Shown: positions 1-64,000 of the stretch, in pieces
Layout of the letters: each line of letters starts with the position of its first letter
How positions within the stretch are numbered: position 1 is the first letter of the stretch
Assembly (NCBI GenBank): GCA_052327205.1
Contig: CM126223.1
Location: 68,138,001 to 68,202,000 of the forward strand
Length of the DNA stretch: 64,000 nucleotides
Source of the DNA: Somniosus microcephalus
Lineage: Eukaryota
Direction of reading: 5' to 3'
Program-made: the position numbers and the translations under genes
The notes under the pieces: generated by a model
Database searches by the model: none
What the model was told of the DNA's origin: nothing
Seen by the model: the letters and a program-made list of their open reading frames with translations, nothing else

Positions 1-75
1 CTGAGGGCAACTAGAGATGGTCAATAAATGTGACCCTGCCAGCGCTGCCCACATCCCAAGAACAATTAATTTTTT
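1..75 (+). mobile_element. 3' end of CR1-group (Crack/Daphne-like) LINE
   Basis: Matches the 3' terminus of the copy at 2945-3020 (gggcaactagagatggtcaataaatg...gcccacatccc). Confidence 0.75.
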
Positions 76-200
76 TTAATCTGTTACATTAATACTATTT
101 TAGTTGCACATGTGGTACTTCAGCAGTTCTTTATCTCCAGTTGTTTGTGTTTCGCGAGTCAGGCTTGTGCCGACTTTTGCTCTGTTTCATATCGGGGGCC

Positions 201-930
201 AATAATAATAATAATCAACTTTATTGTCATTGTTAGTGCACAAGTGCAGTACAACGAAATGTAGGCTTGCGGCTCCCGAGAGTGTATATTTAGATTAAGA
301 CATTTAACATTCGACATTCGTTTGGCTTGTAATACATAAACATAACCATAATAAAGTGCATTGGCAGATGTGCAGGCTTTAGAGTTTATTTGTAGAGTTC
401 AGTAGGATGACAGCCCTGGGAAAGAAGCTGTTCCTAAATCTGGTCGTTCGGGTGCGAATGCATCTGTAGCGTCTCCCAGATGGCAGGAGGGCGAACAAAC
501 TGTGGCTGGGGTGGGTAGGGTCTTTGATGATGGTCAGTGACCTCCGTAAACAGCGTTTCTGATAGATGTTCTCTATGGTCGGTAGCCGGGTGCCGGTAAT
601 GCATTGGGCAGTTTTGACTACCCGCTGCAGGGCTTTCCGATCATAGGAGCTACAGCTGCCATACCACACTGTGATACAGTTTGTCAGGATGCTCTCTATT
701 GTGCAGCGGTAAAAGTTAGAGAGGATCAGGGGTGACTGGTTACATCCCTTCAGCCTCCTTAGGAAATATAGGCGCTGCTGGGCCTTCTTCACCAAAGAGG
801 AGGTATTGAGGGACCAGGAGAGGTCTTCCGTGATGTGGACTCCGAGGAACTTAAAGCTGTCCACCCTTTCCACCACAGCCCCATGGATGTGGATGGGGGT
901 GTGACTTCCGCCTTTAGACTTCCTGAAATG
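201..930 (-). mobile_element. 5'-truncated Rex1/Babar-type LINE (ORF2 C-terminal region, 3' UTR, (ATT)n tail)
   Basis: ORF 379..954 has KFLGVHITEDLSW, KKAQQRLYFLRRL, FYRCTIESILT and RTTRFRNSFFPRA, typical of the Rex1 ORF2 C-terminus. An (AAT)n tract at 201-215 is the tail. Confidence 0.85.
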
Positions 931-1264
931 GTGTACACTGACTGAAAAGGTCACATTCCATTTTTATTACGTGAGATTCCAGGATTTTCATTGGTATTTT
1001 GGGGATCCCATTCTGTGATTTTTTTTTCCCCCCCATGGAATACCACAAGCCGGTGCTTTGCCTATTCCTGACAATCGGGGCCTGGAGTGACGCCTGATGG
1101 TCAAATTCTGCACTTCTTGCACAAGATGCTGGGATTTTTTTTTAATCAGTGTTTTGGGGATTGCATTTTATGATTCTGTCCATTTTTGCCTGAAAACCCA
1201 AAACTGCTTCCTCTCGGGTCCCAGTCTGATTCTATTCAGACTTTCATCATCTCTTGGTATAATT

Positions 1265-1714
1265 AAAGAACGAAAGACTTGCATTTATATAGCACCTTTC
1301 ACGTCCCAAAGCACTTTACAGCCAATGAAGTACTTTTTGAAGTGGAGTCACTGTTGTAATGTAGGAAACGCGGCAGCCAATTTGCGCACAGCAAGCTCCC
1401 ACAAACAGCAATGTGATAATGACCAGATAATCTGTTTTAGTGATGTTGATTGAGGGATAAATATTGGCCAGGGCACCGGGGATAACTCCCCTGCTCTTTG
1501 AAATAATGCCCTGGGGTTTTTTACATCCACCTGAGAGGGCAGACGGGGCTTCGGTTTAACGTCTCATCCAAAAGACGTCACCGCTGACAGTGTAGCTCTC
1601 CCTAAGTACTGCACTGGAGTGCCAGCCTAGATTTTTTGTCTCGGGAGTGGGACTTGAACCCACAATCTTCTGACCCAGAGGCGAGGGTGCTGCCCACTGA
1701 CCCACAGCTGACAC
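1265..1714 (-). mobile_element. tRNA-headed Deu-domain SINE (SacSINE1-like), full length
   Basis: Minus strand has A/B boxes (tgggtcagtggg...ggttcaagtcc), the Deu-like core gggagcttgctgtgcgcaaattggctgccgcgtttcc, and an L2-like tail ending ataaatgcaagtctttc. Confidence 0.85.
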
Positions 1715-1789
1715 GAAGGCCACTGACCTTGAATCATTCAACTTTACAGTGCAGCTGGAGTCCATTCAGCCAACAGAGCTGAACTCCAG

Positions 1790-3021
1790 AGGTGGACAAA
1801 AGAGCTGAATTCCAGAGGTGAGGGGAGAGTGACTGCTCTTGACATCAAGGCAGCATTTGGCCAAGTGTGGCATCAAGGAGCCCTAGTAAAACTGAAGTCA
1901 ATGGGAATCGGGGGGGAGGGGGAACTCTCCACTGGCTGGAGTCATACCTAGCACAAAGGAAGATGGTTGTGGTGGTTGGAGGACAATCATCCACAGCCCC
2001 AGGACATCGCTGCAGGAGTTTCTCAGGTCAGTGTCCTAGACCCAACCATCTTCAGCTGCTTCATCAATGACCTTCCCTCCATCATAAGTTCAGAAGTGGG
2101 GATGTTCGCTGATGACTGCACAGTGTTCAGTGCCATTCACAACTCCTCAGTTAATGAAGCAGTCCATGCCCACATGCAGCAAGACCTGGACAACATTCAG
2201 GCTTGGGCTGATAAGTAACAGGTAACATTCGTGCCACACAAGTGCCAGGCAATGACTATCTCCAAAAAGCGAGCGTCTAACCACTGCCCCTTGACATTCA
2301 ATGGTATTACCATCGCTGAATCCCCCACCATTAATATCCTGGGGGGGGGGGGGCGGTCGCCATTGACCAGAAACTTAACTGGACCAGCCACATAAATACC
2401 GTGGCAACAAGAGCAGGTCAGAGGCTGGGTATTCTGTGGCGAGTGTCTCGCCTCCTGACTCCCTAAAGCCTTTCCACCATCTACAAGGCACAAGTCAGGA
2501 GTGCGATGGAATACTCCCCACTTGCCTGGATGAGTGCAGCTCCAATAACACTCAAGAAGCTCGACACCATCCAAGAAAAAGCAGCCCGCTTGATTGGCAC
2601 CCTATCCACCACCTTAAACATTCACTCCCTCCACCACCGGCGCGTCGTGACTGCAGTGTGTACCATCTACAAGATGCACTGCAGCAACTTGTCAAGGCTT
2701 CTTCGGCAGCATCTCCCAAACCCGCGACCTCTACCACCTAGAAGGACAAGGGCAGCAGGCGCATGGGAACACCACCACCTCCAAGTTCCCCTCCAAGTCA
2801 CACACCATCCTGACTTAGAAATATATCACCGATCCTTCATCGTCGCTGGGTCAAAATCCTGGAACTCCCTACCCAACAGCACTGTGGGAGTACCTTCACC
2901 ACACGGACTGCAACGGTTCAAGAAGGTGGCTCACAACCACCTTCTCGAGGGCAACTTGGGATGGGCAATAAATGCTGGCCTTGCCAGCGACGCCCACATC
3001 GCATGAACGAATAAAAAAAAA
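1790..3021 (+). mobile_element. 5'-truncated CR1-group (Crack/Daphne-like) LINE, frameshifted RT and C-terminus, polyA tail
   Basis: ORFs 1967..2218 (FINDLP...MFADD) and 2506..3006 (KSWNSLP). aataaa and an A-tail at ~3010-3021. Inserted into an older CR1 3' UTR whose halves lie at ~1730-1770 and 3022 onward. Confidence 0.85.
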
Positions 3022-3395
3022 GCCTGTACCACCTCTCTGAAAGAGCTAGCCAATTAGTCCCCTCTGCCCTTTCCCCATATCCTTTTTTTTTCTTTTTCAA
3101 ATATTTATCCATTTGCTTTTTAAAAGCTATTATGGATTCTGCTTCCACCATTGTTTCAGGTAGGGTATTGCATGTCCTAACAACCCACTGTGTAAACAAC
3201 AACAAAATTGCCAAATCTCTCCTTTCTTTTGGTGGTGATGATCAATTTATCCCCTCTAGATACAGTTTCAGCAACCAGTGGAAAGAGTTTTTTCCCAATT
3301 TCCCTGATCAAAATCCCTCATAATTTTCAACACCTTTTATCAGATGATCTTTAAACCTTCCTTGTTCTAATGAAAATAGCACCAGTCTCTCCTTG
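3022..3395 (-). mobile_element. Degenerate CR1 (HER1-type) 3' fragment
   Basis: ORF 2918..3214 has TQWVVRTCNTLPETMVEAESIIAFKKQMDKYL, a decayed CR1 ORF2 end. Confidence 0.75.
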
Positions 3396-3939
3396 CTAAA
3401 CATTGGCTTTCTCCATTAAATCCTGTCAAAAGAATTAACGAAGCCCGACAAAAAGGTTAAATTTTCAAGTTCTGGGCATGACTTCAATTATTGGCTGAAT
3501 CATTAACAGAAAATAATGTGGTAAGGGTTGACACGAGATTGCAATGTGACGGAATGTCCCGAAGAGGATGTTGCTTTATGTTATACTCCAATTAAGCAGA
3601 AAATCCTTTAACAGTTCGATCAGTCTACGGCAGCATTGTTGCGATTTAGTTTTTTTTTGGCAAACAGGCGACACGCGTGTAAATACTCGGCACTCTTCAG
3701 AACAGATAAACCCAAGTCAAAGAGAGATAATCCCAAAATGTTGAATTTTAAAATGGAACAACGCTTACCATGTCGTATAAATAGCCTGATTGTCTCCGGT
3801 TGTTCGGTTCTCTGCGGTCCTTCAAATCATCTTCAAAGGTTTCCAGTTGGGTTTAGTGCAGCAAGTTTCTTCAAGGCTAGTATTGCTGTACAGAGGCATT
3901 TTACAGCAGACTAAATTGTGAGAACTTAGATTTTTCTCT

Positions 3940-4315
3940 TGTTATCAATTCTCTCCCTTCCTTTCCTGAAGCCATCAACTCATGGTTAACTACACTTCCA
4001 AGGGTGCTGGAGAACCTCCAGAATCTCGCCCAAAGATCGTTTACCCATGAGCCTTGACGGTGAGTGTCCGCAGGCTATTTGACCACTGGAGGATTCACAG
4101 CTGCTCTCATTCACTCAGGTGTACTTCCAGCAAAGGTCACTGCATAATGATCAGAAGTGACAACCCTGATTCATTTTCCCCTCCCTGTTGTAGCGCCCCC
4201 TACTACCACCCTGGCTCAGGGTGAACGAACTCAGCAAAAAATCATGTATTAAAGCTGAGACCTCCTGGTCTGTGAAGTGAAGCTACTCTCAGGATGAACT
4301 CGCTGAGCCTTCAGA
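3940..4315 (-). mobile_element. Old SINE-like repeat, second family (related copies at ~46935-47720 and 56335-56730)
   Basis: Shared blocks across copies (gagtgtc(c/g)gcag(g/a)ctatt; ctcc...cctgaag) and a tggctcagtg-like head in the 56.3 kb copy. Confidence 0.55.
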
Positions 4316-4807
4316 GCAACTTTGCTCAGTCGTGCTGACGTGTCATAGCAAGTTTACATGCAAGAAACTCAACATCTGCTGCTGCACCATGATCTTTTCA
4401 ATTTGTAGTCCCAGATATTTTGACGAAAGTCACCAATATATAAATGGACAAATAGTTTCACAAGATAAGCTGCTCCTTTAAGCTATTGATAAGGGAACAG
4501 AGATACCCACCCTTGGATGAGACGGCTAGGGACCCAGACCGAGTTTAAAAGAGCAATGATTCAAGAGTATCGATCTCGTGCAAGCAGTGGAGACAGTTTC
4601 CATGCATGTTGCTGAGATGATGGATAAGTAGGAAGACTCCACTACACCATTCATCAATATCGCACTCCCACTGGATGGCCGTGCTCAAAGCTCGCACAGG
4701 TCCAAGAATTGGGGCTACAATGTTGTAGGCCAATTTCTGATCTTTTTTCGGTCACAGCTCCCTCACCGTGGGCGTGGAATCAGTGAATTTACCCCCAACG
4801 TGTCAGG

Positions 4808-5009
4808 TGTTGTGTCTGTACCTTTCTACCTAGACACAATTAGGGCTCAGAACCCAGAGATTCAAACATGAGGCTACTTTATTCAAAAAGGAAGGTTCTG
4901 GAAAGTACAGAACAAAGAGAACAAAAACTCAACCAAGAGAACAAACCCAACCATTTATCTGCTGTGACAGCACCACCGCAGGTGGGAGGAGAACACATAA
5001 TACATAACA
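4808..5009 (-). mobile_element. Solo LTR (202 bp)
   Basis: TGTTG...TAACA termini. Exact 5-bp direct repeat TCAGG at 4803-4807 and 5010-5014. AATAAA on the minus strand near 4880. Confidence 0.8.
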
Positions 5010-5250
5010 TCAGGAGCTCACAGAGTATCACAGTTATCGAATGAAAAGACCTGACGTCATTTTATGCACATTACTGCAACACATGTGCGTTCTTGGGTCG
5101 GGTCCACTTGCTGCATGAATATCATGTCCATTGGTGCATCGCCTGTTTATATTCTTGTTGCTGACTGTTTTAAGGAGCACTGCTTTATGATAAATGGTTT
5201 ACCAAATGCTTTTTCCATTTTTTTTTGGTTGCAAATAGTTTGAAGATATT

Positions 5251-5958
5251 GGCCTAGAAATTGGGTTGGGGCGCCAAAGTGGCGCAAAAGTCACCTGAGC
5301 GCAGGATTTAGCGCAGCGATCGGAGTGATACCGATCGCCAGAAATTCAGTTTCAGTGCCCCTCGAGGGACACGGGGTGAGGCTCGAGGCGCTCCACGTCC
5401 CTCTTAGGGCGCTGAAACTGATTATCGCAGCGCAACGTGCCGCAGCGCCACACGCTGCGGCATGTCACGCTGCGGTACTGCAGGCCTTCCTCCCACTGTT
5501 AAGGGGGAGGTGCCTGCAACAGCGCGATCCCCGCTCGCGAGTGCCGGCAAATGAGCCCGGCACCAAGGAGAAGTGCCGGGCTCTCGGGAAACAACCGGCA
5601 ATGCCGCGGGGGGGGGTTAGGAGGCCGGGGACGGAGGTGCTGGCAGGCAGCCGCCGAAAAAGCGGCCGCCCCGCACCTCCACCTTAACTTGCGCCGCTGC
5701 CGGCACAGTAAGGCCCCGTGAACCGGGCGCGGGTAGCGAGCGGCGCAACTGCGGCGTTCGCTACCAAATATCGTGAACGGGGCACGAATGGGGCGCTGCG
5801 CACACCGATGACGTCATTGGTGGCGGCACAGCGCAAATGCCTAACGCCACCATTAGCGCCCCTACTGAATATCGTGGGAGACGCAGCCAGTGGCGCTACA
5901 GCCACTGAATGCCTCTTTAGGCGCTAACAGGTGGTGTTACTCACCCAATTTCGCCCCC
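5251..5958. mobile_element. Harbinger-type MITE (CpG-rich)
   Basis: TIRs GGCCTAGAAATTGGGT / GGGGGCGAAATTGGGT, 3-bp TSD ATT. Internal blocks shared with 45554-46308. Confidence 0.8.
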
Positions 5959-7495
5959 ATTGTTTCAAAAATGACCAAAACAATGCTGAACCATTGGTGG
6001 CATCCATGTGAGCTTGAAAGCCCTCTCAATTTCATTAGTAGGAATGGGTTAGATCCTATCAACAGTCAGCTAGTGTGTCTAATAGCCTGTTCTCAGTCAC
6101 CAAGAGGGCTTCTCTTCTTGCCCTTACTTTTGCGAGTAGGAAATCAATTGATAAATCAGAACATTTGGGAGCCATTGCTGCAGTTGACACCCCCCTACAC
6201 TGCTCCTGCCTAACTCATCCTTGCACGGCTCGCTGTCAAAATAACTTGTACCCCTTTAAGCAGCTGCAACAGTTAAACACTGCAGCACTAATGAATCCCT
6301 CCCACACGATGATAACCAATGAGCAATGGTTTTATCACTATAAACCCACCCCACACGCATAATGAGAGCCATCTCAGGAAACTTCAGCGGGTTCATGCCG
6401 CTGTCACTTGGGTGGGTGGAAATCTCGCTCTGCTGCTAACTGCCACTCAAAGAAAGAACCAGCCCATCGGGTCCAATGGCCAAGTTGGATAATGTAACAA
6501 TATGCCAAGCTGTAATTGATTTCTATATTTAATCACCACTTTGAGTTATTAATTTTTATTTGCGTCACAGGTTGAGTTAGCTTTTTGTATCAGAAATTGA
6601 TGTGACTTTAACGGAATCGTTCATTTCAAGCCAATTGAGTTGCGCCAAAAGCAAGGCAAGAGCGGAGTTAACAGGCCTGAATGTGGATGAAGGAGCCGCA
6701 CAACACAGAGCAGCAGATGTTTTGGGAAGTGAGGTAAAGAACAGACCAGGGAAGAAAAAGCAGGTCGAGAGACAGGCCAGGAATAAAAACAAGGCAACGG
6801 AGACACAGCTAGGAAAAAAACTAGATAAACGGGTAGGAAAATAGTGAGATTAAAAGTACTCTTACATTTGGCACTTCAGTAATACGGGTCTTGGGGAGAC
6901 CTGCACTGGCTCCCTATTTTTACATTGCTAAAGCTCACTCCCTTGTGCCAATTGTAGAATTATAGATCTGCAAAACTATGAAGATGGGGAGCTGGCACAT
7001 GGACATCACTCGCCGATGGCCTGAGCTACAGAATTGGGAAATGTAAAACATTTCAGAGAGAGACATCAACTGAGCTGTTGGAGCATGGTGGATGTCTACC
7101 TACATCTCAGCATATTGATCAATGATTTTGGCATGAAGGTTTGCGTCTGTAATTTATCTTTTTGGTTGTTACTGTAGCCCAGACACATATTTATCTATAT
7201 TCTTGACTTGGTTGGTACAATTTCTAGCTGGCTTTCATTTCTGACCTCTACTTGTGATACTCAACAGTGTTTCTATTTGTGGCTGAGGATCATCTGAGAG
7301 TGAAACATGGAGCTGCTAATGTCAACTTTTCATCTTTTAAAAGTAGTGATGATGTTCAAGCAAACCAGCTAAGTGGAACCCGCTGTGCAGCTGAAAAGCT
7401 TGTCTTGTTCGCTTCTAATAGCTGCAGTTCTTCATACAGATGTTTCTAAGCATAAGTGCATAACTAAATAGGGGGAAGCTGATCTGCTTGAAAAC

Positions 7496-7935
7496 AGAAA
7501 AGAAAGACTTGCATTTCTATAGCGACTTCCACGACCTCAGGTCGTCCCAAAGCGCTTTACAGCCAATGAAGTACTTTTGAGGTGTAGTCACTGTTGTAAT
7601 GTAGGAAATGCGGCAGCCAATTTGAGCACAGCAAGCTCCCACAAACAGCAACCTGATAATCTGTTTTAGTGGTGTTGGTTGAGGGATAAATATTGGCCAT
7701 GACACCGGGAATAACTCCCCTGCTCTTCTTCAAAGTAATGCTGTGGGAACTTTTACGTCCACCTGAGAGAGCAGACGGGGCCTCGGTTTAACATCTCATC
7801 CGAAAGACGGCACCTCCGACAGTGCAGCACTCCCTCAGCACTGCACTGGAGTGTCGGCCTAGATTTTGTGCTCAAGTCGGTGGAGTGGGATTTGAACCCA
7901 CAACCATCTGACTCAGAGGCAAGAATGCTATCACT
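7496..7935 (-). mobile_element. SacSINE1-like Deu SINE
   Basis: Co-linear with 1265-1714. Confidence 0.85.
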
Positions 7936-8154
7936 GTATTTACTCCAAGCTCAATTTTCTCCCCCACATAAGACTGCTTCCTTTCCTCTCCACAATACCA
8001 CCTCTCTCCACCACTACCTCTCCTCCTCTGCCACTGAACCCTAATCAACAGTTTTACCATTTGATGGGTTTACTTCTCCGGCACTCTCCATGACAACCTC
8101 CCGGCTTCCACCATCCATAAACTACAAGTCATCCAGAATGTCATGCCCTGTGTC

Positions 8155-10909
8155 TGTTGCGTTTGCAAAGATAATCCAGAAGCCGTATGCAGAGCTCAGT
8201 TCATGTTGCTTTTAATGGCGGATCCAAACACACACTTACAGGCAAAAGCAATCAAATGCCTATATCCAATGTCAGACACAATACAACGATAACAGCACTA
8301 TCAAACTCCATGTGCTCAGGCCAAGGCAATCGAGTACCTATCACCAATGTCAGACATAACATTTCCTCCCCCCTCACAGAATTTCAAACATGAAATGTAG
8401 TGACAAAGTCCTGTAGGTGGCCAGGGCGAGAACGTGTACGGAGAGGCCGAGGTGCGGACTGGTGAAGAGCAGGCCGAAGTGGGGACTGGTGAGGAGCAGG
8501 CTGAGGCACAATATCTGCTTGGGGGTTGGCTGGCTGAGCCACATGTGCATCCCGCCACTCTGGGGGTAAGGCTTGGGGATTAGGTCCATATAATCCCGCA
8601 TCAGGGGGTGCTGGCACCTTCCGAAGGCGGCTGGCATGCCACCGAGAGCCGTCAGTAAGGCAGAAAGTGGCTGGTCCAAGTTGGCGGCTGATTTGGAGAG
8701 GGGAGGACCAGAATGAGGCCATCTTATTGTTGCGGTCAGGCCTGCGGACTCTGACCCAATCGGAGACTGAGATGTTGGGCGCCTTGGCCCTCTTCGACTG
8801 GTCGAAGCGGAGTTTCATCTTCTCCTGCTGTCTAGCGACTGTGGCTTGAGCCCGTGGAGCAGGGCTCTGAGCTAGCAAGGGGCGGAGCCTGCCAAGGAGC
8901 AGCATGAGCTCACGGCCTAGCATGAGGGATGCGGGTGAGACCCCTGTAGTGGAATGCTGGGAGGCTCTGTAGTGCAGCAGTGTGTGGAGGAGGGCCTTGT
9001 CAAACGCACACCCCTGGGATAGGTGTGCTCTGAGGCCATTTTTCAGTGTCTGGTTAAAACGCTCCACCCCCCCATTTGACTCGGGATGTGCGTATGTGAC
9101 GGATGCCCTTGCTCTCAAGGTAAGAGGAGAGTTCCGAAGAGACCATTTGGGGGCCATTGTCTGTGGTGATGGCCTTTGGATGCCCCCACCGGGAGAAGAG
9201 GGACTCAAGGATATCGATGATGACCCGAGAGGTGACGGAGCCCACGGCATTGACCTCTGGCCATTTTGAGTGCAGGTCATAGGTCACCACTATGAACCGT
9301 TGATGGTGGGGGACACCATGGATCTCCCCGCAGACGTCCAGCTGCAGGTGCTCCCAGGGCTGAGAGGGCCAGGCAAGGGGTTGCAGGGGTGGAGGAGCTT
9401 GGTGGCCAGTCTTGCCACTTACAAGGCAGGCTGCACAGTCCTTGACCAGGGCCTCAATTTCCCTGTCGATACCCAGCCACCACACTAGGTCTCGGCATCG
9501 TTGTTTAAGCTTCACTATGCCCAAGTGGCCCTTGTGCGCCATGGATAAAACGCGCGCGAAGGGCACTTGGGACCACAGTGCAGAGCACACGTGCAACACA
9601 GGAGTCATTCCAGCAGGAGAGCTCCTCTTTAACTCTGGAGTAGGCAGACAGTTCCTCAGGCACCTTGCGAGGCCAGCCATCTCTGATGAAGGTGCACAGC
9701 TGGGAGAGGGCCGGATCCTGTTCAGAGGCCTCTTTGAGCTCCTGGAGAGAGACTGTGGTTTGGAGGGGTGTGTGCAGCATCTGGACGATATCCTGTTCCA
9801 CATGTTCAGACCCAACGAGTGGGGCTGGGGCAGAGACAGTGCGGGAGAGCAGATCTGCAACAACATTGTCACGTCCTGGTGTGAACTGGAGACTGAAATT
9901 GTATTGGCGGAGGCGGTCAGACCAGCGGTGTAGACGCAGTGGTCTGTGGCCCGTGCCGGATGTCGACAGCAGGGCAGTGAGAGCCTGGTGATCGGTTCGC
10001 AGGGTGAAGGCACGGCCATACGTGTACAGGTGCCACCGCTCACATGCCCAAATGCACGCCAGCGCCTCACGCTCGCCTACTGAGTACTTCTGTTCAGTGG
10101 GGCTAAGGGCTCAGGAGGCAAAGGCGATTGGTTTCTCCACTCCATTCTGTATCTGCGATAACACTGCCCCCACAGCTGCAGTGGACGCGTCGCAGGTGAC
10201 GAGGGTGGGGCTGGCGACGTCAAAGTGAGCCAACACTGGAGGCGACGTGAGCTGCGATTTGAGGAGGCGAACAGCTTCCGTACAGGCTTGTGACCACACC
10301 CAGGGCTCATCCTTTCACAGGAGCTGGCGCAGTGGGGCTGTGGTGGCCACGTATTGATGCACCGACTCGCCAGGGAGTTGGTGACACTGTCTAAAAATGA
10401 ATCGCCGCAGGAGGGCACTTTGTGTGGCAGAGAAGTGTGTGCTTAACAGAGCCACAGCCACATCATATGTTTGAATTGAGTCTGCTGTGCATAATGTCCC
10501 AAGAACACGCTGGCCCTCCGCTCCCAAGCAATGGGATAACAGTGCCTTTTTCCGTGCTGTACTCACATTTTCTAGTCCAAGAGCAATGAGGTAGGTTTCA
10601 AAGGACTGTAACCAGTGAACCCATGGGATCGGGGGCTCACCAGGTAGTGCAAGGAAGGGAGGAGGTGGTGGAAGAGAGATTTCAGCCATCCTTGTCGCCA
10701 AATGTTGCGTTTGCAAAGATAATCCAGAGGCCGTATGCAGAGCTCAGTTCATGTTGCTTTTAATGGCTGATCCAAAAACACTCTCACAGGCAAAAGCAAT
10801 CGAATACCTATATCCAATGTCAGACACAATACAACGATAACAGCACTATCAAACTCCATGTGCTCAGGCCAAGGCAATCGAGTACCTATCACCAATGTCA
10901 GACATAACA
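8155..10909 (-). mobile_element. Internally deleted Gypsy (Mag-like) LTR retrotransposon
   Basis: 207-bp LTRs at 8155-8361 and 10703-10909 (TG..CA), TSD GTGTC. PBS TGGCGACAAGGATGG, complementary to the tRNA-Ser(GCU) 3' end with 1 mismatch. PPT next to 8361. Gag N-terminus, RNase H and integrase remain; protease and RT are absent. Confidence 0.95.
8384..10689 (-). pseudogene. Disrupted gag / RNase H / integrase of the LTR element
   Basis: MAEISLPPPPPF..W..SFETYLIA (gag), VTCDAS..VGAVLSQ (RNase H), HKGHLG..C..C, HLQLDVCG, TTDNGPQ and NGGVERFNQTLK (integrase), spread over several frames. Confidence 0.9.
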
Positions 10910-11745
10910 GTGTCCTTAACTGCACTAAGGCCCACATCCCCATCACCCCTGCTCTCACCCAGCTCCACTGGCTTCTGGTGCCCTAGAGAATTGACTTTTA
11001 ACATTTTTGCCTTCACCTTCAAATCCCTCCATGGCCTGGCTGTTCCCTAGCTCCGTGATCCCCACCATCCCTATGCCCCTGCATGCCCCCTTGACACTGC
11101 CTTACTTCTCATTCTGCATTCCATCATCGCTGGGTGCTCCTTCAGCCACCTTGCCCCCCCCCTTTGGAACTCCCTCCCTCAGTATCTCCACCTTGCCTGC
11201 TTCCTTCCCATCTTCTAAAAGCTCCTTTAGATCCTTCGCTTTAACCGTGCTTCTGCCCCCCTCCTGACCCCCTTCTCTTTCACCCTGTTCGGTGTCCACT
11301 GGCTAGCCACTACCCTGTAAAGTGCCTCTGTATGTAATGAACACTGCGCAAATGCAAGTTGTTGTGTATTTAATATGGATTCTAGGCGTCAACTCCCGGC
11401 TGCTTACGCTGTTCAATCCATTTTCCATAACCCACCAGCAGATTCAGAGACCCAAGTGCAGTAATGGGTCTGCTGCCAGGCTATGGAAAGAGATATAATA
11501 GTGCAAATGCTGGGACTCAGCTCACAGACCTGGGCTGCAAATTAAAAGAACATGTTGTATAAAAGGAGCTAAAAATCCAGAAATGCTTCACCATAATCTA
11601 GAATCTGAATGCAAATATTACATATCCAAAACTCTTCACGGCAAATACAGGACAAATAGGGAAGCTTGTTTTGCTGAAATAAAGCCCTCAAAAAGAATAG
11701 GAATTTGTTAAATGTAAGAGAAAATGCCTTTTTATAGTATTGTAA

Positions 11746-11848
11746 AGGAAGACTTGCATTTATATAGCGCCTTTCACGACCTCAGGATGTACTAAAGTGC
11801 TTTACATCCAATGAAGTACTTTTGAAGTATTGTTGTAATGTAGGAAAT
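11746..11848 (-). mobile_element. SacSINE1-like SINE 3' fragment
   Basis: gacttgcatttatatagcgcctttcacgacctcagg...gttgtaatgtaggaaa. Confidence 0.75.
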
Positions 11849-12304
11849 TTATACATAATTTTTACATGCTGTCTCAGGGCGTGATATAACACAGAATTCA
11901 GGCTACATTGCAGATTACACGGTATTTGCAGATTGTTACAGGTTTTGAGTCTTGCCTTAGACACCACTGAACCCAAGAAGATATCTATTACTTCCATAAG
12001 CAATGTGAGCATCTTATTTTTATGCAATTTGTTTATTTTCATCGCTGCCCTGTACCAGCTTGTATGATGGAGATGTAACAACTGTAACTGCTTGTGAACG
12101 GAACTGGATATTCATGCCTTTCTTATGTATACTACTTTAATCTGTCCAATGGCAGACTGAGCAAACACTGAGACATGGCTTGATATGCTTGGACTGCCTT
12201 AATTCAATCAGTCCAACTTATCTTCAGAGAGCAAAATGGACGACAGAGAATCACTGCCCATTTTACACTCCACACATTTTCCTTTTCCCTTCAAAAAAGA
12301 AAAC

Positions 12305-12776
12305 AAGATAGGCTTGCATTTATACAGCGCCTTCTACAACCACAGGACATCCCAAAGCACTTTACAGCCAATGAAGTACTTTGGAAGTGTAGTCTCTGTT
12401 GTAATGTAGGTAGTCCGGCAGCCATTTTGCGCACAGCAAGCTCCCACAAACAGCAATGTGATAATGACCAGATAATCTGGTTTTTTTTTGTGATTTTGAT
12501 TGAGGGATAAATATTGGCCAGGACAGCAGGGATAACTCCCCTGCTCTTCTTTGAAATTGTACCGTGTGATCTTTTACGTCCACCTAAGAGAGTAGACAGG
12601 GCCTCGGTTTAACGTCTCATCTGACAGACAGTACATCTGACAAGTGCAGCGCTCCCTCAGTACTGCACTTGAGTGTCAGCCTGAATTTTTGTGTTCAAGT
12701 CTCTGGAGTGTAACTCGAACTCACAACCGCCTGACTCCGAAGCGAGAGTGCTACCCACTGAGCTACGGCTGACACT
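12305..12776 (-). mobile_element. SacSINE1-like Deu SINE, full length
   Basis: Co-linear with 1265-1714 including the tRNA-like head. Confidence 0.85.
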
Positions 12777-14324
12777 GAAGTCATTGGAAAGTAAAATCAG
12801 TCAGTGTATAAAACTGGCCATCAATTCGCTATCATCACTTTCCGCTACCACCCAAGACAGATTTCACCTCCAAAGTGTAAGGTGTTTTACAATTGACAAG
12901 ACATACTAAAAAATTGTTCAGTATTTACAGTCTATGGGGAAAGAATCTCAAAGCTAGCATTAGTATCTTAACCACCAATCATTCAAGAGGCTTTCTTTTT
13001 TTAACTTGCATGAATATGCTATGCTTTCCAACACAATATTTAAAAGTAACTCTTTTATTCCCCAAAATCTTTCTGTGGAAAACTGGTCAAAAGATCCCGA
13101 AACATGACACAGATTGAAGATCTTATACAGTTAGGCCATTCAGAGTTAAATTGTTTGAAAAGAATATTATTGGGGGAGAAAAAAATTCTACAAAATCCTT
13201 AGAACATTTATCTGGATTGACAGAATCATCGGAAATTATGGATGGGAACTCACTGAAGAGCTCTGCCATCACGATGTTCAGGCCGTAGTAGGGGAAAGAA
13301 CAGGCCAGATTCCAAGACAAGTTGTACAAACTGCATTTCTATCTTTCACGTAATGGTGAGAAATCGCAAAGTACATTTTCTGACATGCTAATGAGGAATT
13401 ATGAAGAAAACTCCCATACGGACCGAGGTTAATTCTGTAAACATTTTGGAAAGCAGACTTCATCTCTCGAGTTCCTACTCCTGGACAATATCTACTATAG
13501 AACCTTCAACGCCACTTGGACAGGATTGGAGACAACAACAGGTTCTTGGATTTTTGCACACATTGCAATCCAGGTGACCAGATTTGACACATGAATGCAC
13601 CTTTTTTCTCCTTGGCTAGACTGCCACTGGCCTGTTAACCGTGAGAATCTTCATCAACATTTAATCTCCAGATGACCATTTAGAAAAGGACTGTGAAATT
13701 CTGAAGACTGCCAAAAGTATATTGATGTCCATCTGTTCCAATGAATCTCCTAAAACAATAACTGTCAACCTTTTTGAGACATCCTTCTCCAAAAGAAACA
13801 GAAGTCGGAGGACAGGAGATCAAGTCGGTAGGGTATTTCCCTGCACCCCCCCCCCCCCCCACCCCACAGGATTAAGTTGTCTATTGTCTGCGATTCAAGC
13901 AACATTTCTTCTGCTTGTTCTTTCTAATGGATAAAGCAAAAATAGAAAGTAAAGAAGCATACAGTCACACTTAGAAGTGTAGATCAAAGTGTTAGCAACC
14001 AAACCAAGTTCAAGACCACAGTGTTAACAACCAAACCACACTCAGAAATCAAGATCAATGTGTTACTAACAGCAGGTCACAGTGTTAAAACTATACTTTA
14101 GAATTACAGGCTATAGTGCTAACAACCAAACAATGGCACTTGCTAGCTCCTTCTTTGAAAGTGTGTGATATGAGAGGTGGTCCTGACACCTCTGCGCCAT
14201 TAACATTCACCTCTGAGGAATGTGAGTTATGAATGACATTGAGCAACTATGAACTCTGAACATTCTGGTGCCTATAGCAGTGTAAGTACAGATTTTAAGT
14301 TAAGTATTAACCATAGTGTTTGAA

Positions 14325-14620
14325 ACGCGCTCTGATCCCTGCTCTTTTGCTTCACCATTGGTGGATACTTTTTCAATCATTATGCCCTCTACGTCTGAAA
14401 CTTCCTCGCGAGCTCTCTCCATTTTGTCACCTTAACCACTCGGTTTCAAAAACATTTTCAAAACTCTTCTCTTTGACTGTGCTATTGGCTCCCCTCTCAA
14501 CCTCTTCTGTTCTTCCTCTTTCTCTCCTCAGCATCCATCATTGTGTTCCCCTCAGTGTAAGGTGCTTTGAAATGTCTTTCTGTACATGAGGAGTGCTGTA
14601 GAAATGTAACTTCCTGTACT
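14325..14620 (+). mobile_element. Old L2 3' end
   Basis: Similar layout to 11100-11370. Tail tgtaaggtgctttgaaatgtc...gtgctgtagaaatgtaac. Confidence 0.55.
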
Positions 14621-16641
14621 AGTGCTTGAAGTACATGTTTAATGGCATGGACTTGGGAGGGGGATAAATTGAACAATTTAGCGCTGCTGTCGCTGAGCTT
14701 CACATATCGGGAAGTTTGGCACAGACGTCAGCACAATCAATTTGTGACCTGTACAATTTTGTTTCTATCCATTTCAATGGATGGAAAATCATGCAGGCCA
14801 CAAATTGGGCAAATAGACCCCAGCCAAATTCCCAATATGTGCTCCTGTCACATGAAGCTCTACACTGGGGGCACGAAATTGTGATATTTGCCCTTTGATT
14901 CTGTGACATATTCAGACGTACTCCTACTGGTGATAGATCATCCAACTATATTATCATTCTTAGGTCCAGCAACTGGCCTGAACAATATTGTGGATGTCCT
15001 TGGGTAATGGGAAGAATGTAGAGGTTTTCGACAGGTATGTTTTTTGCTTCACTGACACTCAAGAAATGTTTAATGTTCAAGTGGATTAAAACAAACAGGA
15101 ATGTTTTGCCGAGCTGTCTTAACACAATAGTCCCTTTCCTTTTTTGACCATGCCTCTCAAGTCTTTCAGGCTAACTATCTTGAACTATTTTGTTTTTATA
15201 AATTTATTCAATAGCTTTGGTTACAAGGCAGGATGAAAGAAACCCAGTGAATTTTTGAACTGTGAACATAAAGCTTAGCCAGCTAAAGGAACAACAAACT
15301 TCAAACATCCTGAATGAGTGCTTTATTCATCTCTGTACTTAGAGTTGTTCTCTGTGCTTTTTTTGCAAGCATAATTCTTTTGAAGCTTTTTTTTTGAACT
15401 GCACACTTTACAGATGGAATAGTCTCGTTATTATTTACTCCATGACATAGGAAGACAGTAAAATTGTTTCCCTCCTCGTGTGAGTACAGCGGGTCATTGA
15501 ACAAGTGTCCTGTGTTCTTAACATTTATTTGATCAGTGGGCCTCAATAGACTTGCAGTCTTCTTTTGAATGCAAAAGGCTCAGAAGCTAAGGTTTGTCTG
15601 GTAGGCTGTTTGAACTTCTGTCTGAAAATGCCCTTCCTGGGTTGCATTATTAGAAAACTATAATGCTGTTTCCTTTTTGATGTGCCTGATTAAAATGAAG
15701 CCGATAACATTGTCGAGAGACGGTAGCTGTGAATTTGGTCTGCATCCACAGAGAAAAATGTTTCTGTCAGAAACTTAGTGAGGTCCATAAGCAGCAATAG
15801 AACCCCCTCCGATGCCTAATCGGCATGATCATGGGGCGCGAGATGGGAAATTGGAAGGAAGGCAGGAGTTTCCTGGTATAACGTGCTGCAGGTTGGAATT
15901 CTAAGAGGCTGCTCAAGAAATGCAAGTAGGGTTTGGTTCTCGTGTAAACAAAGAGAATGGCGTTTGAAAGTACATTTATAAGATCAGTCTGGCAAACTGC
16001 AACTTATAACAGCAGTTTGTGCATCTGGCCTGGAGTCAGACAATGCTCTAGCCACGAGGGCTGCTGGGAGTCTAGGAGATAGCTTCCTTTGCTTATTGAG
16101 CTGTCTCTTTCAAACCTCTGGATCCCTAATTCATGGAACATCTGCTAAACAAGATAAATGTTGTGAGTAAAATTATTTTAAAATGTTCTTTAAAGCTATT
16201 CCTACTTCATAGCTTTGGCTAAAATTCTAGATACGTTTGTTAAATATTACTAGAACGTGTGAAAATGTCTAATTTAACACATATAAATTCACAAACTGTT
16301 CTGCAAACAGGCAGTAAACAAGGGCCTCTCAGTGAGCTCTGGAGGAGAAGCAATAGCCCACTGCAATGGTCCTTTCTTTTATGGGTCAGGATCCTATTCC
16401 ACTGGCTGAGCATATGGTAGCGCATTCTGAATGAGTGTGCGGGGACTGTTGTGACCCAACCACTGTGCTGCTTTACTATCTGACAGTCAACGTAATTCTA
16501 TGTCTACAGACCAAATAGACACTTTTATAGTTTAGATCACAGGAGAGCAACCTATGTTTACATTGCTATCCTGACAGCAGAATCATAGACCCATAAAAAT
16601 GTGCATCCTCGATTGTGCCATTGGGATCATTTAAACACTAG

Positions 16642-17472
16642 GAGCTGGATTTTGATTGAGGAGGCGTGTAGGAGGCGGGACTACAACTTTCGGGGTTGTA
16701 GTCCCGCCTCCATCGAGTTGTGGCCAACCCACTCGATTTTCACTTGATTGACCTTGTTGAGCCCGCCCAGCGGGCTCAGCAGGCCAATTAAGGGCCACCC
16801 GGCAACAGGTGACGTCACAGATTGACATTTCATCTGTCAAAAGCTTTTTGACAGATGAAATATCAGCGTTTGACAGCTGTTTGAAGCTGTCAAACACTGA
16901 CAATCTGTACTCCAAGTTAATTCCTTCCTCTCAGCCTGATTTAGAGATCTCTCCAGAACAGAAAGCTGAATGCTGCAACTTTTGACAGCTCGCGGCCATT
17001 CTGCTTTCTGTGCCGGTGAGATGAGGGACTCCCGAGACCTGAAGGAAGGAAGGCTGTAAAGGTAAGTAAATGTAAGTAAAACTTCTTTAAACACTTTACA
17101 CACACCAAACAAACTTACCTCTGCACTCATGCACCCATCACTCACCTGAACATCTTGAACCCTCCAAGCCCTTCAGCCCGACGGTCCACCTCGCTAACTT
17201 GGCGTGGTTTGGAGCCATTGGGAATCCACACTTCAGCAATAAAAATAGGTATTAGGCTAAAACCTGCCTGTTAACTACCTGTTAACAGGCAGTTAATTGG
17301 CCTTAATCCCCATCCCGCGTCGGGGAGGCGGGTCCCAGCACAGGTCGGGTATCCGCCTCCTTTGAAACTGGCATGGGGGCGGGATGGGTTCGTGCCCCCC
17401 CACCGATTTCGAGATTTTAACCCCCCCACACGCCTCCAATCCCGCCTCAACGGCCCAATGAAAATCCTGCCC
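16642..17472. mobile_element. Harbinger-type MITE
   Basis: TIRs GAGCTGGATTTTGATTG / GGGCAGGATTTTCATTG, TSD TAG on both sides. Confidence 0.8.
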
Positions 17473-18038
17473 TAGCTGTTGAGTTACGGACATGACTCTC
17501 TCCCGCAGCTTCTAAAATAGCTGCAATCCTAACCAACTGCATGTATGTATAATTCTCCTGCCCCTAAATTTAATTTCCTGTTGCCATGATTTTCGGTCAC
17601 GCTATTCATGTTAACATTTAACATTGAAAAGTGTCAATGCAATTGGTTAATGTGAGTTCCCTATGTAAACAGATCCCCGTGACATTATATTTGCAGGCTG
17701 CAGGCACGAGGTGGTGTTGTAACCCCATGTATCCTGTACCAGTATCTCCTGACACACCATGAACAAATCCAAGGGATATCTACTTATTCTTTTAAAATAT
17801 GTTAAAAACTAAAAACACTTAACTTCGTAACCTAAGAATATTTTTAGTTTTATTTATGATAGTAATACTGTCCCTTAAAGGGGCATCACCTTTTTTTATG
17901 TACTTTTTAAATTCTCACCAATGTTCCTTCCTCTGCTAAAGGGATTGACATCTTGCTGTGTTAAGATTCACAAGAACAGAATTAGTTAGGTGGAGATCTG
18001 ATAGAGGTGCTCAAACTTATGAGGGATTTGATAGAGTA

Positions 18039-18420
18039 CATAATAACATAAGAGCTAGGAGCTGGAGTCGGCCATAGGGCCTCTCGCGCCGGCTCCGCCA
18101 TTCAATAAGATCATGGCTGATCTTCTACCTCAACTCCACTTTCCCGCCCAATCCCCATATCCCTCGATTCCCCTAGAGTCCAAAAATCTATCTACCCCAG
18201 CCTTGAATATACTCAACGATTCAGCATTCACAGCCCTCTGGGGCGGAGAATTCCAAAGATTCACAACCCTCTGAGTGAAGAAATTCCTCCTCATCTCAGT
18301 CTTAAATGGCCGACCCCTTATCCTGAGACTGTGCCCCCTTAGTTCTAGACTCTCCAGCCAATGGAAACATCCTTTCAGCATCTACCCTAATCCCCTCAGA
18401 ATCTTATATTTTTCAATGAG
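18039..18420 (-). mobile_element. CR1 (HER1-type) 3' fragment inserted into an older plus-strand CR1 remnant (~17990-18460)
   Basis: ORF 18130..18381 has RGHSLRIRGRPFKTEMRRNFFTQRVVNLWNS. Flanks read GDLIEVLKLMR.FDRV|N..KLFPL on the plus strand. Confidence 0.8.
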
Positions 18421-18461
18421 TAAATTAGGAAGAAACTATTTCCACTTAATGATGAGTCAGT

Positions 18462-18935
18462 GGAGTAGATTTTGGTCTGGGCCCATTTTGGGCGACGATC
18501 AGGTGGCCTAGAGGCTGCCCACCTGCACTCAGGTAAGTCACATGGGGGTTGTGGTGGGGCGGGGGGGTTTGGCAGGGTCTTGCGGGTGGGAAGAGAAGTG
18601 CCTGCAGTAACAGAGGCCCAGACTTTCCTTGTGGGGCCCGCAGAAATACTCCTGCTCCTCCAGACGCCACAAAGGAAAGTTTAACACTTACCTTACAGGA
18701 TCTCTTCCTCCTGTGGATCGGGTTTCACTGAGCGGGGCAGCCGTGGCGGGCACCAGTTCAGTTGGCAGTTAAAATACCATTGGGGTCCTAAATACGCCAT
18801 AGGACCCCAATTTGCATAAATATATTCAGGCCCGATAAAACAGCAGCATTGAAATCACCGCCAGGTGGGAATGGAGCGGTGAACTGACCGTTCCATTTTA
18901 ACTCCTTGCCAGGCAGGGGGAGTTAAAATTCCCCC
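18462..18935. mobile_element. Harbinger-type MITE (degenerate)
   Basis: Ends GGAGTAGATTTT... and ...AAAATTCCCCC, GC-rich interior. No clear TSD. Confidence 0.6.
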
Positions 18936-19238
18936 TTATATACATCACAACAATTCTCCAGTGAGTACAGAGTGGTGAAAGTGTCTGAGTTTGAAGGTGC
19001 AGATGATTGTGGGTCCAGTATATATTTAATAACTTTGTTTGTAAAGGCATGCAGTGTAGACCTGGAGCAATCTTTGAGGTCTTCCTCAGTGTCGCACTGT
19101 GTGACCCAGCATTTATAACAGGGGACACCAAGCAATCAAAGTTACAACGGGTATACAAAAAGCGTTTCAGCCTACGTCTGTTTGCTGCACACAGATAGAA
19201 TTCTGCAAACTGGTAATTTTCCCGGTAGAAGAATGTGG

Positions 19239-19377
19239 GTCTTCGACCTGACGAAGGGTCTTCGACCTGAAGCGTTGACTCTGTTTCTCTCTCCACGGAT
19301 GTTGCCTGGCCTGCTGAGTTTTTCCAGCGTTTTCTGTTGTTATTTCGGATTTCCAGCATCCGCAGTATTTTGCTATC
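19239..19377 (+). mobile_element. Penelope-derived mini-insert with hammerhead-like motif
   Basis: 11-bp TSD GAAGAATGTGG (19228-19238, 19378-19388). Sequence matches the Penelope terminus at 21356-21460. Confidence 0.8.
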
Positions 19378-20031
19378 GAAGAATGTGGCAAACCTTGTTC
19401 AATCTAAGCTGCAGGATTTTACAAGTGCACAAATGCCCAGCTGGGAAGCTGTAGTAAACAAGTATAAGGTGGCTTTACTGTGAAATCATCTGCAACCGCA
19501 AGCTGCAGAGGGGGGGCGGCCCGCGCAGCATGTTGCTGAGCTGACCTATTGCGCCACCAAGTGGCAGGGTATGGTTCTCCCAAGCAGCTCCCACGTCGAG
19601 TTCCCAGTGCCCTTCAAATCCCGACAGAAGGCAGTCAAGTTGGTGATTTAATTTACCTCAGTGCGCGCACAAAATGATGCAGCTGAACACCTGGGAACAA
19701 GTAGACTTTCCATTCCTCAACAAGGAGATAGTCATAGGTGGGAGACGGAATGAAATAACCGACAAAAATGAGAGAGAGAGAAGTGAAATGGGAAAAGAAT
19801 CAATGAATACAGAGAGAGAATCAAGGCGCGCAAACGCCTTTGACAATTACATGGTACAACATCGTTTCAGGCTGCAGTAACGAGTTTCTGGAAACCAGCT
19901 GTTTTTTTTTGCTAGCAATAGTTCCCCAAACTGCTGCATTTTCCTTTCATAGATTACTTAAGTATTGGAACAGAAAACAGAAAAAGCTGAAACGCTTCTG
20001 TAGGGAAAACATGCAGCCAATGTTTTGGGCT

Positions 20032-20255
20032 CATAAGAACATAAGAAATAGGAGCAGGAGTCGGCCATTCGGCCCCTCGAGCCTGCTCCGCCATTCAACA
20101 AGATCACGGCTGATCCTCTATCTCACTTTCAACTCCACTTTCCCGCACTATCCCCCTATCCATTGGCTCCCTTAATATCCCAAAAATCTATCGATCTCTG
20201 TCTTGAGTAGACTAAACAACTGAGCCGCCACAGCCCTCACAGCCCTTTGAGTGAA
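20032..20255 (-). mobile_element. CR1 3' UTR fragment
   Basis: cataagaacataagaaataggagcaggagtcggccattcggcccctcgagcc tail. Confidence 0.8.
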
Positions 20256-20345
20256 TGCCCTACTTCAGAAGTGAAAACGGATTTAAAGTTGAAACATCAA
20301 CGGCCTGTTCTCCACAGGCACTGATTGACCAACTGAATGTTTCCA

Positions 20346-20568
20346 TAATAACAACAGGAAACGCTGGAAAAACTCAGCAGGCCAGGGCAGCATCGGTGGA
20401 GAGAGAAACAGAGTTAACGTTTCAGGTCGAAGACCTTTCGTCAGACCGTCATCGACCTGAAACGTTAATTCTGTTTCTCTCTCCACCGATGCTGCCTGGC
20501 CAGCTGAGTTTTTCCAGCGTTTCCTGCTGTTATTTCGGATTTCCAGCATCCGCGGTATTTTGCTATCG
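20346..20568. mobile_element. Palindromic Penelope-derived mini-insert
   Basis: ~95-bp arms in inverted orientation around gtcagaccgtc. ATGTTTCCA is repeated near both ends. Confidence 0.8.
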
Positions 20569-20801
20569 TGTATGTTTCCAGATTTGTCTGCTTTTGTTTC
20601 AGATTACCAGCATGCGCAGTATTTTGCGTTGCGTTTAAACTGGTTCCTTTCAGTATTTTTATACTTAATAAAAACTGCACCTGGTGGCAGGTTTGTGAAG
20701 ATCTGGCTGTACGTATAGGTCTAAATAATGCAACGGAATAGTCTGAACCAAAATAACCTAGCTGACTGGACTTGGGGCGTTTTACTACGTTAAAGGTGCT
20801 A

Positions 20802-21137
20802 CAGGAAACTCTCGATTTACCGGCACCCAAACAACCGGAAATCTCGGTTAACCGGCAAAATTCAGGAGTAGGTTCAGTGAAGTTTTTCTTCATATTAGTG
20901 GCCGTTTCTTGATTCTTGGCTGTGTAATCGGGGGTTCCTGCACTTGTTGCTAAGCAACAGGGACGCTTGGTCTGTGGCCGGAGTTCCTGCACATGTTGCT
21001 AAGCAACAGGGAAGCCTGGATTTGTTGCTGTGTACAGAGCTCTCGTACCTTTTAACTAGAGCTCTCTGTAATCGGGACTTTTTGATAAACCGGCACCACG
21101 CCGGTCCCGTCGGTGCCGGATAAAAAAGAGTTTCCTG
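20802..21137. mobile_element. Tc1/mariner (Tigger/pogo-like) MITE
   Basis: TIRs CAGGAAACTCTCGATTTACCGGCACC / CAGGAAACTCTTTTTTATCCGGCACC, TA on both sides. Confidence 0.85.
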
Positions 21138-21355
21138 TATATAAATACAAGTTGTTGTTGGATGACTTTACTATTCATTCTAAAAGCGACTTTATCTGCC
21201 ACCACATTACGCTGTTACAAATTTTAAAGGTTATTTTGCTCGCTGCATTATTTTTAGTGCATCTGCTCAATTTTTTGCATAAATTCCTGTCCATGCTATT
21301 TTAACACAAACATTAACCCATTTAGTTTAAATATATATTAAAAATATATAATATA

Positions 21356-21822
21356 AAATAAAAACAGAAAATGCTGGAAATAATCAGCAGGTCAGGCAGC
21401 ATCTGTGGAGAGAGAAACAGAGTTAACGTTTCAGGTCGATGACCCTTCGTCAGAACTGGAAAAAGCTGGAGATGGAACAGGTTTTTAAGCAAGTGTAGGG
21501 GCAGGGAGAGGGGGGGAGGAGAGGAAAGAACAAAAGGGAAGGTCTGTGATAGGACGGAAGGCAGGAGAGATTAAGAGACAAAAGGGATGATGGTGCAAGG
21601 CGAAAGGAGATGGTAATGGGACAAGTTAAGAAACAAAAGATGGCTCTAGATGAAGTGTAAATGGCGATGGCAGAATGAAAGACAGCTGCCAAGTGAGAGA
21701 GAGAAAAAAAGATAGGGGCCGAGGTTATGATCTGAAATTGTTGAACTCGATGTTGAGTCCGGAAGGCTGTAAAGTGCCTAATCGAAAGATGAGGTGCTGC
21801 TCCTCGAGCTTACGTTGAGCTT
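21356..21822 (-). mobile_element. Penelope-like element 3' end (end of the endonuclease ORF plus pseudo-LTR)
   Basis: Minus frame reads AQRKLEEQHLIFRLGTLQPSGLNIEFNNFRS*, the typical PLE GIY-YIG C-terminus, followed by a pyrimidine-rich UTR and terminal repeat. Confidence 0.85.
21421..21457 (-). ncRNA. Minimal type I hammerhead ribozyme-like motif
   Basis: AGUU-CUGACGA-A-GGGUC-AUC-GACCU-GAA-ACGU-U-AACU: core, stem II, palindromic ACGU stem III and AGUU/AACU stem I. One extra A follows the core; activity is untested. Confidence 0.6.
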
Positions 21823-22227
21823 AGTAACAGTTGATATCCTCATCATGCACCTTGTGTAGAATTTACTGCAATTTATTTACAATGAGTTTTTGTTATTCTT
21901 ATTTCTAAATGGCAGCATAAAGCTAAACCTAAAAGAAACAATTTACTAAAGATGTGATTCCGTGATCCCAAAGTACCACCTCCCCAGCCGTATAATGAGG
22001 ATTCTGTTTGAAGACTCGACACCAGCGGTATCTTGCTTTTATAGAGTACCTTTAACATTGAAAAAATATCCCAAGCCTCAGCAATCTGGTCCTCGAAGGC
22101 CAGGTAACTCAGTCCTATTTGTGCTTATATTTCTTATTCATTGGTTTTCCCCGTTTGAATTACATAAGCCTGGAGGTTAGGCGAAGGCCATTCTTAACAC
22201 CGTTGCCTCATTGGTGGATAGATCCTT

Positions 22228-22652
22228 AAAAAGAAAAGATAGACTTGTATTTCTATAGCGCCTTTCACGACCACCGAATGTCCCAAAGCGCTTTACAGCC
22301 AATTAAGTACTTTTTGAAGTGTAGTCATGTAGGAGACGCGGCAGCCAATATGCGCACAGCAAGCTCCCACAAACAGCAATGTGATAATGACCAGATAATT
22401 TGTTTTAGTGTTGTTGATTGAGGGCTAAATATTGGCCAGGACACTGGGGATAACTCCCTTGGTCTTCTTAGAAATAGTGCCATGGGATCTTTTATGTCCA
22501 CCTGAGAGGGCAATCGGGGCCTCGGTTTAACGTCTCATATGAAAGTCGGCACCTCCGACAGTGTGGCACTCCCTCAGCACTGCACTGGAGTGTCAGCCTA
22601 GATTTTTGTGCTCAAGTCTCTGGAGTGGAACTTAAACCCACAACCTTCCGAC
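22228..22652 (-). mobile_element. SacSINE1-like Deu SINE
   Basis: Co-linear with 1265-1714; head truncated. Confidence 0.85.
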
Positions 22653-22940
22653 CTAAATAAATCCTAAATCAAAACCTCAACCCCAAGATCTGTTGGTATC
22701 GGAAACATGAGGTATATGCAAGTTACAGGGAACATTTCTTTAAATGTGGCCCTCAAGGCTTCATGGTATGCGTCTATGCAACACATGAAGACTTTGGCCG
22801 TACCTTGCTGTCCAGTCCACCACTGTACGTGCCTGGGTTATAAACTGCCGTACATATGGTGGTATTAATTGTGTTTTCATCACAAATTTTACCATGCAAA
22901 TGCCCAAATCAAATGAAATGTGGTAAGGAATGCATATCAT

Positions 22941-23692
22941 GGCCGAGAAATTCAGTGGTGCCGCGCCCCATTTTCAGGAATTAAATGGGCGCCTAAGCTT
23001 CCAATATGGCGGGCAGGAAGCGAGTGATCATTATGAGCCTGAAGTGCGCCGCCCGTCATATTGGTATAGTCACAAAGATAAACGTCCCGGGCCCAGGGAA
23101 ACTAGGTTTACCTGCAGTCTAACCAGTGGACCTTAAAGGCACTACTGCAGGCTGCCAGCAAAAAGGTATTTCTTATTTTAAAAAATACTTACCTGAATGT
23201 GGAGCCAGGAGGTGCAGGAATGCTTAAACCCCCCCCGAGTTTCCCCTCCTCCCACCCCCTAGTTGCCCCTCCCCCTCACCAACCCCCCTAGTTGCCCCTC
23301 CCCCCCACCTACCCCCCTAGTTGCCCCTTCCCCTCACCTACCCCCCTAGTTGCCCAGCCCCCTAGTTGCCGCTTCCCCCACCCCTTCGCCCCTTCCCCCG
23401 CACCCCCAGTTGCCCCTTCCCCCGCACCCCCCAGTTGCCTCCCCCTCTCCCCTATCCCCCCTCTAGTTGCCCCTTCCCCCTCCCCTTCCTGGTCCACCCC
23501 TTATTGATCACCTGCCCTTCCCCTTTAAGCACTTTAAATGTCAAACCTCTTCACCGGTGAGCTGCCTGGGGACACCCAGCAGAATGTTCGCAGCTCACCG
23601 GTATCAGTTAAGTGAGGTCGCTGGCTCATATCAGGTGCACCTCGGGCCTACCCATTCCGGTGCAGGGAGTGGCGCAGACAAATTTCTAGGCC
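22941..23692. mobile_element. Harbinger-type MITE with internal C-rich minisatellite
   Basis: TIRs GGCCGAGAAATT / GGCCTAGAAATT, TSD CAT. Confidence 0.8.
23230..23500. repeat. C-rich minisatellite, unit ~CCCCCTAGTTGCCCCTTCCCC
   Basis: About 9 imperfect repeats of (c/t)agttgcc embedded in C runs. Confidence 0.85.
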
Positions 23693-24533
23693 CATGTGTT
23701 TAATGTCCTTTGTTTCCAGCAACCAAATAGGCGACAGCAAACAGTCTAACAGATGATATTGTTGCAGAGCTTCATGACACTATCTATCATATTTGTACAT
23801 GTGCCTTTCTGCACCATGGCTGGTGTCAAATAGAAATATCCCTGTCGGAGACAACAATCCTGGACAACTCCAGCAGCAATGCAGGATTCCCAACAATTAG
23901 CGGAGCGCCACACCTGGCCTGAAAATGTGTTGACTTGCAAGTTTCAAAGCTATTATTGTTTGGAAATACCAAATCTGGAGATTTTCCAATGTTTGGGGAG
24001 CTGGGATTAGAGGTATGTGATCCTTCCTTGTGAGCAATGTGCATGTGAACCTCACATAATTTTACATTGCTATTAGCTCTTTTTTGCATTTTTGTTCCTT
24101 TTCTCCATTTCTTTTATTGTTTGTTCCATCTAAGGGTATGTTGGTCTTGCAATGAGGAGAACGTGTTTTAAGCTCGGAGTCTCCTTTCGCAGGTATACAA
24201 TTGTGTTAGCAATGCATTGCTGATTGTTGCCATGGAGATCTCTGCAGGCTAAAGGTTTGGCAATCAGGGATAATGGGGAGCGGCGATGACACACTTGTGC
24301 TAATCAATACTGTATTCAATGCTTTCATTAATAACACCTATCATTAGTGCTGAGTACACTGTCATTATGCTCTACTGTATGTTGTTTCATTTTCAGGAGG
24401 CACGAGAATATGAGGTTTCAATTTAAAGATGGACGTTTTTCACAACAGAAAAGCCCTCTTGCCTTCTAGACAATTTCTCAGCACTTCTTGCCCTTCTGTC
24501 CCTCACGACTGTTTGAAATCAGCTTTGATTTCC

Positions 24534-24589
24534 GAAGCCTATTCCTCAAAACAACTTTTCTGAAGCCTATTTCTCAAAACAACTTTTCT
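24534..24589. repeat. 28-bp tandem duplication
   Basis: gaagcctatt(c/t)ctcaaaacaacttttct x2. Confidence 0.85.
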
Positions 24590-25565
24590 CTCCAACAAAG
24601 AATAAGGACTAACCGCACTTACGTGTGTCAATGAAATGTCAAATCTGCTTGTCCAGTGAATTCAAGTTAAGTAAAAGTGTACCTGTACATTTCTGTGTGC
24701 ATTGTAGGCACAGCCACATAATAATTATTCTTCAATGTTAAAGAATGCAATCCTAGTAGATAAAAATAATCCAAATTATGAGCCTTTTACTATGTATTTA
24801 TTCACTTGTTTTAAAATGTAAAATGTTTTAAAATGTAGAATTGTGGTAATGATGCATTTTTATCTATCGCCCATGGTGCATTACACGAACCTTTCGGGAT
24901 CGGATCAATTGGCGTAGTTCAGACGGGGCCCTTTACATCTAAAGGGCTTGCTGAGTCACAAAACCTGAGCCTGGGGGTGCGAAGACAGGCATAGCATAAT
25001 TAATCAGGAAAATAAAATTATTTCTCCATTCTCAGTCGAAACTGTGTTGATGCAAAAATAAATTTTGTAATAAAAAGAGTCATTAAAAAAAAGTTAAGGT
25101 AAAACATATACGTTTACTTGGCTTCATCCGGTGGCCCATTATCGGTGTAATGCTCCATTTCCCACTATAGAGCTAAAGTATCCAGACATTATAACAGGTT
25201 ATACTGATTATTGAAATAATCTTACTATCTTCATACTGAGCCTGAATTAAGGACCATGATGATACTTTGTCTAGAAAAGGTTACGTATAATTATTTTGTA
25301 AATACTGTAATTTCACAACAAAGAACCTAACCCAATATAACTTGCACATACAACATATAATATACATCCATAATATATCCAATTGTCATTTACAGTTTAT
25401 GGCCTACATTTTATCCTAACAGTACATCCCATTCACATACACACGCACCGACATTCCTTTTGCTTACTGGTTTGCAAACAAAGTTAACTGTTTATTTCTG
25501 TTTGTATGGTTTTATAATTATTCTCCTAGTTTATTCATCTTCTCTCCCATTATTAATCCCCTGTA

Positions 25566-26021
25566 GAAGAAAGACTTACATTTATATAGCGCCTTTCACG
25601 ACCACCGGACGTCTCAAAGCACTTTACAGCCAATGAAGTACTTTTTTGAAGTGTAGTCACTGTTGTAATGTGGCAGCCAATTTGCGCACAGCAAGCCCCC
25701 ACAAACAGCAATGTGATAATGACCAGATAATCTGTTTTTGTTATGTTGATTTGAGGGATAAATATTGGCCACAGGACATAACTCCCCTGCTCTTCTTCAA
25801 AATAGTGCCATGGGATCTGTTACGTCCACCTGAGGGGGCAGATGGGGCCTCGGTTTAATGTCGCATCTGAAAGACAGCACCTCTGACAGTGCAGCACCCC
25901 CTCAGTACTGCAATGGAGTATCAGCCTAGCTTTATGTGCTCAAGTCCCTGGAGTGGGATTGGAACCCACAACCTTCTGACTCAGAGGCGAGTGTGCTACC
26001 CACTGAGCCACAACTGACACT
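25566..26021 (-). mobile_element. SacSINE1-like Deu SINE, full length
   Basis: Co-linear with 1265-1714. Confidence 0.85.
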
Positions 26022-27037
26022 GACATATACACACTACATCTCTTTGGGTTCTTGTAGGCATCTCCACAGGCACAAACAATGTGGCACCTTGGATGATATG
26101 CTTGTCCAGTGTGGGTTGGGGTCCCTCTCCCCAGCCACCTTTCCTTCTTCACCTTTATCGAGACGAGAACCGCCCACCCCAATGTGAGAAGTCCAGTTGA
26201 GAACCCATTGATCTGGGATTGAGATCTCCGTGCTGCCAACCATCTGTCCATTGTAACCCTTTCCCATGAAGAACAGTTTACAAAGTCGCCAGAACTTTGA
26301 AGGGTAACTTAATGAAAGGAAAAAGATCAATGATTGCAACCAGCCATTCCTACAGGTATAATGACATAAATATAGCAAAAGTGCAACTAGCCAGCTCTCT
26401 CTCATATAATTAATTGTATGTGTTAGGCCATCCCCCTCCCCACCCCTACAAAAAACACACAAACACTGCAAACATTTCTTCTTTTTATAAAAGAGTATCA
26501 CATCTGCAATAAACAATTTTTTCTGAAAATGTCACAAGTGCCTCTTGAAGAGCTGTGGTCGTGATTTGATGGACATTGTTGTACTTTTAGTAGGTGTTCA
26601 CTTATTTGCCAAACCAAATATGCTTCTTGTTTCCCAGGCCCTACTTGGCTATATGTCTAAAAAAAATGAATATAGTAGCTTATCAGCTTTAATGAGCTGC
26701 GCTTGGTGACCTTGTTGGGACAGGAAGATGTAAAATACAGCAACAGTTTACAAGCATGTCAGAAAAAGAGGACATACAGTAAGTGGTATAACCAAGCAAA
26801 ATGACATGCACATAAATGGCACTTGCTAAACTCTTCTTTATTAACAACAACTAATCATTCTGCCAAATTATAATTCTCATTGTTACTGAAAACTGCTGCT
26901 TAATATTGTTTTATGGTTCAGTTCTGAAAAATATTCCAAACTGGTGAATAATCAGTAGTTTCAATGAAAGTTGATGTTTAGGAAGTTTAATTTATTCATA
27001 GCCTTGGAAATTCTATTCAGGCAACAGAAGGTGTTAA

Positions 27038-27172
27038 CATAAGAACTAGGAGCAGGAATAGGCCATACGGCCCCTTCGAGCCTGCTCCGCCATTCAAGAT
27101 CACGGCTGATCTTCGACCTCAACTCCAGTTTCCCGCCCGATCCCCATATCCCTGGATTCCCCAGGAGTCCAC
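27038..27172 (-). mobile_element. CR1 3' UTR fragment
   Basis: acataagaactaggagcaggaataggccatacggcccc... Confidence 0.75.
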
Positions 27173-27271
27173 TGTTCCCTCAATGTTCAAAACAGCTAAC
27201 AGCGTTCAGCGGCGTCAAACAGCTGGAAAGTTATATGTTTGCGTGTCAAGGAAGCCATTACTAAATTCTGA

Positions 27272-27458
27272 AGTTAAAAACAAAACAGTTGGAAATGCAC
27301 AGCAGATTCGTCAACATCTAAGAAACAAAAAGATAGGTTAATGTTTTGGACGTAGGTTTGTTTGCCAGAACATTGCCAGTTCTGATGAAGACCCTGGGTT
27401 AACCTATCTTTTATGTTTTCAGATGCTGATGAATGTGCTATGTGTTTCCAGCATTTAG
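27272..27458. mobile_element. Older palindromic Penelope-derived insert
   Basis: Degenerate inverted arms (ttggaaatgcacagcag ... atgctgatgaatgtgctatgtgtttccagcattt) with cagttctgatgaag. Confidence 0.55.
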
Positions 27459-27674
27459 AGAAGGTTTTTTTATACAACTATTAAATCCTACCTGCCTTGA
27501 GGAATGATTTTTTTTTAATCAGTTTTCTACTGGGCAGCTAGACAGAATATGGTCTTGAAATTGTTCAATCCCATTAGAAAGGGGCTTATTGAACTATGCC
27601 TTCTACCAGCTAATTTAGGAGCACTATTGTCCACAGTCAGAGGACTTTGCTTGGATTTTCTCCCCCTCTTGCTA

Positions 27675-27760
27675 TAGACTCATAGAATAGTACAGCACTG
27701 AAGGAGGCCATTCGGCCCATTGAGTCTGCGCTGGCTCTTTCGAAGAGCAATCCAGTTAGG
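27675..27760 (-). mobile_element. CR1 3' tail fragment
   Basis: atagactcatagaatagtacagcactgaaggaggccattcggcccattgagtc, the same tail as at 47135. Confidence 0.75.
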
Positions 27761-27819
27761 CCCTAATTGTTATTGAAGGCAGCCTTAAGGTGCTGTGAGA
27801 CAAACAAAGGGACAGAAGT

Positions 27820-28230
27820 GCTTTCGATGGGGCTGCTCCTCAATTTTTGGCTGCACTTCAGTCTCACGCTCCTGATCTTCAGCTACGCGGTGCGGAGGGC
27901 AGCGGGTAAGTCGGAGGACCTCCTCGTAGGATTGCTCCTGGGCCTGGCCAAGGTGGTCATCTACAGGTCATGGCAGTGCGCAGTCGAGGGGGGTCGTTTG
28001 GCCTGACTGCCTGTCTCTCTTGCGCGGCTATGTTTGCACCCGGGTGTCCCTGGAGAGGGAGCGCATGGTTTACGCCGGTATGTTTGAGGCCTTCCGCGAA
28101 TGGTGGGCACTGGTGGGACTGGAGTACATCATCAACACCAGGGACCAAATTTGAATCTGATTTATTAAGGTCATCTAAATTGATTTAATTTACGGTTAAA
28201 TGTTGGTGCCCCTTTAAGAGGGGGCGCCTG
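27820..28230 (+). mobile_element. Tx1/L1-clade LINE ORF2 C-terminal fragment and 3' UTR
   Basis: LLLNFWLHFSLTLLIF...KSEDLLVGLLLGLAKVVIYRS resembles the Tx1 ORF2 C-terminus. Confidence 0.65.
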
Positions 28231-28354
28231 CAAACTCTTAAAGTCGATGACACAGTTCTCCTCACTGAATTAGCATAAAAGAGAAGTACTTTCGGAACAT
28301 TCAGGCATCTTTCAGAACTAAACCTACAGGAATAAATTTATGGCCAGGCCCTTC

Positions 28355-28782
28355 AAGACTTGCATTCATAAAGTATCTCATCTTTCAGAAACATCCTAAA
28401 GCACTTCACATGAATTACTTTGAAGTGCAGATTTTGTCGAAGCCATTTTGCACACAGCAAGCTCCGACAGACAACAATGTGATGAATGATCAGTTCTGTT
28501 TTTTGATGGTGTTCATTTTGGCCAGGACACTGGAAGAACTCCTTGGTGCTCTTTGAATGAGCAATCGTCTTTGAAATAGTGCCATGAGATCTTTAATGTC
28601 CGTATGAAATGGCAGATGGGACCCTGGTTTAACATCTCATTCAAAAGACAGCAGCTCCAATATCACAGCATTCCCTAAATACTGGAGAGCCAGCATAGAT
28701 TATATGATTAAATCCTGAGGTGAGGCTTGAGCCCACAGCTTTCTAACTCAGGTGCAAGTGCTACCAGCTAAGCCAGGCTGCC
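28355..28782 (-). mobile_element. Diverged SacSINE1-like SINE
   Basis: Degenerate but co-linear (agacttgcatt...gccattttgcacacagcaagctcc...gtgctaccagctaagcca). Confidence 0.75.
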
Positions 28783-28962
28783 AAATGTTCTATATAGGAC
28801 TAACCCACTAGGTTAAAAAAAAATGAACATTTTGTCTGATAGCTGCTGTACTTGCATGTACGACATTGAATCGAATGCGTTCATTGCTTGAACATTATAA
28901 ATATGTATCAATGATATGGCTATTTGTGCATATTTGGTAACTAAAAATACAAATCTATGTGG

Positions 28963-29159
28963 AATAAAAACAGAAAATGCTGGAAATACTCAGCAGGTCA
29001 GGCAGCATCTGTGGAGAGAGAAACAGAGTTAACGTTTCAGGTCGATGACCCAGGGTCATCTCTGTTTCTCTCTCCACAGATGCTGCCTGACCTGCTGAGT
29101 ATTTCCAGCATTTTCTGTTCTTATTTCAGATTTTCAGCATCCGCAGCATTTTGCTTTTG
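28963..29159. mobile_element. Palindromic Penelope-derived mini-insert
   Basis: 15-bp TSD TACAAATCTATGTGG (28948-28962, 29160-29174) and near-perfect ~65-bp inverted arms. Confidence 0.85.
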
Positions 29160-30070
29160 TACAAATCTATGTGGGTCTGGGTATCACAGTCAGTTAGAAC
29201 ACCGTTATCTCATGATAGGATCTGAATACAGACAGGCAGGCTGAACGTTTCTTCCTTCTGACGGCTGTTGGGCTCTGCCAATGAAATAATTCTGCACCAT
29301 CTCAACACAGCGCATAGTCAATTTAAATCCACTTTTTGGCACTAATTAGGCAGTTGGCTACTGTGGGAAGTGGAAATGTCCTGTCGAGCCAGTACGGGAT
29401 GCTCGTCTGAGAATAGCGTTGAGCACATTGTTGGGGCAATGTGGAGGACAATTTAAAGCTGCTTCTGACCTGAAAATGATGCTGCACAATGAATGCAGAC
29501 AGGAAAACTGTTCCATTCCCCAGTGGAGATTCTTCAGCTTAATCAGCAAAAATAAGATGAAGCACCAGAAAAGAGAACATGCGCACATCACTGCATGGTG
29601 TAATGGTTGTTACAAGATAGTGTTTGCTGATAATTCTATATTTATACTGTGGCGAAGCAGTGTTAGTGTGAAAAGGAAACAAGGCATTGTTCTGTAACAA
29701 ATGCTATGTTTACATGAACAGCACGTTTCACAGTGGACCCAAAATTGGCTTCAATGGAAGTAAAAAACAAAGAGAGATGTAAAATGGGCTGCCGACTCGC
29801 TATCACCCGTTTTACACTATCGCACAGAGTCAGGATCTATCTCGTTGAATTTATGTTGCACCGTTGATATTTAAACTCCAGTAAACATTGCCCTTGAAAA
29901 GACTGCTTTCCTGCAGCTTTGACTGCGGTCTTAGCTTACCAGCTGAGCCATAATATCAATGTAAAACCGGGGAGTAAATGTGCAGCACTCCAACCCAGTG
30001 GGATTCAGTCTGGTCTCAGCTTCAAGCTAGTTGTCCAATTAATGTGAAATGTTAAGATTCAAGTTACGAT

Positions 30071-30814
30071 GGGCCAGAATTTGCGCTCTCCGTGGCAGAG
30101 TATGCTGTCGTAATCCATTTGAAAAATCCCGCAACTTCCGGGTTTCCGCGTGTTTTTGCGTATGTGTGAAATCCAGAACTTGCGATCTTGTTACGCCTTG
30201 ACTGATCAACCAAACCGCAAGGAAACACGGTATTGCTGGCGCAGAGTGGGGCTATTTGCCCAACAACTGCCCAGCAATTGCCCACGCAACTCTTACGGCT
30301 GGTAAAATCAGGCGTAAGGCCTGCTTTCATCAGCTTAAGGGTACATACAAACCTTACATGAAACATTTAAAAATAAAAGATTCTGCACATACACTTTAAA
30401 TGAGTTTATGCAAATATTGGCCCGGATTAAGATATTTAAAATTATTTTTATAAAAAAATTTAATTTTATTGAAGTTGGTGCAATGAAGGGACTTATGAAT
30501 AAAATTAAAATTCAGTGCATTTATATTTATTAGAATTGTGTAAATTGTTTTATTATTTGGGGATTCCATTGCATCTCATTAGGGGATTCCCTTCGTAAAT
30601 GACTGCAATGGAATCCTCCTTTGTGATTGGAGGACCGGGCCCATGTGATCCCAGGGACGCATCCGAACTGCCTGAATCGCTGGGATCCCTGGACCTTCAC
30701 GCTGCCGTCCGCCTGGAGGCCCGAGATCAGAACTCTCCGCAGCCTGGACGACTGGAGGTAGGTTCAGACTTGTTTTGTGGGTCGGAGGCGTACTCCAACC
30801 GCAAATTCTACCCC
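30071..30814. mobile_element. Harbinger-type MITE (AT-rich core)
   Basis: TIRs GGGCCAGAATTTGCG / GGGGTAGAATTTGCG, flanks GAT/AAT. A second copy lies inverted at 38168-40826. Confidence 0.8.
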
Positions 30815-31429
30815 AATAATTTGTGTGGGGAGAAGGGGAAGGAAAAACATTTGTCGTTTGACGTAAGAAAACTACTAGGCACTTGGTCTAAGCGTTAAAC
30901 AAAGCTTTAATCAACTGTTTTACAACATGGAGATCTAGTTGTGTCCTTCACTAGTTCCTGTTAAAGAATGTCCTGTGCAAGCTGGGCCCGTGCCCGAGTA
31001 TTTATACTCTCCCTGGACAGCACCACCCACAGGCTGCTCAGTTGATTCATGTCATCGTTAATTAAGGGTTGTGTAGGCAATGAAATGTACTCTCCCTGTA
31101 CCAGCATAAACATGACTTGAGTAGTTTTGCCAAACCATTGACATCTCCATTAAAACCATCATAAGTCAGTGAAAAATCCAGTTGTGGCTACATAACACAT
31201 ATGAGTTTATTACATTGTTCTAAAGAATCATAGCTGCAGAAGTCATCCATAATTGTTTAACCAGTTTCAGTGCTAATAAATACATTAAAGCGCCCCAATT
31301 TAGTCCTATGTAGAAAGGATTATTTTTGCTAGCAGATATGATATGCGAAAAAACTGCATATCCTGATATCCTGTTCCTATCCCCATCCCAGACATAAGAT
31401 TGGTTGCAGTCAGCGCTTAGCACCACCGT

Positions 31430-31846
31430 TGTTTTTTTTATTCGCTCTGGGATCTGGGCGTCACTGGCAAGGCCAGCATTTATTGCCCATCCCCAATTGC
31501 CCTTGAGAAGGTGGTGGTGAGCCGCTGCCTTGAACCACTGCAGTCCATGTGGTAAAAGTACTCCCACAGTGCTGTTAGGGAGGGAGTTCCAGGATTTTGA
31601 CCCAGCAACGATGAAGGTACAGCGATATACTTCCAAGTCACGATCATGTGTGACTTAGAGGGGAACTTGCAGGTTCCCATGCGCCTGCTGCCCTTGTCCT
31701 TCTAGGTGGAAGAGGTCACGGGTTTGGGAGGTGCTGCCAAAGAAACCTTGGCGAGTTGCTGCAGTGCATCTTGTAGATGGTACACACTGCAGCCACGGTG
31801 CGCCGGTGGTGGAGGGAGTGAATGTTTAAGGTGGTGGATGGGGTTG
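31430..31846 (-). mobile_element. Crack/Daphne-like LINE 3' fragment
   Basis: Reverse complement of ~2605-3020. Confidence 0.85.
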
Positions 31847-32895
31847 TATTGTGTGCAGATGTCTCTGCAAATGTAAACTCATCCGTAACTGACAAACTCT
31901 ATTTTCAGCATAAGTATCAGATCTCAGCTGTTGAAATGTACCATTAGAGTAGGTGCAGTGAGCCTGGTTTTATAAGATGACTTAATGTCCATGTGTTTGG
32001 ACATGTGGAGTCCCTTTGCTGCTTAATTTTAGTATTCTTAGTCCATCTGCACGGGCCTCTGAAATATACAAGTTACCGTTTGATTTCAAGACAGATGAGG
32101 CACTGGGAAAATGAATGACACTTTTGAATTGTTTTATTAATAATATTGATTGTCAACTTGTCCCAAATACTCTGCTGGGTAGAGATCCCTCTGTGTGTTA
32201 GATTTATCCAACCAACAACATCGTGTGCCTCCCCACTGTGACTTTACCCATGGGATCAATGTAACAGAGAGAGAAAATTCGAGCCATGTATCTTGGTGAG
32301 TTGGAGAGGGAATCTTTGTAACTTGTGTCCTGCCATTGATCCATTTTGGAGATGGCAGAGCGTTTTATATCTTTTCTCTTTTTCATTAAAAAAAGAAATG
32401 GCACGCGTGCTTTTCCCCATGGTGCATTCACAATGGCATGAAGAAAAAGGCAAGCAGGAATGGATTGTGGATCTGCTGCATCCATATCAAAGGATTGAGC
32501 AATCTGAATTGATGTGAATCTGGTACATCGTCAAGACCCTTAACAATCGAATACAATTTGGGAGAAGGGAAGTCTACAAAAGAATGGTGCACCCCTAGTT
32601 CATTTATAAAAATCACACTCCTCCTAAATTAGTGCATAGTCCACATCACCAGCAGGAAGCACACACAGGAATATTAGAGCATGCACTGCCAACAGCCAAC
32701 CATGTAGCTTAATGGTTGGAAATTGCACTCAAATGTCTGATATACGCTACCAGGGGGGTGAGGCTTCCCACCGGAAATGCGGACTCATAAATTTTTAATC
32801 CCTATTTTCTTTCCTTAAAGCTTTAAGGGGGAAAAATTCAGTTGTTTGTGCCTCCCGTTAGCACCTTAAGAGGGCGCTAATGGGGCGCAAAGCAA

Positions 32896-34806
32896 CTAGC
32901 GCCCGGGCATCAGGTCCTCGATTTGCTGATCGATCCCCGGCCACCACACATAAGTCCTAGCAAGGCTTTTCATTTTTACCCACCCCAGATGGCCTTCGTG
33001 AAGCTCATTGAGCACTCTCTCCCTTAACTTGGGTGGAATTACCACTCGGGATCCACACATCAAGGTCCCCTGGCATACTGACAGCTGTTCTCTTCTGGAT
33101 GAGAATGCTGGCAACAGTGAGTCGCCATGTGTTGGCCATCCCCTCACCGTCAAGTCATATACCCGAGACAGTGTCGGGTCATTTCGGGTCTCCTTCTCTA
33201 TATCAGCGTTAGTTACTGGCAAGCGTTCAATTATAGTCGAATAAAATATTTCGACAGGGTCCACTGCTGGTGCTTCCTCCGCAGTAGGCAGTGGCAGGCG
33301 TGATAGCCCATCAGCGTTTCCATGCTGTTTCGTGCCCTTATACTCGATTTCATATTGGTTCGCCCCTAGAAAAAGGGACCATCTTTGTAGCCGTTGCGCA
33401 GTCATCACCGGAACGCCCTTCTTTGGATTAAAGATGGAGACAAGTGGTTGGTGGTCAGTCAGCAAGGTGAACTTCTGCCCATGCAGATAGTGGTTGAACT
33501 TTTTCACTCCCCACACTAGGCTGAGGGCCTCCCTGTCAATCTGGGCGTAGGTACGCTCAGCTGAGGTTAGTGACCGAGACGCAAAGGCTACTGGCCTCTC
33601 TGAGCCATCCAGGAATTTGTGCGACAGCACCGCTCCAATGCCATAGGGTGATGCATCACGCGCCAACCGAATTGGTAGTGCTGGGTTGAAATGAGCCAAC
33701 ACCTCTTTTGATGTGATCAATTCTTTGCACTTCTGGAAAGCTCGTTTACATTCATCATTCCACTTCCATGGTACCCCCGTTTGCAGTAGGGTGTTCAGTG
33801 GGTGTAGTACTGTAGACAAATTCGGCAAGAACTTATGGTAGTAGTTCACCAACCCGAGGAACGACCTCAGTTGTGACACATTTTCCGGTGCTGGAGCCTT
33901 GTCTACTGCCTCAATCTTTTCAGGGGACTTATGTAACCCCTCTTCATCAATAACGTGGCCACAATACGAGATCTGCTTCTGGAAAAACTCGCATTTGTGG
34001 CGATTAGCTCGGAGCCCATATTCCTTCAATCTAGTGAGCACCTGCTCCAGGTTGGCGAGGTGATCACTGTCATTTTCACCCGTGACCAGGATGTCGTCCA
34101 AATAACACTGGGTCCCTGGAATCCCTTGCAGGACTTGAGCCATTGCCCTTTGCCAAATAGCCGGAGCTGATGCTACCCCGAACACCAGCCGGTTGTATTG
34201 GTAGAGACCTTTATGAGTGTTGATCGTGAGGTACTGTTTCGAGGCTTCTTCTACCTCCATTTGCAGGTACGCCTGGGCCAGATCAATCTTCGTGAAGCGT
34301 TTCCCTCCAGATAGCGAGGCGAAAATATCTTCAATCCGCGGAAGCGGATATTGTACAGTGTGAAGGACTGGGTTCACTGTCACCTTGAAGTCCCCACAGA
34401 TGCGAACCTTCTTTGGTTCCCCAGGCGTATTACTCAACGACCTCTTCATTACAGGAACGATGGGTGTAGCCCACTCGCTCCAGTCCACTTTGGACAGTAC
34501 TCCTGAACATTCCAAACCTTCCAGCTCTGCTTCGACGGCTGGGCGGATCGCATAAGGTACCGGTCTGGCCTTAAAAAACTTTGGGCTTGCATTTTCCTCT
34601 ATTTTGATCGTCGCTGTTATGACTTTTAGTGTTCCGAGTCCCTGCTGGAACACTTCTTGTGCGTCAGTTAGCATTTTTGACAGTCGTCCAGGTGTGACGT
34701 TGTCATCCTTTTTGGCATCTACAGTCAGTGCTTGTATGGAATGCCAATCTAGCTGTATCTTCCGGATCCATTCCCATCCTAGTAGTGGTGGTCCTCCATC
34801 TGGCAA
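32896..34806 (-). pseudogene. Pol: RT, RNase H and truncated integrase
   Basis: RICGDFK, YLDDILVTG, DASPYGIGAVL, TDHQPL, HGNADGLSRLP, LHEGHLG. Confidence 0.92.
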
Positions 34807-35884
34807 TACATATTAGGCCCATTTTTGGTGTTTCCTTGCCGTTATATATAACGTTCACCCTTATTTTTCCTTTGGGGTAGACTTTTTGCCCCGTGTACGT
34901 CTTCAAGACAATCTCTGTATCTCTCAAGGGTATATGTGAGAATAGCCACTTGTAGTCCCCTCGGTTTATGACTGTTAGGGCTGATCCTGTGTCCAATTCC
35001 ATTTTCACTTGGACTCCGGCTATCTTGAGCGTGACCCAGATAGTTTGGTGATGCTCCGTTTTGATCACATTATGTAGTTTCAGACAACCCAGCTCCTTGC
35101 TTCCAGAGTCTGTATCACTTTTCTGTTCGTCTGCACTACTCTCCGTCACCTTATGTACCTTCTTATACTTCTCCTGTGGGGATTTCTTGCTGCTGGTTTT
35201 CTTTTCCGACGTGCAGACTCTTGCTACGTGTTCTACTTTTCCACACTGTCTGCACACTTGGTTCTTGAACCAGCAATCCTTATGGTCGTGTGTTGTTCTG
35301 CCGCAGCGATAGCACTTCACTGTTCCGTATGACATTTCATTTGTGCCATATTCTTGCGGTCTCCGTTGTATCTCTGCCGCGCCCCGTGCTGCTGCTTCGT
35401 GTGATACTGCCATGCTGAAAGCCTTGTCCAGCGTGAGATCCTTTTCTGATAGAAGCCGTTTCTGGGTTCCTTCACTTTGAAGCCCACACACAAACTTGTC
35501 CCTTAAAGTATCTGCTAGTCCCGTTCCAAACTGGCAGTGTTTCGATAGCTTGCGCAGTTCCGTTAAAAACTCAGCATTACTTTCATCTTTATGCTGGTTC
35601 CTTTTGTGAAACTTAAATCTTTCCGCTATCAGCAGCGGTGTGGGGTCTAAGTGGTCCTGTAGGATTGACACTATGTTTTCAAAATCCTTTTCCACTTGCT
35701 TCTCTGGGGTTACTAGGTTTCGCAGTAAGCCATACGTTTTTGCACCCATTGAATTCAACAATACCAGCGCTTTCCTGTCATCTGGCACTTCATTCGCCTT
35801 GCAGTACACTTCTATGCGTTCGACATATGTCGTCCAATCTTCAACTTCATTGTCGAACGCTGTGACACTGCCACTCTTCGGCAT
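34703..35884 (-). pseudogene. Gag (two CCHC-type knuckles) and aspartic protease
   Basis: EDWTTYVERIE, ERFKFHKRNQ, LRDKFVCGL, CYRCGRTTHDHKDC and MELDTGSA. Frameshifted relative to pol. Confidence 0.9.
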
Positions 35885-35903
35885 CCCTGGGTGTGGTTAG
35901 ACT

Positions 35904-36240
35904 GGCTCAAAATGGCGTCTCCCGCACTCTCCCTTCTTCTCCGCTGCGGCTCAAAATGGCGTCTCCCGCGCTCTCCCTTCTTCTCCGCTGCGGCTCAAAA
36001 TGGCGTCTCCCGCGCTTTCCTTTCTTCCCCGCTGACGCTGCTTGCCCCCTGAATACCGGCTGCGCTCTGCGCATTTTCCTGCGCGCCTCTCTCTCTCGTT
36101 GACGCCGCTTGGTCCTGAACAGCGGCTGCGCCCTGTGCTCTCTACCCTCTCTCTCTTCCCGTCGACGCCGCTCGGTCCTGAACACCGGCTGCGCCCTGTG
36201 CGCTCTACCCTCTCTCTTCTCAGCGTCGACGCTGCTCGGC
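35904..36240. repeat. Two tandem arrays in the retrotransposon leader (3x44 bp, 3x63-66 bp)
   Basis: ggctcaaaatggcgtctcccgc... at 35904, 35948 and 35992; ctgaa(t/c)a(c/g)cggctgcgc... at 36049, 36115 and 36178. Confidence 0.9.
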
Positions 36241-37246
36241 CTTTTTCTGTGCCGTCGGTCGGCTCTAGCCGCCACTGTGCGGGAAGGGTCTGCGCCGTAC
36301 CTTTTGCCAGCCCGTTTCGCTGGAGTCTCCGTTGGATGGTCGACGCCCGTGCTTCTGGACTCTCTGAAGAAGTAGCAGTATTTTCTTCACTATCTCCTTT
36401 TCAAAGCCGTTTACAACAGGATTCACAGCAATGATGGAATTTCCTTCTGCAGAGTTGCAGGTAGGTTTGAATTTTCTCGTCACCAATGTTAAATCCGTGT
36501 ATCTTGATGTTGTGTGTCCTTCAATAACTAGACAAGAGACTGCAGAGAACAATCAACAGGTGTTTACTGGATGAAGGTTACTCTAAAACTAACTGTACAG
36601 ATCCCTACTCAGGGTTATATACAGGTGTGGTCACTGCCGGTACTACAGTATACAGGAGCTGTAAAAAGTAGTTCTTCCCTTAAAAAGGTACATACACTAC
36701 AGCGCCCCCTGCCTTACTGCCTGCCGCTAGCAACGACAGGTTGAGGGGAGCGTTTTGCAGTCAGAAAGGGACTGGGGGAACGCTATTTAAAGGTGACCAC
36801 TTCCTGCCATTTTTTGTTGGTGACATTTTTGCACCACGCATTCTGAGAGAGAGAGAGAGAGACTTCTGGACAGATTCAACACTGTGTGAAGGGGTTTTGG
36901 GTACTGAGCAGAACTTTGCAGGTTCATTTTGATTTGTCCTTCCTTGCTTCGCCTGCGTTCTGAGGTAGCGCCTCGCTGCTCGGCCTTTGCGCCTTAAGAC
37001 AGGTGTGAAGCGCCTGATTTGGTGCTCTAATCGCCTCCAGGGGCGATAAAAGCCAAGTTCGTCGTCAGAGGCGATAATTAGCGGCAGGCGCTAAACTTTG
37101 CGCAAGGCCGATAATGGCGCCCCAAATGGGGCGATACTGAATTTTTCCCCCTAAATCTCAAAGCAGAAATACCTTTTTGAGCCACGTGTGTCATATACAA
37201 GCAATATTTTTTCACGTTAGGAATGTGCAAGACCGAACGAGACCGC

Positions 37247-37495
37247 GGGGTAGATTTTTTACCCGAACCACCTGTGCGTAAAGCGTTGCTTGGTCGGAGC
37301 GCAGCGAGGAAAATCAGGCAAGGAGGATCACACGTCTATAACGGGGCTGCAAGAGTTTCCTTCTATTTACATTAATGAAATAAAAATTGGGCAGCCTCTG
37401 CTTGAGACCTAGGACCCACCCCACCCAATTTTCCTTTCTGTGTACTTACCAGGTAATACTTTATGCCCAGGTGATAGAAATGAAAATCCATCCCC
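37247..37495. mobile_element. Short degenerate Harbinger-type MITE
   Basis: Ends GGGGTAGATTTT... and ...AAAATCCATCCCC. Confidence 0.45.
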
Positions 37496-38167
37496 ATTGT
37501 GGGATGTCTAGCAGAAAAGATATCGCACAATAGCTACTCTCTCTATACCCCTCAATCGGGTTCTCTGCCAAATTTCTATCTCGTTCCCTCCTGAATTTGC
37601 AACACCATCCACCACCACTGCCTCGCTCTGTGATCTGTGTAAAGTAGTTGTCCCCAAAAATCCTCGGCCCTGCTCTGCCAACATAAGTGCGGCAGAGCGG
37701 GCACCCTGACCTCTGCTCTGACCGCACTGGAGTATCTGGGTTTAGGGCAGGATCAACGAATTAGCATTTCTTCATGGGGAGTCACACATCCCCCCCATAC
37801 AGCAACCTAGAGGTCAAGTTCTTCCTGGCATCCAGATTGCTAGGCAGAAGAGAGGCAGAAGTCTAGGAAATTCCCAACGAAGAAAGCCTTTCCGTAAACT
37901 CTGCCTCCTCCAATGTCTTGGGCCATGTTTGGGACCAACTCAAGTGCTGCCCGCCCCAGGCCCATCAGAAACTTCTGACCTGCCATATCTGGGTCCCACC
38001 TGAATTTCCTTGGGTTACAATGTACTCCAGGCTAATTACACTGGAGGCAGTGTGCCTCTGACCCTGAGGAAATTCAGCACATTATATCTGAATTGTTTCA
38101 TCTTCCCTTTTCAGATCTTGAGACTGCATTCCCTTGTTTCCTGCTTTGTGATTATGTCAAACATATC

Positions 38168-40826
38168 GGGATAGAAATTGCGGTCGGAGGCGTACCTCCG
38201 GAGTAGGCCTCCAACCTGTGAAACGAATCCGAAATTACCTGCTGGGGTCCAGGCTGGAAGGGTTCCGGTCTCGGGCCTCCAGGCGGACAGCAGCGTTAAG
38301 GCCCAGGAATCCCAAAGATCCCAGGGGTGCAGGCGGTTCGTGGGATCACGTGGGCCCGGTCCTCCAATGATAAAGGAGAATTCCATTGCAATAATTTACA
38401 AAGGGAATCTCCTAATGATATGCAATCGAATCCCCAAATAATTATACAATGCACAGAATTCTAATAATAGAATTACAATTTTATTCATAAGTCACTTCAT
38501 TGCACCAACCTCAATAAAAATTTAAATTTTTGATAAATAATTTCAAACATCTTAATCCAGGCCAATATTTGCATAAACTTATTTAAAGTGTATGTGCATC
38601 ATTTTGGATTTTTTAATGTTTTATTTCAGCCTTATAAATACCCTTATGCTGATGAAAGCAGGCCCTACGCCTGATTTTACCAGCCGTAAGAGTTTCACAG
38701 AATCACAGAAACCCCACAGTGCAGATAGAGGCCATTTCGGCCCATCGAGCCTGCACCGACACAGTTTCGTGGGCAATTGCTGGGCAGTTGCTGGACAAAT
38801 AGCCCCACTCTGCGCCAGCAATACTCATTTTTCAGGCAGTTCGGACCTTGACAGATCACAAGTTCCGGATTTCAGGTATGTGCTTGCGGGGCCTTTGCAA
38901 TAGAAACATAGAAACATAGAAGATAGGAGCAGGAGTAGGCCATTTGGCCCCTCGAGCTTGCTCCGCCATTCAATGAGATCATGGCTAATCATCCAAATTC
39001 AGTACCCTGTCCCTGCTTTCTCCCCATATCCCTTGATCCCTTTAGCCTTAAGAAATATATCTAACTCCTTCTTGAATATATTTAATGAATTGGCCTCGAC
39101 TGCCTTCTGTGGTAGAGAATTGCACAGGTCCACCACTCTTTGGGTGAAGAAATTCCTCCTCATCTCTGTCCTAAATGGCTTACCCCTTATCCTTAGACTG
39201 TGACCCCTGGTTCTGGACTCCCCGCCATCGGGAACATCCTTCCTGCATTGTCTGTCTAGTCCTGCTAGAAATTTATAAGTTTCAATGAGATCCCCTCTCA
39301 TTCTTCTAAACTCCAGCGAGTATGAGCCCAATCGACCTAATCTCTCCTCATACATCATTCCTGCCATCCCAGGTATCAGTCTGGTGAATCTTTGCTGCAC
39401 TCCCTCCATGGCAAGAACATCCTTCCTCAGATAAGGCGACCAAAACTGCACACAATACTCAAGGTGTGGTCTCACCAAGGCCCTGTACAACTGCAGCAAC
39501 ACATCCTTGTTCCTGTACTTGAACCCTCTCGCTACGAAGGCCAACATACCATTCGCCTTCTTAACCGCCTGCTGCACCTGCATGCTTACCTTCAGCGACT
39601 GGTGCACAAGGACACCCAGGTCTCTTTGCACTTCCTCTTCTCCCAATCTATTGCCATTCAGATAATAATCTGCCTTCCTGTTTTTGCCACCAAAGTGGAT
39701 AACCTCGCATTTATCCACATTATACTGCATCTGCCATGCATCTGCCCAATCACCGAACCTGTCCAAATCATACTGGAGTTTCTTGGCATCCTCCTCACAG
39801 CACACACGCCCACCCAGCTTTGTGTCGTCTGCAAACTTGGAGATATTACATCTAGTTCCCTCGTCTAGATCATTAATATATATTGTGAATAGCTGGGGTC
39901 CTAGGACTGATCCCTGCGGTACCCCACTAGTCACTGCCCACCACTCGGAAAAAGACCCGTTTATTCCAACTCTTTGCTTCCTGTCTGCCAATAGGTTAGT
40001 CAAGCACGATTTACCTTTTGTAAATCCATGTTGACTTTGTCCGATCCTGTCACTGTTTTCCAAGTGCTCTGCTATTACATCTTTTATAATGGACTCTAGC
40101 ATTTTCCCCACTACCGATGTCAGGCTTACCGGTCTATAATTCACCGTTTTCACTCTGCCACCTTTTTTGAATAGTGGGGTAACATTAGCTACCCTCCAAT
40201 CCATGGGTACTGTTCCAGAGTCTATAGAATTTTGGAAGATGACCAGCAATGCATCTACTATTTTAGGGCCACTTCCTTAAGTACCATAGGATGTAGATTA
40301 TCAGGCCCTGGGGATTTATCGGCCTTCAATCCCGTCAATTTCCCTAACACCATTTCCCTACAAATAGTGATTTCTTTCAGTTCCTCCCTCTCATTAGACC
40401 TTATGTTCCCTGACATCTCAGAGGTTATTTGTGTCCTCCTTTGTGAAGACAGAACCAAAGTATGTATTTAATTTGTCTGCCATTTCTTTGTTCCCCATTA
40501 TAAATTCCCCTGATTCTGACTGCATGGTACCTACGCTTGACTTCACCAATCTTTTTCTCTTCACATATCTATAGAAGCTTTTTCAGTCAGTTTTTATGTT
40601 CCCTGCAAGCTTACTCTTATACTCTATTTTCCCCCTCTTAATTAATCGCTTTGTCCTACTTTGTTGAATCCTAAATTGCTCCCAATCCTCAGGTTTGCTG
40701 CTTTTTCTGGCCAATTTATATGTCCTCTCTTTGGATCTTATGCTATCCCTAATTTCCCTTGTTAGCCACGGATTACCACAGCTTACTCTGAGGTTACGCC
40801 GTCACGGAGACCACAATTTCAGGGCC
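38168..40826. mobile_element. Harbinger-type MITE (inverted relative of 30071-30814) interrupted by CR1 insertions
   Basis: GGGATAGAAATTG start, ...CAATTTCAGGGCC end, flanks ATC/ATT. Contains a small CR1 tail at ~38696-38760 and the CR1 at 38901-40771. Confidence 0.8.
38901..40771 (-). mobile_element. 5'-truncated CR1 (HER1-type) LINE with RT
   Basis: ORF 38999..40249 has YRPVSLTS, GVPQGSVLGP and KFADD. (TAGAAACA)n tail. Near-identical to 48148-50140. Confidence 0.93.
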
Positions 40827-40839
40827 ATTATTAGGGTTT

Positions 40840-43090
40840 AATTTATCCATACCCCTTATAATCTTAAACATCTCAGTGGACCACCCCGAGCCTTCTTTTC
40901 TTCTCCGTAAACATACCCAATTACTAAAGCCTCTCCTCATAGCTCAGGTGCCTAATCCAAGGCATCTATTTAGTTTCTCTTCACGATAACTTTTACAATG
41001 CCTGCATGTTCCCACTTAACTCAGAAACCAGAATTGTATACAGTGCTCTAGATGGGCCAGATTATACAACTTCATTACTCCTTCCTAGGATTCATACTCC
41101 ATTCCTCTGGCTATACATCAGATCGTTTTTGCTGAATTTTACAGATGCTGTACATAGTCATTACCACCTGTCACCTATCTAACTCTGGCCACTAACAGCG
41201 CTCCATGGCAGCTCCTTGATTGGGAAGAATTTTCTCAGACACTCCCTCCTCCTAATGTTAGGACATTACAGCATGACATCATTCCGTATGTGCCACCATC
41301 ATAATGATGTCATTCATTTTGTTGCACTGGATCTTTGGTACGTGTGCAGTTGCTTTGCACAAAGGGAGACTTAAGTTGCAAACTCAGTGTAAATGGGTGA
41401 AAGAGGTGCTCTCAGGCTGTTGTCCCAGGACCCAGCCTGTAATATAAAAGGACTTTAATATCCACGTAAAAAGCTTCCCCTTTCTGTGCCTTCCTAACTT
41501 GTAGACTAATTTCCTATGTGGCAATACATCAAAAGCTTTGCTAAATTCTGTAGATATAACTTCCACCGTTCTCCTTCTCTATCAGTTCTATTATTTCTTT
41601 GAAGAACTCCAATACATTTGTCAGTTCTGACCTCCCGCCCATACAGCCGAATTTAATGGCAGGACCTGATTAGCATTTTTTGTCTCCGTTTTCTGGCCGC
41701 AGAGGCTGGCTGGCTGTCGGGCGGGTAGACCTTTGGCACCAGGCCGCAGTTGGGGAATGGAGAGGAAGGAGGGATCGGAGGCCTCGTGGAGGAGATCGAA
41801 AGAGTCGGTGGAAGATCAGAAGAATCGGGGGTGGGGGGGGGAGATTGCAAGGGTCATGGAGGAGATCGGAACGGTCGATGGAGGGCGATCGGAAGGTTCG
41901 GTGGGGTGTGAATGAAGCAGGCAAACTGGATCCATCAGGTAAGTGGAAAGGCACTTACCTCCTGGGTCCAGTAGTCCTCACCTCCCTTTAACCACCGGGT
42001 TTCCCAAGGCCCGGAAAACTCGGCCAGCTGGGGTTAAATTTAAAATGGTGGTTAAATATAAGTCATGCAGCCTCATTATAATATTTAAATTACCTACCCG
42101 CCTCCTGGGAGCAGGTTGGTTGCCCACTCCCGTCCCACCTCCGTTAAAACCGATAGTGGGCGTGTTGGAGGCGGGTTGGGTCGGGAGTCAGATTTTTAAC
42201 ATTTTGACATCCCAACCAACCCAAACCTGCCTGTTTTTGGGGGTTAAAATTCCCTCTTATCGGTTCATCAGTTTGTAGTCCCTAGGGTTATCTTATTGGC
42301 TTTATAATTCTTTAGTACCATTCCCTTTCCCAATAAGTTGCTGAAGATATCCACCAGGATGTGGCCTGTTTCATTCGATGCTACATCATTAATTACTGTA
42401 TTCAAACCAGGTGCCTTGACCTCTTATAGAATCATAGAATGTTATAGCACAGAAACAGGCCATTTGGCCCATGAAGTCTGTGCCACTGTTTCTATCCATG
42501 AGTCACCTAGTCTAATGCCCAGTTTGCTGCCCATACTCTTCTATATTCCTCTTTTTCAAGCAACTAATTCCCTTTAAAAAGAATTTATGGACTATACTTG
42601 ACCATCAGTTTGTAGCAGAGAATTCATTTAATGCCCTTAGCCTGTCCATAGCTGCTTTATTTATAATTGCCATCATTCTTAATATTTACTTATTTTGCCC
42701 TGGGAATTCTACCACAGTAATCAAGTACAACCATGGCTTCCTTCATCAACACAAAGAAGTCATTTATATCGTCCATCTCTTTGTCACTTGATATTTGTCA
42801 TCCTTGGGATTGCTCAGGGTCCTACTATTTCCTCAACCTCTACTTCAAATATTTTATAAACACCTTTCACATTGTTTTTTATATTCTCTGTGATCTTCAC
42901 CTCTTTATTTTAGCTTTCCTGACCAGTTTCTTAACCTCTTTAACTTTATTCTTATTTTGATCTCTGTCCTTGATTGTACCCACGGATTTATACTTGAGGA
43001 AAAATCTTTTTTATAACGTCCTCATCCCCCCATATGATTTCACTTGTGACCCACTTCCTCTGTTGCAATTCTTTCCCAGCGGTGTACGGT
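40840..43090 (-). mobile_element. Highly decayed CR1 ORF2, interrupted by a MITE fragment and a short CR1 tail
   Basis: EFSKAFDVLPHRKLVYKL (41384..41566) and other degenerate RT-like segments. Confidence 0.65.
41650..42257. mobile_element. Harbinger-type MITE fragment
   Basis: GC-rich interior ending ggggttaaaattccctc, similar to the 18935 end. Left end is missing. Confidence 0.6.
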
Positions 43091-43517
43091 TACTTAGTTC
43101 ATTTTGTAAAGTTGCATGCAGTGATAATGGGGAGACCGGGGGTGGGTGAGGGTAGGGGGGGTGGGGGGTGGTTAAATCCTTAAATTCACAAACCTGACCC
43201 CCAACCTGTTGCGAACGCGCCTGTTTCCGTTTTAACCGCGGTGGATATCGGGGCGACTCTGTAGCTCGTTCTGGAGAGGCGGGTCCATCAGTGTAATATT
43301 TAAATGGGGCCCATTCCCTGAGAGTTTGGCAGCAATTTGAAATTAGCGCCTCCTGCACGGGTTTCCCGGGGTTTGGGAAACTCGTCAGTGAAACAGAGGT
43401 GAGATTAAGCGGCACTTCGTGGGGATGGTTAAAGGTCAGGAGTCCCGATCTGAATAAAGGCTCAGTGCTCACAGCTGCTTTCTCAGGTTCCTCTGAGCAA
43501 TGGGTTTAGTGAGAGTA

Positions 43518-43831
43518 CAGGTTGAGCATCCAAAATCCAGAGTTCCGGAATCCAGGATGTTCCGGAATCCAGACTCCGGGACGATTGGTGGCAGGGTCGT
43601 CCGGAATCCGTAAAATGTTCCGGAATCCGGACACCCTGTCAAACCGCAACCTGGGCCCAGGCATTTCCGGGCTCGGAACGTGTTTCTGATGTCCGAACTC
43701 TGGAAACGCCCAAGCCCAGGTTGCGGTATTTCCGGACTTCGGACATCAGAAACACGTTCCGAAGTCTGGAAAAACACGAAAACTGGCTTGGCCTCGGTCC
43801 CGAGGTTGCCGGATTCAGGACACTCAACCTG
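43518..43831. mobile_element. Tigger-like MITE nested in the Harbinger relic
   Basis: TIRs CAGGTTGAGCATCC / CAGGTTGAGTGTCC, TA TSD, internal TCCGGAA repeats. Confidence 0.88.
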
Positions 43832-43903
43832 TACTTGTTGTGAGAGACTCATTTGTACAGTTTGTAGGTGTTACAGTTTGTAAAGTTTGCAGAGAACATC
43901 AGG

Positions 43904-44175
43904 ATGGGTGGCACCATGGCTGCTTTAGATTGGACTTCGGATGAGGAAGACAATCAGCACCATCAGCAGTAAGGGCGTGCTGTGTAGGTGGACGATAGAG
44001 AGGGAAGCAACAGAGGAGTCGAGTTTGCAGGAGGCACTACCCACTTAACAGGCTTTACAGACAGAGGCTCAGCTTCCTTGACCTCGCGGAAGAGCAGTGC
44101 CTCCGAAGGCTGAGATTGTCACGTTAGAAGGGCGCAGACATCTACAGCCTCCTAGAAGAAAACCTCCTACCTCTC
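43904..44175 (+). pseudogene. Harbinger transposase (HARBI1-like) N-terminal fragment
   Basis: RRHYPLNRLYRQRLSFLDLAEEQCLRRLRLSR*KGADIYSLLEENLLP. Confidence 0.75.
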
Positions 44176-44539
44176 TGCAGGATAGAAGCTTGGAGCAGAT
44201 CAATGACGTCTTGTAAGGCCACAGCTAATGTATCTGTGTGATGGCCCTGGAGGAGAGAAGAGGTGGTTTATGATTTAGTCATGGGAGTAAAAAATGTTGA
44301 AATTCGCATGATTAAGGTGATCCTGTTTCATTCGGTGCTGAAATCAAGTCAACATGACTTAGTCTTGTACCAGATGTGGGTCAGAGATATTTAATGCTGT
44401 CACCATGCAGCAGTGTCTCCCCAAGTCTCAAATTGCTGCCAAACTCTCAGGGAATGGGCCCCATTTAAATAATACACTGATGGACCTGCCTCTCCAGAAC
44501 AAGCTACAGAGTCTCCCCATTTCCGATGCTTAGGGACGC

Positions 44540-45206
44540 TGACATCCTGCAGGGCCTCCTGCTCTGCAAATGTTAACTGGACAATCTCGTGATGGCCCAC
44601 CTCCGGTCCTCTCCCTCTCGCTTGCATTTTGCGCTCTCTTCTGCAAGGGGGCACAACAGACCTATGAGTGTCTGTATCCGGTGAGGGTGACTATCAGGCA
44701 CATGCATCACGAGTGGCACTGGCATGCATTTGAGGACTTGTGCTGAGAATCAGGTGAGCTGACTGAGGTGGTATCACATTACATAAGGATTGGAGGTGGA
44801 TGGAGAAAGGAGGAGGTGAAGAAATGCATTGAAATGGAACGGTGGGTTGCTGCTGATACATAAGTGACTGTGAGGAGTGACGTGATGAGACGGAATACGC
44901 TTGACAAGACAGAGAGTGAGGGCGGGGGGCACTACAGGATGTAGGTAAATCTGCAACTGTGCTCACCTTTCCTAATCTGGTTAGGTCATTAAACCGCTTC
45001 CTGCACTGAATCCAGGTACTGAGCACTACAATCTCGCTGTTGACCTCTTCAGCCACCTCTCACCATGTGACCTTCATCACAGCAGCAGATTTTTTCTTGC
45101 CCTTACTGGGGAATGGAACCTCCTGCCCCACCCTTACTGCACCCAGTAATACATCAAGGGGCACCTCATTGAACTGGGATGCAGCCTGTGCCCTTCCTGA
45201 CTCCAT
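44540..45206 (-). pseudogene. Harbinger Myb/SANT-like DNA-binding protein gene, two exons
   Basis: Exon 1 MESGRAQAASQF...W*EVAEEVNS...TWIQCRKRFNDLTR ends at a gtgagc donor (~44967). Exon 2 follows cccttgcag (~44641) and reads KRAQNASERERTGGGP. Confidence 0.8.
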
Positions 45207-45553
45207 CTCAAAATACTTCTCTCTCCTCCAATGCTCCCAACTCCTCCAAATTCCATCTGTGCATTGGCCCTTTAAATAGCCAAATTGAAATCACGTCATG
45301 TGGGTGCGCAGCACACCCATTCACGTGCATTGGAGATGCAAAACCCGGAAAATGAGAATGAGGCATCCCTGTTGAAATCGAACATTCCCACACTCCTCCA
45401 CGTTTGGTGCCCGCTGTCACACCACCCCTCCCACCGCCCCCCCCCGGCTCAGATCCCGCCTCTGCGTTAATATTGACCACAATGAATTAAACTGTACGGG
45501 AAATATTCAATCAGGCCCACTAATAGTAGCATTAACAATAATAGTAATATTAT

Positions 45554-46308
45554 GGAGGAAAAATTCAGTTGGTTGCGCCTCCCGTTAGCGCCTTAAGAGG
45601 GCGCTAACGGGACGCAAAGCAACTAGCGCCCGGGCACGGCACTGCCCACGCCTCCCGCAAAATTCAGCGGGAGGTTAGTGGTGGCGCTAACTGGTAGCGC
45701 CCTGCGGCGCTGCGCCGCTGGCGATGACGTCATTGGCGTGCGCAGCGCCCCGCTCACGCCCCGGCCATGATCTTCGGGAGCGCCCCCTGACTTACCGCCG
45801 GATGCTATGTCCGACAGGGTCAGGGGGGCGTACCTGCGGCCAGGAGGCGCAATTTAAAGGTGAGGTGCGGGGTGGCCATTTTTGTTGCTAGCCGCCTGCC
45901 AGCACCTGGCTGCGCTCCCGTCCCAGACCTTCTGAAACGCCCCCCCCCCCGCAGAATGCTGGCTGCGCTCCAAGAGCCCGGCACTTCTCTTGAGTGCTGG
46001 GCTCTTTTGCCTGCACTCCCGATCCCCGGGGGCCCAGCTGGGCCCCAGGTCACGCTGCACAAGGCCCCTCCCCTTTAAGAAGGGGAGGAAGGCCTGCAAT
46101 ACCGCGGCGCGACATGCGCACATAACACCACAATATTGACTCACAGCGCCCCAAGAGGGATGCGGGGAGCTTCCAGTAGCACCCCGCTTCCCTCTTGGGG
46201 CGCAACCACTCAATTTCCGGTGCGGGGACGCTAATTTTTCCGGGGCACTACTTTTAGCGCCCCAACGAAGTTAGTGCCCCAACTGGGGCGCTACTCAATT
46301 TTTAGCCC
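45554..46308. mobile_element. Harbinger-type MITE, intact
   Basis: Ends GGAGGAAAAATTCAG / GGGCTAAAAATTGAG, TSD TAT. Confidence 0.85.
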
Positions 46309-46479
46309 TATATATTTATTATTTATTATTTATAATACTGGAGTTCTGAAATGAGCCCTAAACAATACAATAACACTGAAGTAGGCAGATCAAAGTTATT
46401 GAGGACCTATTCTGTAAAATATAAATATTAGCAACATAATTTAAGAAGTAGATCAAGTGGCCTTACAAGATCACTGGAT

Positions 46480-46680
46480 AGATACAGGTGAGAAAGACGA
46501 TTTGGCCCATCATCCACGCAGAAAGCACCTACAGTCGTCCATCACAGTATTCAACTGCCTGTTCAATGGTTCCAGAGTTTTTGCTCCATTACCTACTCGG
46601 AAGTCTGTTCCACATGTTAATCAATCTCTGTGTAAAGAACTTCCTGACAACAGTCCTACATTTGCGTACCTTATCCTGCA
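46480..46680 (-). mobile_element. Decayed CR1 3' end
   Basis: Minus strand resembles KFFTQRLINMWNRLPSR. Confidence 0.55.
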
Positions 46681-47134
46681 GTCACAGTTTACTTCAAGCT
46701 GTAAACAGTATTATAAAATCGTAACACCAATGTCACCAATATATTGGACTGCAAAGAAGGGTTGCACCAACAAATAGCCAAAATATGAACAAGTTCAGGA
46801 GTGGTAGATGTGTGAAATGTACAGAAGCCTATTGTGCCACACACCATTAGCGTTCACCTAACTCTAGTTAACGAGAGCAAATTGTCGCCAAGTACTAACA
46901 GCATTGCTGTATCTCCAATCTTATATGGTTCTATTCTCTTCCAATGTTCTCCTCTTCCTGAAGATGCTGGGCTCCTTCTGATGCTTCACTTGCCCCAGTG
47001 GCCATTCCTCAAGTCTGATCCTTAACCATGAGTGTCGGCAGACTATTCAACTGTGAGTGGCATCGCAGCCAAGCCCAATCCTGACCTTATCCATACACAT
47101 ACACACCTTCTAAAAGTGCACACTGGAGATTAAT

Positions 47135-47605
47135 CATAGACTCATAGAACAGTACAGCACAAAAGGAGGCCATTCGGTCCATCGAGTCTATGCCGGCTCT
47201 TTCGAAGAGCAATCCAGTTAGTCCCACTCCCCGGCTCTTTCTCTATGCCCTGCAATTTTTTTCTTCTTGAAGTATTTATCCAATTCCTTTTTGAAGGCTA
47301 CTATTGAATCTGTTTCCACCAGCCTATCAGGCCGCGCCTTCCAAATCCTAACCACTCATTGCATTAAAATGTTTTTCCTCCTGTTGCCTCTGGTTCTTTT
47401 GAAAATCATCTTAAATCTGTGCTCTCTCATTATCGGCCCTTCAGCCATTGGAAACAGTTTCTCTTTATTTACTCTATCTAAACCCTTCATGATTTTAAAC
47501 ACCTCTATCAAATCTCCTCTTAGCCTTCTCTGCGCCAAGGAGAACAACCTCAGCTTCTCCAGTCTATCCATGTAATTGTAATCCCTCATCCCTGGAACCA
47601 GTCTA
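47135..47605 (-). mobile_element. CR1 3' fragment inserted into an old SINE (~46935-47130 and 47610-47720)
   Basis: ORF 47356..47619 has RLEKLRLFSLAQRRLRGDLIEVFKIMKG. Confidence 0.85.
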
Positions 47606-48245
47606 GTAATCAGGAGCACAAGCTCTAACTGAGTTTTCCCCTTCCCAGTCTGGAGGCTCTGAGCTTAATTTTAGGCCTCCTACTAATACTCAGCCCGACA
47701 TCAGTTAACTTAGCAAAGACACAACTCTCCGAATGCTGATTAGGAAAGAATGTCACAAAGAGATTAATAAAACACTCCTCTGAATCTCTGCAGGTGGTGC
47801 TGTTTGCTTACCGACTTGCATTTCCCACTTATACTACCCACTGGCGTATAACATCTTCCAACACTACAGCTACTGATCTAATGGGCTTTAACAATACCAA
47901 TTCGCAGAATGAGAAAGTTATCGATTATCTTATGATACCAGGCACAATTAGAAAGAGCAATCCTAATGTTTATGCTGAGCAGACGTTAAAATGGCACAGG
48001 TTATACAGCAGCAGGGGGTATAATTGGCAGTGTGTAAAGAAAAGTTATTTTATAACAGTAAGGCGGTTTAGACATTTTATTTATCTTTATACACAGAGCA
48101 AATATTCACAAACTGTCAGAGTAAACATGTATCACAGACACTGCTCTTAGAAACATAGAAACATAGAAGATAGGAGCAGGAGTAGGCCATTCGGCCCCTC
48201 GAGCCTGCTCCGCCATTCAGTGAGATCATGGCTGATCATCCAAAC

Positions 48246-51028
48246 TCAGTACCCTGTCCCTGCTTTCTCCCCATATCCCTTGATCCCTTTAGCCTTAAGA
48301 AATATATCTAACTCCTTCTTGAATATATTTAATAAGTTGGCCTCAACTGCCTTCTGTGGTAGAGAATTCCACAGGTTCACCACTCTCTGGGTGAAGAAAT
48401 TCCTCCTCATCTCTGTCCTAAATGGCTTACCCCTTATCTTTAGACTGTGACCCCTGGTTCTCGACTCCCCCGCCATCGGGAACATCCTTCCTGCATCTAG
48501 TCTGTCTAGTCCTGTTAGAATTTGATAAGTTTCAATGAGATCCCCTCTCATTCTTCTAAACTCCAGCGAGTATAAGCCCAATCGACCCAATCTCTCCTCA
48601 TACGTCATTCCTGCCATCCCAGGTATCAGTCTGGTGAATCTTCGCTGTACTCCCTCCATGGCAAGAACATCCTTCCTCAGATAAGGCGACCAAAACTGCA
48701 CACAATACTCAAGGTGTGGTCTCACTAAGGCCCTGTACAACTGCAGAAACACATCCTTGTTCCTGTACTCGAACCCTCTCGCTACGAAGGCCAACATACC
48801 ATTTGCCTTCTTAACCGCCAGCTGCACCTGCATGCTTACCTTCAGCGACTGGTGCACAAGGACAACCAGGTCTCGTTGCACTTCCCCTTCTCCCAATCTA
48901 TTGCCGTTCAGATAATAATCTGCCTTCCTGTTTTTGCCACCAAAGTGGATAACCTCGCATTTATCCACATTATACTGCATCTGCCATGCATCTGCCCAAT
49001 CACCCAACCTGTCCAAATCATACTGGAGTTTCTCGGCATCCTCCTCACAGCACACACGCCCACCCAGCTTTGTGTCATCTGCAAACTTGGAGATATTACA
49101 TCTAGTTCCCTCATCTAGATCATTAATATATATTGTGAATAGCTGGGGTCCTAGGACCGATCCCTGCGGCACCCCACTAGTCACTGCCTGCCACTCGGAA
49201 AAAGACCCATTTATTCCAACTCTTTGCTTCCTGTCTGCCAACCAGTTCTCTATCCAAGTCAGTACCTTACCCCCAATCCCATGTGCTTTAACTTTACATA
49301 CTAATCTCTTATGCGGGACCTTGTCAAAAACCTTCTGAAAGTCCAAATACACATCCACTGGTTCTCCCTTATCTATTCTACCAGTTACATCCTCAAAAAA
49401 TTCCAGTAGATTAGTCAAACATGATTTACCTTTTGTAAATCCATGTTGACTTTGTCCACTCCTGTCACTGTTTTCCAAGTGCTCTGCTATTACATCTTTT
49501 ATAATGGACTCTAGCCTCTACCACCTTTTTTGAGTAGTGAGGTAACATTAGCTACCCTCCAATCCATGGGAACTGTTCCAGAGTCTATCGAATTTTGGAA
49601 GATGACCAGCAATGCATCTACTATTTCTAGGGCCACTTCCTTAAGTACCCTAGGATGTAGATTATCAGGCCCTGGGGATTTATCGGCCTTCAATCCCGTC
49701 AATTTCCCTAACACCATTTCCCTACAAATACTGATTTCATTCAGTTCCTCCCTCTCATTAGCCCCTATGTTCCCCGACATCTCTGGGAGGTTATTTATGT
49801 CTTCCTTTGTGAAGACAGAACCAAAGTATGTATTTAATTGGTCTGCCATTTCTTTGTTCCCCATTATAAATTCCTCTGATTCTGACTGCAAGGGACCTAC
49901 TCTTGACTTCACCAATCTTTTTCTTTTTACATATCTATAGAAGCTTTTACAGTCAGTTTTTATGTTCCCTGAAAGCTTACTCTCATACTCTATTTTCCCC
50001 CTCTTAATTAATCCCTTTGTCCTCCTTTGCTGAAACCTAAACTGCTCCCAATCCTCAGGTTTGCTGCTTTTTCTGGCCAATTTAAATGTCCTCTCCTTGG
50101 ATCTTATGCTATCCCTAATTTCCCTTGTTAGCCACGGTTGAGTCACCTTTTTTGTTTTATTTTTATGCCAAACAGGGATGAACAAATTCTGTAGTTCATC
50201 CATGTGATCTTTAAATGTTTGCCATTGCCTATCCACCGTCAACCCTTTAAGTAACATTCCCCAATCCATCCTACCCAACTCATGCCTCATACCATCGTAG
50301 TTTCCTTTATTTAAATTCAGGACCCTAGTCTCTGAGTCAAATACCTCACTCTCCATCTTAATGAAGAATTCTATCATATTATTATCACTCCGCCCCAAGG
50401 GGCCTTGCACAACAAGATTGCTAATTATTCCTTTCTCATTACATAATACCCAGTCTAAGATGGCCTGATCTCTAGTTGGTTCCTCGACATATTGGTCCAG
50501 GAATTCCTCCTCCACAGTATTGTTACTAATTTGGTTAGCCCAAACTATATGTAGATTAAAGTCACCCATGATAACTGCTGTTCCCTTATTGCACGCATCT
50601 CTAATTTCCCGTTTAATGCCATCCCCAACCTCCGCATTACTGTTTGGGGGTCTGTATACAACTCCCACTAATGTTTTCTGCCCCTTGGTATTTCTCAGCT
50701 CTACCCATACAGATTCCACATTATCAGAGCTAATATCCTTCCTTACAATTGTGTTAATTTCTTCTTTAACCAGCAATGCTACCCCACCTCCTTTTCCTTT
50801 TTACCTGTCTTTCCTGAATATTGAATACCCCTGGATGTTGAGTTCCCAGCCTTGGCCACCCTGGAGCCATGTTTCCGTAATCCCAATCATATCATATCTG
50901 TTTACATCTATTTGCGCAGCTAATTCACCCACCTCATTACGAATGCTCCTCGCATTAAGACACAAAGCCTTCAGGCTTGTTTTTTTAACACTCTTAGACC
51001 TTTTAGAATTATTATTTACTGTGGCCAT
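48246..51028 (-). pseudogene. CR1 ORF2 (AP endonuclease and reverse transcriptase), frameshifted
   Basis: CLNARSI, ITETWL, VYRPP, MGDFN, LDWVL, FQKVFDKVPH and FADD across ORFs 50801..51028, 49511..50776 and 48246..49478. Confidence 0.93.
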
Positions 51029-51150
51029 GTTTGATTTAAACCCTTGATTTCTCTGACTGCCACTTTTGCTTTTCTCCTTCCTGTCTTTTGCTTCTATCCT
51101 TGTTTCCCTTTCCTCTGTCTCCCTGCACAGGTTCCCAATCCCCTGCCATT

Positions 51151-52102
51151 TTAGTTTATACCCTCCGCAACAGCACTAGCAAACACTCCCCCTAGGACAT
51201 CAGTCCCGGTCCTGCCCAGGTGCAAACTCTCCAGTTTGTACTGGTCCCACCTCCCCGAGAACTGGTTCCAATGTCCCAGGAATTTGAATCCCTCCCCCTT
51301 GCACCATTCCTCTAGCCATGTATTCATCTGAAATATCCTTCTATTTCTACTCTGACTAACATGTGGCACTGGTAGCAATCCTGAGATTACTACCTTTGAG
51401 GTCCTATTTTTTAATTTACCTCTTAACTCCCTATATTCAGCTTTTAGGACCTCATCCCGGTTTTTACCTATATCGTTGGTGCCTATATGCACCACGATAA
51501 CTGGCTGTTCACCCTCCACCTCCAAAATGCTCTGCAGCCGCTCCAAGACATCCTTGACCCTTGCACCAGGGAGGCAACATACCATCCTGGAGTCTCGTTT
51601 GCGGCCGCAGAAACGTCTATCTATTCCCCTTACAATAGAATCCCCTATTACTATAGCTCTCCCACTCTTTTTCCTCCTGTCCTGTGCAGTAGAACCACCC
51701 ACGGTGTCAGGAAGTTGGCTGCTGCTGTCTTCCCCCGATAAGCCATCTCCCTCAACAATATCCAAAGTGGTATATCTATTTGAGAGGGGGATGGCCACAG
51801 TGGACCCTTGCACTACCTGCCTGCGCCTACTACTCTGCCTGTCGGTCACCCATTCCCTTCCTGCCTGTGCAGCCTTTACCTGCGGTGTGTCCAACTCATT
51901 AAACGTGATATCCACAACGTCCTTAGCATCGCGAATGCTCCAGTATGTATCCATTCACAGCTCCAGCGCCGCAATGCGGTCTGCCAGTAGCTGCAGCTGG
52001 ATACACTTTCCCGCACACATGGTCATCAGGGACACAGGAAGTGTCCCTGATTTCCCACATAGTGCAGAAAGAGCATGCCACGGGGCCGAGCTGTGCTGCC
52101 AT
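51151..52102 (-). pseudogene. CR1 ORF1 (Cys-rich N-terminus and SGNH esterase domain)
   Basis: MAAQLGPVACSFCTMW..., IVIGDSIVR, CLPGARV and VHIGTND, with one frameshift near 52000. Confidence 0.9.
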
Positions 52103-54464
52103 GACTTACCCTTTAATTAATTCAAATTAAATTAGTAAATTAGTAAATTCTTTTCCTCCCATTTATGCTTTTTATCTTCCTTCCTTTTCAGGTCTTTCCC
52201 TATCACATCCCAGTCCCCGTCTGAAAGGATGGGCACAAGACTTGCTCCCAGGTCTGTGTTTCTATTGCTCTTCGGATGGATGTTTGGTGATGTATTAGAG
52301 TGGCTCATGGGGGGAAGGCAGCTTTACCCAGCAGTTTTCCTTCTTTCTTGAGGTAAATCTTCTCACCTCCACTCGTGACTTTTCCTGGTTGAGGGCAAGG
52401 AATCACAAGCCAGCATGCTCTCAAAACAGTAGAAAGCACTTTTTTTTTTAAATGGCCAAATCAAACCTAAGACAAACTTGAGCAAGTCTTGTTGACTTAC
52501 ACCAATTTCAAAAACACATACCAGCGAAAAGAAAAACACTTTAGCCTTTGAAGAAGAACCCTCTGGTTTTGAATGCTTGTCTGTACGATAGATATGTTAG
52601 TCTAACAAAAGCTGGCATTAACATATGCTATGAGGGGTTTAAAGAAAGGTAGTAAAATAACTTATAAGGTGAAAATAATATACTATATCTGTGGGCAAGA
52701 AAAATCATTGTAGCATTTGGAATTGTCAATTGTAGTTTTTTTATTTTGCCAATTCAAACTGATGTGATTCAGGTTATCACTTATTATACCGATTAAAGGA
52801 ACTTATACTTATAAAAATGTATCCTAAGAACAATAAACCGTATATATATATAAAAAATCAACTTAAAAATATATTGACACAATATCACTCCTCTCCAATC
52901 TCTACAAGTTATGTTGTGAAGTTACCAAGGGCTGCACCTCACAGAAAAATGCATGCTCCTGTAAAAGATTCACAGATTACAGGATCTGAATTCATAACAG
53001 GATTTAAAACAAAGGCTTATGTATTTAAAACAGATGATAAGAAGAGCTATGGTGCTGAATGTCTGGTTGCTGTTGTTCAGCGCTATCAAATGAGAAGACA
53101 CACGTTCAGTCTCCTGCCGCGCTCAATTCTTCATGTCAGCCACGCTGAGCAAAGGGAGTGAAAATTGTGTGGGTACTTTTTGCCTCCTTGTGGCAGGCTA
53201 AAGGGGGTATAGTTAAAAGTCTGGGAGTGGACTACCCATCTGCCTTCACAGCAACAGAGGCATGGGGCGAAGTGGGCAATTTGCTGAAGTGAAAAAAATT
53301 ACAGGAAAAAGCAGATAGTAGATACAACATAGCTATGGTTGTGGAATGATGAATGATCTGTTATCTGGACTACATTTTCCAAAACACTTGATAGAGGACT
53401 GTGGGGTTGAGGGGGGGGGGAATCAATGCAATCTCAAGCTTCTTAAAAAGATTAAGCACTGTGATTTAAAGTGTTTTTAATACACCCTGTTTAATGATAG
53501 AAAATGCTAAAGAATTTTTGAGTAATTTCACCTTGTTGAACTATTGTGCTTCATGCATGGGTAAAATGCTTATTCTCATTTTCTTTGACAGTGTCATCTT
53601 CTAGTCTGTACGTAATTGTACTGTGGGTGTTTATAGTTGATCTCCCCGGAAGGCTGACAAATCTTGTAATCATGTTGTAATGCTAATGTTCTTCATATCA
53701 GCTCTTCTACAGAATTAGTATTCTTTTGCTAAAGATTATTTTTAATCACTACAACCTGACCCATTGTGAGAGTGTGTCATTGATTTAATACAAAATTGGT
53801 TTCCTGGCAGATTTGCAATGAACTTAACTATACTGTCAGTAAATCAGGGCAAGGAATTCTCTGACTAATCATTAGAAGAAGTTCATTTTTAATCTCGCAT
53901 CTCTACTTCTGTGCTTTAAGTTTAATAGGTGCCATCCAGTATGAAAATGTATGGATTTGTTTTCAAATTAATTTATACTTTGTATGCTCCCTGCTACAAT
54001 TTATTACAGGGCCATTAAGTTCGCTCCAAATCCTTCAGAAATCCAACAAAATTGATTGATATTATATTGCACCTAAATGGTACTTAACAGCAACGACAGT
54101 CTACTACCATTATATAACACAGTCCTTAGGAGACATGCAATCTGTGCGTTATAATGTGGTGAGTGAATGTCCTCAAACATGGCATGAAATTTAAATGAAG
54201 ATACCTGAGACCCAAGTCCATTAGTTATAACCGAGATAGGCTTGTATTGGAGAGCCTTATAATGAGGATGTATTTTCAAAAGCTACACACCATTATAAAC
54301 CCTGTATATTATGCTTGAAATATCCTATCATTAGACAATGTCCTTTTCTGGTCCAACTTAGGTCATTTTTTTGTTGGAACGTTAAGAAGCCATTGGATCT
54401 TTACCATCATTCATCGTCTTGACCACGTTTACTAGCACCACTTAAAGTTCTACAGTTTTTTAAA

Positions 54465-54870
54465 TTAATTCATGGGATGTGGGCGTCTCTGGCAAGGCCA
54501 GTATTTATTGCCCATCCCTAGTTGCCCTTGAGAAGGTGGTGGTGAGCCGCTGCCTTGAACCGCTGCAGTCCCTGTGGTGAAGGTACTCCCACAGTGCTGT
54601 TAGCGAGGGAGTTCCAGGATTTTGACCCAGCGACGATGAAGGATGAAGGCAATATATTTCCAAGTCAGGATGGTGTGTGACTTGGAGGGGAACTTGGAGG
54701 TGGTGGTGTTCCCATGCACCTGCTGCCCTTGTCCTTCTAGGTGGAAGAGGTCGCAGGTTTGGGAGGTGCTGCCGAAGAAGCCTTGGCGAGTAGCTGCAGT
54801 GCATCTTGTAGATGGTATACACTGCAGCCACGGTATGCTGGTGGTGGAGGGAGTGAATGTTTAAGGTGGC
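54465..54870 (-). mobile_element. Crack/Daphne-like LINE 3' fragment
   Basis: Reverse complement of ~2610-3005; 5'-truncated at ttaaggtgg. Confidence 0.88.
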
Positions 54871-55825
54871 CCTATGAGAGTATATAGAACTGTAAAATAT
54901 TTTTTTACTGTATTCATTTAGAAGAAAAGGGTCGTTGTTAATCTATATTGATGACTCTGAAGTATCATTTCTTGAAATATGTCTCCATTTTATCTGAATA
55001 TAATTGTGAACATTATTATTCTACAGGATAATTTCTCACCCATCAATAGTAAGAATTATATATATATATATATATTCATTTTCTAATTTGTGGCCTTGTG
55101 CATTAATTTACAAAATTCTATGATACATGTGTTATAAGTTCTGTATTAAGTCTGATACTGTATCTAGTATTTTTCATTTAAGTACTTTGGTTAAATGATA
55201 TAGGGAGCAATTTATTTCATTAATATAAAAGTTACATTACAACAGTGACTACACTCCAAAAGTACTTCATTGGCTGTAAAGCGCGTTGAGACGTCCGGTG
55301 GTCGTGAAAGGCGCTATAAAAATGCAAGTCTTTCTTTTTTCTTTGTACAATTTGGGTTTTAAGTTATCTTCTGTATATTCACAAAGCTTTGATTTTGGAA
55401 AGTTGCATTTAATTAGACTAAGGTACATCACTTGTTGCTGGTTGGCCAGAAAAGATTGACCATGAGGTGCACATATAATTATGTTAATTCAAACTAATTT
55501 GTTATAAACTTTAAGATGTAGTTATTAAATTTTATTTTAAATATTAACATCTGCCTTGTCCCTAGGCCTTGTTTGTGTTTTTATTAATATTGCATTAAGT
55601 TATTTTATACATGAGACATCTTGCTAATTCCAATTAGATAAAAATAAATGACCACAATCTAGTGGGATTTGTAGATTATTCTGTGGTGTGATAATATTGA
55701 AATTGGAACCACCTTTCCAACTAACGTATTCGGGCACTTTTTTGTTTGCAGAGCTAACTCAAGGCTTGTAGAGGAATTGAAGAGAAAGTGCCTTTTTCTC
55801 TTCTGTAAAACGTTTGATTGTTAAT
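54757..55825 (+). repeat. Left arm (probable donor) of a ~1 kb inverted duplication
   Basis: Reverse complement matches 57570-57869 plus 62650-63412, including the LINE/unique junction ttaaggtggccctatgagag. Confidence 0.92.
55231..55343 (+). mobile_element. SacSINE1-like 3' tail, present only in the left arm
   Basis: tacattacaacagtgactacact...aatgcaagtctttc. The right arm reads straight through at ~62820. Confidence 0.85.
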
Positions 55826-56334
55826 TTGTCCATACATTCTGTATGTGTTCACGAAGCAAAATAGTAATGTACTCTTCACGGCTCATGCAGTGGTAGAATA
55901 TTGGAGAACCAATGTACTAGGCCAGAGGATGCTGTGCTGTGACTTCATGCCTTTGAGCAGCTGAACTCCTAGCCTCAGCCAGGCAGCTATGGGAGATAGC
56001 AAGCAGAGACCAGAGCCACCAGACAAATCTCCAAAGGAACAGGGCATGGGCATAGGGACAACCAGCAGCAGATTCATCACTTGGTCACCATTGCATCTTT
56101 CCTACCTGTCAGTTCAAAATGACATTGGATGAAACCTGGGAGTAGACTACCTGCTTAGGTCACAAATACAATTGATTTAATTTGTGTTTCTTTGTCACAG
56201 TTTCCATTATACTTTTTAATCTTGGCCCCAATTCCAGAGGAAAATAAAACATTTTGAAAGAGATGTAAAACGTTCTGTCATTGCTTACACTTAAAATCAC
56301 ACAGAGAATTGTTAGCTAATTCGAGCTTCAATGT

Positions 56335-56730
56335 TCCCATGATGGCTCAGTGAGTTTACAAACCAGCATGGGCCTGGTTTTGATCTTTGGTCTATGCCGC
56401 AGTTAGCTAACCTAACCCAGGGGTGCTAAGGTAAACTGTTTCCTCCCTTCTACTGCCCCAAACAGGTGAATGATTAACCAGTTCTCATTAATGGAGTTTG
56501 TAAATTTTATCTGCCAAGGGTCCAGCTCCTGATCGCCATCCACGGACTGTTTTCAGACATGCACGTGTGTAGACATTGGATGAGGACACCATTGAGCTCA
56601 GCTGTAATTCCCAATAGCCTGCTGACACTTGCTGTCAAGGCTCACATATGACGATTGGGTGAGGTACCCAATGGTGACTGGTGAAACGATACTTCAGCGA
56701 GGAGTCAACACCTTCAGGATAGATGAGGAA
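56335..56730 (+). mobile_element. Old SINE-like repeat (second family)
   Basis: gatggctcagtgagt head; aatagcctgctgacact...ggagtcaacaccttcagga is the reverse complement of motifs at 3.96-4.08 kb and 46.96-47.05 kb. Confidence 0.55.
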
Positions 56731-57475
56731 AAAAATTGATGAGGAAAAAGATTATGGTTGTAAAAAGCTGGTGGAAAGTAGATTCATTTCAGAAATGGGT
56801 ACCAAAGGTTTGAGATGGATTTGCAGTACAAAGCAACACAGCCCAGAGTCTAGAACGACTATAATGCTGAATCTTAAGTGTGTATTAATGAAGCATGACA
56901 TAAGTTTCTGATCTTTGTAATAAGTACATGTTATACTTCATCAGCTGTTCTTTTCTGACAGCTCGTAATGACCCAGGCATATCATTTCTAATGGTGCTTG
57001 GGAGACCCTGACACTTTTCATGCTCAAAATCTTTATGATTATGTAATAAACATTTTACATCTTTAATGGTCTCCCCATTTACTGTGCAATTTGTTCCTAG
57101 ATAAATGAATAAAGTAATTTGCTCCACCATATTGCTGTCAATTTTAATGTTAAATGGATTCTGTTATGTTGCTTCCACCATGATTTAAATACAGAATACA
57201 TTTACTAGTTTCTATTCAGAAGTCATCAGTATTACCATTGAGTAACACTGTCCATGGTCTGAGATTATTAACCAATCAATCATGAATTTTGTGTTATATG
57301 GTGATTCTCTTGTTATGTGCTGGTACTTATGAACATTAGGCACTAATCTCAGATAGATTAGTGCTGGAAAACATTGGATAAATACTCCAAGAGATAATCT
57401 GTTATGGGGTGCCAGGTCGATTGTGTTACAGTTGACATCTTGACTCAGTGGTAGCACCCTTGCTTCAGAATCAGA

Positions 57476-57569
57476 GGCCGCGATTTCCCCTACCTCGATG
57501 GGTCCGTGGTGGGCGACGTTGGTGGCGTGTCCCAGCCTCGCTGCTGTCTCCAGCCCGCTGTCCAAAATG
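57476..57569 (+). mobile_element. Putative 5' terminus of a Harbinger element, following a SINE head fragment (57435-57475)
   Basis: Starts GGCCGCGATTTCCCC, fitting the GGSNNNRAWWTT terminal pattern of the MITEs here. Abruptly CpG-rich in AT-rich surroundings. Confidence 0.5.
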
Positions 57570-57869
57570 ATTAACAATCAAACGTTTTACAGAAGAGAAA
57601 AAGGCACTTTCTTATCAATTCTTCTACAAGTCTTGAGTTAGCACTGCCAACAAAAAAGTGGCCAAATACATTAGTTGGAAAGGTGGTTCCAATTTCAATA
57701 TTTTCACACCACAGAATAATTTACAAATCCCACTAGATTGTTTTTAACTAATTGGAATTAGCAAGATATCTCGTGTATAAAATAACTTCATGCAATATTA
57801 ATAAAAACACAAACAAGGCCTAGGGACAAGGCAGATGTTAATATTTAAAATAAAATTTAATAACTGCAC

Positions 57870-60800
57870 TGTGATAAATCCATGTAGTGAGACAAGGAAC
57901 TCAAAGAGGCGAGGTATTAGGATTAATACGAGTACTTTATTAAACGACTGCGAAACAACCAGGCAGGCCTGCATCCAGGCATTGCACCTTTGCTGACCTT
58001 GGCAGGAAGCCACCCCTGACCTTAACAGGAAACAAACCCGTTGACCTTAACAGGAAGCAAACCCCTGACTTTAGCAGCAGCATTGGCTACAGCACCACCT
58101 GGTGGATAACCTTAATCATAACATCCCAGATTACTATATCCCTCCCCCCTTAAGATTTCAGTATGAATTTCTTAACAAACAACTATTCCTAAGGGTCACA
58201 TAAGAAGTCTCCATTCACCATGTTTAAAACTTGACGAATCTAACAGGTCAGTATCAATCTCTCTGGTGGCTTGCCAGCCCTTTGTGAATGTCTGACAGTA
58301 AAGTCCCTGCTTGTTTGTGGTGAAACCACCAGCTGCTCCTGAGCAGTGCTCGGAGTATCTGACTCTGCAACGATGGTTTCCTCTTGACGAATGGGTTCCT
58401 GTGGAATTGTCTCCGTCCCTGGTGGTGGCACCACAGATGCACTTGGATAACTGGGGGCAAACCTGTCCTCAGCCATTGCATCTGGAACCTTCATTTCAAT
58501 TTCCCCTTGTCTGGTAAGTATCTGATCTACATGCCTGCGTACTACCCTACCATCACCCAACATGACCTTGTATGATACGGGACCGGTCATTGAGTCTATG
58601 AAGCCAGGAATTCACTTGGGTCCATAACTGAAATTCCTGGTAAGGACCGCATCTCCTTCTCCAAAACTTCGGCTCTTTGTTCTTTAGTCATGGTTCTCTT
58701 TTTGATTGTTTTGTCTGTTTTCCATTTTCCTTTTTAGGTCTGGGTGGACAAGGTCAAGAGTGGAGCGTAGTCTACGCCCTAATAACATCTCAGCAGGAGA
58801 GAGTCCTGTGGTGGATTGAGGTGTTATTCTGTAGCTGAACAGAACCCGTGACACTTTGGCTGCTAAACTCCCTTCTGCACTTTTTTTCATCATCTCTTTA
58901 AATGTTTGTACAGCTCTCTCCGCAAGTCCATTTGAGGACGGATGATATGGAGCCGAGGTCACCTGCACTATGCCATTTTTTCTCAAGAACTCTTTTGTCT
59001 CTGTACTCACAAAACAAGTGGCATTATCACTTACCACGATCTCCAGTAGCCCTTGATTACTGAAGCTCTGACGCAGGCAGTCTATAGTAGTAGTGGCGGA
59101 AGCAGAATTTACAGGATAAACATCCATCCATTTGGAATGTGCATCAATGATTATGAGGAACATCTTCCCCATGAATGGACCCACATAATCTAAGTGCAAT
59201 CTTCTCCATGGTTTATCCGGCCACTCCCAGGGGTGGAGAGGAGCCGCTGCTGGTGCCTTCCGGTGTTCCTGACAAGTGCTGCATGTCTTGACTAGATTTT
59301 CTATCTCCTCATCTAGCTTTGGCCACCACAAGTAACTCCTAGCCAAGGCTTTCATACACGAGACCCCAGGATGACACTGATGTAGTTGCTCTAGGATAGA
59401 TTGTCGTGCTGGCTGTGGAATAATCACTCGTGCTCCCCACAACACGCAACCATCCTGCACACTCAGCTCTGTTTTCCTGACACTGTAGGGTGTGAAGTCA
59501 GCCCCTTCCGGATGCTGTGGCCATCCCCTCACCACATATTCTCGAACTCTAGACAGTACTGGATCTTTACCTGTCCATGTTCTTACTTGCTCTGCAGTCA
59601 CAAGTTCCGTGTCAGTGTCCTCTAACATCAACACTCTGTCCTCTGGAGCTGCACGGATAGGTGTGCCTGGCAGTGGAAGACGGCTCAAGGCATCTGCGTT
59701 CCCATGGTACTTGCCCGCCTTGTAGACGATGACATACTCATATGCCCTCAACGTCACAGCCCACCTCTGGATCCGGGGTGACACCATCTGTGGAACTGCT
59801 TTCATTTTGTTGAAAAGAGAGAGAAGAGGTTTATGATCAGTGCATATGGTGAACTTCCTGCCATATATGTACTTGTGGAACGTCTGTAACCCAAACATTA
59901 CTGCTAACCCCTCTTTGTCTAACTGGGAATAGTTTTTTCCGCTGGTGTTGGAGTTCAGGACATAAACCCTATTGGCCTTTCAGTTCCATCTTCCATGCAG
60001 CGTGAAAGAACTGCCCCCACCCCATAAGGTGAAGCGTCACAAGAGAGAATGATGTCTTTCTCTGCATTGTAGTGAACCAGCACATCCGACGACAGCATCA
60101 GTTTCTTGGACTGTTCAAATGAAACCCCCTGCTCCTCTCCCCACTGCCACTGTATCTCCTTGCGCAGTAGTTTGTGAAGAGGTGCTAACACAGTTGACAA
60201 GTTTGGTAAAAACCTGTTATAATAGTTCAGCAGTCCCAGGTAAGCTTTTAACTCAGCCACATTTGTAGGAGCAGGGGCATCCTGCAGTGCTTGTACCTTC
60301 TCCTTGAGTGGATGGAGCCCGGTGGCATCCACTCTGTGTCCCAGGAACACTGCCTCATTCCCCAGGAAAGTGCACTTACTCCTCTTGAGCCGGAACCCTG
60401 CCCTCTCCAATCTCTGTAGTACCTCGCTCAGAGTGCTCAGATGCTCCTGGTCGGTTCTTCCCGTCACCAGAATGTCATCCAGATAGATGGAAACATGTGG
60501 AATCCCTTGCAGTACGCCTTTGATTGTCCTCTGGAAGATAGCTGGACTAGATGAGACACCAAACGGTAAGCGGTTATATGTAAACAAGCCCTTGTGTGTA
60601 TTTATGGTGACATACTTCTTTGATTCGTCATCCAGTGTAATCTGCAAGTAGGCATGACTCATATCCAACTTTGTGAATTTCTTTCCTCCAGCCAGGTTTG
60701 CAAAGAGATCCTCTGTTTTGGGAATAGGATACTGCTCTAGTTTGGACACCCGATTGACTGTCAATTTATAGTCTCCACAGAGTCTTACCGAATTGTCCGG

Positions 60801-62644
60801 TTTTAAAACAGGTACTATGGGAGCTGTCCATTCCGAACATTTCACTGGCTCCAGTATGTTCTCTCTCAATAGACGGTCAAGCTCAGCCTCTACCTTTGGC
60901 TTCATGACATAAGGCACAGGTCGTTGTTTAAAAAACCTTGGCGGTGCCTCCTTTTCTACATAAATCTTAGCTGGGGGGCCATTAAATGTGCCAAGTTCCT
61001 CCTTGAACACATTCTCATGTTCACGCAACACTTCTTGCAAAGTCAACTGTTTGCCCGCATCTATTTGATGTACTGCTCCCCAGTCTAATTTAAGTTCTTT
61101 TATCCAGCCCCGACCTAACAGGTTTGGTCCGGTATCCGATACTATAACTACAGGTAGCTGTTCCACTGTGTCCCTGTGTTGCACAGTTACCTTAGCTGTA
61201 CCTAATGTCGCTACTCGTTCACCTGTATATGTTTTAAGATGCAGGGAGCAAGGCTTTAACTCTGGAACTTTTGCACGGTTCCACAATTTTGAGTACTCTG
61301 CCTTGTTCATTATGGTCACGCCACACCCTGTATCCACTTCAAAGTTCACCTTAGAGTCATTTACTGTCAGTTGCAATGTGATAGGAGCCACTTTTGGAAT
61401 GTTCTCTAACATGCTATACATTATGAACATGTCCTCTTCTTCCTCAGCTTCCCCGCTGATGTAGTGTGCTCCATGTTTTTTCACTTCTCTTCCTTGGTTT
61501 TGCTTTCCTCCCCCTTTTGGTTTGGATTCCTCCACAGGTGATTTTGTCCTGCATGCTCATTTTATGTGTCCTTGTTTCCCACACTTGTGGTACTTTTCCT
61601 CCAGAAACCGGCATTCACTCACCAGGTGATCGCCCTTGCATCTATAACATGCCTTCACATGCTCACGTTGTGGTTTCTGATGCATGTTTAACTTGTGCAC
61701 AACAACCTGACCTGCAACTTGCTTAGCATTAGCCCTGTCTGAACCCTGTATTTCTTTTACATCTCGGTTCGCTGTCTCTATGGCTTGAGCAAGTTCCAAT
61801 GCTTTTTCATAAGTAAGCCCAGTCTCGGATAATAATCTACGCTGCATTCAGTCATCCATTATTCTGCAAACTAGCCTATCTCGCAGCATTTCCTTCAGGT
61901 TGTTCCCATAATTGCAATCTTGTGCTAATTTACGCAACACCGCTACATAGTCCATTACGCTCTCTTCCTCTTTTCTGTTCCTTGAATTAAACTTGAACCG
62001 CTGTACAATCTCACTAGGCTTAGGGTTGAAATGTTCTTTTAGCAAGGCCACTAATTCAACAAATGATTTGTCTCCAGGCTTTTCAGGGCTGAGCAGATTC
62101 CTCATCAAACTGTAGGTCTGGCTTCCCACTGAACTAAGCAGAATGGCTTTCCTTTTTCCGGCATCATTTATTTAATTTGCTTCGAAGAAATAACCCAACA
62201 CCTCACAGTATTCCTCCCAGGTTTGTGCTTGAATATCAAAAGCGGAGACCGTTCCTACCGTGGCAGCCATGCTCTCTTCCAACTGGTAGCTAACTTTAGC
62301 TTGTGATTTTGTTGTTTAAGCATCCTGGCAGACTTCTCTTCTTTATTCAGGGTCCTGTTTTACCTCGTCGCCAAGTGTGATAAATCCATGTAGTGAGACA
62401 AGGAACTCGAAGAGGCGAGGTATTAGGATTAATACAAGTACTTTATTAAATGACTGCGAAACAACCAGGCAGGCCTGCATCCAGGCATTGCACCTTTGCT
62501 GACCTTGGCAGGAAGCCACCCCTGACCTTAACAGGAAGCAAACCCGCTGACCTTAACAGGAAGCAAACCCCTGACCTTAGCAGCAGCATTGGCTACAGCA
62601 CCACCTGGTGGATAACCTTAATCATAACATCCCAGATTACCATA
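57870..62644 (-). mobile_element. Full-length Gypsy (Mag-like) LTR retrotransposon
   Basis: 269-bp LTRs at 57870-58138 and 62376-62644 with 7 transitions by manual count, TSD TGCAC. PBS TGGCGACGAGG (tRNA-Ser(GCU)) and PPT AAGGGGGGAGGGA. Confidence 0.96.
58240..62270 (-). pseudogene. Disrupted gag-pol (Gag, PR, RT, RNase H, integrase)
   Basis: MAATVGTVSAFD..TWEEY, CYRCKGDH, FEVDTGCG, YLDDILVTG, CDASPYGVGAVL, H..HPG..CSTC, LHLDY, SDNATCF and NGLAERAV, with several stops and frameshifts. Confidence 0.95.
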
Positions 62645-63412
62645 TGCACCTTAAAATGTATAACAAATTCGTTTGAATTAACATAATTATATGTGCAACT
62701 CATGGTCAATCTCTTCTGGCCAACCAGCAACAAGTGATGTACCTCAGTCTAATCAAATATAGTACAACCTTCCAAAATTGTGAATACCGTATACAGAAGG
62801 TAACTTAAAACCCAAATTGTACTTTTACATGAATGAAATAAATTGCTCCATATATCATTTAACCAAAGTACTTAAATGAAAAATACTAGATATCAGACTT
62901 AGTACAGAACTTATAACACATGTATTGTAGAATTTTGTAAATTAATGCACAAGGCCACAAATTAGAAAATGAATATATATATATATATATAAACCTTACT
63001 ATTGATGGGTGAGAAATTATCCTGCCGAATAATAAAGTTTACAATTATATTCAGATAAAATGGAGACATATTTTAAAACAATAGGTATAATGATTAATTA
63101 CACAAGACATAAATGGTTTCCATACAACATAGGAAACGAATGTTTCTAAATATAAACTTTTTAAGTTGGAAAGTTCTTTTCCACCAATCTACAGGAAGTG
63201 ATACTTCAGAGTCATCAATATAGATTAATAATGACCCATTTCTTTCTTCTAAATGAATACAGTAAAAAAATATTTTACAGTTCTATATACTCTCATAGGG
63301 CCACCTTAAACATTCATTCCCTCCACCACTGGCGCACCGTGGCTGCAGTGTGTACCATCTACAAGATGCACTGCAGCAACTCGCCAAGGCTTCTTCGGCA
63401 GCACCTCCCAAA

Positions 63413-64000
63413 AACCTCATATGCTTATGGAGGGAGTCACAGCACGCAGGGAGGTTCTCTTCCCTTCCAATGGGCGGAAGAGGCTTCTCCAGGATATCAA
63501 TGCAGCCTGGTTGCACATTGCACAGGAGGGCACAAGCAGGGATGTCATCAGGAGGACCAGGCTGCAGTGGCGCAAACCTTTCAATGATCTCAGTAGATCA
63601 CAAAACGTTACTGCAAAGCCACACTCAACCTCATCCTGCTGTGCCACTCATCACATCCCCATCCCTACCCTGCTCCTGCACATCCTTACTCACACCAAGT
63701 TACCTTGCACCTCCACCCATCCCTCTCTACATTATCACTTCCCCATCTCACTAGCCACCCCTCACACTCACCCTCATCCTAGCCAAATCATAACAACGAA
63801 CAATACACAAGAGTAGGCACTTGGGTGTTTTATGCAAACTTCATGTAAAGTTTCTGTTAATGTGGTGTCAAACATTGAAACCTTTATTTTCAGCACTTCT
63901 TGGACAGATCTGTGTGCACCTTTGGAAGTGGCTTAGTGAGTTGCAGTGAATGGTGAGACGTAACAGTACCCCCACCCCCACAATGGTGATCAGTGTGAAA
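63413..64000 (+). mobile_element. Harbinger Myb/SANT gene fragment (5'-truncated) and downstream intron-like sequence, running off the window
   Basis: ORF 63421.. MLMEGVTARREVLFPSNGRKR...AWLHIAQE...RRTRLQWRKPFNDL, homologous to the Myb exon at 45.0-45.2 kb. Confidence 0.8.

Follow-up and report, generated by a model that had tools for sequence, protein, structure and literature searches.

This locus raises the question of how about 1 kb of neighbouring DNA came to lie, in inverted orientation, inside a Harbinger element of Somniosus microcephalus. The window analysed is a stretch of 64,000 nucleotides (GenBank assembly GCA_052327205.1, contig CM126223.1, positions 68,138,001 to 68,202,000); positions beyond its end are given as extended coordinates. 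Our preferred answer, to which we assign a probability of roughly two in three, is that a break in the resident element was repaired in place, with an inverted copy (1.06 kb) of DNA 1.7 kb upstream replacing ~234 bp, and that the resulting chimera never moved.

An inverted copy of upstream DNA

Self-BLAST of the window and alignment confirmed the reverse-complement repeat that a preliminary description had placed at 54757-55825 and 57570-63412, with a 1.74 kb spacer. The arm at 54758-55827 has its inverted counterpart at 57570-63412, interrupted there by a later Gypsy insertion, and self-BLAST divides it into four segments (54758-54974/63412-63192, 54972-55232/63076-62821, 55345-55518/62822-62647 and 55517-55825/57868-57570). 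Global alignment of the arms gives 51 substitutions in 930 ungapped columns (5.5%; K2P 5.7%; identity 94.5%). The single-copy spacer (55828..57569, 1.74 kb) contains the head of a SINE and the left end of the element.

Judged from the sequence, the left copy (54758..55827, plus strand, 31% GC) is the donor, as had been proposed, because its LINE fragment continues to 54456 and because the right copy is bordered at either end by sequence that forms one continuous stretch in intact copies of the element family. We take this fragment (54456..54869, minus strand; its 5'-most 112 bp inside the donor) to be the 3' part of a 5'-truncated LINE, following the label given in the preliminary description; it resembles 2609-3020 and 31431-31834 at 88-91% in self-BLAST. 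The captured DNA is split into 57573..57869 (minus strand, inverted copy of ~55516-55824) and 62645..63412 (minus strand, inverted copy of 54758-55515). With the later Gypsy set aside it measures ~1.06 kb, compared to 1.07 kb for the donor; with the Gypsy it spans 5.84 kb.

Each arm has changed on its own account. The donor carries a 114-bp SINE-tail insertion (55231..55344, plus strand) that appears as a gap in the captured copy and is also repeated elsewhere in the window by self-BLAST. This insertion is likely to be later than the capture, and a contig of organism B, one of the coded relatives, matches the donor region only from 55345 onward. The alignment shows that the captured copy keeps 118 bp (63077-63194) missing from the present donor, no third copy of which was found among the best 40 candidates scored in a genome search. 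Genome searches with the cargo, again scoring the best 40 candidates each, placed it at two sites, the donor and the copy. It yielded neither a gene nor an RNA family (Rfam, 0 hits in 54400-64000; reading-frame list of the donor); reading frames over the donor are short, the LINE part excepted. The cargo is most likely neutral.

The host element and its family

The captured DNA is flanked by two parts, 57476-57572 and the stretch from 63418, that belong to a single non-autonomous Harbinger family ~1.73 kb in length, as the preliminary description had supposed: the left end leads to the Myb segment in 29/29 loci found with a left end, with exactly 234 bp between them in 13. The replaced stretch, earlier put at ~200 bp, is thus measured at ~234 bp, or 13.5% of the element, and 86% is kept. 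The possibility that 57476-57569 is a decayed SINE or belongs to a different family was rejected, as 57476-57572 is 92.8% identical over 97 bp to family copy L008 and, by an alignment check, contiguous with the Myb segment in intact copies.

The rest of the element (63418..64000, plus strand) consists of a Myb/SANT relic followed by minus-strand remnants of the transposase C- and N-terminal parts. It runs ~830 bp past the window to extended 64830 (G000:C22:68202830), so that both family termini (57476 and extended 64830) are present. A perfect far TIR had been expected; what is found instead is an imperfect end. The subfamily ends in ...AAAAATTCCCCCC, and its TIR is short and imperfect (GGCCGCGATTT vs GGGGGGAATTT), being near-perfect in L006. 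A 3-bp target-site duplication is described as a PIF/Harbinger feature in PMC9179366. At this copy AGA stands on the left, and a 20-bp C tract followed by GGA on the right, so the anticipated 3-bp duplication is not cleanly readable. Across the family, automatic anchoring placed both ends of 31 copies, several of them wrongly or incompletely. Of these, 9 show an exact 3-bp match, where chance would give ~0.5, and by eye at least 4 further copies match after a one-base shift.

The Myb/SANT assignment rests on a weak PF13873 match, the only one obtained (E 7.4e-4 in the window, 19.9 bits, below the curated cut-off of 21.7; E 4.1e-4 in L008). The preliminary description was right that the start of this reading frame is lost, but its estimate of 12-15 missing codons did not hold: by-eye reading from the family's putative start position gives ~25. 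The frame was most likely already a relic, since among the 42 copies that could be parsed (65 in total, 23 unparsed) that putative start reads ATT in 35 and ATG in just 1.

A transposase-bearing partner was located by pattern search; the top 20 DDE_Tnp_4 loci had been considered for this role and belong to another family, without DNA or protein match. All six long-form loci match the element colinearly at 68-80% DNA identity, and for four of them the match includes sequence to the left and to the right of a gap of ~950-1000 bp located at extended ~64160. PF13359 scores above cut-off in L108 and L105, with no match in 2/4 frames scanned. The element is hence read as a derivative of a DDE_Tnp_4 transposase-coding element. 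A folding z of -2.68 for L008 1170-1560 hints weakly that the lost region was structured and carries no weight in the argument. The Harbinger relic at 43-45.5 kb, whose 45.2-45.5 kb part had earlier served as a guide to the element, is a separate Harbinger and has no self-BLAST match to 57476-64000.

Nested insertions set the order of events

The element's target was a SINE, whose head lies at 57435..57475 (plus strand) and which resumes past the window at extended ~64851, as predicted. A second Gypsy (extended 64924-69898) interrupts the remainder of the SINE in turn. The two SINE halves adjoin in other copies (window 26010-25975 / 25971-25932; L049 89-115 / 119-162). The Gypsy-type LTR retroelement within the captured DNA (57870..62644, minus strand) has a 5-bp TSD, TGCAC, LTRs differing at 7/270 positions, and Pfam matches to protease, RT, RNase H and integrase. 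The nesting gives the order SINE, then element, and capture, then Gypsy.

Among contigs of the coded relatives, organism A apparently has both element and cargo and organism B has neither, which would place insertion and capture alike between the B and A splits. A relative with the element and without the cargo, the direct test of Tan et al., was not found among these contigs. Over 57590-57729 organism A is represented by one contig, mostly donor-like; a second copy is not confirmed there, and this gap proves nothing. In each of the runs X11 and X12, 57583-57700 is covered by one contig of donor type and one of captured type. A reading of X12 record 19 as evidence that organism D lacks the Gypsy was discarded: the contig breaks off and starts again precisely where donor-type differences lie, it has the alleles of the donor, and it probably reflects a route that the assembly graph took through the donor.

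The arms differ at 44/908 non-CpG sites, whereas ~67 would be expected were capture simultaneous with insertion. The ratio of capture to insertion timing is 0.67 (95% range 0.44-1.02; P(ratio >= 1) ~0.03). The length of the element's branch sets a maximum for its age, and gene conversion could have made the arms more alike. At the point estimate, the arms look younger than the insertion, the element having reached roughly two-thirds of its present age since the capture.

Junctions and the proposed repair

The left end of the element (57476..57572, plus strand, 97 bp) shares its last 3 bp, ATT, with the donor; microhomology of at least 3 bp is expected in 5.4% of random pairings. At the right junction (63413..63417, plus strand) an A-run two bases longer than the donor's is followed by CCT, and the microhomology is imperfect, amounting to 0 or 3 bp depending on register. 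Both breakpoints are internal to the element, the first just 97 bp from its terminus. Duplications by alternative transposition are known from Ac/Ds, and are ruled out here by breakpoints that are internal rather than at the termini.

We propose that a break at ~57572 within the resident element would have been followed by resection, after which the left 3' end may have folded back onto its own strand (or a fork switched template). Priming at the 3-bp ATT/AAT match (55825-55827) would start synthesis of ~1.07 kb leftwards, and the new end would be joined to the right side (63413-63418), 234 bp of the element being lost and the spacer 55828-57569 forming the fold-back loop. An upstream donor and an inverted copy are the geometry expected of self-priming on a resected strand. 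In-place repair is supported by both element ends and the SINE remainder, which are still in position. Furthermore, nothing indicates movement of the chimera, as genome searches scoring the best 40 candidates each find the captured DNA at two places only.

Against in-place repair, neither a relative carrying the element alone nor a contig crossing either junction was seen among the listed contigs, the timing range includes 1 and the microhomologies are short, the right one being register-dependent. The 13.5% gap exceeds the 4.6% median given in Tan et al. 2021 (PMC8277862), with the first break so close to the terminus, and the yeast fold-back insertions covered in PMC11724301 are mostly 5-34 bp, far below 1 kb.

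The chief competitor, a possibility to be taken seriously though clearly behind, is that the element was excised or nicked while its family was active and was repaired from the sister chromatid; gap repair would have re-copied 97 bp on the left and ~1.4 kb on the right, switching to neighbouring DNA in between. Insertion and capture sharing one branch, a timing range reaching 1.02, a first breakpoint near the terminus and the existence of transposase-bearing relatives all fit such a trigger, and the C tract on the right may have been left behind by repair. The timing point estimate, with its low probability of simultaneity, and the 86% retention speak against it, as do the 91/97 primate cases reported in PMC8277862 with a cargo-free element in outgroups. 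That Harbinger transposase set off the capture during a family burst, giving a transposition-dependent yet single-copy Pack-Harbinger with kilobase fold-back geometry, is rather unlikely. If true, it would be a Pack-Harbinger in a lineage without a catalogued Pack-TIR, and a genome-wide family survey would reveal whether inverted capture from upstream is the mark that this family usually leaves.

A mobile Pack-Harbinger, built elsewhere and transposed here (a local hop included), is very improbable. Both ends are indeed kept, and the family is widely amplified (12,667 first-look candidates in the genome), but searches scoring the best 40 candidates each find the cargo only here and at its donor 1.7 kb away, and in each junction search the 39 scored matches other than this locus include no second copy of the junction. 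Nor does local capture recur in the part of copy and flank compared for 65 other family copies (0/65): these hold nine internal inserts of at least 100 bp, none matching unique flanking DNA within ~1.5 kb. Genome-wide searches with those of L017 and L037 show them to be dispersed repeats, and that of L025 is a partial tandem copy.

A false duplication or misjoin is scarcely credible, for although no listed contig of the coded relatives crosses either junction by 31 letters each side, the arms are 5.5% apart and have each acquired separate indels and insertions, both contig types occur in X11 as well as in X12, organism A has captured-type derived alleles at 55516/55519, and the breakpoints fall cleanly within one element.

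Relation to known captures

The single-copy cis Pack-TIRs of animals described by Tan et al. are the same class. Supplementary Data 1 of PMC8277862 contains 21 PIF-Harbinger Pack-TIRs (Xenopus laevis 3, X. tropicalis 4, alligator 14), 15 of them with a donor within 15 kb; for Harbinger-N54_Gav of alligator it is 1.75 kb away. The suggestion in the preliminary description that captures of this kind might not be well described for vertebrate Harbingers is not supported by these rows. The locus is a clean but ordinary example of already catalogued single-copy captures, and as another in-place capture of cargo without a found gene it has little weight as a single case. What it offers is a clean case that can be dated; recording, across such captures, on which side the donor lies and how the copy is oriented could test whether cis Pack-TIRs arise by fold-back self-priming. 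By its repeats, the present genome looks like that of a cartilaginous fish. The only member of that group covered by PMC8277862, the elephant shark, is listed there with 0 Pack-TIRs and 0 PIF-Harbinger.

Like cis Pack-TIRs as set out there, this is a single-copy, non-autonomous TIR element with both ends and an internal gap filled with nearby non-TE DNA, from a donor <5 kb away and with short microhomology. The cargo is flanked by the same TIR element with both termini. PMC8277862 asks for a unique parental copy of at least 90% identity, and here it is 94.5%, with only donor and copy found among the best 40 candidates scored per search. The cargo size required, 100-5000 bp and 80-120% of parental length, is that of this locus without the Gypsy; with it (5.84 kb) the pipeline would miss the locus. 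A filter in the same source against segmental duplication, which requires the 100 bp around the parental copy to be free of TEs, would exclude it, as the donor begins inside the LINE fragment. Segmental duplication is argued against by breakpoints lying inside one element. Unlike the 21 PIF-Harbinger rows, the host element is 1.73 kb with Myb and transposase remnants (consensus 260-497 bp there), the cargo is 1.06 kb (longest parental copy ~0.8 kb) and a Gypsy was later nested in the Somniosus microcephalus cargo.

Plant Pack-MULEs and Pack-TYPE elements likewise hold host DNA between TIR element ends, and according to PMC8277862 are often multicopy and often transcribed, their DNA coming mostly from other chromosomes. 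The likeness to mobile Pack-MULEs drawn earlier is not supported: here there is one copy, an adjacent donor and no gene found in the cargo, and no further chimera copies with distinct TSDs appeared among the best 40 scored per search. The single-copy, in-place class fits, since the cargo has no other copy found and its donor is next door.

The locus also resembles the fold-back inverted duplications described in PMC3907307 (human) and PMC11724301 (yeast), which share the inverted duplicate with a single-copy spacer, the short homology at the fold-back point and the small loss at the break. The human cases in PMC3907307 are large and arise via dicentric intermediates, whereas the duplication here is ~1 kb, healed locally and inside a transposon.

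An inverted copy of neighbouring DNA inside a Harbinger element

Self-BLAST of the window, which spans 68138001-68202000 of its contig, placed four inverted blocks between 54758-55825 and 63412-57570. In a global alignment, the donor (54758-55827) and the captured copy (57573-63412) differ by 51 substitutions in 930 ungapped columns (34 transitions and 17 transversions), with non-CpG differences at 44 of 908 sites. Both analyses bear out the preliminary description, in which the captured DNA was an inverted duplicate of nearby DNA. The alignment also shows a 114-bp SINE tail in the donor that is absent from the captured copy, while 118 bp at 63077-63194 occur in the captured copy only; the latter segment, also covered by a contig from organism A (one of four coded sources of sequencing runs, A-D), was likely lost from the donor after capture. 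It had been proposed that extra copies would reveal movement of the chimera. Searches of the 6.4 Gb assembly with 55360-55900 and 62830-63300 returned the donor and captured copy only (three of three and two of two candidates scored), and no second, dispersed copy of either junction was seen among the 39 further matches scored per query (of 1,613 and 3,118 candidates).

The left end of the host element (57476-57572) is 92.8% identical to L008, an intact comparison copy of the family, and the sequence from 63418 onward aligns to L008 also, 234 bp further on. The Myb segment follows the left end in all 29 loci fetched with that end (two duplicating earlier loci), with exactly 234 bp between them in 13. 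The two segments had rightly been read as pieces of one Harbinger. The family is very large (~1.73 kb per element, 12,667 first-look candidates in the genome), with a star-like tree and a weak Myb_DNA-bind_5 match under the cut-off; it derives by internal deletion from longer DDE_Tnp_4-bearing elements. Internal inserts of at least 100 bp were found in nine cases among 65 other family copies, none matching unique local DNA in the flanks examined. Genome-wide searches with two of the inserts showed both to be dispersed repeats.

The element ends at 64830 (window numbering continued past 64000), followed by a 20-bp C-rich tract (64831-64850) and then, as predicted, by the remainder of the SINE begun at 57435. 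The preliminary predictions hold apart from two. The expected far end is present as the family right end, but in this subfamily its TIR is imperfect; the anticipated 3-bp TSD is unreadable at this copy, being masked by the C-rich tract, and inspected family copies close after about six C. An exact 3-bp TSD was identified in 9 of 31 family copies by automatic anchoring. TIRs of the amplified subfamily (fetched stretches L002-L075) are clearly imperfect, the left being GGCCGCGATTT and the right reading GGGGGGAATTT, and 3-bp TSDs are nonetheless kept, so the Harbinger transposase likely tolerated TIR mismatch in this subfamily.

The single SINE hosts the Harbinger, the capture and nested Gypsies. 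The captured copy is interrupted by a 4.8-kb Gypsy (57870-62644). This insertion is flanked by a 5-bp TSD, its two LTRs show 7 differences over 270 positions, and it gives matches to protease, RT, RNase H and integrase. Just beyond the window, a Gypsy-type element with LTRs 97.8% alike splits the SINE (64924-69898), and a further one lies at 69963-74987 (adjoining stretches L011 and L012); the two are oppositely oriented and ~78% alike.

Elsewhere in the window, 43000-45500 is a separate Harbinger relic, with a transposase N-terminal remnant at ~44000-44170 (tblastn); at the DNA level it does not match the present element. LINE pieces at 38901-40771 and 48148-50137 are 88-96% alike and 9 kb apart. 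Genome-wide, DDE_Tnp_4 gave 96,622 first-look candidates, with many 386-aa open frames among 150 scored. Harbingers are abundant in this genome and one family is apparently young, in contrast to the elephant shark, in which PMC9179366 reports none; the same paper lists a TIR, a 3-bp TSD and two ORFs as Harbinger features. The repeat content here resembles that of cartilaginous fish.

Capture junctions and proposed mechanism

At the left junction, the element (...CAAAATG-ATT-, continuing TTCCCC in the family) and the donor (...GGACAA-ATT-AACAATC) share a 3-bp microhomology, a length reached or exceeded by 5.4% of random pairings. At the right junction, donor sequence ...CCTCCCAAA is followed by two extra A and CCT, then by element CATATG, giving 0 or 3 bp of microhomology depending on register.

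The geometry suggests a fold-back route. If the element broke near 57572 and the break was resected, the upstream top strand would be exposed, and its 3' end could pair at 55825-55827 and then copy leftwards. This would generate an inverted copy of upstream DNA and a single-copy loop between, and joining to the right end of the element would account for the loss of 234 bp. Fold-back inverted duplications at breaks are described in PMC11724301 and PMC3907307. Template switching at a replication fork would give the same product. Gap repair triggered by transposase is a less likely rival. The capture is most likely a neutral repair scar.

PMC8277862 reports 370 Pack-TIRs, TIR elements whose internal gap holds copied DNA, across 100 animal genomes, with the donor within 15 kb in 56.9% of 281 unique cases, microhomology in 67.6% (median 2 bp) and only four multicopy Pack-TIRs; its authors regard the gap filling as transposition-independent. 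Its PIF-Harbinger rows number 21, 15 of which have the donor within 15 kb by our count from coordinates; the elephant shark is listed with zero Pack-TIRs and zero PIF-Harbinger. The present locus is a real and well resolved single-copy cis Pack-TIR of the Harbinger superfamily, a class already known. Its donor has a TE alongside, whereas the published pipeline, as there described, selects donors without one. No Pack-Harbinger in cartilaginous fish was found among titles and abstract openings, a literature in which subscription journals are thinly covered.

Timing of insertion and capture

The locus was compared, in eight alignments, with Logan contigs of 7 of the 12 runs listed. At 57583-57700, both a donor-type and a captured-type contig are present in X11 (organism C) and likewise in X12 (organism D), although organism C may itself be the source of the assembly. 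The SINE-element junction is bridged in X12 as far as 57558; among the contigs listed, none crosses a capture junction with 31 letters on both sides of it.

Organism A differs from the window spacer at 52 of 1,692 letters (3.1%), and its contig extends 30 letters inside the element. Two single-copy-depth contigs cover part of the duplicated DNA, with one contig only aligned at 57590-57729; at 55516/55519, across the Gypsy site in its empty state, organism A carries the derived alleles of the captured copy, and the alternative alleles are shared by the donor and organism B. Organism B differs from the spacer at 90 of 1,167 letters (7.7%) and has a single contig across 55345-55699. The fit of its spacer contig ends at 57473, beyond which 29 or more letters of the contig remain, and this suggests a site without the element. 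Based on these contig patterns, insertion and capture both appear to date between the B and A splits.

Set against the commonest letter per column among its 10-20 nearest relatives, the window element shows 46-48 differences over 1,224 non-CpG columns, and its terminal branch is 0.039 in a tree of the 56 of 65 copies with at least 900 aligned columns. Capture at insertion would predict ~67 arm differences (corrected for base composition) versus the 44 seen, a ratio of 0.67 (95% range 0.44-1.02) that leans towards capture later than insertion.

X12 record 19 (organism D; window 57671-57865 and 62659-62822) has captured-type ends and is donor-type across the Gypsy site. It is probably an assembly path, though the pattern may instead reflect true gene conversion in which the Gypsy was lost.
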